64,000 nucleotides of DNA, taken from positions 248,001 through 312,000 of the forward strand of contig JBHGNT010000022.1 of NCBI GenBank assembly GCA_043228905.1, written 5' to 3'. Source of the DNA: Azolla caroliniana. Lineage: Eukaryota; Plantae; Polypodiophyta. This document shows, in pieces, positions 1 through 64,000 of the stretch. The notes under the pieces are model-generated. The model made no database searches. It was not told where the DNA came from and was given only the letters and a program-made list of their open reading frames with translations. Each line of letters starts with the position of its first letter. Positions within the stretch are counted from its first letter, which is position 1. The translations under genes were made by a program, and so were the position numbers.

Positions 1-3000
1 TTACATCTTCTAACAAAAATTTACATACAGCTCTAGTTGTTTTTTGTCGTAGTGGTCTTCCTTCTACTTGGTTTGTAAGGTCTTCTCTTGCTAGTACTAA
101 ATATCGCATTTGACCTTCCCCAAGTGGCATTGTCACTAGATCGACCATCCATTTATAATGCATTGATGATGAATATGTTGGTTTTAGCTCATCTCGATAT
201 CGGATAGTTGAATACCTCTGGCAAACCTCACATGTTTCCACAAATTTCGTTACATCTTTATACATATGTGGCCACCAATACTTTTCTTTCAACTTCATAA
301 ATGTCGCCCATATGCCTCTATGTCCTGCCCACAAACTAACATGGAATTCATTAATTAATTTTCTCTTAACGTCATCCTTACAAATGACTCGAAGAGGATT
401 TTCGGTTGGCCTTTTTGGATGCCTCCATAAATGCCCTTCATGTAAAAAAAACTTGAATGCTCGTCTTCGAAATTCATTTAATTGTTTCTTCGACCATGAT
501 GGGTTGGCTTCTTGAGTCTTTAGAAAATTTCCTATTTCTAACCATTGACCTTCATACTCTGTGTCTTTGAACATTATACTTACATTAAACTCATCACGAG
601 GCGTAATAGATTCTTGATGAGCAAATTGATGGCTTGTAGTTGCCCAGTTCTTATCTTCAGTTTGCATCACCTTTTCATTTATGAACCTTGCCCTTGACAA
701 CATATCTGCAACTGGGTTGTCTTTTCCCTTTATATGCCGCAATTCTGGGTTCATGGTTCTGATGTATGCAATCCACCAAAGCATTGCAATATCTGGTGTC
801 GTGCAACTTGCTACCATTCCGATGAGTGGCAAACAATTTGTTTCAACCACAGCTTCTTCTGTTGTCAATTGCTGCCGAACAACAAAGATTTGCTCTGATA
901 CCAGTTGTTGATAACGAGTGCGATTTGCGGAAACGTGTATGGATTTGTTGTTGGTTCTGAATAACAAACAAAAAATAGAATAGGCGTGAACTTACATAGT
1001 GCAAGATCTACTGGAAAGCTTTATTACTTCGTTCTCACTCTCTCTTTGAGATACAATTCACAGTCAGTTCGACTTTGTATCACTCATCACTCTATACAAT
1101 GTTAGGTATTGTCTTATATACTAAGACCTAACTTATTGACGAGTTCGCACTCGGACGGATACTACTTGGAAGGAGTTGGCCTTTTATGCCAACATTACAT
1201 AGCATAACACTCGCTTAGCACAGTACAAATTGATGTTGCTTGGTGTCTGCATAAACTAGCTAAGGATGCCGACTAGATAGTTGAGGTCAGGCTAAGTAAT
1301 GGTGAGATAGAAGAGGCTTTTGACTAGCTGACGATAGAAAGTTGGCTCACACTCATCTATGGCGGAATTTGCATTGAACCTTAGATTTCGATCGAGAGGG
1401 GTAGCGATGGGCTTACACTCTATCATCCCAAACTTGAAGAGAAGATTCAGAATATAGTGTCATTGGGAGATCACGATGTTGGCTGGAGACCGAATTACTT
1501 CTATCCCTAGAAAGTAATGTAGCTTCTTTATATCTGTCATTTTGAATCAAGCCAAGAGTAGCTCCTTGGTATGTTCGATATCCCTAATGTGCTCTCCTCT
1601 AAAGACCAGTTCGTCCACATAAATTATGATGAATAATTGTCCTCTGGAGTCATTATGGATGAATAGAGTTGGACATTTTGAAGTCGATTTGGTGAAGATA
1701 TTGGGTTATCTTCGATGCCATGCTCTCAATGCTTGCTTGAGTTTGTAGACAGGCTTCTTGAGTCGACAAACAGTAGTCAGATGCGTACTCGACTTAAATC
1801 CAGGTGGTTGTACCATGTACACCTCTTCTAACTCACCTTGGAGAAAGGCATTCTTCAGGTCTATTTGGTGGAGGTGTCATCCTTTGGCTATTGCAAGCGC
1901 AATCACGGTTCAGATGGTTCTCATCTTTGCCACTAGGGTAAAGGTCTCTTCGTAATCGAACCTGTGCGCTTGCTCATAGCCCTTTGCCACAAGTTGGGCC
2001 TTATACCGATTGACAATGTTGTCGGTATTGTACTTCACCTTGTATATCCACTGGCACCGAATTGCCTTCTGGTAGGGTGAAGAGGGAATGAGATCCCATG
2101 TCTCATTTTTGGAGAGTGCTTGCATCTCCTCATTCATCGCTTCGACCCATCACGGGTCCTTCACAACTTCGGAAAAAGTTTCTGGTTGTCGGACTATCGC
2201 TACCTTCATCATGAATGCATAATTATATGCCATGTAGTCATTCTTAGCTACATTTTCTCCGAACAAGTAATCTCTATCTGTTTTTAATGTAGTAAGCAAA
2301 CCCCACAATTCTCGTTTAACTTGTGCATAATTTCTTTGTCTATCATTTAATATCTTTGCTCCAAACCTGATAGCATATCGATGTTGGTATTCATCTTCTT
2401 GGTTGATAACCAAACCGATCCCGGTTGGGTTAGTATCAACTGTTACTATAATTGGTCTTTCACCTTTGTAGTCTGGTTGACGAAGAACTGGTGCTTTCAA
2501 TAATGCTTCTTTCAGCTGTTGAACAACTTGTGTATGTTCATCAGTCCAAATAAACTTCTTCCCTTTTCTTAAAAGTTGGTAGAGAGGATCTGAGACATGT
2601 GCAAAGTGTGGTAACCAAATATGATAAAACACACATGCACCCAAAAATCTTCTCACCTCTGTTACCGAGTCGCAAACTTCCTTCATATTTTGTATTGCGT
2701 TAATTTTGATCGGTGACAGCTTCCTCCCATACTAGCCACACATATGACCAACTATCAGAACTTCGTTCTGCCCAAAGCTTGACTTTGTTCCTGATAGTGT
2801 CAAATGTACCTGCTCAAGCTTATTTTAAATACTTTCACAATCATTAATGTGATCCATCACAAACTTTCTGCAACCATTTCCAACCATAGTCTCATCTTTC
2901 TCTCTTTCTAAGCATCCCTTAATAGGAATATCATCTAAAAATGACATAGTTACCTTTGGGATGTATTCATGTAGAACTTTGTTCATTGCATTCATCATAT

Positions 3001-4480
3001 GAGCAACTGAATTCGTCGCACCTTGAGGTAGAGTGCACATTCGAACCAACCCAATTGGTGTTTTCATTGTTGTGATATTGCGACTATCAATTGCTAGTTG
3101 AAATTGGTCGTATCCTGAATATAGGTCTCCCACAGAGTAAATCGCTCTTCCAGCAAACGCTTCCGCAAATTCATCAATGATCGGTCTGATTCCCACATTT
3201 CGGATTGTGACTTTGTTGACTGGTTGTAGATCTTGAATGAATCTTAGAGAACCATCTTTCTTTGGAACTGTGAACCATCTATTGGAGTATGGTGCATTTG
3301 AAGGCTCTAAAATCTTCATCTTGACTTTATCCTTCAGCAGCTCCAACAATTGAGGTAATTGAGCTCTCGGTACTGCAATAGGTTTAAAATTCCAAGGAAT
3401 ATGAGGGATAGTAAATATTACCATTGGCATCACCACCTTCGGATCTACACAACCAATCTCCTCAACTTTGAATGCGAACGCTTTCCCATGCCTAAAGATC
3501 ATCTCTTTGAAAGTTGCGATCTCTGATTGCAGGAGAAATTCACCCCCTTCGATTCTCAAGTTATTTATTGTCTCCGAAGTGAAGTGCTGTCCGATCTTCT
3601 CTATTGGTCGAAGCATAGGCTCAGTTGCTGTTGCCTCCATCTTCTCTTCACTACCAATAGGTAATGGTACTGCAGTAGGTTTGACCTTTTTATCTATTGT
3701 TTTGTATTTTGTATTACATAAACTTTCTACTTCTTCATATTTACAATTATACCTATCAATCTCATAATACATATCAATTGAGTTTACATGTATCTTTCTA
3801 ACACTCTCATCATCTTCTTTCAAATACATTTCTAACTCTTCTAAAGTATTTGCAAAAGAAGTTTCTTCCATAACACTTTCAATCTGCTCTTCCATTTTAA
3901 GTACTCCATTATCCTTCAATGTCTGCTGAAACAGATTAGCATTCTTTTTCAAGCTCCTCTTGCATTCATACATCCTAGTCACACATATAGCACCACTTTC
4001 AGAAACATGAAATGACTTATTCATATGTTGTAATGCCCTATATGAGGTTCTTTTAATAATGGGACTATTGCAACCCTCACTCACAACAGTCCTAGTCAAA
4101 AACTTGATTATCAAAATCATCACAGTCTTTTGGTATTGAATGATTACGAAGCTCTTGCTTGTTCCTCTCATGATTTGGGCGAACTGTCATAAATTGTACA
4201 ATTCGTCGTTCATCTTGGCTACGGATTTTCGCATAGGCAGAACCATTGTCGAGGACTTTGGTCTCCATCCGTACTGTTGTAATGTACGGTTGCCCCAGGA
4301 TTATTGGATAGGTAGATCCTTCCTGCACAAAGAAATTGATCTACCTCTATATCACCAATAGTAACCTTTACATTTGGGCATGCACCAAATAAATCCTCCG
4401 CGACTGATGTGGCAGCTTTTACTCGCCAACCATGTTGAGTATCACAGGGTTTGGAACATTTCCAATCTTCACATGATGCT
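1..4480 (-). pseudogene. pol: Gypsy pol (protease-RT-RNase H-integrase), with stops/frameshifts and a 1.4-kb insertion at 851-2248
   Basis: ORFs 2825-4171 and 2150-2686. The RNase H frame GENV|VVETNCLPLIG resumes across the insertion. Confidence 0.85.
851..2248 (-). repeat. Inverted copy of 45293-46680 (Copia RT fragment + TGTAA TSD + 5' LTR and PBS of the 46337 Copia), inserted into the Gypsy pol
   Basis: ORF 1910-2137(-) matches ORF 45401-45628(+) except for one residue. LTR ends TGTTGGCATAAAAGG...TTATCAACA and PBS TGGTATCAGAGC are present in reverse complement at ~890-1195. Confidence 0.95.
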
Positions 4481-4496
4481 CATTAGTGGCTCTTGC

Positions 4497-6120
4497 TCAA
4501 CATTTGCGAGAGTAATGGCTTCTTACATCTGTTGAATTTATCATTGAGGTTGATGCATGTTGAGAGTCAACAACGATATTGTTTGACTCGTTGCTCACCA
4601 CTTCATATGCCACCTTCGGATTTGTCTCTTTAACCTGCTCATTTACTTGCTTCTTTCTTCGCACAATATCAATTATTTCATCATGAAATTCCTTTTTTGC
4701 AATACCTAACACTTCTCTTAGTGTAAATTCTACTCGACTGTCTAGTATTCTTGTTTCTAAAACTTTCTTTAAATCTGTATCTTTTTCAATATCAGACATT
4801 AATTTGAATGAAGGACCAGATTTACCTTTTTCGACCTTTGCATCCATCTCTTTTCTTTTGCTTTCTCTTGTCTCATGCTTTTTTGTTGAGCCAATCTCAT
4901 CATCCGTCCTTTTCCTTTTTTCTTCCACTATCACCTCATGCTCTTGGTGTTCTGCCATTTGAGCACAGACCATCATAGCATCTACTGGAACATCCCATCC
5001 AGTGTTTTTCCTTACAGAATCTCCGGCAACACGAAGGTCTTCCATCTTCATCTTTTGCTTTTGTGTGGTACTTACAACCTTCTCCTAGAATGATGATCAA
5101 GATGGCATGTCATCGAGGCACATTCCTGCCGTTGCCGAGTAGTACATTGCGGAAGCCTTCTTTGCTTCAGCTTCTTCAAATTTAACCTTAACACCACCAT
5201 CACCAAAGTTCTTTGTAAGTGGACTTCTAGTTTCAGTTAAATAAATGTTACCATTTTTCCAATACACCAAGTCTCGATTTTCCATGCCTTTATATTCCGC
5301 ACAATCACGTAATCGATGTTCGAGACTATCACACCACATGCATCGAGGTCAAAATGGTTCCCTTGACCTCAAAGTCTGACCATTCTCAAGCTTTGCCACT
5401 TTAATTGTTAGATCTTTCATACTTTGAACTAAATCATCAAGCAAAGACTCACTCTTAGTTTCGATCATTTCTCGTGGTTGATGGACCATTTCGTGTGATG
5501 GTTCTCAACCAAGTCTTTGAACTTCAATGTTTTGCTCAAGCCGATTTGTGATTCCCACATGTGGTATTTGTAGCATTACACCATTTCTTTGCATTCTTTT
5601 CATAAATTTATTACAAGCATTTGGTACCTCATTCCAATATGTCGTTATACCATCCTCGGTATTTGGCACTTCAAGCATAAATTCCAAATCTTTTCTATAT
5701 CTCTTGTCAACTGCCTGCAAAAATAAAGTAACCTTTTGCGAAGACAAAGAATTTCTTTCTTCTGGCTTTAAGTGTCCATACATCCTATCAAACTCTTTTT
5801 TTGTGTCAGCCATAGATAACCCTTTATCTTCTTTTAAGATCCATTCATGAAATGAACGCATTGTAACTCGAGAGAAATCCTCACGAGCATATTCAGACAC
5901 AAGTGCTTCTTTGAATGCATTCCAATCCAAACTATGCAATGCTTGTATTTCATGAATTCTATCTCTTAATTCCATGTCCACTAATTTATAAAAGTTTGCT
6001 ATCATATTGACATCATTTATACCAAACATTTCCATTTCATCATAATAAATATTCACATACTTCGAAATATTTGTGCCATCAAACATACCAATCTTCTCTC
6101 GGACTTCTCGTAAGGCATGA
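4497..6120 (-). pseudogene. gag: Gypsy gag, fragmented
   Basis: ORFs 5505-6086, 5097-5339 and 4497-5051; similar to the Gag at 37397-39334 and the remnant at 7206-8500. Confidence 0.8.
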
Positions 6121-6721
6121 AATAATCAATCTGGATTCAACTTTTCAATAAACGTCGTTGTAAGAGTTATTTGATGAAAGAGTTACAAAAGTGGTTGTAA
6201 GCGTCGTTGATCCTTCAAACTTGGTCTCACAAGATAATCACTCTTCTTTTTCTTGATAGTAGGCCACAACAATCTTCACTTCAATATTTTGATGAAGATA
6301 GGGCTCGAACCGCCTCCCTCTTGTTGAGAGTTGACCACCACGATCGCCAAGCTAGAGCTCCACCTTTATGTTGAACTTCTTCCTTTCTTTCTCTATTTTA
6401 TTGTATCTCTTATTTAATATATATTTGATTGATATCTCATACTTCTTCCCTTTTGATCTTCTCTTTTACCCTTTAAATAGGTGCCCCCATGCATATGATG
6501 CATTGGAGGGTACAAGACATGCATGTGATGCATGATCGCCATTTGGCATTCATGCATTACATGTGATGCATGATAAACATCTCGCTCATTTGAGCTTTTA
6601 TGTATGAAACAATATATGCAGTAACAATAAACATGAAAATATAACTTTAAAGAGAAAGGACCTAGCCTAATGGTAGTTATGTTGACTTTGGTGTATGAGG
6701 TTGTGGGTTTGAGTCTCAACA

Positions 6722-6877
6722 TACAACTTTATTTTTATATCATGAAGCAAATCGTTTATGTAATATAAAGTACGCTTTACTTTATGTATATTACTAGTAT
6801 AGAGTAAATGGTAAGATTTGAGAGTCATGGGGTTATTGGTTCAAGTCCTCTCTTGTTCGTGGAATATAATATATTTA

Positions 6878-6912
<35 letters not shown>

Positions 6913-7050
6913 TTTCTTTACATATATATCTAATATTATCATATGTGTTGTTAATATTATCTTTATATATAAAACATTATCAAATGTTATTTTAGTTACG
7001 TATTTATCTTATTGTAGACTTTTAACGTGAAGCTTTCGTACTTCACGACA
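6722..7050. mobile_element. Gypsy LTR fragment (ends ...CTTCACGACA) with a (TA)n tract
   Basis: Terminal ACGACA and tRNA-like boxes are laid out as in the LTRs at 36576-37444; (TA)n at ~6879-6908. Confidence 0.5.
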
Positions 7051-7079
7051 ACGTGGCATCTTTGTTGAGCCTGATGGAA

Positions 7080-8760
7080 AAGGGTTGCAAGGGAAGGTAA
7101 TGATGGAGGGAGAAGACTTGATAACCAGGATGACCACTACGATGGATCACATGTTCTGAGAAATGACAACATGGCCAAACTAGATAAAGCCATAAAGTTG
7201 CCCATATGGAAATCTCACGCTTTGTGGAAACTTACAAACCCAAGATGCTTATGAGAGATATACTAGAGGCGAGGCAATTAAGTAGTTTCACAAGGATCAT
7301 AACGTTGAGCCTCCACGTGGAGGTGCTCAAGTTGCAAGCGGAAAGTTGCGATTGTGAGGAGTTTGAGAGAGGATTGTTGGAAGTGTTCAACTTTCGTAAC
7401 TCTTCGAAAATGACAAAGAAGAACTTCATGGATTGGGTCAAGTCACCTGGAAAGATGATGAGAATCTCCACAACATTTTAAGTGTTTGAGGAATGGTTTC
7501 TCTCGATAACAGAGAGTCCTACTATTCATAATGATGGTGGATGCCAAAGATAGGAAGGAGTTAGGCCTCCTACTCGAGAATGACGAAGGGCTTTCCTCGA
7601 ATAAGTTTGCCATAAAAAGGGTGTGTATTGGTGGTAATGGGATGATGAAGCCTTGTCAAGCAGCGAAATCTTATGACACAAAGGTCATCAAAATGGAAGA
7701 AAGGAGGGTTGACCCAAGTGAGGAACGTAGTGGAAAGCTCGATTGGAGGCATGACAATTGATGAACTAACGAAAATGGCGCAAGACCTCAATATAGCCAA
7801 GTGATGATGGATAATACAACTTCTTCTCAAGTCTGGGGCCTACATTTGTAAAAAGGTGTATGCAAACATGACCTGAACCACCAACGGAGGGATTAGAGAG
7901 AGTTTGAAGGAGCCATGTTCCAACATATTGTTTATTTTGTAGGGAATAGGATCCACTCATTAGAAATTAGATGACCATTGGAGACGAACTTTGGCTGAGG
8001 AGGAATGAAGAGACTCACAAAGGAAGCCAAGAGGAGAAATATCTAACCATCCCCTACTCACAAAAAAGAGGCCATGTTTTGGTCATACAAAGGGGAAGCT
8101 TTGAAAGGATGAAGTGGAGAAGGTTGAGAAGAGGGTCAATGAAGCAAGGGGGTGGAAAGATATGATGGAGGAGAAGATGGGTTTGATCAAATTTGCCTGC
8201 CAGAACTACGAGGTTCTTGTTATAGAGAAGAATTTAAGGAAGGACGAGGGAGTGGCACCCTTGAAGAAATACAACACTCAAGACACCAGGAGAAGGGAAG
8301 ATCCGCTCCCAAAATAAACAAAAAGTGAGAGGGGAAAAGAGAAAGGTGGACCAACCTTCAAGCTCTACTCTAAGATAGAGAAAACGATGGACCTCAAGTT
8401 GGGGATGGAGGAGAGGATCCTTGATAGTCTCATGGAATTCACTCTACTAGAAATCCTCCATATACCCAAATGAGAATTGGACATAATGTTATCGCAGAAT
8501 TGATGAAGAGAAAGCACCTCTCAACGAAGATGGAAGGAATGAATCCATAAGGGTGAATATGTTAATAATGGATGGGTTCGGTGTAGAAGAAGACTACTTG
8601 GATAGCCACTATGCGAGGCATCATTGGGCAAGAGCAACAACGGAAACCGTGTTGTGAATTAAGAATGTCAAAGAGCGAGTGGTAGCTTTGATAGACCATG
8701 GATTAGAGATTAACTTGATTTCCATGGACTTCTACAAAAAGGAAAGATGGCCGATCAACA
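7080..8760 (+). pseudogene. Highly degenerate Gypsy gag-protease fragment
   Basis: MEISRFVETYKPKMLMRDILEARQLSSF (Gag) and ALIDHGLEINLIS (protease-like DxG); joins abruptly to Copia integrase sequence at ~8760. Confidence 0.7.
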
Positions 8761-11470
8761 TTTTCTTGGGGTATAGAGAAGATGCATTCGACTATATGTT
8801 GTGCGACCTGATAAACAAGAAGGTCATCAGGAGTCAGGACATAATCTTCATGGAAGAGAAGACTATAAAAGACAAGGAGTTGGAAAAGGCAAGTATAGCT
8901 TCCCAACATGCCAGATTCAGACCATCCGGAAGAGAGCCGACTAGATGAGGACAAGGATTCAGATTAGTCGGAATGCATCTGGTTGGACGCGGACAAGAGA
9001 TCGGATCTGGAGCCGGATCGCATGGATCCAGACAAGAGACCGGATCGGGGGCCGGATTGACCAAAAGGCATCCGGAAACTAGATCCATATGGGGATCCTA
9101 ATCGGATTTGGACGAAGAGTTGACAAATGAGAACCAAGGCAAGAGATACCCCTTCAGGAACAGAAGCCCTAGATTTTTATTCCATGAAGGGGAGCCGGAA
9201 ATCTTCAAGGAAGCTAAAAGAGATGCCCAAGACAAAGACTAGTTGCATGCCATGCAAGATGAGATGGATCCCTTGCATGAGAACTACACGTATGAATTGA
9301 TCAATTTTCGAGAAGGTAAGAAGGCATTCCAAATTGAAGTCGGGAAAAGGTGGCAATCCACCCAAGTACAAAGCCCACATTGTGGTGAAGGGTTTCCAAT
9401 AGAAAAAGGATGTGGATTTCGACGAAATATTTGCCCCGGTAGTGAAAATGACACGATCTATCAAAAGATAATAAAGTAGTAGTTCAAATAAAATAATATT
9501 GTGAAGTCAACTTTTGTAATAAATGATGAAATGATAAAAAGTTAGAAGCGTTTTTTCAAAAGTAGAAAAAAAATAGATGGAAAAAAAAGTTAAGCGTGGA
9601 TATGAGGAGCAAGGTAGAGAAACAAGCTCATAATTTCCTCGTTCGATGTCCAAATTAGAAAAGAAAAGATTCATAAGAAAGCTAACATGAAGAGATTTAC
9701 AAAAATATCTTGTAAGTGAAAAGTAAGATTACAAAAGAGAAATAGTGATGAAAAGAAAACTCAATTCATATAGACAAAGTTTTTTATTTTGGGGAAAAAA
9801 AAGCAAGGAATAAAAAACCTATAGAAAAGAGGTTATTCTTAGGAAGAAGGGATATATAGAAAAAAAATCATGTAACAAAATAGGTCCATTATATTGATGA
9901 TTTAGTAATAAAAAACTTTCCATGTTTCCCCTCTCATGCTCTCTTTCTTTAACTTTGTTTATGTATAAGTATAATTAAGTGTTATTCATACTCTCTACGT
10001 CTTAGTGTTCTTACTCATAAGCATAATTAAGTATTATTCAATCCCTCATAATCTCTTACTCAAATATTTTCTTGTGCATAACTATAATTAAGTATTAATT
10101 AACCTCTCATGAATACTATCTTACTCTTGTTGGAGGGAAATATCTCGTATTAAAATTTAAAAGTGCATAAATCATTTAGCCCAAATCCTTTTGGTCTAAA
10201 ACCCTAGTAGTTCCGCCTCACGATCCGCACATACTAGCGGATTTTCACGACAATGGTGTTGAGCATTGCAGCTAGCATGGACTTATAAGTCAAACAGTTG
10301 GATGTCAAAACAACTTTTTTGCATGGAGATTTGGAGGAAGAAATCTACATGCATCAGTCGGACGGAAAAGAAAACCTAGTATGATGGGTAAGGAAAAACT
10401 TGTATGGGTTGAAGCAAGCACCTCGGCAATGGTACTGGAAATTCGAATCCTTCATGGTAGATCACGACTTCAGCAAGACACATGCTGATCATTGTGTCTT
10501 TATGAAGAAATATAATGGAGGAGACTTTCTCATCCTCTTGTTGTATGTTGACGACATGTTGATTGTCGGACAGGGTTTGAAGAAGATTGCAAGTTTGAAA
10601 AAGGCTTTGAGCAAGTTGTTTGTAATGAAGGATATGGGTTCGGCAAAGCAGATTCTGGGAATGCACATTGTCTAAGATAGGACAAAGAAGTTGTGGTTGT
10701 CACAAGAAAAATATGCGACAAAGATGCTCCAGACTAATAAACTACAAGTTATCCGGAAACCAATGTCCAAAGACAAAAGCTGAGAAAGCTAAGATGAACA
10801 AGATGTTGTATGTCTCAGCTGTCGGAAGCCTGATGTATGCAATGGTGTGTGCCAGGTCGGACATAGCGTACGTTGTCGGAGTGGTCAGCCGGTTCATGAG
10901 CAATCTCAACAAGGACCATTGGGAGAAGATCAGGTGGATACTTCGGTACCTGAGATGGACCTCAAGCATAGGTAACCCCATGTTGGAAGGGTTCACGGAT
11001 TTCGACATGTCGGCTAATGCAAATACCAGTTGGTCCACATCCAGATACATGGTGATGTTTGCAGGGGGAGCCGTCTCATGGTAGTCGAGGTTGCAGAAGG
11101 TTGTGGCTCTATCAACCACAAAAGTGGAGTATATGGCTGTTGTTGAAGCTGGCAAGGAAATCATTTGCATGAGGGATTTTACCAGTTAGTGGGGAATGTA
11201 TCAGGAACACTTCCAATTACACTATGACAATCAAAGTCCGCCATCCACCTTGCTAAGAATCCTGCCTACCACTCAAGAACTAAGCACATCCAGTGGAGAT
11301 ATCATTGGCTTAGAGAGAGGGTAGAAGAAAGGGATTGCACAATGGTAAATATCCATACAGACGACAATGGATCAAACATGCGGTGTTGTCAATAGACAAA
11401 TTGAATTCATACTGATAGAGAGTAGGTCTGCTGAATTACCCCATCCATGAGTGAAAGGGGAGTTGTTTGG
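8760..11470 (+). mobile_element. Degenerate Tnt1-like Copia 3' half (INT end, RT, RNase H, PPT), related to the 23583 element
   Basis: YGLKQAPRQWY, LLYVDDMLI, AGGAVSW; PPT GTGAAAGGGGAG at ~11451, homologous to 28280. Confidence 0.85.
9455..10252 (+). mobile_element. Truncated AT-rich Gypsy LTR inserted into the Copia RT
   Basis: Interrupts VVKMT|...VLSIAAS and ends TTTTCACGACA. The reverse complement of its end (GGAACTACTAGGGTTTTAGACC) resembles the LTR end at 36576. Confidence 0.65.
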
Positions 11471-11917
11471 GACAACTAGTCCTTCTAGATAGGATGAGTT
11501 AGGGAGCTGAATCAGATGAAGTTCGATGTCAAATAGACTAGACCGAATACAGGAGTGAGATGGCCATCCAAAAGCCGAAGACCAGTCCGAACGAACCTTT
11601 CGGCGACCGAAAGTTGTGTTTGAAGGGGCGTGTTGAGAATCAAACTCGACCTCCCTAGTGTGGGACCACACCTTAGCATATTCAAGTGTGTGAACACCCC
11701 ACCTCCTAATATAGTAACTAGTGTGCCATAGAACCTTAAAGTTCTATGACACATAGTTAGTGTAGTTAAGTCTCTGCCTCTCTTTAGTAAGTGGTGACCG
11801 TTGTAGAAAGAGAATATAGAGAGAAGGTGACTACATAAGCACCTTTCTCCTCCTCCTTGTAACAATTTGTTGTCTTATTCTTGTTAATACAGTTTTTCTT
11901 GTTTTTCTATATAACTC

Positions 11918-11965
<48 letters not shown>

Positions 11966-12145
11966 GACTACGCACACACATATACACACACCTTCCGTTG
12001 CACAAAATCACTCTGGATTCTTTACATGGTATCATAGCACTTGGTAGCCTAATCCAAAGCCTATCCGTATGTCTTGTGTCTAAGCCTACATTCACGAAGA
12101 ACCGGATGATCGCTGTAGCGGCAACCTGCACAACTCGTATCAAGA

Positions 12146-12590
12146 GAAGAAGAAGAAGAAAACTCCCTCCATACAAATCGATCAATATGAATACTCAAAT
12201 GGGAAGCATTCTTCCCACTGAGAAACTCAACCGAAATAACTTTTCATCTTGGGAGTACATGGTGCACCAATACCTTGTCGGCCAATGTATTGGGGTTATA
12301 TCGATCAATATGAATACTCAAATGGGAAGCATTCTTCCCACTGAGAAACTCAACCGAAATAACTTTTCATCTTGGGAGTACATGGTGCACCAATACCTTG
12401 TCAGCCAATGTATTGGGGTTACATCGAGGGAAGAAGAAGAAGAAAACTCCCTCCATACAAATCGATCAATATGAATACTCAAATGGGAAGCATTCTTCCC
12501 ACTGAGAAACTCAACCGAAATAACTTTTCATCTTGGGAGTACATGGTGCACCAATACCTTGTCGGCCAATGTATTGGGGTTACATCGAGG
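12146..12590 (+). repeat. Tandem triplication (~120-170 bp units) of the gag start
   Basis: MNTQMGSILPTEKLNRNNFSSWEYMVHQYLV-encoding sequence occurs three times. Confidence 0.95.
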
Positions 12591-14369
12591 GAGGACAAGA
12601 AAATCAACCCAACCCAATACACATTGACTACCCATCATGGGAACAGGCGGCAAGCCGTGCGTTGTAATGCCTTGCATCATGCATCCATGATAACATGCTC
12701 GGCTACATCCGAGAGGCCAAAACTCCGAAGGAGTGGGGGAATCTCCAAAAGATATTCACGGCCAACATGACTACAAAAACGCTTCAACTCCATCAAGAGT
12801 TGAACACCATACAGCAGAGGGATATGTCAATCGGCAACTACACCTTGAAAATCAAGGAGCTATGTGACTCCCTCGAATCGACCAATGTTAACATTGACGA
12901 CGATGAAATGGTTCAGATATGCCTTAGAGGCTTAGTACCTCGGTTCGGCGTAATAAGGTCGGTCATCCTCTCTAGGGAGAACTCTCCCTCTTTATTTGAT
13001 CTCCAATCGATGCTACTGGTAAAAGAAAATCACGTCCAAACGTGGAGCAATGTGGAAAAAGGACACATGCTCTATTCAAATTCAGATGGAGGAAGAGAAA
13101 AAAATCATGGAAGAACAAGTTGATTCCGTCAGGGCCGACACAACGAAGAACAACCTTGCAAACAAAACTTCTACTATTGGCAAGATGTTTCAAACACACA
13201 AGGTGGAGCATCCTAAAGGAGGGGAAGCAATCAGGCTGGACCCAGTTGACAAACAATTATGTCTAGTCCGGATACTATCATGGCAAATTCGGCCACTACG
13301 AGGCAAAGTGTCGCAAGAAGAAGAGTGAGTCGGCCTCCACAAGCCGACAACTCACCAACTATGCCTCAAACTCTAACTACGACGATCGTGGCGGAATGTT
13401 CATGATGCGGCATAGAGCGAATTCAATGACAACATCATGCCCAACAAGCATCTCCAACTCAGAAAATGTATGTTTTGTCGATTTGTGTGTATCCAATAAC
13501 ACGACGTCTCATGAGGATTGGTTTTGAGAATTGCGAAAACCCGAATCACCTGGCTATGTAGAAACATGGGATGACACAATCCACCCCATTCAGCATGTCG
13601 GAAATGTCCCTTTCGGCGAAGACGACAATCAGGCCTACATCAAGAATGTCTTGCATTTATCCAACTATAACTGTTACGGGCATGACCATATAATATCCCG
13701 TGGTGAGAATTTACCGTAGTATTCTATACATGTAGATAAGTGTGAGGGTTAAACGAGAGTGTAAAGAAAGGGAGGATTACTTTTAATCCTCGGGATTGAG
13801 ACAACCCATTAGGCCAAGTGTGAACTTGCCTGGGGGCCTTGGGTATCGCTATAAATAAGAGGCCTAGCTAACCTCATTTCATCATCTTTTGACTACGTCG
13901 AGACTCTGTTCTTGTGGTGGGTCAACTCTTGTAGCGAGCGCGCCAGCACTAGGTACGACTCGACGCCACAATGGTGGTATGGCTCGAGTCCGTCTCAATC
14001 CCTTCGCTCGGGGGTGGTCGGGTGGATCGACACCCTTCTTTCTCTCTCTCTCTCTCCTTTCTATCTAGATCTATCGTTTATCCTTATCCTTTGCTTACAT
14101 TAGTACATATCTCTAATAGTTGGTATCCGAGCTCATGTTCTAATGTTTCTTTTGTTGTATTTGGTGTTCTTGATTGATGGTGATCGATTGATGTGCGGTC
14201 GACCTTGTTCCAAACAGCAATCAACAAAGGAACTTTGGTAATCTTTCTTGTTTTTTTCTATTCTTTCTTCTCCCAATTTAATCATGTGTATGGTTAATAT
14301 GTAAAAAAAATTATATAAATTCAATGATGTTGTAGTGGTAATTAAGTGGTTGTATAAAACGTTTACATA

Positions 14370-14640
14370 TGTGTATAAGGTCAATACCTCATTTGACATA
14401 TATTGAATATGTGATTAATGTCGTATGCGCACGAAGTTAATACCTCAATTGAGTACTACGCTCACATACATATGTCACGTATGCGTATGAGGTCAATATC
14501 TTGATTTCGTTGTAAATGATATGCGTTTGGTCTCGTATGCGTAAGAGGTCAATACCTCAATTGCGTATCACGATGAACCCTTATTTTTGGATGTTTCATG
14601 TGCGTAGAGGGCATATGCCTCGATTGCGTATCTCAATTAC
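14370..14640 (+). repeat. Degenerate tandem repeat (~55-65 bp) in the Gypsy leader
   Basis: Recurrent TATGCGYAxGAGGTCAATACCTC motif. Confidence 0.6.
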
Positions 14641-17321
14641 ATAATTTTTGGCTATTTGATGTAACAATTTGTTTAATGTACGCATATGTGATCACGTGTA
14701 TACGTATTTGATCGTATATATGTGATAAGTAAATATACATGTATATTTGATATTACGTGATTTCTATTGAATGGTGTCCTTGTCGGGAAAAGGATCTTGG
14801 TGGCCATCCTCACATTTTTGTGAGAATGATGTTTTCACCATCTCTTTTTCAACAATTTTTTGTTGACATCCCCGTTGGTCACTTCGATATTTCGTTACAT
14901 AATGAAACAATCATAGCCACAATGGTGTTGAGTACATAGGGCATAACCCACTTCATGTGAGATCGCTCCTATTGCACACATATCCAACATCCCTCCCTCA
15001 TTACATGGATATGATGCCACCATGAGATCATTCTTACAAAAGGCATTCGTAATGACGTAACCATGTGATGGGCCATGTGGGCCTATGAAAAGAGGGCTCA
15101 TTTGGCTTGACCATTCGGTTGCACTTTGGCGTATGCCATCGTAATTATGAGACTTGAGGTTAGGTAACGTACCAACAAAGTTTGTGGTAAACGAGGGGGA
15201 AATAAGGACCCTTGACATATATGTTTCTTTTAAAAAAACATATATGGGCAAATGCCTTGCATATCTCTTATACGCATGAAACATTAAACATTTAAAAAGA
15301 GCAACCTAATTCGTTAGCTCAAGTGTTTAATGCATTTGTTCTCGAGGTCTCCAGTTCAAATATAAACCACATATGCGGGCACCGAAACATAGTTTATTGT
15401 TAACATTTTTTTCGTGTATAAACTATTCATGACGCGAACATACATGGTTGAGCCTCGGGGAGCTGCCATGAAAAAATCGATATAGAGATCAGGGAAAGAC
15501 ATTAATTTGTCACCCCCATGGTTTTTAAAACACCTTTGTGTTACCATAGTAACCTGATCTTGAACCTCATCTCATACGTCTAGAGGGGTATTGATGTGAG
15601 ATCATGATATCGATTAATGTTTGCCCATGATATGTTTACACCACGACATGATGTTATAACTATTTGTCTGACCTTATCCTATTTCTTTGCCAGAAATAAT
15701 CATTCAATGGCTCAAAATAACGACCCGATGTCATCCGCCCAAGTGGAAGGAACTCAAGGAAATCCTCCTGGACAAATGTCCATTGAGATGTATTTTTCAC
15801 AAAAAAGCCAATACCTTAGTTTCACCACTCAACAGATAACCAAACTTCGGCAATCTCAAAGTGCTCTCGAGGCACGTGTCATTAGTTTACAACGTAAGAC
15901 TAATAGACATGATGAGTGACCAGGTGAACCATCATTTGTCGTTAAGCCATTTACGGGAGAAAAAAAGTTAAGAACCAAAGAAGCAATCTACACGTGGCTA
16001 GGCCGATGGGAGTCTTATTTTGAGCTCTATCCCACGCTAGATAGTACGAAGATTGCATATGTCGGCCGAGAACTAGGGGGTAAGGCCGCCACGTGGTGGC
16101 GTGGGCTCTGAACTTTGGGGATATTTCCTGATACTTGGACAGATTTTGTCACAGTTTTTAAGGGCCAATTTCTGCAACCTCCCTCTTGAACCGAGGAAGC
16201 TGAAGCTTTAATGAACCTCTCTAATATGAAATTTTCTTCGCTAGAAGACTATGTCCACCATGCTAGAACCCAAATCCAAAAATGGGCTCTAGAAGGGGAC
16301 AATTGGTTACTAGCTTGTTTTGTCAATGGCATCCCCAATTCGGACTATCACTGGATAGTGCACGATAAGGATCCAAAATCCTTCGAAGAGGCTATTGAAA
16401 TAGTTCTTCACTATCAACGCACTTCGAAGAAGGACCACAACAAAGCCAACGAAGTGCCCGAGACTAAGCAGTCATAATTCACTGGGAAACGCAAGACACC
16501 CAACGAATTCATGGATCGGGATTGTAAGTGACAACATCCTTTTTGCGTATTCTGCAAAAAGAAGGGCCATACAAAAGAGCAATGTCGAAAGCTCCAACGG
16601 AAAGAGCACGACAACAAAGCTAAAGCTGCACACCATAAAGGTCAGATTCCTAATGTCCTTCAAGTCTATACACATCATTTAACTAATTGTCAGTGTTCTT
16701 TCCCTCACAATGTATTGGGTCCCAATGATTTACTACGTGCAAAGGGGTATATCAATGGATCTCATGTACAATTTTTGTTTGATTCGGGAAGCTCACACAA
16801 CTTTGTGAATGATCGTTTGGTTCAGATATGGGGAATCCAACCCATCGTAAGTGATCACACCTATACAGTACACTTGGCTGAGGAAGAGTACAATACATCA
16901 ACGGGGCGATTCATTCATTAGGAATTTCTATTGATACTTATATAGAGGAAGTAGACTTCCATGTAATGAATCTTTGTACCACTGATGTAATACTGGGTTA
17001 TCCCTAGTTCTATAATAAAAACTCTTCTTTATCTATTGATTGGCTTCATCATTCAACAACATTTGTACTGAACGATTGTACTCATTTTAATCAATGTGTA
17101 AAAAAACAATCCCTCTCGATTGTTTCCTCTCCATCAATATCCGAGTTGTCTTGTTCTACTCTATTTTATTGTGTCCTTAATATGGACATTCACGTTTACA
17201 ATATCAATAATGTCTCAGTTCAATTAACATATTTTGAACAACAACAACTTGATGAAATCTTAAATGATTTTCGTGATGGTTTTCTGAGTGAACTACCAGA
17301 TGGGTTACCTCCTAAACGTAA

Positions 17322-20300
17322 TGTTGAGAATCAAGCTCAACTTGGTCTAGTGTGTGAACTCCCCTTGAGAGTGAATAGACACTCCAACAGTCAAGAGTCA
17401 CCATTATGTCACCTCTTTGTATTCTAGCATTTTGTATTCTTTGTAAACCCTAAACCCTTCTATGACACATAACTTATGAGCTTTCACATTCCCCATGCTC
17501 CATGAGTCTTGTAGTTAATGAAGAGAGAGGGTGACTATATAAAGCACCCTCCTCCCACCTTGTATCGTGTTGAGTCTTTCTCCTTTGTTAATATACTTTA
17601 ACCTTGCGTATTCTTTGTGTATTACTCCTTGTCTCTCACACACACACTCTCTCTCTCATACACACACATAACTCACATCTCTTCCGCTTCACAAGAATCA
17701 TATCCGATTCTTTACATGGTATCAGAGCGATTTGGTAGCCCGATCTAGCCCATTCGCCTCATTGTGATCGTGTGTTGTGCTCCACGCCGACGACCAAGAA
17801 CCGACTCATCGCTATCGTAGCTTCTCTACATAGCTCGCATTCGAAAAGAGAAGAAGAAGAAGAAGAAGAAGAAGAAGAAGAATCGACATAATGAATACTC
17901 AAATGGGGAGCGCTCTCCCTACCGAGAACTTGGATTGAAACAACTTCGCATCTTGGGCGTACAAGATGCACCAATATGTTGTCGGACAAGGCTATTGGAG
18001 CTACATCAAAGGAGCACATGAAGACTGACCCGCCGAAGCGGCTCCCGGATACGCGACATGGGAGCAATCCGCAAGCCGCGTGATGTATTGCTTGGTGATA
18101 TGTGTTCACGATCACATGCTCGGCTACATTCGCGAAGCCAAGACGCCGAAGGAGGCATGGGAAAATCTACGAAAGATTTTCGCGGCGAACACAACCGCAA
18201 GAAGGCTTCAACTCCGCCAAGAGTTGAACAACATTCAAAAAAGGGACATGTCCATCATGACATACACCGCGAAGATCAAGGAGCTTTGCGATTTGCTTGG
18301 CTCAATAAGCGTAAATATCGATGATGATGAGATGGTTCAAATATGCCTCAGCGGCCTCGCACCACGGTTCAGCGCGATGTGAACTGCCATTCTAGCACGG
18401 GAGAAATCTCCCTCCTTCGAGCTCCAATCAATGCTATTGGTCGAAGAAAACCACGTGCGTACAAGGAGCAATGAGTCGGAAGGCCACATGCTCTACACGC
18501 ACTCGAACGGAGGAAGAGGACGCGGACGGTCGAGAGGCCGATTCGGCCAAGGACAAGGAGGATGAGGTCTGACCTACAATAACAACTCCCAATTTCAGCC
18601 GCAAAAGGAAGCCAACGAGGAACCTTTGCAAGAAGGGGGAGCTTCCACTCCGGCCCGAGCCATCAAAACGCAACCAAATGCGGATATTGAGGAAAGCTCG
18701 GCCACCACGAAGTAGAGTGCCGAAAGAAGATGCGTGAATCGGCTTCCACAAGCCGACAACTCACGAATTACGCACACAATTCCGACTACGAAGAGTATAG
18801 CGGAGTGTACGGTTACAACTCCGACTACGAGGATCGTGGCGGAATGTTCATGATGAAACATAGAGCAAACTCTATGGCGGCCTCTACCTCAACTAGTGCC
18901 CTCAATCCGGAGGACGTATGGTTTGTTCACTCCAGATCCTCAAACCATATGACATCTCATAACGAATGGTTTCTCGAACTTCGAGAGCTGGAGCGACCCG
19001 GTTATGTTGAAACCGGAGATGACACTACGCACCCGATTCGGCACATCAGCAATGTTCTGTTCGGAAAAGAAGGTGAGCAAAATTACATTAAAAATGTCTT
19101 GCATGTACCGACCATTACGAAGAATTTGGTCTCCGTCGGCCAAATTGTAGAGCAAGGGATGCAAGTTTGATTTAATCAAGGCGGTTGCTTCATCGAAAAA
19201 GAGGGCCGACTCATCGCACGCAGACGAAGAGAGGGCCGAATGTTCATTCTCGACTCACACGAGATGAAATCGTCTATGTTCGCAAAGGGCATGAAAGCCG
19301 ACTCCGACATAGAGTTGTGGCTCAAGTGAATCGGCCACATCAATCTCAACAAACTCAAAGCAATGAAATCGAAAGCAGTTGTCATCGGACTCCCGACATC
19401 CAAAGAGAAGGAGATTGAAGGTGTATGCAAAGCGTGCCAATTTGGCAAGCAACACCAACACCCATTCCCGAAAGAGCAGAACGTGAGCAAAGGTCTACTC
19501 GACGTAGTCCATTCTGACGTATGGGGACTGGCGCAGACGGCTACATTCGGCGGATGCCGATATTACGTGCTCTTCATCAACGACTTTTTTAGGCACACTT
19601 GGATCTATCCGATGCGGCAAAAGAGCGAAGTGTTTGGACACTTCCAAAAATTCAAGAATGAAGTCGAGAAAGCCACGGGCCGACATGTACAATGTCTCCG
19701 ATCGGATGGTGGCAAGGAGTACTTCTCGAACTATTTCACGGAGTATCTCCGAAAGGAAGGAATTCGGCGAGAATTCACTTGCTGACACACTCCGCAACAA
19801 AATGGAGTAGCCGAGCGCAAAAATCGGCACATCCTCGAAGTAGTGCGGGCCATGATGAACGAGAAGCATATGCCCAAGTCATATTCGGTTGAAGCCGCAA
19901 ATACGGTTGTCTACCTAATGAACTGGTGCACAACATCTGGCGTGCACGAGGTAACTCTGCACAAAAAATACTTCGGAAAGAAGCCGGACTTATCGCACAT
20001 CTGCATATTCAGCGCGATAGTGTACGTGCACATCCCGGACAAGAAGCGTCAGAAGCTTGACCCGAAGTTCGAGAAATGTATCCTCATAGATACTCACTGG
20101 AGCAAAAGGGGTACAACTGCTACAACCCCTCAACTCGAAAATCTCGAGTAAGTCGAGACGTCGTTTTTGACGAGTCTGCATCTTGGTATGCACCAGAGAC
20201 AACTTCGACTCCGATTCCGCTCGACCCGGAATCCGCCGAACAAGAGATAGAGGATGAAGATAGCCTTACAGGCATGTTTGAAGAAAGTCCGCTCATGACC

Positions 20301-22801
20301 TGACTGAGCGGACCACAAGAGCCTTTGAGCGAACAAAGCACATCACGGCCTAGCCCGAAGATGGACAAAGGCAAGGCGAAAATGTCGGACTACGAAGACG
20401 ATCGCTTCGACGACGATGAGTCGACTCACTCACTTGACAGTGAGTTTGGCGGCTTTGATGTACCAATCGGAGCTAAGAAAGCCCTCATCTTTGCAAATGA
20501 AAAGCTCCATCGCTCCACCCGTGAAAAGAATCTGGTCAGTCGATTCGGCTACAACAACTACATGGCATATCACTATGGCTTTATGATGAAGGTGGCGGCA
20601 ATACGCGAGCCGGAAATATTCTCCGAAGCAGCCAAGGATCCGCGATGGATCGAAGCCATGAACGAGGAGTTGCACGCACTATGCAAGAACGAGACGTGGG
20701 ATCTCGTTCCCACCTCACCACACAAAAAGGCGATCGGATGCAGATGAATTTACAAAGTGAAGTACAACGTTGACGGTTCCGTCAACCGCTACAAAGCGTG
20801 ACTCGTAGCAAAAGGCTTCACCTAAACGCACGAAGTTCACTATGAGGAGACCTTTGCCCCGGTGGCAAAGATGACAATGGTAAGGACCGTAATTGCACTC
20901 GCAGTGGCGAAAAGGTGGCACCTCCACCAAATGGACATCAAGAATGCCTTTCTTCAAGGGGAATTAGAAGAGGAGGTGTACATGGTACAACCTCCCGGCT
21001 TCGAATCATGCATTCATCCGAAAGTTGTATGCCGACTTAAGAAGCCCCTCTACAGCCTCAAGCAAGCACCGCGTGCTTGGCATTCGAAGATAACGCAATA
21101 TCTTCATCAAATCGGCTTTCGTATGTCAAAATTGGACAACTCCCTCCACATACGAAGTGATTCCACCAGTCCGATCGTCATCATCTTATATGTGGATGAC
21201 CTAGTCATTGGAGGTGAGCATCTTGTCGAAATCAATAAGGTCAAATACCTCCTTTCCGAGAAGTTCGAGATGACGAACATGAAGGAGCTCCACTACTTCC
21301 TCAACATCGAGGTAATTCGGACTCTGGCTGGAATCATGATCTCTCAATGGCACTACATCCTCAACTTATTATACAAGTTCGGGAGGGCTGAGTGCAAATC
21401 CGCGGCAACCCCGCTCAATCACAATCTCAAACTCGATGCAAACTTCGGCACCAAAGCGTGTGAGCCGACCCAACATCGGCAACTCATCGGGAGTCTAATC
21501 TACCTCACGATCACACGACCCGATCTCAGTTATCCGGTCGGTCTCCTTAGTCAATTCATGCAAACACTGTGTGATACTCACTTGGATTGCGCTAAGCGAG
21601 TTCTACGGTACGTGAGCGGCACAATGGATTGCGGCATCCTCTACAAGACCGCGATGCCAATACACCTCGAGGGGTACATAGACGCTGATTGGGCTGGCTA
21701 CAAAGCTGATAGAAGGTCAACCTCCGGATTTGTTTTCTCCCTCGGTAGCAGAGCAATATCCTGGAGTAGCAAGAAGTAGCCTATCATCACTCTTTCGAGT
21801 ATGGAGGCGGAATACAGGGGTGCATTCGTAGCTGCATGTGAAGCCGTATGGCTCAAAAGGATACTCAAGGATCTGGGCGTACCCTTCAAGGATCCGACTT
21901 CCCTTTACTACGACAACATGAGTAGTATCTATCTAGCTCGGAACCCGGTGTTCCACACATGGACAAAGCACATCGAAGTGCACTATCACTTCATCCGAGA
22001 GTGCGTTCTAGCTGGCGATGTCGACCTACAACACATTAGCACAAATCTTCAAACGGCCGACATCTTCACTAAAGCCTTAGGAGCCGACAAGCTGTGGCAA
22101 TTCATGACCAATCTTAGATTGATGATCCCTGACCTACCAAGCTTGAGGGGGAGTACTGAAGACATTATGAAATAATGTGTGGATTCCGCAAACCGCGCAC
22201 ACTACGCAACGAAGCCGCGAAGAGCCGATCTACCGCGCAAAGCCGTGAAGAAAGACGCAAGCTGAAGCACAGACTTCGCAAGTACGCACAACGCAAGCTG
22301 GAGCACGGATTCCGCAACTCCGCATAAATGTGAGTCGACGCGGACTCCGGAACGCGAGTTGAAGCGGATTTCAGATACCGTCTGAAACCGACCCGACTTG
22401 AGCTTGAGGGGGCGTGTTGAGAATCAAGCTCAACTTGGTCTAGTGTGTGAACTCACCTTGAGAGTGAATAGACACTCCAACAGTCAAGAGTCACCATTAT
22501 GTCACCTCTTTGTATTCTAGCATTTAGTATGAGTCATAGAATCATATTCTATGACACAACTTATGAGCTTTCACATTCCCCATGCTCCATGAGTCTTGTA
22601 GTTAATGAAGAGAGAGGGTGACTATATAAAGCACCCTCCTCCCACCTTGTATCGTGTTGAGTCTTTCTCCTTTGTTAATATACTTTTACCTTGCGTATTC
22701 TTTGTGTATTACTCCTTCTCTCTCTCTCTCTCTCTCTCTCTCATACACACACATAACTCACATCTCTTCCGCTTCACAAGAATCATATCCGATTCTTTAC
22801 A
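17322..22801 (+). mobile_element. Full-length degenerate Copia (family A); LTRs 17322-17716 and 22415-22801; TSD CGTAA
   Basis: PBS TGGTATCAGAGC at 17717; Gag, protease, INT (LRSDGGKEY), RT (YVDDLVI) and RH (DADWAG) are broken by stops; PPT GAGGGGGCG; CGTAA at 17317-21 and 22802-06. Confidence 0.95.
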
Positions 22802-23582
22802 CGTAATATACACCATCATATAGATATTGTACCTGGCGTTGCACCAATAAGTATACCTCCTTATCGCTTAAGTTGATTCGAAGAGGATGAGGTATCTAAG
22901 CAACTCAAGGACTATTTACGAATGGGTTATATACGTTACAGTAAAACTCCTTGGGGTGCAGTAGTTCTCTTGGTTAAAAAGAAAGAAGGCACATGGCATA
23001 TGTGTATTAATTACCGACGCTTTAATAAAGTGACAATCAAGAATTCGTATCCACTGCCCCGAGCTGACGATCTAATTGACCGTCTCTAGGGAGCTCGGTA
23101 TTTTACGAAACTTGATCTCCGTACTAGCTACCATCAAATTCGTATAAGTGAGGACGATGTTCCTAAAACGGCATTTTGTACGCACTATGGCCATTATGAG
23201 TTTTTGGTTATGCCTTTTGGTTTTACCAATGCTCCGGCTACATTTCAACAATAAATGAATGACATTTTCCGAGAACAACTTGGAAAATTTGTCGTTATTT
23301 TCTTGGATGATATCATAGTTTATAGTCGTACATTACAAGAACATGCTAAACATGTCCTCTTTGTTTTACAAACATTGCGTGACAAATAGTTTTATGCAAA
23401 GATCTCAAAATGTGAGTTGTTCAAGAAATCAATTACTTATCTTGGACATCTCATAACTGAACAAGGAGTTGAAATTGATCCTTCTCGCATCGAGAAAATC
23501 AAGCTTTGGCCCACTCTTCAGAATATTCGAGAAGTTCGATCATTCCTTGGTTTGTCGGGTTTTTGCGAAAATCCCTTTGTAA

Positions 23583-26500
23583 TGTTGGGATTACGGTCCC
23601 TTCAGATGGGATGGTCGGATGTCGGAGATGAATGCCGACGAGCCCGGTTTCGGTTTCGGAACCGGATGATGAAGACCCCGGCTTCGGAGCCGGATGACGA
23701 ATGTACCCGGGGAGAGATCCGGATGCAGGGACATATCCGTGAATATGTTTGCTAAGGGCCCCTGAGGCTATAGTTGTAAATAGCCCCAAAGTCATATATG
23801 TATAAATATGACTTAGGGCAAACAGTTTTACTGTTGTTGATCATTTTTCTGTTTTTCCACTCAAGAGGAGTGAAGAGTGAGCAGCCGTGAGAGAGAGAGA
23901 GAGATAGAGCGTGAGAGAGGAAGAGGACGACGCCTCTTTGTATTTCCGCCGCCTGTGGCGAGGACAGCGAGCTCAAGGTCGTCGCCTTGCAGCTCGCCAT
24001 TGTATACTTCTCTGTGTATAGTGGTGGTTTGGAGTCTTGTACTCCCGTGGTTTTTCCCGTTTAGGGTTTTCCACGTTAATCCTTGCGTATTCGTGTTTCT
24101 CTCTGTGGTTTCCTATTTTCTGCTGCATTGATTCGCGCTTACTCGGTTGTGGCCGAGTGAAGAAGGAGAATCGAAGCGTCGATTCCCAACAAACTGGTAT
24201 CAGAGCGGGTTGCTGCAGAAAATGGAAGGCGGCGGCAGCGGGCAGCCGGGGATGATGGTGCTGACTGCGCAGAATTACGCCGACTGGAAGATCAAGATGG
24301 AGGATCTTCTGATTGTTCGGGACCTGTACGAACCGATTGACAGGTCGGAAATACCGAAAGGGGTACTTGAGTCGGAATGGAGGCTTCTGAACCGGAAAGC
24401 CGTTGCAACCATTCGGCAATACGTCGACGTGAGCGTTCTACAACATGTGGCGAACGACACCAACGCATATGAGATGTGGCGGAAGCTGTCGGGCCTCTAC
24501 GAGAGGAAAAATGCGTTGAACCGGACCTCCCTGATGAGGAAGATAGTGAATCTCAAGTACCGGGACGGCGAGAGTATGGTGGAACACGTAAGCACGTTCA
24601 TGGGATTCGTGAATTAGCTTGCGGCGATCAAGTTCCCGTTGGAGGATGCAATGCAAGCCATCATCCTGATGTGTACATTGCCGGAAAGCTGGGAGAACTT
24701 GGTGGTGACTCTCAGCACCTCCTGCACAGAAGATAACTTGTCCCTACAAACGGTAAAGACAAGTATTTTGAACGAAGAAGCGCGTCGGAGAGATAAAGAA
24801 CCGGCCTCCGACTCGAAGGCGCTGCTTACCGAATCGGATCGGGGAAGACAATGGAACCGGAGTCCGCAAAGACGGGAGAAGTCGGGGACCTGGTCGCAGT
24901 CAAGAGGAAGGCCCACATGCTTCCACTGTGGGAAGCCGGGGCACTTCCGAAAGAATTGTCGGCATTACCGAAAAGACAACGGAGCCGACGACACCGATTC
25001 GAAGAAGTCACCGGAGAGAAACGGTGCATACCGGGGAGCCACGGACCGGAGAGGTTCGGATCGGCGAGGGCAGGACCGGAAAGGAACAACGGCACTCGCG
25101 GCAAGTGAGGAAGAAATCATGCTCATCACCGAAGAAAGTGAAGTAAACATTGTCGGCGATGAGACGACCTGGGTGGTCGATTCTGGAGCATCGTTCCACC
25201 TGACCCCAGAGAGAAGATACTTCTCATCCTACACAGCCGGTGAGCATGGCTGTGTTCGGATGGGAAATGAAGGTACGTGCCGGATTGCCGGCATCGGAGA
25301 CGTGTGGTTGACAACCCCGACCGGATGCAAGATGCTGCTGAAGGATGTTCGACACGTTCCGGAGGTCCGATTGAACCTGATCTCGGCCGGGAGGCTAGAT
25401 GATGAAGGCTACACGGGTAGCATCCGGAACGGTGTCATGAAGTTCAGCAAGGGGAGCCTGATAGTGGCTCGGGCCCGGAAGGTCAACACACTGTACCTGA
25501 TGAATTCCCGGCTATGTCCGGAGGAGCTGAACGTGGCAGCCGACACTGCCGGTGAGCTGTGGCAGAAAAGACTGTGCCACATGAGTGAGAAGGGGATGAA
25601 GAGGCTTGCAGAAGACAACCTTATTCCAGTGAAGCATGTGCACCTGGAGAAGTGCACCGATTGCCTGGCCGGTAAGCAGAACCGAACCTCCTTCCACTCA
25701 AGGCCACCGACGAGACGTAGCGCACCATTGGAATTGGTGCACACTGATGTGTGTCAGGTAGAAACGAAGTCACATGGCGGAGCCCAGTACTTCGTAACAT
25801 TCATTGATGATCACAGCCGGAAGCTGTGGACGGCACCGTTGAAGACAAAGGACCAAGTGTTGTGCGTCTTCAAAGAACTCCACGCGAGAGTGGAAAGGGA
25901 ATCCGGCAAGAAGTTGAAAGCGATACGAGCGGATAATGGAGGGGAATACCGGGGGCAGTTCCAGGAGTATTGTCGCTCGAAGGGAATCCGACTCGAGTTT
26001 ACTGTGCCGAAGACGCCGGAACTGAACGGGTTGGCCGAGAGGATGAACCGGACCATAATGGAGAGGGTCCGGAGTATGCTGGCGCATGCGAAATTACCCA
26101 AGGGGTTTTGGGCTGAGGCAATGTCGACGGCGACATACGTGATAAACAGATCACCCTCAGTACCTTTGGACGGAGACACGCCGCAGAAAGTGTGGACCGG
26201 TAAGGAAGTGTCCTACCGGCATCTGAAGGTGTTCGGGTGTCTCGCATACGTGCATGTGGCAAAGGACCGAAGAGGAAAGCTAGATCCAAAGACCCGGCCA
26301 TGCATATTCCTCGGTTACGGCGATGACGAGTTCGGCTACCGAGTATGGGACCCGGTTGACAAGAAGATATTCCGGAGTCGTGATATCATCTTCATGGAGA
26401 ACAAGACACTCGCCGACTGGGAGTCGGAGAAGAAGATGAAGAGCTCCAAGTCAACCGGTGAGGATCAACTTTATGAGGAGCAGTCCCGACCGGCAAGGGA

Positions 26501-28902
26501 CCGGTTAGCACTCGAGGATCCGGCCGAAGACGGTGAAGAAACAAAACCGGCCGAAGAGGATGAAAATGATACCGGAACCGGCCCCGATCCCGAAATGGAT
26601 TCGGATGAAGAAGAAGAATCGGAAGAACCGGTTACCGAAGCTCCCGAACGGAGATATCCTCTAAGAGAGAGGAGGGCCCCCCGGAGATTTCCGGATCCAG
26701 AGCACGTGCTGCTAACCGACGAGGGGGAGCCGGAGAGCTTTGAAGAAGCAAAGCACGACACCCAGAGCCGCAGGTGGTTGAGTGCCATGCAGGACGAGAT
26801 GGATTCCCTGCATGAGAACCACACATATGAACTTGTGGAGTTGCCGAAAGGAAAGCGGGCACTTCGTAACAAGTGGGTGTTCAAGCTGAAACCGGGAGAT
26901 GCCGGAAACCCCCCGAGATACAAAGCCAGGATCGTGGTGAAGGGGTTTCAGCAGAAGAAGGGCGTCGACTTCGACGAGATATTTGCCCCGGTAGTGAAGA
27001 TGACCTCCATCCGGACGGTGCTGAGCATAGCGGCAAGCATGGACCTCGAGGTAGAACAGATGGACGTGAAGACGGCATTCCTTCACGGTGACCTCGATGA
27101 AGAGATCTACATGCAGCAACCGGAAGGATTCGAGAAGAAAGGGAAGGAGCACCTGGTATGCCGGTTGAAGAAGAGCCTTTACGGACTGAAGCAGGCTCCC
27201 CGGCAATGGTACCGGAAGTTCGACGAAGGGTACCTCAAAACGCAGTCCGACCACTGCGTGTTTGTGAAGAAGTTCGAAGGAGGAGACTTTCTAATACTCC
27301 TCCTGTACGTGGACGACATGTTGATCGTCGGACGGGACCAGGTCAAGATACGGATGCTGAAGAAGGCTCTTCACCGAACCTTCTCAATGAAGGACTTGGG
27401 TCCGGCGAGACAAATACTAGGGATGCACATCATCCGGGACCGGAGCAAGAAGCAGTTGTGGCTGTCACAGGAGAAGTACGTGACAAAGGTGCTTAAACGG
27501 TTCAACATGTCGGAAGCAAGACCGGTCGGATCGACCCTCCCGGCAAACTGCAAGCTGTCCAGCAAGCAAAGTCCCAAGACAAAGGCTGAAAAGGAGGATA
27601 TGATGAAAGTGCCGTATGCCTCAGCCGTCGGGAGCTTGATGTACGCCATGGTGTGTACGAGACCGGACATCGGATATGCAGTCGGAGTGGTGAGCCGGTA
27701 CATGAGCAATCCCGGCAAAGAGCATTGGAACGTGGCCAAGTGGATACTCCGATACCTGAAGGGCACGGCAAACGTGTGCCTCCGATTCGGCTCCGGTAAG
27801 CCCGAACTCGACGGCTTCACCGATTCGGATATGTCGGCTGATGCAGATACCAGCCGGTCCACATCAGGGTATGTGATGACGTATGCAGGGGGAGCCGTTT
27901 CGTGGCAGTCGAGGCTGCAGAAGACGGTTGCGTTGTCAACCACGGAGGCGGAGTACATGGCGGCTGTTGAAGCCGGCAAGGAAATAATATGGATGAAGGA
28001 CTTCATTAGAGAGCTCGGTATCCGGCAGGAGGAGTACCGACTCTACTGCGACAGTCAGAGTGCAATCCACCTTGCGAAGAACGCGGCCTATCACTCCCGG
28101 ACGAAGCACATCCAGCGAAGATATCACTGGATCCGGGAAAGGATAGAAGACAAGGAGTTCGTGCTGACAAAGATCCACACGGACGAGAACGGGTCGGATA
28201 TGCTGACCAAGGTGCTCACACCCGACAAGCTGGAAGCATGCCGGAAGAGGATCGGATTGGAGAGACATCCCATGCCGAAGTGAAGGGGGAGTTTGTTGGG
28301 ATTACGGTCCCTTCAGATGGGATGGTCGGATGTCGGAGATGAATGCCGACGAGCCCGGTTTCGGTTTCGGAACCGGATGATGAAGACCCCGGCTTCGGAG
28401 CCGGATGACGAATGTACCCGGGGAGAGATCCGGATGCAGGGACATATCCGTGAATATGTTTGCTAAGGGCCCCTGAGGCTATAGTTGTAAATAGCCCCAA
28501 AGTCATATATGTATAAATATGACTTAGGGCAAACAGTTTTACTGTTGTTGATCATTTTTCTGTTTTTCCACTCAAGAGGAGTGAAGAGTGAGCAGCCGTG
28601 AGAGAGAGAGAGAGATAGAGCGTGAGAGAGGAAGAGGACGACGCCTCTTTGTATTTCCGCCGCCTGTGGCGAGGACAGCGAGCTCAAGGTCGTCGCCTTG
28701 CAGCTCGCCATTGTATACTTCTCTGTGTATAGTGGTGGTTTGGAGTCTTGTACTCCCGTGGTTTTTCCCGTTCAGGGTTTTCCACGTTAATCCCTGCGTA
28801 TTCGTGTTTCTCTCTGTGGTTTCCTATTTTCTGCTGCATTGATTCGCGCTTACTCGGTTGTGGCCGAGTGAAGAAGGAGAATCGAAGCGTCGATTCCCAA
28901 CA
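23583..28902 (+). mobile_element. Young Tnt1-like Copia; 609-bp LTRs 23583-24191 and 28294-28902; TSD TGTAA
   Basis: LTRs are near-identical (two substitutions seen by eye); PBS TGGTATCAGAGC at 24195; PPT GAAGGGGGAG. Confidence 0.97.
24222..28283 (+). pseudogene. gag-pol: Copia gag-pol polyprotein, intact except for one in-frame TAG (24615-17) and a probable 5-codon deletion in RT
   Basis: ORFs 24147-24617 and 24639-28283 are in the same frame; CCHC, WVVDSGAS, IRADNGGEY, YVDDMLI and FTDSD motifs. KFD|EGY lacks the SFMxD seen in the paralogue at ~10445. Confidence 0.93.
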
Positions 28903-31900
28903 TGTAATTACTCCCAATTGATGACACCGTTTACTGATATTCTAAAAGGTCAAACGCGTAAGTCTACAAAACCTATTGCCTTTAAAGAACTCAAGGACCT
29001 GGTGTGCAAGGCTCCTTCACTTCTTTTACGTGATCCTTCAACACCTTTTGAGGTTGAAACCGATGCAAGCGATTATGCTGTAGGTGTTTTCTTATATCAA
29101 GATTGTAAACCAATAGCATTCAAGAGTAAGAAACTTGATTCTGCTCAATGTTGGTATATTGTTCAAGAAAAGGAGTTATTTGCAATTATACATGCGCTCA
29201 AAACATGGCGCCATTATCTTTATCGAAATCGCTTTGTGGTAACTATGGACCACGAGTTCTTGAAATATTTTTGTGACCAACAAGACCTGAAAGGTCGTAA
29301 GGCATGATGGGCTGATCTCATCCAGGACTTTGATTTTTCCATACAATATCGTAAAGGTTCCATGAACACTGTCGCTGATGCATTAAGTCGCATCCGTGAA
29401 GTTAACATGCTTAGCTTCACTGAAATAACATCAGATCTTTATGATCACCTTCAAGGAAAGTATCCTGATGAAAGTTATTTTGCAAAATATTGGGCAAGAG
29501 TTCAGTCTGGAACAGACAGCACCACATCCTGGAAGGAATACTTCCACATTGCTAACGGTCTGCTCTACCATAATGGGAAGGCTTGTGTTCCAGATTTTCC
29601 TAAGGTCAAAAAGAGAGTTCTTTTTATGATGCACCCTCAGCAGGGCACCCTGGAATACATCATACACTCATTCTAATCTCCACTCAATTCTATTGGCCTA
29701 AGATGCGCCCTAGCATACATAGCTATGTGACTAAATGTCACCAATGTCAGGTTAACAAAGTCGAGCAATCTAAAGCCGCAAGACTTTTACATCCCTTGGA
29801 CATTCCCAATAATAAGTGGGAAAGTATATCCATGGATTTTATTGTTAGCCTTCCTCGCACCCAAAAAGGCCATGATGCCATCTCGGTTGTGGTTGATAGA
29901 CTAACTAAAATGGCCAAATTTATTGCTACTAAAACTATGGTAACAACTCCTAAATTGGCTTACCAATTTGTTGACGAGTTATTTCGTTTTTATAAGTTAC
30001 CAATGGATATCGTGAGTGATCGAGATCCAAAGTTTACTAGTGACTTATGGACGCAAGTCTTCAAGAAGTTAGAAACTACATTGACCATGAGCTCCACGGA
30101 TCATCCTCAATCCGATGGAGAGATAGAATGAGTAAATCAAATTATTCAGGACATGCTTTGAGTATACATTGGTGCAAAACCAACAAAATAGGAATGTTAT
30201 CTCCCAATTTTGGAGTTTGCTTATAACAGCTCCAAGCATACGTCAACGGGATATAGTCCTTTTATGTTGATGTATGGTTTTCAGCCACGAACCCCGATTG
30301 ATGTTAATATACATCATGATGAGTTGCAAAGTACACAAAATTTTCTTCAGGATATGCAAGATATGTTGCATATTGCACGAGATAATATAAAAACAACTCA
30401 ACATAGAGTGCGTTTTTATGCCGATCATCATAGGCAACCCCGTGTATTCAACCCTGGACAGAAGGTATTTTTACGTGTACCTCACAATTCTAAGACATTG
30501 TCTAAGGGTAAGTGCGCTAAGTTAGCCCCATGGTTTTCTGGACCTTTTACAGTCCTCAATTGCATTGGGTCATCAACCTATCGTCTCGCTCTTCCCAATG
30601 GTGTTGAAATTCATCCAGTTTTTCATGTGAGTCGTCTAAAAGAACTTCTAGGTTCTGGTGACAATGCAATTACAACTGAATTATCTTCTAAACCACATGT
30701 ACCAAAAAGAATTCTCGATGTTAAAACAAAAAAATTATGTACTAAAGAAATCTGAGAAATCAAAATAAAATGGATGAATAAATCAATAAAAGATGCCACA
30801 TGGGAATGCGAAATTTCTCTCAGAACTAACTTCCCTAACTTTCCATTGCAAGAGTGCAATGTTTTAAAGAGTGGGAGTATGTTACAGGCATGACCATATA
30901 ATATCCCATGGTGAGAATTTACCGTAGTATTCTATACACGTAGATAAGTGTGAGGGTTAAATGAGAGTATAAAGAAAGGGAGGATTACTTTTAATCCTCG
31001 GGATTGAGACAACCCACTAGGTCAAGTGTGAACTTGCTTGGGGGCCTTGGGTATCACTATAAATAAGAGGTCTAGCTACCCTCATTTCATCGTCTTTTGA
31101 CTACGTCGAGACTTTGTTCTTGTGGTGGGTCAACTCTTGTAGCGAGCGCGCCAGCACCAGGTACGACTTGACGCCACAACGGTGGTATGGGACGCCGATC
31201 GAGGCTCGAGTCCGTCTCAATCCCTTCGCTCGGGGGTGGTCGGGTGGATCGGCACCCTTCTTTCTCTCTCTCCTTTCTATCTAGATCTATTGTTTATCCT
31301 TGTCCTTTGCTTACATTAGTACATATCCCTAATAATAACGAAGAATCTAGTCTCGGTCGGCCCGATCGTGGAATATGGCATGCAAGTTCGATTCAACGAT
31401 GCTCGTTGCTTCATCGAAAAGGAAGGCCAAATTATCGCTTCGGTCGAAGAGAAGGTCGAATGTTCATCCTCGATTCTCACGAGGTGAAATCGGCAATGTT
31501 TGCCAAGGGCCATAAAGTCGACACCGACATAGAGCTATAGCACAATAGAACTGGCCACATTAATCTCCGGAAGCTCAAAGGAATGCAATCAAAAGGAGTC
31601 GTCATTGGACTCCCGACCTTTACGGAGAAGGAGATTACAGGTGTATGTGAAGCTTTCCAATTCGACAAACAACATTGACTAACAACTATTCCCAAAAGAG
31701 AGGAACATGAGTGAAGGGATCCTAGATGTAATACATTTAGATATATGGGGACCAACCCAAATGGTAACATTTGGTGGTTGCCGGTACGATGTGACATTCA
31801 TTGAAGACTTCTCTAGTCACACCTAAATATTCCCAATGCAGCAGAAGAGTCAAGTATTCTCACACTTCCAAAAATTCAAAAATGAAGTCGAAAAGGCAAC

Positions 31901-33034
31901 CAGTCGGCATGTTTGATACCTTCAATCGGACAACGACAAGGAGTATTTCTCTGATGCCTTCACAACATACCTTCAACAAGAAGGAATTCAGCGGGTGTTT
32001 CCTTGCTGACACACATCTCAACAAAACGGAGTAGCCGAATGAAAGAACTGGCATATACACGAGGTGGCAAGGGCATTAATGAATGAGAAACATCTGTCGA
32101 AATCATACTAGGCTGACGCGCTGAACACGGTCGTCTATCTAATGAATCAGAGCACAACATTCCCGATGAAAAGCCGCAAAAACTTGATCCGAAATCGGAG
32201 AAATGTATCCTTGTGGGGTATAAGTGCTTCAACCCCTCTACCAAGAAGGTACGCATGAGTAGAGATGTCATACTCAATGAATCAGCATCCTGGTACATAG
32301 TCGACTCAACTCCATCCGATCCAATCGAAACCGATTCCGATATAATCGACTGGGAGGAGGAGGATCGACTAAGGCCGACATAAGAAGAAAGTCCAATCTT
32401 AACCAGATTGAGTGGACCACAAGAGCCACCGAGTGACCAAAGCATGTCGCGGCCGAGTCCGAAATAGGACAAAGGAAAGGCCAAAATGCATGAGTACGAA
32501 GACTCAGATGGAAACGAATCGGATCACTCTCGCGATAGTGAGTACGGTGGATTGGATGTCCCTATCATGAGGACACCAAGAGCCGAGAAATCGCTCACGA
32601 AGACAAGTGAACAACCACGTCAATCCAGCCAAGAGAAGAACGTAGTTAGCCAATTCGGCTAGAAACACGTTCGCGTTCACAAGTGGAAGGATTGCGCATT
32701 CCACTTGTAGAATCTTCTTGAAACTATCCAAATACACCCTCTCTACAAAAATTGGATGCACTAGTATCACATGTTCCACAACTTGATTAGAATTTGCAAA
32801 TATAAAAATACAAGATAGGTCTACGAGTGGAGAACATTAGAAATCATGCAAGTTTGGACGTGTTGATAAGTTAATGTAGGCATAATAAAGTTCAACAATG
32901 GCTCAATATGTCACTAACAAGGGAAACACTAAGTTAAAGACTTATATTAATTTGGTAAGTTTTACAAAATAATGAGGTGTACTTGTATCTATACTAATAA
33001 AATGAGTTATAATTTATACTTTGACCCATACGTG

Positions 33035-33310
33035 CATGTATATAATTGTGGACAATGTAGGGTAGTGCACTTTAGGATAATGTGATTGGAATAACTAACT
33101 TATTAAAGTATTCAATACTTGAATTTAAAGTTGATCTAATCTATTCCTCAGTTTGTTTGTATGGGATCAAACCATATGTATATAATTGTGGACAATGTAA
33201 GGCAGTGAACTTTAGGATAATGTCATGGAAATAACAAACCTATTAAAGCTTTCATACCTGTATTTAAAATTGATCTACTCTATTGCTTAGGTGATTCACA
33301 CAGGATCAAA
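33035..33310 (+). repeat. Two ~140-bp subterminal direct repeats in the DNA transposon
   Basis: TATATAATTGTGGACAATGTA...TTTAGGATAATGT...GGATCAAAC at ~33039 and ~33179. Confidence 0.8.
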
Positions 33311-36300
33311 CTCCGAACGATAACGCAACTGGAACTACAAGCGTATAAAAACATGTGGATAACGCTAGTGGAATCATTATCAACACACTACACAATGTAA
33401 TTAGCAATGGAATACAAACATAATAGTTTTAACAATAGAAAACAAAGATCCATAATAACAACATGGACAGTCATGGCAACAATTGAGATCATGTTATGTT
33501 AAGGTTACCTTGGACCAAAATCAGCCTCAATTGAAACTAATTCATGTTTCTCCATAAATTTGGTAGTCAACTATGCACGCGATGAAACCAATGTTAGAAG
33601 TCTACTAACCAAGTATATAAAAATAAAATTGAAACATATAGAAGATTATAAAGAATAGAATCCACCAAGTAAAACCCAAAATTTGTATTAATAATGTGAA
33701 ATCCAAACAAATCGTTAGTGTCATTTTCTTCATAGAGTCTATTACATAGCAATCAATTCATCAATGTCATTTTCTTCATCATCTTGTGTAGAACTCTCTT
33801 CGGCTATACGTGCATTGGCTTCCCTTGTTAGCCGAGCCAATGAAATATCTTCTATAAACTCATCATCAAGCTCTATTAGCTGCCCCGGTTCGCCGGCTAA
33901 CGGAGGAATAGGCTCTCGGGAAGCAGGTTGAAACCTTTCTGTATTATCGAGGTTCTTTGCACCGACCTCCTCGTCCTGGTCTGGGCACTCCCACAAAGCC
34001 TTAATCCTCATATTTATAAATATAACCTACTCCTCGTCCTTCTCCAATGCAACTGTATTTCTAAAGAGCTTCAATGCACATGTAGACATTGTTCCTGTGA
34101 AGAAAGTAACAAGAAGAATTAGTTGTCAAACAAAAAAGATTTGGTATTGGTTATCTCAAGATCGTTACCCTAGTTTGAGGAATACTTGTGCCAGAAAAGA
34201 GATCTAATATCCAGTCTCCTTCTATAGAAAACATCTTGATCAAGCGCATCATAAGTCGTTGAGGTTTTTGATATGGGTTGACAAGTCCCTGTTCTGTTGT
34301 GGTGTCATTAGAATGCAATTTCCGTGTCACTATTGGCTGGATATACCGACAGATTTGAACCTCCCACTTCATTAGAATGCTCCTTGATTCTTTGTTTCTT
34401 AATTTCATCGAAGTAACCAACCGTGATGTATTCAATGGCATTAACGAACCGAAAAGTTGGCCCTCTATTTACATTGGTTTTTATCCTATAAAAAATAATA
34501 CATCGAGTTAAGAATAGATTAAACAACCTTAAGAAATGCAATATAGTGAAGGACACCTATAAATAATCCTTACCATGCAAGGTTCTCGATGCCATGGCAA
34601 CGAGATCTCAAAGCTTGAGCTACCAAGTACCCTTGGTCCATACTATGAATGACAACTATTCGCCACAAGGATGCAGTCGTTAGCTCAGCGAAATCCTTGA
34701 TCATCTTCTCCAACTGTTTAAACCTAAACGGTTCATCGTCGTATGATGACCCAACCATTCGAAATTCGTAAGGAATATCCGCAATCATTAGCGTATATTC
34801 CTTCTTTGGCACTTTTTGGATCAAGTCGACGACATCGCCGCAAACCACATTGTAGTAAAGATCTCTCGTAATATCTTTTTTGTGGCTAAATTTTTTAAAG
34901 GAGCCATCTTCCTCCATTTTGTACACCTTGACTAAGCGACAATCCTTTTCTTTTCTGGCTCGCTCGAGATATGCAAGGAAGGATGTACGGAAATTGTGTA
35001 TATCCTTAACTTCTCCTTGTTTCTTGCCACGACACAGTTTCTAATAGAAGCAATAGGACATCAAGTTTTATTATACAAGCTCTACATATGATGAAAGTGT
35101 AATGATAAACCACCAATACTAACCCAATCCTTGAATGCAATAAAATACTCCGATAATGCCTTATATGAAGACGTTAGAGGATAATCCTCGGTCACTTGTT
35201 CCCAAGTTATACATCCAAGTTGTTTCATCATAACTTCTTGGATCTTCATGTACACCTTATGACTGTAAAATTAGAAATCAAGATTAAAACTTTGAATTAC
35301 ACCATATAGACTTCAATATCAGTATTTGAAAGACTTACTTATTGAACTCAGTGACCATTTCTTCAAGGCTTAAATCTTTCGCCACAACCCTTGACAAAAC
35401 AAATACAAGAAGATGTTTGTCCTTATACCTTGTATCATTCTCCATAGAGACAACTTCATGTCGTCAGCCGCTTCTTCAATTGTCAAGTCAATTTTCTTGG
35501 CTGCTTGTGACTTTAACTCTAGTTGAGGGTCAACCTTACATTTCTTTTGTTGTTGACCCTTTACCTCCTTATTCTCCCACATTGAGAAGATTTGATCTTG
35601 TAGGTCCCATACTTCTCCATCTCTAAAGGCCAGTTGAAACCAAGACTCATATTTTTGGAGACTATTGGACTTAACATTATCATCTACCACAATACCGACT
35701 TCATGTAGACATTGACGTCATAGACCTGGATGTAGCTTCACACCAAACTTTTGTTTCACGTCCAAATACTCGTGGTGGAAGAACCTTATACGCTCAATCG
35801 ACAACATTTTCTGCCTATAGTCATTATCATTATTATGGTCCCGTGCCAATAGCTTTGCCTCTTCAGTTGTGAGCCCCACGTAAATTTTGCACCTCGTCAT
35901 ACTTGAAGAAGAAAGTCGTTGGATGTTCTCTCACAAGTTGCCGATGTGCCTCCGCTGAATGCGATCCACTAATGACAAAGTAATTATATTGATCATGCTT
36001 TCTAATATCAAAATCTTCAATGGTTTCACATTCTTCAGGATCTACCATAACAATAAAAGGCACCACAATGGCATGAGGATTAATTTTAATTTTTTTCTTG
36101 AGATTTTGAACATTCATGCGGTGTGGCTCTCTAATCTCAAGTGGTTTTCGTCCTATCTTTTCATCAATAGGGGACCGATGGATGTGTGTTATAGGAAAAT
36201 TAAACACTTGCTCTCTCCTTATCTTATTCTGCTCGGATGACAACACACCCGATGCCAGCTTAGCTCTTGGCGTCCCCTTAGTGTCCTCCTCTTCGTTTTC

Positions 36301-36575
36301 ACTTGATAAATCAGAGTCTGACATTTTGGTTGTCTTCTTCTTTGGTGGTCTTGATTGTACTTTAGATACCCTTTTTGTGGCCTTCACTAGGGAGGGCACT
36401 TCCTCCCTTAGAGTTACATGGCCTTGTATATAAGGCCTCAAGGTAACAATAAGGTTTTGTGAGCTTTCAAGATCTTTTTTGAATGCTTCTGGCCCACAAG
36501 ATTCCTTTACTAGAAGATCTTCTGAAAGGAACACTTTACGTACCCCCTTGGAGCACTCTATCATTACAAGTACGT

Positions 36576-39500
36576 TGTCGTGCCTTTCGGCTCCGGATCG
36601 TTTGCGTGAGTCGGGTGGGAACCACCGGGGTTTTGGACTAGGAGGAGGAAGAATTTGAGGCTAATCTAGTTATGAATATGAATAGATTATAAGAAAGAGA
36701 TATAGAAACTTGTGAATCCCACAAGTATAATTGTTTTAGTTTATCTAAATCGTAGTAATAAATTGAAATAATTTAGAATAGATTAGAGTAGATTGAGAAA
36801 AGAGATCAAACCTTGTGAATCCCACAAGTATTACATTAATCAATATTTATGTAAGAATATGAATTTAGATTGAAAGAGATAGATTATCTTAAACTTCGTG
36901 AATCCCACGAGTATATTTTATTGATTGTTGGTGTTTTAGGAAATATATCCAATTTCCCAAATATTTTTCACACACCTATTACATTGTGCTCCCCATCCTT
37001 ATGTAGTGATGGGAGAGACTAAGCATAGCTACATGCTTTTTTTCTAATATGTTCATGCACACTAAATGTGCATGTGATGCTTTTCTAATCCTTGCTTTTA
37101 TTTGCTAAATATAGTGCTCATGCACGCTAGATGTGCATGAGTCACTTTTTAGTCGCTTGCGTTTTTCTATAAAATATTCACGCACTCTAAAAATACATGA
37201 TTTACCTTTTAATAAAGGTAGGCGCAAATAAAGCACTTATAGTTATTAAATCTATTTATAGAACACTAAAGATAAGGTAGTGTAATGGTAAAGTTGGGGT
37301 TTGGCTACGTGGAGGTACAAGGTTCGAATCCTGCCCTATGCACGTGATAAATATTTTGATATTCTTATTTTATTTATTTATATGTAATTTAATCATTTAT
37401 ATTATTTTTACTTTTTCACGTAGTGTACGAAATACACTACGACACTCGCCCCCTCCGAACCCGCACATCCTCCGGTATGTGCCGAAGTTGCCGATGCTCG
37501 TTGTCTCCCCTTCATCCTCCGTTTGTCCCGCTATGTCAACTTTGTCTCTCCATTTTGAGTAGACCCATTCTTTCCACCCGAACCATTGTCGCCATCCGAT
37601 CCACCATATTCTTTGTTCATTCTTTGCATTGCCATGAGTGGTTGTCATGGTCCCTTGTGGTACTCTTGAGCATCTCGGTGTGTTGTCTCTCTCCACTCCG
37701 CGCTTGTCTTCCGTAGGTTCTACCCACGCGTCGATGTCGACCTCCGAATACGCGCTCGCTGTTAGGTCCTTGTGCGGCTTTAATGCATGCTTTATTTCTC
37801 GATGTTGCGCATGCGTCGTATTAGGCCGTAGCGCATGCTTCGTATTCCATCGTAGTGCATGCGCCGTATTACCCCGTAGTGCATACTTATTTTTGCACCG
37901 TAGCGCGTGCTTCTTTTTGCGCCGTAGCGTGTGCTTCTCTTTACGCCGTAGCACGTGCTTCTTTTGGTGCCGTAGTGCGTGCTCCGTATTACATGCTTCT
38001 CCCATCGTAGACCCGACCTTCGCGTTGTCATGCTTTTGTTTACATCGGAATTTCAGACGGATCATCTTCCATCCGAACCGGCTTCCGACTTTACCTTCCT
38101 TGTTGCCACCTCCCGTCTCTCCGGTCTCACGTTGGTTCTCGGACACAACCGCCGAAGTCTCTAGAATTAGTGGGTAGGAATCCTCGGTATTATCATCCTC
38201 CGTTGTTTCACCCATAGCCATATTCTCGGCTATCTCTCCGTCATACGCATCAGCTTCAACCTTTGATTTCTCTCCGCCACCTTCCGTCTCTTCGGTCTCA
38301 CGTTGCCTTTCGAACGCAACCGCCGGAGTCTCTAGAATCAGTGGTGGGGAAGTCTCGATATGGCCATCCGTCGTTGATTCGTCCATAGCCACCTTCGATT
38401 CGATGTCATCTTTCGTGGCAACCTCCTCAATCAAGTCCTCTTTGCTCTCTTTCACTGCATCAATTATGCTTACCCCTTTTTCACCCGATGTTTCGGACAC
38501 TTGTATTCTGAAATCTTCTTCTACACTTGGGTTATCGGCCTTATCCTTCGTCGTTGTTCTTTCGCAAGACAAGAGGGTAGCTTGTTTTACACCCTCTTCC
38601 GTCGCACCATCATGTTGTATTTCGGCCTTCATATCGGCTCCATCGTTTGTCTTCAATCGACCATCCTTCATCGGCCATGTTGTTGACAAGATTCTCATCT
38701 TCCTCTCATCATGTCTCCGGCATACCCTTTGGACTTCGGCCCAATCTTCGGTAAGACCATTCGCACCGTCATCGTCTTCGAGTTCAATCCCGATGTCCTT
38801 CCTTTCTTTCCGATCAATCGATCTTACGAACATTAGGACTTTGTCCTCCCCCACCAATCTTTGTTCCTGCTCCGAGAGTCGAGCAAAACGATGCTCGAAC
38901 TCTAGGAATGCTTGTGTTGCACTTTGGTGGGTCTTCTCCGATGCCACCCATTCGTCGAATTCTCGCCGATCTTGTCCCTTTGATCTCTTGTAATCATATG
39001 CCTCTCGTAAAGCTTCTTCGAATGACCCCCATGTCGAGTTTTGTTGCCGTATCTTGTGGATTCTCTCTTGTAGCTCATCCGTGGCCACCCGATTGAAGGA
39101 TGTCACTTGCAATCCTTCCGGTATCCCACATCGTATCATCTCTGCCTTGTAGTCATGTAGATAGCGTGATAGATCGTTTCCATTGAATTGTCCGTTTCGT
39201 TGTACGAGCCGCTTTACTACCGCCGTGATCTCCGACATCGCTTGTTGTTCTTGTAGCATCCGTTCGAACATCATCATCATCGTTATGCTCATCGCCTCTT
39301 GTTGATTCTCCATCTCCTTGCCACCCGCCTTCACGTCGGGTTCACCAACTGTGTCGTGCCTTTCGGCTCCGGATCGTTTGCGTGAGTCGGGTGGGAACCA
39401 CCGGGGTTTTGGACTAGGAGGAGGAAGAATTTGAGGCTAATCTAGTTATGAATATGAATAGATTATAAGAAAGAGATATAGAAACTTGTGAATCCCACAA

Positions 39501-40320
39501 GTATAATTGTTTTAGTTTATCTAAATCGTAGTAATAAATTGAAATAATTTAGAATAGATTAGAGTAGATTGAGAAAAGAGATCAAACCTTGTGAATCCCA
39601 CAAGTATTACATTAATCAATATTTATGTAAGAATATGAATTTAGATTGAAAGAGATAGATTATCTTAAACTTCGTGAATCCCACGAGTATATTTTATTGA
39701 TTGTTGGTGTTTTAGGAAATATATCCAATTTCCCAAATATTTTTCACACACCTATTACATTGTGCTCCCCATCCTTATGTAGTGATGGGAGAGACTAAGC
39801 ATAGCTACATGCTTTTTTTCTAATATGTTCATGCACACTAAATGTGCATGTGATGCTTTTCTAATCCTTGCTTTTATTTGCTAAATATAGTGCTCATGCA
39901 CGCTAGATGTGCATGAGTCACTTTTTAGTCGCTTGCGTTTTTCTATAAAATATTCACGCACTCTAAAAATACATGATTTACCTTTTAATAAAGGTAGGCG
40001 CAAATAAAGCACTTATAGTTATTAAATCTATTTATAGAACACTAAAGATAAGGTAGTGTAATGGTAAAGTTGGGGTTTGGCTACGTGGAGGTACAAGGTT
40101 CGAATCCTGCCCTATGCACGTGATAAATATTTTGATATTCTTATTTTATTTATTTATATGTAATTTAATCATTTATATTATTTTTACTTTTTCACGTAGT
40201 GTACGAAATACACTACGACACTCGCCCCCTCCGAACCCGCACATCCTCCGGTATGTGCCGAAGTTGCCGATGCTCGTTGTCTCCCCTTCATCCTCCGTTT
40301 GTCCCGCTATGTCAACTTTG
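36576..40320 (-). mobile_element. Young non-autonomous gag-only (TR-GAG-like) Gypsy; 869-bp LTRs 39352-40220 (5') and 36576-37444 (3'), plus a 100-bp terminal extension
   Basis: LTRs look identical by eye, with TGTCGT...ACGACA termini. PBS TGGTGAACCCGACGTGA (tRNA-Trp) at ~39331-39347; PPT GGAGGGGGCGAG; no pol. Confidence 0.92.
37397..39334 (-). CDS. gag: Gag-like protein (645 aa) with acidic and basic repeat tails, running into the 3' LTR
   Basis: FNGNDLSRYLHDYKAEM..VTSFNRVA Gag core; open frame; 24-bp tandem unit (KHALRRKK-like) at ~37790-38000. Confidence 0.8.
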   Translation of the reverse strand: MKAGGKEMENQQEAMSITMMMMFERMLQEQQAMSEITAVVKRLVQRNGQFNGNDLSRYLHDYKAEMIRCGIPEGLQVTSFNRVATDELQERIHKIRQQNSTWGSFEEALREAYDYKRSKGQDRREFDEWVASEKTHQSATQAFLEFEHRFARLSEQEQRLVGEDKVLMFVRSIDRKERKDIGIELEDDDGANGLTEDWAEVQRVCRRHDERKMRILSTTWPMKDGRLKTNDGADMKAEIQHDGATEEGVKQATLLSCERTTTKDKADNPSVEEDFRIQVSETSGEKGVSIIDAVKESKEDLIEEVATKDDIESKVAMDESTTDGHIETSPPLILETPAVAFERQRETEETEGGGEKSKVEADAYDGEIAENMAMGETTEDDNTEDSYPLILETSAVVSENQRETGETGGGNKEGKVGSRFGWKMIRLKFRCKQKHDNAKVGSTMGEACNTEHALRHQKKHVLRRKEKHTLRRKKKHALRCKNKYALRGNTAHALRWNTKHALRPNTTHAQHREIKHALKPHKDLTASAYSEVDIDAWVEPTEDKRGVERDNTPRCSRVPQGTMTTTHGNAKNEQRIWWIGWRQWFGWKEWVYSKWRDKVDIAGQTEDEGETTSIGNFGTYRRMCGFGGGECRSVFRTLREKVKII

Positions 40321-41204
40321 GCCGAATCTGCATCCTCGTAGTCAAATCGTAGAATAAGGCCATACATAAATGGGGTTTCCTTTCCAAGCTGCCCCCTCCC
40401 CCTTCTTCTTTGTTGTATACAATACGACTTTTTTCTTTGAGTCGACGTATTGCATACACCATTCCTTCTTCGTTAGATCATGGTCAGGAAGGTCTTCACC
40501 TCCAGTAGTTGCTACAAGTTTCTTTTGGCTAACCTCAATGTGTGGTTGAGATTTTGACTCCTCGTTGAAGAGAAACTTGTTTCCTCTCTTCATGGACTCA
40601 GGAGCTACTAGGGTCTGTGTTTCAATTGGAGAACCATGTATGCGGAGCTTTATCTTCTTCACAGGTCGGTCCGACAAGCTCTCAAACAACCTATTTAAGA
40701 AAGGACATGCGAAAACATAAGTTAGGTGGTCACGTAGATTAAGGTTGTATATTAAAATACAAATAAGTAGATGAAGAAATAAACTAGCAGGCAATTTGTA
40801 GTGAACTATAAATATCAATCATGCATTCAGTGTACATGGTAGTCCTATATTAAGAAATCTATTCTAGTAAGGGCTATTCAACTTAGAAAATATATATCGT
40901 AATAAGTATACAAGGTTATATATTGTCTTGAAGGGCAGGTATGACTTATATTGATTCAATAACCATATTGTAGATAATTTGCATATGGTAGACTTGAATT
41001 TGGTATCGTAAAGGTAATGTGGGTTATTTTCTACTATTTTAAGCTATAGTAGGCCATAAAACCCCTATAATTAAGGCCCCTTTTTAAAAAAAATTAAGGC
41101 AAGTCGACATAAAAAAGACTGATTTTGACAGACAATTTGATATCTTTTCTCACAATACTATTGCCCCAAAAACACAATATTCCTCTTTCAGGGTCTTCTT
41201 TTAT

Positions 41205-41907
41205 ACAAGAACTTGATACGCCGTATTGTGTTCCTGTATAAAGTTTGTGTCTGTACATGAAATTGATGCAGGGTATCGAGTTCGTGTATCAAACACATAC
41301 TTTACACAGGAACTCGTAAAGGTGTATCGAGTTCCGGTATAAAAAAGAGTTACATAACATTGGAACTCGATACGGTGTAGCGAGTTCCTGTATAATATTT
41401 GTGTTTTAGACAGGAGCTCGATACGCCGTATCAATTTCCTGTATAAAACACAAATATTATACAAGAACTCGATACGGCGTATCGAGTTCCTGTTTAAAAC
41501 GCAAACATAATTCAGGAACTCGATACGCCGTATCGAGTTCTTATTTAAAAGCTAAACTTTAAACAGGAACTCGATACGTCGTATCGAGTTCCTGTTTAAA
41601 AAGCAAAGAGAATAGAGGAACTCGATACGACGTATCGAGTTCCTCTTTAAAACCTAAACTTTAAACAGGAACTTGATACGGCATATCGAGTTCCTATTTA
41701 AAAAGCAAAGAAAACAAAGGAACTCGATACATACGCCGGTGTATCGAGTTCCTATTAAAAACCTAAAGTTTAAAGAGGAACTCGATACGCCATATCAAGT
41801 TCCTATATAAAACCTAAACTTCAAACATAAACTTGATACGCCGTATCGAGTTCCTGTATAAAGTTTGTATTTTATACAGGAACTCGATACGGCGTATCGA
41901 GTTCTTG
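41205..41907. repeat. Array of 14 palindromes CAGGAACTCGATACG-N-CGTATCGAGTTCCTG with ~20-bp A/T-rich linkers, 51-bp period
   Basis: Units 5-11 start at 41411, 41462, 41513, 41564, 41615, 41666 and 41717; later units at 41775, 41826 and 41877; four more degenerate units at 41205-41390. Confidence 0.97.
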
Positions 41908-42039
41908 AGTGACGAAACATATTTACAAAAAGGTCCACCACAATGTTAGAGGCCTACCTGGAGTCCTGGCGCTCGATTTTCTTTGAAGACATGGTTGATC
42001 GTGTCGAAGTGGAGGCGGAGATTGCACGTTCGTGCTTCG

Positions 42040-42137
42040 TGCTCTGTGTGCTCTGTTCGCTCTATGTGCTCTTGTGTGCTCTTGTGTGCTCTTGTGTGCT
42101 CTTGTGAGTGAAATATGTCGAGGTCTTCCTATTTATA
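42040..42137 (-). promoter_or_regulatory. Probable TATA box (TATAAATA, 42137-42130) and 5' UTR with CACAAGAGCA repeats for the methyltransferase gene
   Basis: TATA lies ~140 bp upstream of ACCATG (ATG at 41992) and is followed by a 10-bp tandem repeat. Confidence 0.6.
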
Positions 42138-42820
42138 GGGATTGACCACAGTGGTTAAAGTAACCATAGTCAACTTAACCAGGGTTGGTAAGCTTGAGGT
42201 TAGTTAGTTAGTAACCACAGTCACATTAACCAGAGTAACTTATGATTGCATTAATGATTACAAAGTCAAACTAACATATTGATGAATCTTTTATAGTCAT
42301 AATAACTTACAATGACTTTGAAGGTCATGAAGGACACAAAGATAGAGGTTCATGAATGAACCAATGATTGATTTCTGAAAGCAACATTTTTATGACTCTT
42401 AATGGTTGTGTATTAAAGATGTGGGCATGAATGAAACAATGATTGATAAGTCTAATATTTAAAATGGTGGGCATTAATGAGCTAGTGATTGAGAAGTTCT
42501 ATATCAAATATGGGTGCCATTAATTAGCCAATGATTTTAACTTTAATCCAACAATTTATGGCTTGGTAATGATTGTAATTATATTATACTTGATTTAATT
42601 TCATATAGACCTAGTTTAAGTAGTTATTGATATTTTAAATACAAATACTATATTAAAAATAATATTTGTTATGTATTGTATTAATATAATATTAAATAAT
42701 ATAGACATTATATTGAGGGAGGTTTTGTTTAGAGAGGAGTTTATGTTTAGAGAGGAGCTTATTAGTTTTTTGCCTTAGCCTAAGCACATAACTTAAAGAG
42801 CCCTATCTAGACCTTAAGCC

Positions 42821-44923
42821 ATGAGTGAAGATTCACCGTTCTCGATTGAAGAATATTGTTTGTCATCAGACTCATTGTTTTCTACCGAAGAGTATTGTTT
42901 GTCGACAAACTCACCATATTCTATTGAAGAATATTGTTTGTCAATAGACTCACCATATTCTATCGAAGAATATTGTCTGAGCTCATCTTCACCTACAGGG
43001 AATGTAAATAATGACACATGTGAAGGGTTCTCTATTGAAGAATACGATATTAATAAAGATACGGAAAATGAAGGTAGCGCCAATGAAACATCGAATAACA
43101 TTGGCGATGGTCACAACAAAGAATTAGATTGTAACAAGGTTACACCAACCTCTATGCAGGAAGAGAAATCTGGAAGCCCTATGCATATTAGAAGAATCCC
43201 ACGAAGAATTCGTCTGGCTGGATTTAGCTTGGTGACATCAGATAAACAGATTGGATTTGATGTCAAAAAAATATGTTGTGCCTTTGGTTGTATGTTTATG
43301 ATTGGAAAATCAAAGTTACGAGAATTAAGGCGATACTATTTTTCGATGACTGGTGATGAGCAAGACACTTACCTCGGGTCACATATGCAACTAGTATCTG
43401 ACAAATGTACGGGGATCAAAGTATCATTCGAGCATTATATCTTCCATGTGCAACAAATATGTAGAGTTGCATTCAAAATTGCGTTATGTGTTAGTAACAT
43501 GTGGCTACATAGAGTACAACAACGTCTACTTAGCAGGGATCATATGTAAAGAGGTTCCAAGTATGAAAGGTGCAATTGGAAGACATGTTATTGGTTGGAT
43601 GAAAAGTTACTTTCAGTTAAATTGTGAAGTAATGCCCACTACAGGTAGGATGCACCTTTCTGATAATTATACACGTCGGGAAGTTTATGATGTCTATCGA
43701 TCTGATATGGTGGACTCACGTAATAAGTCTATCACATATAGCCAATTCACAAGATTATGGAGAGCTCGGTCATATACACCACGCCCAAAAGTGTTACACT
43801 TGAAGGAGGTATATGACTTTAAGAGATATATATCAGATGGGGGTGGTGGGAATGTTAAAGTGCTTGCCCAGTTAAACAATATAAGATTCAATCACATTTT
43901 TATGATAAAGAAAAATGAAATAAGTGGTTCTACACTTTTGTATGCTAAACAATATTCATCTTCTACAACATGGGAACCTGAAGGTGGTTGCCAGTTATTA
44001 CTTTGTATGCCGAGTACAATTGTCCATGGAGCTAAGCAAATGCCAATTGAGAAGAAAGGACAGTTGCAGAGTGTCTTGGTATCAGAACAAAAACGGTCAT
44101 GGCTCCAAGCCTTAGAAGAAAAAAGAAAGCATATTGAGGCCGCCAAGAAATATGCCGCACAACAAGACACGTCATGGTGGGATGTATTTTATAGTGATCA
44201 GAAAGGAATTATAAACAATTGTGTATTTGGTGATAATTGGAATTTGGAAACGTCATTCACATGGTCCCTACAACATGATCGTGTAAATAGAACTCTGGAG
44301 CAACCACCAAATGTGATTAATGACAACTTGGTCCATCCACAACAAAGAGACATTTATGTGGGACCAAGGATGACCAAAGCAGCCGAAGCTAGATGGCAAG
44401 GCAATTTGCAAGAGCTCACGGCGGGGATGTTGATTGCAACGCCGGTTGATGAGAACTCACATGGCCACCAATTTTGGGTGGGTAAAATTCTAGAAGTGCT
44501 AATGCATGAAATAGAAAACACAATCAAGTCTATAAATGTTCATTGGTACAACACTAGAAGTGCAAATGCTTTTACAAGTAAGTATACATTGGAGATGATT
44601 GAATGCCCAACAAGAAGAGGAGGTAGGAAGAGGAAGTGAAACATTCCTAACACCTCGACCCTTGATATATCTGATGTGGATATCATCGTGTATGACTTCA
44701 CACTTACAAAAGCTGGACGATTAAGGAAGTCAACAATAGATATAATAAAATAAAAATTACCAAGTCTACACGGTGGCTCGAGTCAAAGGCAAACGAGATC
44801 TGCTACATATAATCTAGAGTCAAACCATTTGGTTTACGACGAAGATAATGCACTGATTGGTACATCCGAGAATGATGAGGAGGAATCGTCATTGTATATT
44901 ACTTATAGTAGTGATTCTCCGTA
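42821..44923 (+). pseudogene. Sola-like transposase remnant, catalytic core apparently deleted; N-terminal 13-aa tandem repeat
   Basis: CCxxxC...R..YF...EQDTYL...ICRVAFKIALCVS; W..YF...E.MP....LSD....VY..Y..D...SQFTRLW joined directly to P.V....VYDFK; C-terminal FTLTKAGRLRKST. Frameshift at ~43545, stops at 44637 and ~44751. Family assignment is from motif recall, not a search. Confidence 0.6.
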
Positions 44924-47900
44924 AAGGAGTGATCACGAATGTATATTTGGCTATTAAGTGTAACTACATTCCGCTTGTAACAAATTGAGTAATATAAAAG
45001 CATGTGTTTTGAATTCTTATGATTTCTAAAAAATTGTTTCTTATAAAATAACATTGGTTGTAAAGTTTGTGATATAAATTGAGAATGTAACTTTTTCAAA
45101 TTCCTCTTTTTTTAGTTACTTCTAAATCACGAAAATAGTGGATTTTTAACCTTTTTCATAGTATGTTTGAACATGTATGATACTGGTATCAATGTGTTTT
45201 GTAAAATCATTGAAAAAGCCCTAAAATCCACCAAAATTTTCCTTATCCTTCCATTTATGCGTAATCCTTCCACTTGTGAACGCGAACGTGTTTAGAATGA
45301 CTACTTGGCATATAATTATGCATTCATGATGAAGGTAGCGATAGTCAGACAACCGGAAACTTTTTCCGAAGTTGTGAAGGACCCCTGATGGGTCGAAGCG
45401 ATGAATGAGGAGATGCAAGCACTCTCCAAAAATGAGACATGGGATCTCATTCCCTCTTCACCCTACCAGAAGGCAATTCGGTGCCAGTGGATATACAAGG
45501 TGAAGTACAATACCGACAACATTGTCAATCGGTATAAGGCCCAGCTTGTGGCAAAGGGCTATGAGCAAGCGCACAAGTTCGATTACGAAGAGACCTTTAC
45601 TCTAGTGGCAAAGATGAGAACCATCTGAACCGTGATTGTGCTTGCAATAGCCAAAGGATGACACCTCCACCGCCAAAGAATGCCTTTCTCCAAGGTGAGT
45701 TAGAAGAGGTGTACATGGTACAACCACCTGGATTTCAGTCGAGTATGCATCTGACTACTATTTGTCGACTCAAGAAGCCCGTCTACAGACTCAAGCAAGC
45801 ACTGAGAGCATGGCATCGAAGATAACCCAATATCTTCACCAAATCGACTTCAAAATGTCCAACTCTGTTCATCCATAATGACTCCAGAGGAAAATTATTC
45901 ATCATAATTTATGTGGACGAACTGGTCTTTAGAGGAGAGCACATTAGGGATATCGAACATACCAAGGAGCTACTCTTGGCTTGATTCAAAATGACAGATA
46001 TAAAGAAGCTACATTACTTTCTAGGGATAGAAGTAATTCGGTCTCCAGCCAACATCATGATCTCCCAATGACACTATATTCTGAATCTTCTCTTCAAGTT
46101 TGGGATGATAGAGTGTAAGCCCATCGCTACCCCTCTCGATCGAAATCTAAGGTTCAATGTAAATTCCGCCATAGATGAGTGTGAGCCAACTTTCTATCGT
46201 CAGCTAGTTGAAAGCCTCTTCTATCTCACCATTACTCAGCCCGACCTCAACTATCTAGTCGGCATCCTTAGCCAGTTTATGCAGACACCAAGCAACATCA
46301 ATTTGTACTGTGCTAAGCGAGTGTTACGCTATGTAATGTTGGCATAAAAGGCCAACTCCTTCCAAGTAGTATCTGTCCGAGTGCGAACTCATCAATAAGT
46401 TAGGTCTTAGTATATAAGACAATACCTAACATTGTATAGAGTGATGAGTGATACAGAGTCGAACTGACAGTGAATTGTATCTCAAAGAGAGATTGAGAAC
46501 GAAGTAATAAAGCTTTCCAATAGATCTTGCACTATGTAAGTTCACGCCTATTCTATTTTTTGTTTGTTGTTTAGAACCAACAACAGATCCATACACATTT
46601 CCGCAAATCGCACTTGTTATCAACAACTGGTATCAGAGCAAATCTTTGTTGTTCGGCGGCAATTGACAACAGAAGAAGCTGAAAGAAAAGACCAGGTCAA
46701 AAATCTCAAATTAACAAAAAGAATATGGCTTCAACATCCGAAACAGGAGTTGAAATCAGAAAATTTGACGGCAAAAACTTTGCCTTGTGGAAGGAGATGA
46801 TGCAGGATGTGGTGATCATTTAAAGACAGGTCGAAGCCATTCGGCACAGCGAAAAACCGACTTCAATGACAACCGAAGAGTGGAGATAAACGGAGGAAAT
46901 CGCATGCTCCACCATCCGAATGCATCTGGCCGAAAACATTTATCTCAGCATGGCGAAAGAGATGACATCATTCTCATTGTAGGAGAAGCTACATGCCGTT
47001 TATGAAAAGAAGTCCTCATCATCGAAATTGATTTTGATCAAACAATTGTTCAACATGAAGATGAGAGAGACCGATCTGGCAACATCCCACATCAACACCT
47101 TCAACCGGGTGTTGTCTGAGCTCTCGTTCCAAGGGATGAACTTCAAAGAAGAAGTGAAAGCCCTTGCCATCCTATCAAGCTTGTCGGCGAGTTGGGAGGT
47201 ATTTTGCATGACATACGCCAATAGCCGACCAATCCTAAACTTGGACGAAACAAAGGGCCAAGTCCTCACAAAGGACATCAGGCAAAAATCGATGGGATTA
47301 ACCATCGATAAGTCGGTAGAAGCCCATTACTCACCCAAGTCGCTCGATCGACAGAGTCAAACGAAAGAACAAGCCGACAACGGTCAAAGTCGAGGCCGAT
47401 CAAGCGAGTACTACACACACTGTAGGAAAGTTGGCCACAATGTTTCCGACTGCTGGTCATTAAAAGGACAAGAGAGTGGTTGGTGATCCGAGTGGAATCG
47501 GGGACGTTCCGACTCGGATCACTCTCCAGTCAGCAACCAGATCAACGTTGCCAACACCCGATCTGGAGAAATCCTCTCGTTAGAGGACTAAATGATCGGA
47601 GAAGTTCTCTATAGTGCACAAGTTTCACACACGTGGCTACTAGGCTCTGGCGCCACATTTCACATGACCCCCAACATTGAATGGTTCTCGAACTATTCAG
47701 CCGACACTAGCGGCACAGTCCGACTGGGAAACGGGCAGGAGTGCAAGATAGCTGGAACCGGGGAGGTTCCCATCAGATTGCCAAATGGCAACACAATAAC
47801 CCTGCACCGAGTTCGGCACATACCCGATCAAAAGAAGAGTCTGGTCTCCATCGGCATGTTAGTTGAAGACGGGTATAGAACAACTCTACACGAGTCGACA

Positions 47901-48510
47901 TGGGTGCTCAGCCGAGGAAACCTCCAAATTGGTAGTGGGTACAAGTATAATAATCTATACCCATTCATGGCGATCAACCCTGAAGGGGCCATGAGCGTAG
48001 CCGAGAAAACTGACCCGAACTTCTGGCATGGCCAACTTGGCCACATGTCTCAAGCCGGACCTGATCGGCTAATGTCGGTCAGCTACATTTCGAAACTCCA
48101 GGCAAAGACGGACTTCTGCGAGCATTGTCCATATGGGAAACAGACCCAAAGTCCGCACTGCCTCCACTACGAGACGATACAACATCCCCTAGAGTTCGTG
48201 CACAGAGACATATGTGGGCCCATCCCGGGGCAATCACTCCGATCCGACAACGGAGGTGAGTACACCTCCAGATCCTTCAAACAATACCTGTCCGGAAAAG
48301 GGATCTGACACCAAAAGAGCGTTCCCTACACAACCATGCAAAATGGAGTGGCCGAATGGATCAACAGGATGATCCAAGAGAGGGTGACGACAATGCTCCA
48401 GCAAGCCGGACTAAAGTTGGAATTCTGGGCTGAGGCATTGCAGACGGCAGTGTACCTAATAAATCTGGCGCCGTCAAGAGCAATCAGGCTCGAAGTGCCA
48501 TAGGCACTAT

Positions 48511-48964
48511 TATTAGAGATATGATCTAAACTAAGCATAAGATAAGGATAAAAGATAGATAGATTGATTGAAAGGAGTGAGAGAAAGACAGGTGGCGATC
48601 CACCCGACCACCCCCGAGCGAAGGGATCGAGACGGACTCGAGCCTTGATTGGCGTCCCATACCACCGTCGTGGCATCAAGTCGTACCTGGTGCTAGCACG
48701 CTGCTACAAGAGTTGACCCACCACAAAAACATAGTCTCGATGTAGTCAAAAGATGATGAAATGAGGGTAGCTAGGCCTCTTATTTATAGCGATACCCAAG
48801 GCCCCCAAGCAAGTTCACACTTGGCCTAATGGGTTGTCTCAATCCCGAGGATTAAAAGTAGTCCTCCCCTTCTTTACACTCTTGCTTAACCCTCACAGTT
48901 ATCTGTGTATAGAATACTCTAGTAAATTCTAACCACGGGATATTATATGGTCATGCTCATAACA
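48511..48964 (-). mobile_element. Solo LTR of the 13672 chromovirus family; TSD ACTAT
   Basis: Reverse complement of the 30880-31334 LTR; ACTAT at 48506-10 and 48965-69. Confidence 0.95.
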
Positions 48965-50351
48965 ACTATGGTCAGGCAAACAACCGACCTACAATAGGCT
49001 CCATATATTCAAATGCGATGCCTAAGCATTCATCCCCAGGGGAAAAAGGATGAAGTTGGCACCCCATGCAACAAAGTGCATATTTCTCGGTTATGCAACC
49101 GATGGGGACTTCACCTACCGGCTATGGGACCCTGAGAACCGGAAATTGATCCGGAGCAACGACATAGTCTTCAATGAAAACTTTATCTTCTCTCAGCAGA
49201 ACCAACAAAAAACAATTGGTAAGAAGGTATCCTTCGAAGATGACAGCACTGTCATAGAAGGACTAACCCATCGGGCCAAATTGGAGATTCGAAAAATAGT
49301 GGAACTCCAACAAGCTACCAAGTTCCCTGCCGACACCGAATCGGCAACAAGTCCTATTGTCGAGCTCAAAGACAAAGTCATCAAAGACACATCCAAATCA
49401 ACCAAGATCGATAAAGGCAAAGTCACCAAGAGACAAGTCAAAAAAGAGTCGATGACAACCATAGGCAAGGACAACCAGACACCGTCGAAATTCCAATCTA
49501 GGGGCGGGACACCTAACAAGACTCCTGATACAGATGGTTCAATGAATACTGATTGACCAACAGATCTGATTGAAGGATCTGAACCAAACATCTCGGCACA
49601 CAGGAGATCTAGACGAGCTCGAAGGCAAGCAGAGTTCTACCAACCGGGCCTGGACTACGTCAACTACACGGATGCAAGCAAACCAAGCACCTGTGAAGAA
49701 GCTATGGTCGCACTGGATGCCGAAACATGGCTAAAAGCCATGAAATCTGAAATGGACTCGATGCATCAGAATCATACGTGGGAGTTGGTTGAACTACGAG
49801 CTAGAAGGAAGCCGCTACCTAGCAAATGGGTTTTCCGATACAAGTATGTATCCGACCCAGAGAAACCCAAGTACAAAGCTTGGCGTGTCGGGAAAGGATT
49901 CAAATAGGAATACGGGATCGACTACGATGAGATATTCTCACCAGTAGTTAAGATGACCACCCTCCGACTCCTATTAGGAGTTGTGGCGACAGAAGATGTA
50001 GAGCTCGAGCAGATAGACGTAAAGATGACATTCCTAAACGGAGATTTGGAAGAAGACATATACATGTCTCAACCAGCAGGCTTCAAGGCGACGGTGGAGG
50101 ACAGTCACCTCATATCTCGACTAAAGAAAAGTCTATATGGCCTAAAACAAGCACCGAGAATGTGGTACCAGAAGTTTGACTCCTGCTTGGATACAACATA
50201 TCAGACTCCAACCCAGGCATGTATGTTCGGCAACTGGCCGACGAGTCAAGGATCTATCTAATCCTATACATCAATGCCATGTTGATTGCCGGAAGCTGAA
50301 GCGGAGTCTTCACACAAAGTTCATGATGAAGGAACTCGGAGAAGACAAACA

Positions 50352-53300
50352 TGTTGTCTGCCTGGCCGGACTAGCCTCAACACAGGTGTCTATCCGACAC
50401 TTCTCCAAAGGGGTGGTAAGGATTGGATGCTAGGTTACACGCGTAAGATGATTACAATTAAGCACAGACGGTAAAACAATATGAAGATACAGATAAACAC
50501 GCAATAATTACTTTTGTATTACTTCCGTCAAAACCTTTACAAATCATCGGATCCTTTTATAGGCATCCGGCAAGGTTACAATCGGTGCGCTTAGGCAACC
50601 GGCATCCGAATCGGTCCGAATCCGGATCGGTACAACTGTACCGGATCCGTCCCTCCGAATAATAATTATACTATTATTTACTTCCTATTATCCGATCCGA
50701 CTCCGCCTTCCCACTTGTCCTTGCTCTTCTGACCGGTCAACACATGGCACGCCCGTGGGAAAGTGCCTTGCACTTCAAATCCACTCCCGGCCTCATTCTT
50801 CCTCCAAAATATCGAGCACACTCTGCTCGATGGGGTCAAGTGGTGCTTCTTCCTCCAATTCTTGTTCCTTGCCTGCCTGGTCTCCGACCTCCGGTTGGGT
50901 TGGCTGTTCCGTAAAAATTTGCTGCTCCGGCTCTGCTTGATTCTGTGGTGCCGGTGCTTCCTCACCGCTCCATCCGGGTTCTTCCTGTTCTCCCTCCGTT
51001 CCAGGCTCTGTTCTGTTACCAGTGTCGCTTTCTCCGGTCTCGACTGGTCGGCTCGGTGCGCCTTCTTCCTCTGCAATGGTGTCTTCCGGTCTCAGCTCTT
51101 CTTCTTCTCCGGCATTGGTCTGCTCCTACTCTTCTTGATTTTCTTCGAACGGAAGTTCTTCCTCGGGTATTCCTTGTCGGGGTTGTTTGGTGTCAGTTGG
51201 TTCAACTTCAACCGGTCGCTCTCCCTCACTTATAGTGATTGGCGTCGTTCTTCCCTTGGCTTCCTGTCTTAACCGGTCCTACTCGTATTTCTCCAACTCC
51301 AACTGAGTTGCGAGCTGCCCGTCATCCAACCTCTCTACCGACCCTCGGATTTCTTTGAGATGTTCTTCCACTAAAGCGTAGAAATCCTCCGACAATTCTT
51401 CCCAAATGGCGACGATACTTTCTTCATCCATCTTGTAGAACTTGTCACCGGTCTTCCTCCGATTCTCGGCATCAGCTCGGAGTGTCTGCAGCTCGGCTGC
51501 CTGTTGTGACCACTCCTTCCATAGCTTTTCCGTACTTTCGTTGATGCTTGCCTGAGCTCGGGTACTCCAACCTGACATGATGAGCTTGATCCGGTCAACC
51601 CCCGCCTTAGCATGCGCATAAGCTTCTTGCTTTTCCTTCCTTGCCCGTTTTATAATGTCGGCCATTATCTGAGCCTGGGCCTCGTAATCCGCTTTCTACT
51701 TTTCATAGGTACTTTGTAGTTTGTTGATCATGAAGGTCGATCTTTCCTTTTCTTCATTCCTGATCTTGGTCAGATCCAGCTTTTCCCGCCTTAGCGCCTC
51801 TGCTTCCTTCCTTCTCTCCGTCGCTTGGGTTATTTCCGCCGACAATGCTTCCTTTTTGGCACTGACCTCGTCCATTGTCTTAGCCAGGTCTAATCGGGTC
51901 TCTTTGAGCTGTTCTTTCAGCTTCTCTATTTGCCGGTCGTAGTCTGCTACCCGTTTCTTGTTGCCCGACTCGGCCTGCTTGTGATCTCGGTAGAGACGGT
52001 CGAAGTTCTCCGTCTTCTGCTTCAGGCGTCGGCTTACCTGAGCTCTTAACCGGTCGTCCCGGTCCTTCTGTTGTCGGAGTTCTTCCTGCAGTCGTTCTAT
52101 CTCCTGCTCGGCATGTCGACGCAATCGGTCCTTCTCCTTTTGCAGCTTCTCTTTTTCTTCTTGCAGTCGGTCATTAGTGGCTCGGCCTTTCCGGAGGCCT
52201 TCTTCCATTTTCCGTCTGTCGTCCTCCACCGCTTTCCGCTGCTCCCTTTCTTTTTCCCTTAATGCCTCCTAAGCTTTTAACTCCTCTCGTAAGGTTTCTA
52301 TTATTTTTTCGGTCTCAGGGCCGGTTTGCAAGGCTACCGGTTCCGGTTCCGGTTCTGGTTGCTTCCTTGTTGTCCCGACCGGCTCGGTGACAACTTGTGC
52401 TTGTTGAATTCTTTCCCTTGCCTGCAACAGCTCCCCTTGCATTTCCACGATCTGTGTTCGGAGCGCGACCAACTCCTGAGTTGTTGTATGCGCCAGATGT
52501 TGCCTACACGTTTCTTCTTCCTCTAACTCGTCTGCTACTCCCAATAACTGCTCCGAAAGCCATCTCAACCATTGTGGCTTTGTGCTTCCTGTGTCGGGGT
52601 AACCTTAACTTAGGTTGTTTTTCCGGCCTTTTCTCTAGCTCCGGCGCTTGTTCATTCCTCTTCTCTGGGATGACCGGTTCTCTGAAGTCCGGCAAAACCG
52701 GTGTCGGTGTTGCTTCCCTCGGTACGGGTTCCGGTACTGCTTCCGCCTCGGCTACTGGAGGTGGTCCTTGCGCCCTCTGCTGAGTTTTGTCAACTGGTGG
52801 AGCCGTTCCTTTCGCCCGTCTCTCCCGACCTTGTCTTGCTGGGAGTCTTACCAGTGGTTCGGATGAGTCTTCTGTTTCAGCTTCCTCCTCCGGTGCGGCT
52901 ACCAGACGGACCTTTTGTATAAAGACCTCTGGTTCCGGTTCCGGCCGTCGCAGCGTTATATTGATTGGTTTGAGTGCTACCGGTTCCTCCTCGGCCGATT
53001 TCCCTTTGCCTTTTCCTGCCGGTTTTGCCTTTGTTGCCGGTTCCTGTTGCTGTCGGGATGGTCCTTCCCCCCGTTGTTCTGCTTCTTCCTAGGTCCATCC
53101 GGGGGTGTGTTTCTCCAGGATATGTCGGCGCTTTGTGAACTTTTTCGGCGTCGTCTCCTGCCGACCTCTTTTCTTTTGTTTGATGGGGAGCACCGGTGGG
53201 ACTAACACCGTTAGCCATTGTGCTATCCCAGCCCATGGCTTTTTTCCTTCCACAAGGTTCTTGATGGCCTCCTTCAATCCTTCGGTTATGAAATAGAGCC

Positions 53301-54188
53301 AGTCCACTTGTAATCCTTCGTACGTTGCAATTAAGAACGTTGCCCAGTACCTGGGTATGGCCGGGGGACGAGAATTCACGAATCCGTATTCCATCCTGGC
53401 GCAGGCCACTTCTCCGAACAGCAGGTTCTCTCCGCCCTGTGTACGGTATGCCTTGCTGCTGATGGAATACTCACCGAAATATTCGAACAGGATTTCACTT
53501 GAAGGGTTTTCGATCGTTTGAAGTCCTCCTGCTTTTATCCCCGTGAGCGCCTGCACCGCTCCTTCCGTGATTTTTGATAAATCAATTGATGTTGCCGCCT
53601 GCTCTTTTTCTGCGTGTGGTGGAGCGTCGGCGATCCGCAGCAATCCTTCTAACCCGTTCTCCCTCATCCATTGGCGTGCCTCCTTCGACAGTGCCATTGG
53701 TTCGAATTCGTCTTCTGCTGTCTGTTGTTCGGGATTGGGATGTGTGTGCGCTGTGCGTCGGATCGCTCTTCTGTGCTTCTGCGCCTGTGTGTAGGAAAAT
53801 TCATAAAAAGTAAGGCCTTCGTAGGCCTGTGTCTTATATAGTGGCTTTTGCCTCGAGCCGCCCTTTTTCGTTTCCCGCGCATGTCCATCTCCCGCCATAA
53901 TTAGTATGTCCTTTCTTGCTTGCCGCGTGTGAGTGCCCACGTTCCATGCTTTAAATAGCAAGTACGCGCACGTCCTTCTTTACTGCATGGCACCTCTTCG
54001 TTGCATGGTGGCGCTCCCACCTCTTGTGATCTCCCCATCACTACTATGATTTTTTTTTTTTTTTTTTCCGGATCGGTACAACTGTACCGGATCCGTCCCT
54101 TCGAATAATAATTATACTATTATTTACTTCCTATTATCCGATCCGACTCCGCCTTCCCACTTGTCCTTGCTCTTCTGACCGGTCAACA
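50352..54188. mobile_element. Tat/Athila-like LTR element lacking gag-pol; full LTR 50352-50742, partial LTR 54068-54188; imperfect TSD AAACA/AGACA
   Basis: TGTTG...CAACA termini; 121 bp shared between the two ends; tRNA-Arg-like PBS TGGCACGCCCGTGGGA at 50745; the Copia frame GED|RHILGM rejoins. Confidence 0.8.
51279..53672 (-). pseudogene. Accessory retrotransposon ORF: globular N-terminus (..GLQVDWLYFITEGL..) plus long coiled coil, broken by stops
   Basis: ORFs 53089-53961, 52269-52568, 51696-52229 and 51279-51665 on the minus strand; TATA-like CTATATAAG at ~53833-53841. Confidence 0.6.
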
Positions 54189-57100
54189 AGACACATACTG
54201 GGCATGAGGATAGAGCGAAATCGGACGACCAAAACTCTCCGACTCTCCCAGTCTGAATACATCCGCAAGGTGCTGAAATGCTTCAACATGGAGAATGCGA
54301 AGCCAACACAGACACCGCTTCTGACGTCCATCAGAATATCGGACAGAGACTCTCCTTCGACACACAAGGAGAGAGAACTTAATGGAAAGATACCCTACGC
54401 ATCGGTAGTAGGAAGTATCATGTATGCAATGGTGGCGACCCGACCCGACCTAGCCTATGTCGTAGGGATGGTCAGCCGGTACATGTCAAACCCAGGAAAG
54501 AAGCATTGGGAGGCCATCAAGCACATCCTTAGGTATCTAAAAGGAGCCTTGGATGCACAGCTGACTTTTGGACTGACAACCTCAGCCAAAGTCGAAGGCT
54601 ACACCGATTCCGACTATGCCGGAAATGCAGATAATTGGAAATCGACTTCAGGCTACATCTTCACCTATGGTGGTGGGGCGGTAGCATCGAGTTTGAAACT
54701 TCAAGAGGGCACGACTTTGTCTACCACAAAAGCCGAGTACATAACAACATCGGAAGCAGCAAAGGAAGCAATCTGGCTGCACCGACTAACTGCCGACTTC
54801 GGAACTACAAGCCGAAACAACCAACCAACGCCGACCATCTATTGCGACTCACAGAGCACAATACACCTAATAAACAATCTCTTCTATCATATGAAGACGA
54901 AGCACATTGAGGTGCGGTATCATCTTATCTGGGAGATCATAAACGAAAAGAAACTCGAAGTCCAGAAGATCGACAATGAGGTGAACATCGCCGATTGCCT
55001 CACGAAGCCACTCCCAGATCTACAGTTCAGAGCACTAAGGACGAAAATGGGGCTACGACAAGTGACCGAGCAGAAGAAAACCGAACGAGGAGCAGAAGGT
55101 AAAATCTGATCGGAACAATAACGACACATCCAATACATCTGCCGAATCGGTTGCATGCCGACCGACTTGTAACATATAAACTTAGATCAATTTTGTAATC
55201 TAGGCTTACGAGGGAGATAACCCCAAATACTTGTACATGCAAGAAAGAGTAGTCCTTTTACGGGGGAGTTTGTTGGCATAAAAGGCCGACTCCTTCCAAG
55301 TTGTCCGTCCGAGTGTGAACTCTTCAATAAGTTAGGGCTTAGTATATAAGGGAATACCTAACATTTTATAGAGTGACGAGTGACTTAGAGACAAACTGAT
55401 TGTGCATTGTATCTCAGAGAGAGAGTGAGAACGAAGTAATAAAGCTTTCCATTAGAGCTTGCACTGTGTAAGTCCATGCCTATTCTATTTTCTATCTGCG
55501 TTGTTTATTGTTTAGAACCGACAACAGATCCATAAACGTTTCTACAAATCACACTCGTTATCAACATGTAAGTGGGACGCTGGATTTTGGCATCCTCTAC
55601 AGATCAGGCACACTGATTCGACTCGAAGGGTACAAGGATGTCGATTGGGCCGGCTACGAAGCCAACAGACGAACAACATCAAGATTCTCTTCTCTCTCGG
55701 TAGCAATGCCATACCATGGTGCTTTGGAAGTAGCCGACAGTCGCACTATCGAGCATAGAAGCAAAATATAGGGGCGCAGCCGTGGTAGCATGTGAAGTTA
55801 TTTGGTTGAAGCAAATCTTGAAGGATCTAGGCATTCCCATCAAGGATTTGATTCTCCTCTACTACGACAACGTGAGCAGTATCCACCTAGCATGCAACCC
55901 AATATTCCACGCTCAGACCAAGCACATTGAGTTGCACTACACTTCATCCAAGAACATCTCCTGGTTGGAGATATCAACCTACAACACATCAATACCAACT
56001 TGCAAACAGCCAACATCTTCACAAAAGCCCCTCACATCGATAAGCTACGGTAGTTCACGAAGAACCTCGATCTCTCGATCACCGACCAACCGAGCTTGAG
56101 GGGGGGTATTGTAGATTTTTTATCAATCTGTCCTTTTGAAATTTAGATATTGGATGAAGAAGTTATGAGCATTTTTCTCTACGTAAATCTTCGTATCCAC
56201 GCCTTGCTTTTTGTTGTTTTTTTCTACTTTTGAAAACCGCTTCTAACATTATATCCCTTTAAGTTCCTTCCTCCTTTAATACTAGATATTTTCACATCAT
56301 TGTTTATTCTTAAACATCTTAGCATCCAACGTATTTGCTATAGTCTTTTCTTACGAACAAAAATTGACTTCACACTAAACATAGGAGTGGAAGTATCATT
56401 ATTTATAGACATTGGCAAAAATGGGGAGCCCGAAGATATCATTTTTGAAGATCAAATTGAGGGTATAACCTCACCTTTGTGGTTACATGATTGTTGAAAC
56501 AATGTAGGATATGATTGTTTTTAGTAGGAAAACCATTTGTAAAAGTTTGAAGTCTTGTGATGGACATTAGAAATGATGTTCTTTACACATGCAAGGACAA
56601 AAAAACCTACATAGTTCAAGTCAACAATAACACAGTTCACAAGAAAGAGGGCAATCACTTCATGGACAATGAAATTTGAGGCCAACCTATTATTAGTTTA
56701 TAATCGCAATATTGTTGAAAGTACAATAGAAATATGAACACATGTCTAGGCACACACTCTTTAAGGGAGGGGACTCATTGTGCATAAGGAGCCGACACCC
56801 AATACCCAAACTTGGCATCAAGACCATACCTGAAAAAATGAATGCATATATAGCTATCTCCCATATTAAGCAAATGTTTGTAGGTGGTCACAATGTCAAG
56901 CCTTTCCACTCCAAGGTTTCGTCGAAACTCTTTATTTAGATTGACCCGATAATCTATGACCTAATTTGTCCTTTTCACTACACTATTTCGCCACCAAATG
57001 ATTTTGTTGTATATTGATTCTTTCACTCGAAGGTGCTCAACAAGTAATGGTCATTGTATCAAAGTTTCCTTGGCATTGTCTTAGCATCAAACTTTACTTT

Positions 57101-58489
57101 TGAGCCTACCAAAGAGAAATCTCATTTTTGTACAATTCATTTGAACCTTTCGCAATCACTTCTATTGCTCAATGAAGCTTGTCAACATCAACAATTGACA
57201 TCACCATCAATTTACGTTATGCCTTTTGAATCATGCTTTATGCATGTTTTGTCCAATGCATATGAAGCTTTCTCAATCACTTCTCTCTCATATGATGAAC
57301 CCCATTAACATCAATATTTGACAAATCATAAAAAAACTTAACATTGTTTCGATCATTTGGTTTTGGCAATATAGACTTATCATGGATGGATACTTTCCTT
57401 GGTTTACGATGATTGGTGTATCATGTGGATTCATCATATAGGACTTCAACTTGAAAACAAACTTCCTAACAAAAAGTGGTATATCAATAAATATATCTAA
57501 AAGTAAGAACAATCATTTAGACAATTAGATAAACTAATCACAAAAAAAGTTCATCTACTAAAATGAATAGCACAATTAGTTTTTTCGTCCTCAAAGAATT
57601 CAAATAGTAAAAATTTAGAAGAATACATATATTAATTCTCTGATATGAAAAAAGGCATCCTTGATCATTCTCAAAATTTATATTAAATATATGTTCTCTT
57701 GAAAGGAGAAACTCTCATCCTGTTTACTATTTCAATAAATTGTGGTTGAGATTTTGCAATGTAAACCTCTTGTCAAATATAGATGGATCATATTTTCATT
57801 TCTAGAGGGTCAAATATGTGTGACCTTTGTGACCAACACTAAAAGATTTTCACTTCACATGTGGAGTATAGTACAATTCTCTAACAAAATAACAAGCACA
57901 TAATGTTTTTTCCCACAAAAAGGTTGCTTTCCCATTAATTAGGAGAGTTTTGTTTTTTACAAAAATATACAATGTTGTTGCACAACTCACAACAAATGTA
58001 TACTTATTACTCACATCATATATATATATATATATTAGGGTATCAACCCCGGCTCGACTTGAAAATAAGAAGAACAAAGGCTACATACATATCTTGTCAT
58101 CATAGAATGAACCATACGTATCATACGTGCATTCACATTTGAGAATGATTCAATCAAACATGTATGGTAAATCGTCTCGAAGTTGGATTGGATTAACAAG
58201 TTTAATTGGATTGACTATGGTCTATATTATATATTAATTCACTCTAAATCCCAATAAGTGAACTCTAATCCATTGTGAACCACCAACATAAGTATGGTTG
58301 CAATATTTGCATTGTATCTCATGCATACCTTTGGGATGCTTCTTAAGAATCAAGGCATCTCTATCCTCCTCACTTTAGAACCTTACAAAAAAATGAGTAT
58401 TAACTATAGAGATTGAATCAAAATATGTCACTATAAATTATAATCAAACATTTAAAAACTAATAAAACGTATATTCAAGAATATGAAGA

Positions 58490-58990
58490 AAACATGACAT
58501 ACACAATAGTAGCATTTACCACTAGGGTGAGCTAATTTCTAATACAAAGAAAGAAAAAAAAGGAACATAAGACTATCATAAAATTTTGCCCTGACATAAT
58601 TTCTAATAACAAAGAAAGGAAAAAAAGGAACATAACACTAACATAAAAATTTGTCATGACATAATTTCTAATAACAAAGAAAGAAAAAAAAGGAACATAA
58701 CACTAACATAAAATTTTGCCATGACATGACACAAACGAGAAGATATGACAAAATTAAGAATTGAACCCAAGACATAGACAATAGTAGCATGACAACTTAC
58801 CACTAGGGTGAGCCAATTTCTAATAATAATGAATGAAAGAAAAAGATAAAACAAATTTAACACTAACATAAAAATTTGCTACGGCACAACATTAACGAGA
58901 GAGAGATGAGAAAATTGGGAATTGAACCCAAGACATAGATAAAAGTACAATAACAATTTACCACTAGGTTGAGCTAATGTATAATAATAA
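58490..58990 (+). repeat. Degenerate local tandem duplications (A-rich)
   Basis: Repeated ATTTCTAATAACAAAGAAAGAAAAAAAAGGAACATAA and TTACCACTAGGGTGAGC units. Confidence 0.7.
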
Positions 58991-59897
58991 TTAGTGAAAA
59001 TAAAATACAAAAATTAGCATGCATTTTTCCCTTTTCTAACGTGTTCGTTTTCAAACGTTTGAATGCTTGCATGAACACATATATTACGTTCTATGCCTGT
59101 CATATTGTCTACTAGAAGAAACATATATCTATGGGTTTTCCAAACACAAATATGAGGTGACATCCTACTAGAAAGATAACATATTTTTTATTAAAGTTCT
59201 TGTTTGTGCTCCCTACAAACCAATCAATTTGCACCCTTGAATTTTTGGAAGATTCTTCTTAGGAAGCACAAAAAATATTATCTCACATAGATAGATATCC
59301 CTTCACCTTGTTTGTTACACATTATAGGGGCCCATCCGCAAAAACATGCAGCTCAAGGGTTGTCCACAAATCATTAACAATTGTTACTGAGCATGAATAC
59401 AAATTGTATATTATTGTGAGTTATTTTATTCTTCCCCTATTGAGTAATTTTACTACAAATTGTGATATTGATGTATAAGATCTTCCTAACACCACAGTCT
59501 AGTTTTTTTACTCTTGAGTCACGTGACATAACGAGAGAGTTATGGTTATTAAAGTTTCATTGTACATGTTATTAAGTGAGTTTATTTAGAAAACGCATCG
59601 AAAGACATATCAAGATAGAGGATTGTGTTTCTTTAGTATATGTTAATGGGTGCTTGTACAAGAGCTTGAAATTGAACTCTAGGCCAATGAATGAATTGTA
59701 GGTTCACAAGATTCGTTTTTTCTAAAAGTACAAAAAAATGTATATTAGCAAAAGGAGATAACAAAAGGCAAGTTCAAAATATTTCTTTTACATGGTCATT
59801 TGCGACCTTCTAATATCGATCAATTGTTATAGAAGAAAGAAGATGCATAAGATTCTTAAGAGCTTGATGTGGAAACATGCCGAATCTATGTTGTAAG

Positions 59898-60223
59898 TAG
59901 GGATCGGCAATGGCTCTACTCAAGGCTAAACCGTTTGGCTTAGCCGGCTTAAAGCGGCTTAGCGGCTTAGCAGCTCGGCTCGGCTCGGTTTAGGCTTGAA
60001 CTTGCCTTCACGGTTTGAGCTTGGCTCGGCTTGGCTTGAGCCTCGCCAAATTGGCTCAAGCCGGTTAAGCCGTTTATAAAGTTTAGAGAGAGGGGGAGAG
60101 AGAGAAAGAGAGAGAGGGAAAGAGACCACAGACAAGGGGAAAGAGAGAGAGAGAGAGAGTGAAGGAGACTAAACAGATGATGGGAGAGAGAGAGTGTGAG
60201 GGAGGGAGAACTACACAGACGAG

Positions 60224-60254
<31 letters not shown>

Positions 60255-60396
60255 GTTTCCAAGCCGGTTCACAAACCGGTTTAGGCTAAAACGGTTCAGT
60301 TCAGGTTTGAGATCCCGTAAACGGTTTAGGCTTAGCCGGTTTGGCTTGGATCAGGCCAAACCGGCTAAGCCTAAACCGAACCATTGCCGATTCCTA
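59898..60396. mobile_element. hAT-type MITE (499 bp)
   Basis: TIR TAGGGATCGGCAATGG / CCATTGCCGATTCCTA; 8-bp TSD GTTGTAAG/GTTGCAAG; subterminal AAACCG/AAGCCG repeats; central (GA)n. Confidence 0.9.
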
Positions 60397-60845
60397 GTTG
60401 CAAGGATTATTTTTCATAATATTAATGTGGCCTCACATTTTAATCTAAATTTGTTAGGATAAGACTGAAGTATGCCAGCTCCTTCTCCTTTCTTCTACCT
60501 CGTCTTCGATTCGGGTGCGCTCAAATCAAGCGTGGTGTTCCTCTTCGCCTACCTCTACCCGCTGATGATCCACCATTCCGCACTCCTTGTTCTGACCGTA
60601 AGGTCCATAACCCTACAATAGCTATTTTTCATAATATTAATGTGGCCTCACATTTAAATCTAAATTTGTTAGGATAAGACTGAAGTATGTCCTTAGTCAA
60701 GTTTTGTATGGTCTTCAAACCCTACTACTCCTATGTTCAATACTTCACAACACGATATTCTAAATTTCGTTTTTACAGATAAAGTTTGATTTAGGAAAGA
60801 GTCGTGCTCTTTTCTTTTATGTGCTCCACAATTATTGTTGTCTCC

Positions 60846-63530
60846 TGTTAAGAATAAGGTAAGTAATTAAGGAAGGTTTAATTACTACCTAATTATGTGA
60901 TTAGTTGATAAGTAGAAGATTATGTGATATGTGTGTGTATGTGTGTGAGAGGAAGAGAGAGAGGAAGATGCACTTATGAACAACACAAGATGGGGGATGA
61001 GTAACTATATTAAATTAGCATTATCATCATCAAATACAAAAATACCCACAATGAGGTATATATAGATCTCATGTGCAAGGGTGCACATGTGTGAGGAGAA
61101 TATTGGTACAAGGGTGTAAGTCCTATATTAAATGTACTTGGGAGTGGAGGATCTAGAATATCCCACCTAAGTAGAAGGTTCTATTTGATAGGAACTGCAC
61201 GCTCCATATGCGCAATGCTCGGCCACAATCGAGCTTAGAATCATACACAGAAAACGGGAAATGAAACCCACGACTCAAAGGCGAGAAGAGTACACAGGAT
61301 GTTTAACGTGGAAAGCCCTGAGAGGGAAAAACCACGGGAGTCCACAGACTCCAAACTATCAATATAGAAGAATGTACAATGGTGGAGCACCGAGGCAACG
61401 ACCTCGAGCTTGCTATCTTCACCACACTCAGCGGTTACAACAGAGATACGAAACCTTCGTCTCTCTCTCTCTCTCACTCTGTACACTGTTACGCGCTCTC
61501 TCTTTTTGCACCAACAAGAATGACAACGACTCTAATAATAAGTTTGCCCTAAGTCATATTTATACTAATATGACTTTTCAACTATTTACAAATATAGCCT
61601 CGATGGACTCTCAGAAACATATTTACGAATATGTCTCTTCATCCGGTGAGCACTCCTCACCGAGCCTGCATCATCTGGCGCTTGCCGGGTACTTGCCATC
61701 CGGTTCTCACCGGGTCTTCTGTTTCCGGGTACTCCTCATCCGGTTCTCACCGGGTCTGCACCATCCGGCTCTCCGTAGCCGGGTACTGGTCATCCGGTTT
61801 CGGCCTCGGCCGAGTTTACTCATCAACATTGTTCTTCTCCCTTCCCATCCGGAGGGACCTGTCTCCCAACACTATTTAAGGCATCATAGTCAACAGTTCT
61901 AGCTAGATTCTATGTAGGTAACTACGAAGTTACATGGTTGACTAACTAACTAAACTAAGTTGAGCTTGATCTCTCAACACGCCCCCTCAAGCTCAAGTGT
62001 GAGGTGTCTAACATCCGGTTTTGCTTTCGGCGTTGTCTGGCTTTTGATGTCGGCTTTTGTGCGACTTCCGTCCGGCCTTCGGCCTTCTTCGCCATGGCAA
62101 TCTCTAGTCCTCCCTCTCAAGCCATGGCAATCTCGGGTCCTCCCCCTCAAGCCGGTGACGAAGGCTTGTAGATTGTGGGCAAAGGCCGACTACTTCCACC
62201 CATCGTGGGTCACGAGCCACTTCGGTGGAGCTCTTAGGCTCTTGTTCGGCCGCTACCTTCATTGTGAAGGCATAATGATGGGCCATGTACTCGTTGTAGC
62301 CACGTAGAGGGACAAGATTCTTCTCTCTAGAAGAACGTCGAAGTTTTTCACTTTGGAGGTACGAGGTGAATTCATCAGAGAAGTACTCCTTGCCTCCATC
62401 TGATCGTAGTCATCGAATGTGCCAACCGGTTTCTTTTTCGACTAGAGCTTTCAGAAGTGGTAGAGCACTTCACTCTTCTTCATCATCGGAATGATCCACA
62501 TGTAGTAGGAGTAGTCATCGATGAAGGTGATGTACTATCGGTATCGACCGATCGTCGGCGTTTGAGCCTGTCCCTATACATCCGAATGTATGACGTCGAG
62601 GAGGCCTTTGCTTGCGTAGCTCTCCTTCGGGAATGGGAGTCGATGTTGTTTGCCGAGTTGGCATGCTTTGCATACTCGGTCGACTCATTTCGACTTGAAT
62701 GTCGGAAGTCCGATGAAGACTCCCTTTAATTGCATTGCTTGAAGTCCTTGGAGGTTGATGTGGCTGATTCTCTTGTGCCACAACTTGATGCTTGTCTCGG
62801 TTTTGAGACCTTTGGCATACATGACTGATTTCACCTCGTTCGAATCGAAGATGAACATGGGACGGTCTCTCCGTCCCTTGGCTATGAGTCGGCCATCTTT
62901 CTCATTGAAACAACCTTCGTTGTTGAAGCGAACTTGCATGCCTTGCCCCACGATTTGGTTGACAAAGACCAAATTCTTCGTTATTGTAGGCACATGCAAG
63001 ACATTCTTGATGCAAGTTTGCTCTCCTTCTTTCACGAATGGGACATTGCCGATGTGCCGAATGGGATGTGTGGTGTCGTCTCCTGTCTCTATGAAGCAGT
63101 GTCGGTCGGGCGTTCGTAAGTCATAAAACCACTCTTGGTGTGACGTCATGTGATGTGAGGCACCGGAATCGATGAATCACACGTCTTCCAAATTGGAGGT
63201 GCTTGCAGAGTCGGAGGTGGACATAGAGTTCGCTCTAAGCCTCATTACGAATAGTCTGCCGTAGTCGTCGTATTCGGAGTTGGCGGCGTAATTCGTGAGT
63301 TGTCGACTTGTCGAAGCCGACTCGCTTCTTCTTTTTCAGCACTCCTCCTCGCGGTGGCCCAATTTTTCGCAATAGTTGCAAGTTGCGGGCGTCATTCGCC
63401 GACCTTGTTCGGCATGGAAGCTCCCCCTTCTTCCGAAGGTTGCTCGATGGCTTATGTGAAGGTTTGAGTTCCCTTCGTTTGATGGGCCGAATTGGCCTCT
63501 TCTACCATCGTTGTCGTGAAGATTTTCGGC
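60846..63530 (-). mobile_element. Internally deleted Copia (family A) with 3' LTR ~60846-61979; lacks RT/RNase H
   Basis: Minus-strand CCHC (CNYCEKLGHREEEC), protease, GAG-pre-integrase and partial INT, then MAHHYAFTMKVAAEQEP..RWVE, which jumps to the 3' UTR and PPT GAGGGGGCG|TGTTGAGA. The left LTR boundary is less certain. Confidence 0.8.
61186..61871 (-). mobile_element. Solo LTR related to the 23583 Copia LTR; TSD CTATT
   Basis: Starts TGTTGGGA on the minus strand and shares ATATGACTTAGGGCAAAC and CTCCCGTGGTTTTTCCC; CTATT at 61181-85 and 61872-76. Confidence 0.9.
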
Positions 63531-63631
63531 AATGGTGTGAAAATCAAATAAAACTACAATAAGATGGAGGTCTTCAAGAGATTTCAAATGTGCCTTACCA
63601 CATAAAAAACAAACATCTAAGTGACAAGTTA

Positions 63632-64000
63632 TGTGGGAGTGAAGTATGAGAAGGAAGACGAGAAAAATAAAACTGTGAGATATCCCACATAGACAGGAAA
63701 TAAGGATCTCACCATATATAAGGTAGAGGAAAAGCTATTATCTTTGTGTCTATGTGTGGAGCATAGAGAGTTCAAGGTGACTTGAACTAAGCTATTGGAT
63801 GAATGGGTGTGGCCTGGCTTCTTGCAAAGGTTTTGCACAACCAAAACCAGATCGGCAACGTAACCAGCATCCGGCAATGGAACCGGGATCCGGTGACGGA
63901 ATGGTAATCGGCATCCGGCATCCGGCAACCCAACGGTAACTGGCATCCAACATCCAGCGATCGAACCGGGATCCGGCGACCGAACGGTAATCGGCATCCG
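63632..64000. repeat. Unassigned repeat/LTR start with ATCCGG-rich tandem units, truncated by the window end
   Basis: Recurrent GCATCCGGC and AACCGGGATCCGG motifs from ~63850. Confidence 0.4.

Follow-up and report, generated by a model that had tools for sequence, protein, structure and literature searches.

In a 64,000-nucleotide stretch of Azolla caroliniana DNA (hereafter, the window), the predicted first intron of a transposon gene holds an array of 14 palindromic units repeated at a period of ~51 bp (41206..41907, no strand assigned). We consider it probable, on balance, that this array is a same-face loading platform resembling sopC/parS for the element's own predicted ParB-methyltransferase, which would mark element DNA. 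How might such a platform work? Dimers of the ParB-methyltransferase would bind the array on one face of the helix, as SopB does on sopC, so that the fused methyltransferase would be concentrated on copies of its own family, beside two divergent promoters. The enzyme would then spread locally and methylate element DNA, probably on adenine, and the methyl mark may help the element stay expressible, whether through resistance to silencing or through tuned expression. A bolder form of this proposal, which we advance only tentatively, is that the transposon rebuilt a bacterial centromere: ParB-methyltransferase dimers would load on the array in their own intron, spread, and write 6mA only on array-bearing copies, shielding the family from silencing. 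If true, this would give land plants an amino-methyl writer that is addressed by sequence and would take parS-like systems beyond chromosome segregation; it could also be developed into a compact module for directing epigenome edits. With its exact candidate site, its natural variation in spacing from three to six helical turns, and its intact protein homologs, the family makes the self-binding hypothesis directly testable.

An array in a predicted intron of a dead Sola-like element

Thirteen of the units are full palindromes, starting at 41206, 41256, 41307, 41360, 41411, 41462, 41513, 41564, 41615, 41666, 41775, 41826, and 41877. The fourteenth palindrome, unit 11, carries a central insertion of 7 bp that separates its half-sites at 41717 and 41740. 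A preliminary description of this DNA had reported the 14 palindromes at this period, an exact 51-bp spacing of units 5-11, and linkers of constant ~20-bp length, and all three observations were borne out in the main. The start-to-start spacings are 50, 51, 53, seven of 51, 58, 51, and 51, extending the exact run to units 4-11, and the linkers measure 20 nt in 11 of 13 cases. Outside the array, no sequence in the 64-kb window resembles the full unit with 10 or fewer mismatches; matches to the 23-bp core number 11 in the window versus 0 in each of 100 shuffles. Arms were also said to be more conserved than linkers, and in the window copy their mean pairwise identity is indeed 0.82, compared with 0.63 for linkers (0.70 when linker flipping is allowed).

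Other parts of that description require revision. The palindrome had been given as 31 bp, whereas the unit conserved family-wide is 23 bp, and only 2 of the 13 full units contain a perfect 15-bp palindrome. The central base does not vary freely, as had been thought: among arrays with at least three units, the central triplet and its own reverse complement are both present in 21 of 22, and a change of central base mostly reflects inversion of the site (GCC/GGC, GTC/GAC). Retention of CpGs in the arms holds in part. Forty of 56 arm CpGs are intact in the window array, and the CpG observed/expected ratio is 1.85 in the array versus 0.39-0.87 in the rest of the element, but the arms do decay at CpG. 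Transitions at CpG make up 14 of the 43 arm mismatches, which suggests that the arms of the window copy were 5mC-methylated in the past and that the array is not immune to 5mC.

The array lies within a whole but broken, non-autonomous Sola-like DNA transposon of 12,629 bp (32664..45292, no strand assigned), which is flanked on the window by copia-like retroelement sequence. Its left terminal inverted repeat (TIR; 32664..32699, plus strand) is 36 bp long, lacks the array motif, and is identical to the right TIR (45257..45292, minus strand) at 35 of 36 positions. The 4-bp target-site duplication (TSD) TAGA occupies 32660..32663 (plus strand), with its second copy at 45293-45296, and the same termini recur in related loci. 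A 30-bp hairpin overlaps the TIR in the left subterminal region (32694-32709) and is also found in L001 (4871). Elsewhere, the window holds an apparently intact copia-type element (23583-28593), which has a frame of 1214 aa and whose terminal repeats are identical across 300 nt, and an AT-rich segment with tandem repeats of 65 bp and 161 bp (58533-58999).

The ParB-methyltransferase gene is read from the minus strand. A predicted TATA-like box (42128..42138), similar to the box preceding exon 1 in L006, L008, and L012, is followed by a predicted coding exon 1 of 35 nt (41958..41992) that encodes basic residues and ends at a GT donor, much like the short exon and donor of relatives. The intronic location originally assigned to the array is supported by a predicted GT..AG intron 1 of 1267 bp (40691..41957; GT at 41957, AG at 40691) and by a like layout in relatives, both read from sequence. 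About 50 bp separate the exon 1 donor from the array, which in turn lies ~0.9 kb away from the start of the transposase. The 5' part of exon 2 (40321..40690), recognized by tblastn to residues 1-95 of the homolog P0001, is frameshifted. A young LTR retroelement with identical 969-nt repeats, foreign to the system, interrupts the exon (36576..40320, minus strand); its interior has one frame of 645-679 aa without a Pfam match, and it carries a 65-bp doublet in the LTR and a 24-bp repeat (37807-37983). The 3' part of exon 2 (35338..36575) encodes a ParB/Srx-like N-terminal domain and a helical domain similar to a ParB DNA-binding domain; its reading frame in this copy is broken by frameshifts and an in-frame stop codon. 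Two methyltransferase exons follow, the first with catalytic motif IV, DIPY (34570..35040), and the second with SAM-binding motif I (34151..34468; Pfam N6_N4_Mtase, E 1.2e-8).

Divergent from this gene is a plus-strand transposase gene encoding a DUF7869 domain (42821..44639), which we take to mark a Sola transposase. In the window it is frameshifted, and near 43765 its catalytic core has lost ~686 bp; at its N-terminus, a 39-bp tandem repeat (42848-42976) encodes a 'SIEEY'-type peptide, and similar repeats occur in relatives. The complete element contains the transposase, the ParB-methyltransferase, and the inserted LTR element only, with no ParA gene. The LTR insertion, the frameshifts, and the stop in exon 2 make the window copy a dead one. 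It supplies neither protein, and its only possible role is as a target in trans.

Conservation and helical spacing of the sites

Searching with the alignment of the ParB region yielded 161 relatives, 80 of which were kept as loci; when these and the window were grouped at 90% identity, 45 clusters resulted. Every family locus was recovered via its ParB gene. The array is present in other family members, with a site upstream of exon 2 in 35 of the 39 loci that have at least 500 nt of upstream DNA (24 of 25 clusters). In all, 212 sites fall in 42,553 upstream nt versus 17 in 287,135 nt elsewhere, and 11 of these 17 belong to one second cluster in L011. The four site-less loci appear to lack the homologous region: homology ends before the array position in L009, the transposase is joined directly to the middle of the ParB exon in L059, and the match starts only at residues 223 and 192 in L069 and L077, respectively. 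In 15 sequences inspected, a short exon with a GT donor precedes the first site, L057 being an unclear case. The second cluster of L011 (L011:4763-5657) lies in AT-rich DNA beyond the matched element, and its 11 sites are of the type typical of another clade, AAAAT(C/T)CGATGCA. Its spacings are irregular, many of them near whole helical turns (52, 63, 72, 63, 124), and it is possibly a non-autonomous carrier or decoy of sites.

From 159 units in 25 clusters, the family consensus is AA-N-TCGATRC-NNN-GYATCGA-N-TT (23 bp). Positions ±10 and ±11 (AA/TT), which were absent from the search motif, carry 1.3-1.5 bits of information, while ±9, ±1, and the center carry at most 0.33; the ±9 pair is nevertheless symmetric in 138 of 159 units. 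Such a gapped, base-specific profile resembles a protein site. The number of sites per array ranges from 1 to 15. The preliminary description had proposed TCGA as a methylation target, an idea weakened by four clusters in which TCCGAT occupies this position. Neither the exact unit nor a degenerate pattern of two sites had any match in the prokaryotic genomes and viral contigs searched.

How strongly are the sites retained? They persist even though synonymous divergence (dS) in the ParB exon has reached saturation for 6 of the 9 pairs compared, and dN/dS is 0.03-0.05 in the other three; two pairs that include the dead window copy give 0.08-0.12. Between the introns of the window and L049, the array is the sole part that aligns. 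The family is high-copy, with 399-5469 contigs per run matching a 2.5-kb segment that includes the array in four DNA runs. The preliminary description had suggested comparing arms with linkers across copies, and this comparison favors the arms: in units 6-8, variants at a frequency of at least 8% in three runs occur at none of the 69 core positions, at 16 of the 40 positions in linkers, and at 6 of the 24 in outer arms, counts that are biased in favor of the core since contigs were placed at the best-fitting unit and rare variants dropped. No indels are listed for units 6-8 in the run contigs (2153-2621 contigs per run). The single candidate RNA run contributed no contigs over the array, a result that speaks neither for nor against expression or splicing.

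The distances between sites group at 3, 4, 5, or 6 helical turns. Across 76 cluster-unique spacings no longer than 140 nt, a period of 10.25-10.35 bp fits best, and 0 of 2000 jittered sets equaled it; with the 31 distinct values alone and a free period, 17 of 2000 did. Since long spacings may sum over missed sites, the test was rerun with a relaxed motif, taking only spacings between 25 and 66 nt. Sixty-two of 65 spacings, and 15 of 17 distinct values, deviated by no more than 2.5 nt from a multiple of 10.3. The spacing classes are 30-34, 39-43, 49-54, 56, and 63, with none at 35-38 or 44-48, and mixed classes within single arrays are common (32/40, 50/31, 51/40). The p-values of these tests overstate independence, as the clusters share ancestry.

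A further 9-nt motif, TGTACGGAC, lies ~15-25 nt past the intron 1 donor in 11 of 81 sequences from distant clades (L006:3731, L008:3605, L012:520, L026:4035, L029:3595, L033:6667, L036:6138, L045:3552, L046:792, L049:3660, and L057:3683), with a degenerate counterpart at ~41934-41943 in the window. We regard it as a second candidate binding or splicing signal.

The predicted ParB-methyltransferase and the transposase

The idea, raised first in the preliminary description, that the array offers same-face sites to a dimeric ParB-like protein draws good indirect support from site conservation, helical spacing, a ParB-like predicted fold, and a homodimer model. A model of P0001 residues 215-542 (pLDDT 84) has as its top matches ParB/Noc (Foldseek E 6e-6) and PadC, with which it aligns over 96 residues (Z 9.9, rmsd 2.9). 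When the helical domain, a candidate helix-turn-helix DNA-binding domain behind the N-terminal one, was folded alone, the DNA-binding domains of KorB, KorB, Spo0J, and ParB led 48,161 chains (Z 5.9-3.9, rmsd 3.8-4.8, 93-97 residues aligned). KorB, Spo0J, ParB, and SopB DNA-binding domains account for 6 of the top 7 matches, at middling Z values of 3.7-5.9; by Foldseek, the domain has no significant match (best E ~1). The homodimer model scored 0.54 against 0.00 for the best control, with at least 35% of contacts shared between runs and a pLDDT of 71-73. Of the solved homodimers used for calibration, 21 of 30 reached this mark, whereas 0 of 23 monomers did; for eukaryotes the figure was 17 of 29, and just 1 of 7 where no older solved relative exists, so that the pass may reflect memory of solved ParB dimers. 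These models predict a ParB-like fold for the protein, with a DNA-binding domain whose match is weak, and a homodimeric state.

Sequence searches gave little guidance on the ParB region. Searching PDB sequences with its profile returned nothing meaningful, Pfam and NCBIfam did not recognize it, and in the ESM Atlas eukaryotic unnamed and DUF3723 clusters came first, and a ParB_N cluster did not appear until rank 29 (0.91; 35% of members). The ParB CTP-binding motif GERRxRA (PMC7333895, as given in the available text) is absent, and the family sequence reads GGSHSAEARR instead, leaving clamp sliding unsupported. Site variants follow protein clades (tree of 28 rows, with four short-coverage clusters left out) only as common descent predicts, and just one protein column tracks the A/G site variant; we therefore do not claim co-evolution. 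Searches for viral relatives of the ParB-methyltransferase protein found none. Named protein homologs come from Ceratopteris, Chara, Riccia, and Ginkgo; the homolog P0141 carries a SAM (sterile alpha) domain.

The order of motifs in the methyltransferase, with motif IV (DIPY exon) preceding motif I (DLFSG exon), places it in the beta class (Pfam PF01555, E 1.2e-8). DIPY is present in 46 of 50 loci and departs from the canonical DPPY. The nearest solved relatives of the Ginkgo homolog P0023 are M.RsrI, M.MboIIA, and CcrM. Given the Asp-type motif IV and these nearest adenine enzymes, the product is likely 6mA, with 4mC also possible. Purifying selection on the ParB-methyltransferase protein is strong, with dN of 0.04-0.12 at dS from 0.3 to saturated.

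The transposase is linked in 14 loci, upstream and on the minus strand, and is conserved. All 4 relatives tested match DUF7869 (E ~1e-52), and three invariant Asp-bearing blocks, which hold the presumed catalytic residues, occur in 7 of 7 aligned relatives; this core is deleted in the window copy. The element shows TAGA on both sides, a 36-bp TIR, and, in relatives, a DDD-type transposase, in agreement with published Sola superfamily criteria, which include a 4-bp TSD and TIRs (PMC10741241, in its available parts). L023 and L025 have intact 897-aa transposase frames yet only one site each, and L033 has two sites; either a long array is dispensable or these arrays collapsed in assembly.

Alternative explanations and related systems

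Could the same protein use the same sites for another purpose? As an operator, the array would let the ParB-like protein repress or modulate both its own promoter and that of the divergent transposase gene in the manner of KorB, with methylation secondary or directed elsewhere, for example at host DNA. The nearness of the array to exon 1 and to the transposase start fits such a role, as does the top rank of KorB, a repressor according to PDB titles, among matches of the helical domain; moreover, one site would be enough in L023 and L025. We judge this reading unlikely all the same, as it leaves the strong selection on the fused methyltransferase and up to 15 phased sites unexplained. That a different protein, the transposase or a host transcription factor, binds the sites as an internal enhancer of synapsis or expression seems less probable still. 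Internal transposase-binding repeats are common in DNA transposons, and the transposase is both linked and conserved here. Yet the array motif is missing from both TIRs, from subterminal DNA, and from the rest of the window, and inverted-repeat arrays accompany ParB genes into a different transposase family, Plavaka, in the accessible account of those elements. The transposase, which the preliminary description had offered as an alternative binder, is accordingly disfavored, and we prefer the ParB-like protein because the TIRs lack the motif.

The remaining explanations require no DNA-binding protein. The array might be a neutral satellite shaped by palindrome-driven inversion, slippage, and conversion, its 10-bp steps arising from chromatin-biased indels. 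Sites and linkers do flip frequently, the weakly conserved ±9 positions are mostly paired (138 of 159 units), and copy number varies from 1 to 15, all of which such a process would produce. It would not produce the same bases at fixed positions across clades with saturated synonymous sites, or conserved sites within an intron whose remainder does not align, and we consider it very improbable. Least probable, in our estimate, is a hairpin RNA or small RNAs released from the spliced intron. Minus-strand RNA of the array folds into long stems (z = -36), as expected of any such array. At pairs 2-11, mismatches show no G-U bias (40 G-U vs 43 A-C), so that base identity rather than pairing is what is kept across clades, and the spacing is tied to the helical repeat of DNA. 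None of 40 Rfam matches reached its gathering score; those to miRNAs were rejected as generic hairpins below these scores. A hairpin or small-RNA source, also raised in the preliminary description, is thus disfavored as the selected function, and any small RNAs from the array may be a by-product.

How does a ParB-methyltransferase loading platform compare with known systems? The comparisons that follow rest on parts of the cited papers. The pairing of Sola1 with a ParB-methyltransferase has already been put forward as a hypothesis in Ectocarpus, as have ParB genes beside inverted-repeat arrays in red algae. In Sola1-1_Ec32, a gene on the strand opposite the Sola1 transposase encodes a ParB-like domain fused to a 4mC/6mA methyltransferase, and the authors propose self-binding and self-modification (PMC12477816). 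That element shares with ours the opposite-strand gene, AAC termini, and a 4-bp TSD that tends to end in A, a likeness drawn from its description; it differs in coming from a brown alga and in having a length of 21.5 kb and a 282-bp TIR. The main text of that paper does not contain the string 'palindrom', and the parts examined describe no binding site or array. The red algal Plavaka elements PAG3/PAG2 have a ParB-like accessory gene beside tandem inverted-repeat arrays, and the cassette is proposed to bind and modify its own element (bioRxiv 10.1101/2025.02.11.637652). Unlike the family described here, they use an EnSpm/Plavaka transposase, their ParB domain is fused to a 2OG oxygenase, and their methylase is a separate SET-fused gene. 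The Plavaka arrays are adjacent to the gene and not stated to be intronic, and the parts of the preprint examined do not mention phasing.

The closest bacterial parallels are sopC/SopB and parS/ParB. In F plasmid sopC, SopB binds repeats with a 43-bp period, equal to four helical turns (PMC3177203). These systems share with the array tandem direct repeats containing inverted-repeat sites, whole-turn spacing, a ParB-family fold, and a variable copy number (3-17) (PMC3177203, PMC7333895). Unlike their 16-bp site, ours is 23 bp and gapped, lies in a eukaryotic intron, and is paired with a protein fused to a methyltransferase; a ParA gene, a segregation role, and GERRxRA are all lacking here. Among plant transposons, the proven functional analogue lies in VANDAL elements of Arabidopsis, whose anti-silencing protein VANC was shown by experiment to induce loss of 5mC (PMC5735166), and there too a transposon protein goes with short motifs amplified as tandem repeats in the element's own introns and non-coding parts. 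VANDAL is of the Mutator type, however, with non-palindromic motifs of 8-9 bp that diverge between families, and VANC removes 5mC, whereas the protein here is predicted from sequence to write a mark. The Pfam search of family proteins gave no match to VANC. The array resembles both the sopC/parS-ParB platform and VANC targeting, is a member of neither, and is a variant of the recently proposed kind. Searches for a land-plant or phased version returned the two algal papers as the only relevant ones, and we found no paper on the land-plant family, the 23-bp site, or the phasing, although subscription papers or the Bostrychia supplements may hold such reports.

Other transposons and host genes use related enzymes. 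DAM-carrying retrotransposons show elevated 6mA on their own copies (bioRxiv 10.64898/2026.05.21.726589); like the protein described here, theirs is a prokaryote-type amino-methyltransferase, but the carriers are retroelements with an NPP-type motif, and the available text does not mention ParB. Further links between ParB and methyltransferases, none involving this Sola-like element in the accessible portion, are described in PMC4738411. The 4mC enzymes N4CMT (PMC8885841) and MpDN4MT1 (bioRxiv 10.1101/2021.02.12.428880), likewise of prokaryotic type, are host genes with SPPY at the place of DIPY, according to the parts of those reports examined. In a seed plant, the Ginkgo ParB-methyltransferase homolog P0023 reads DIPH at motif IV.
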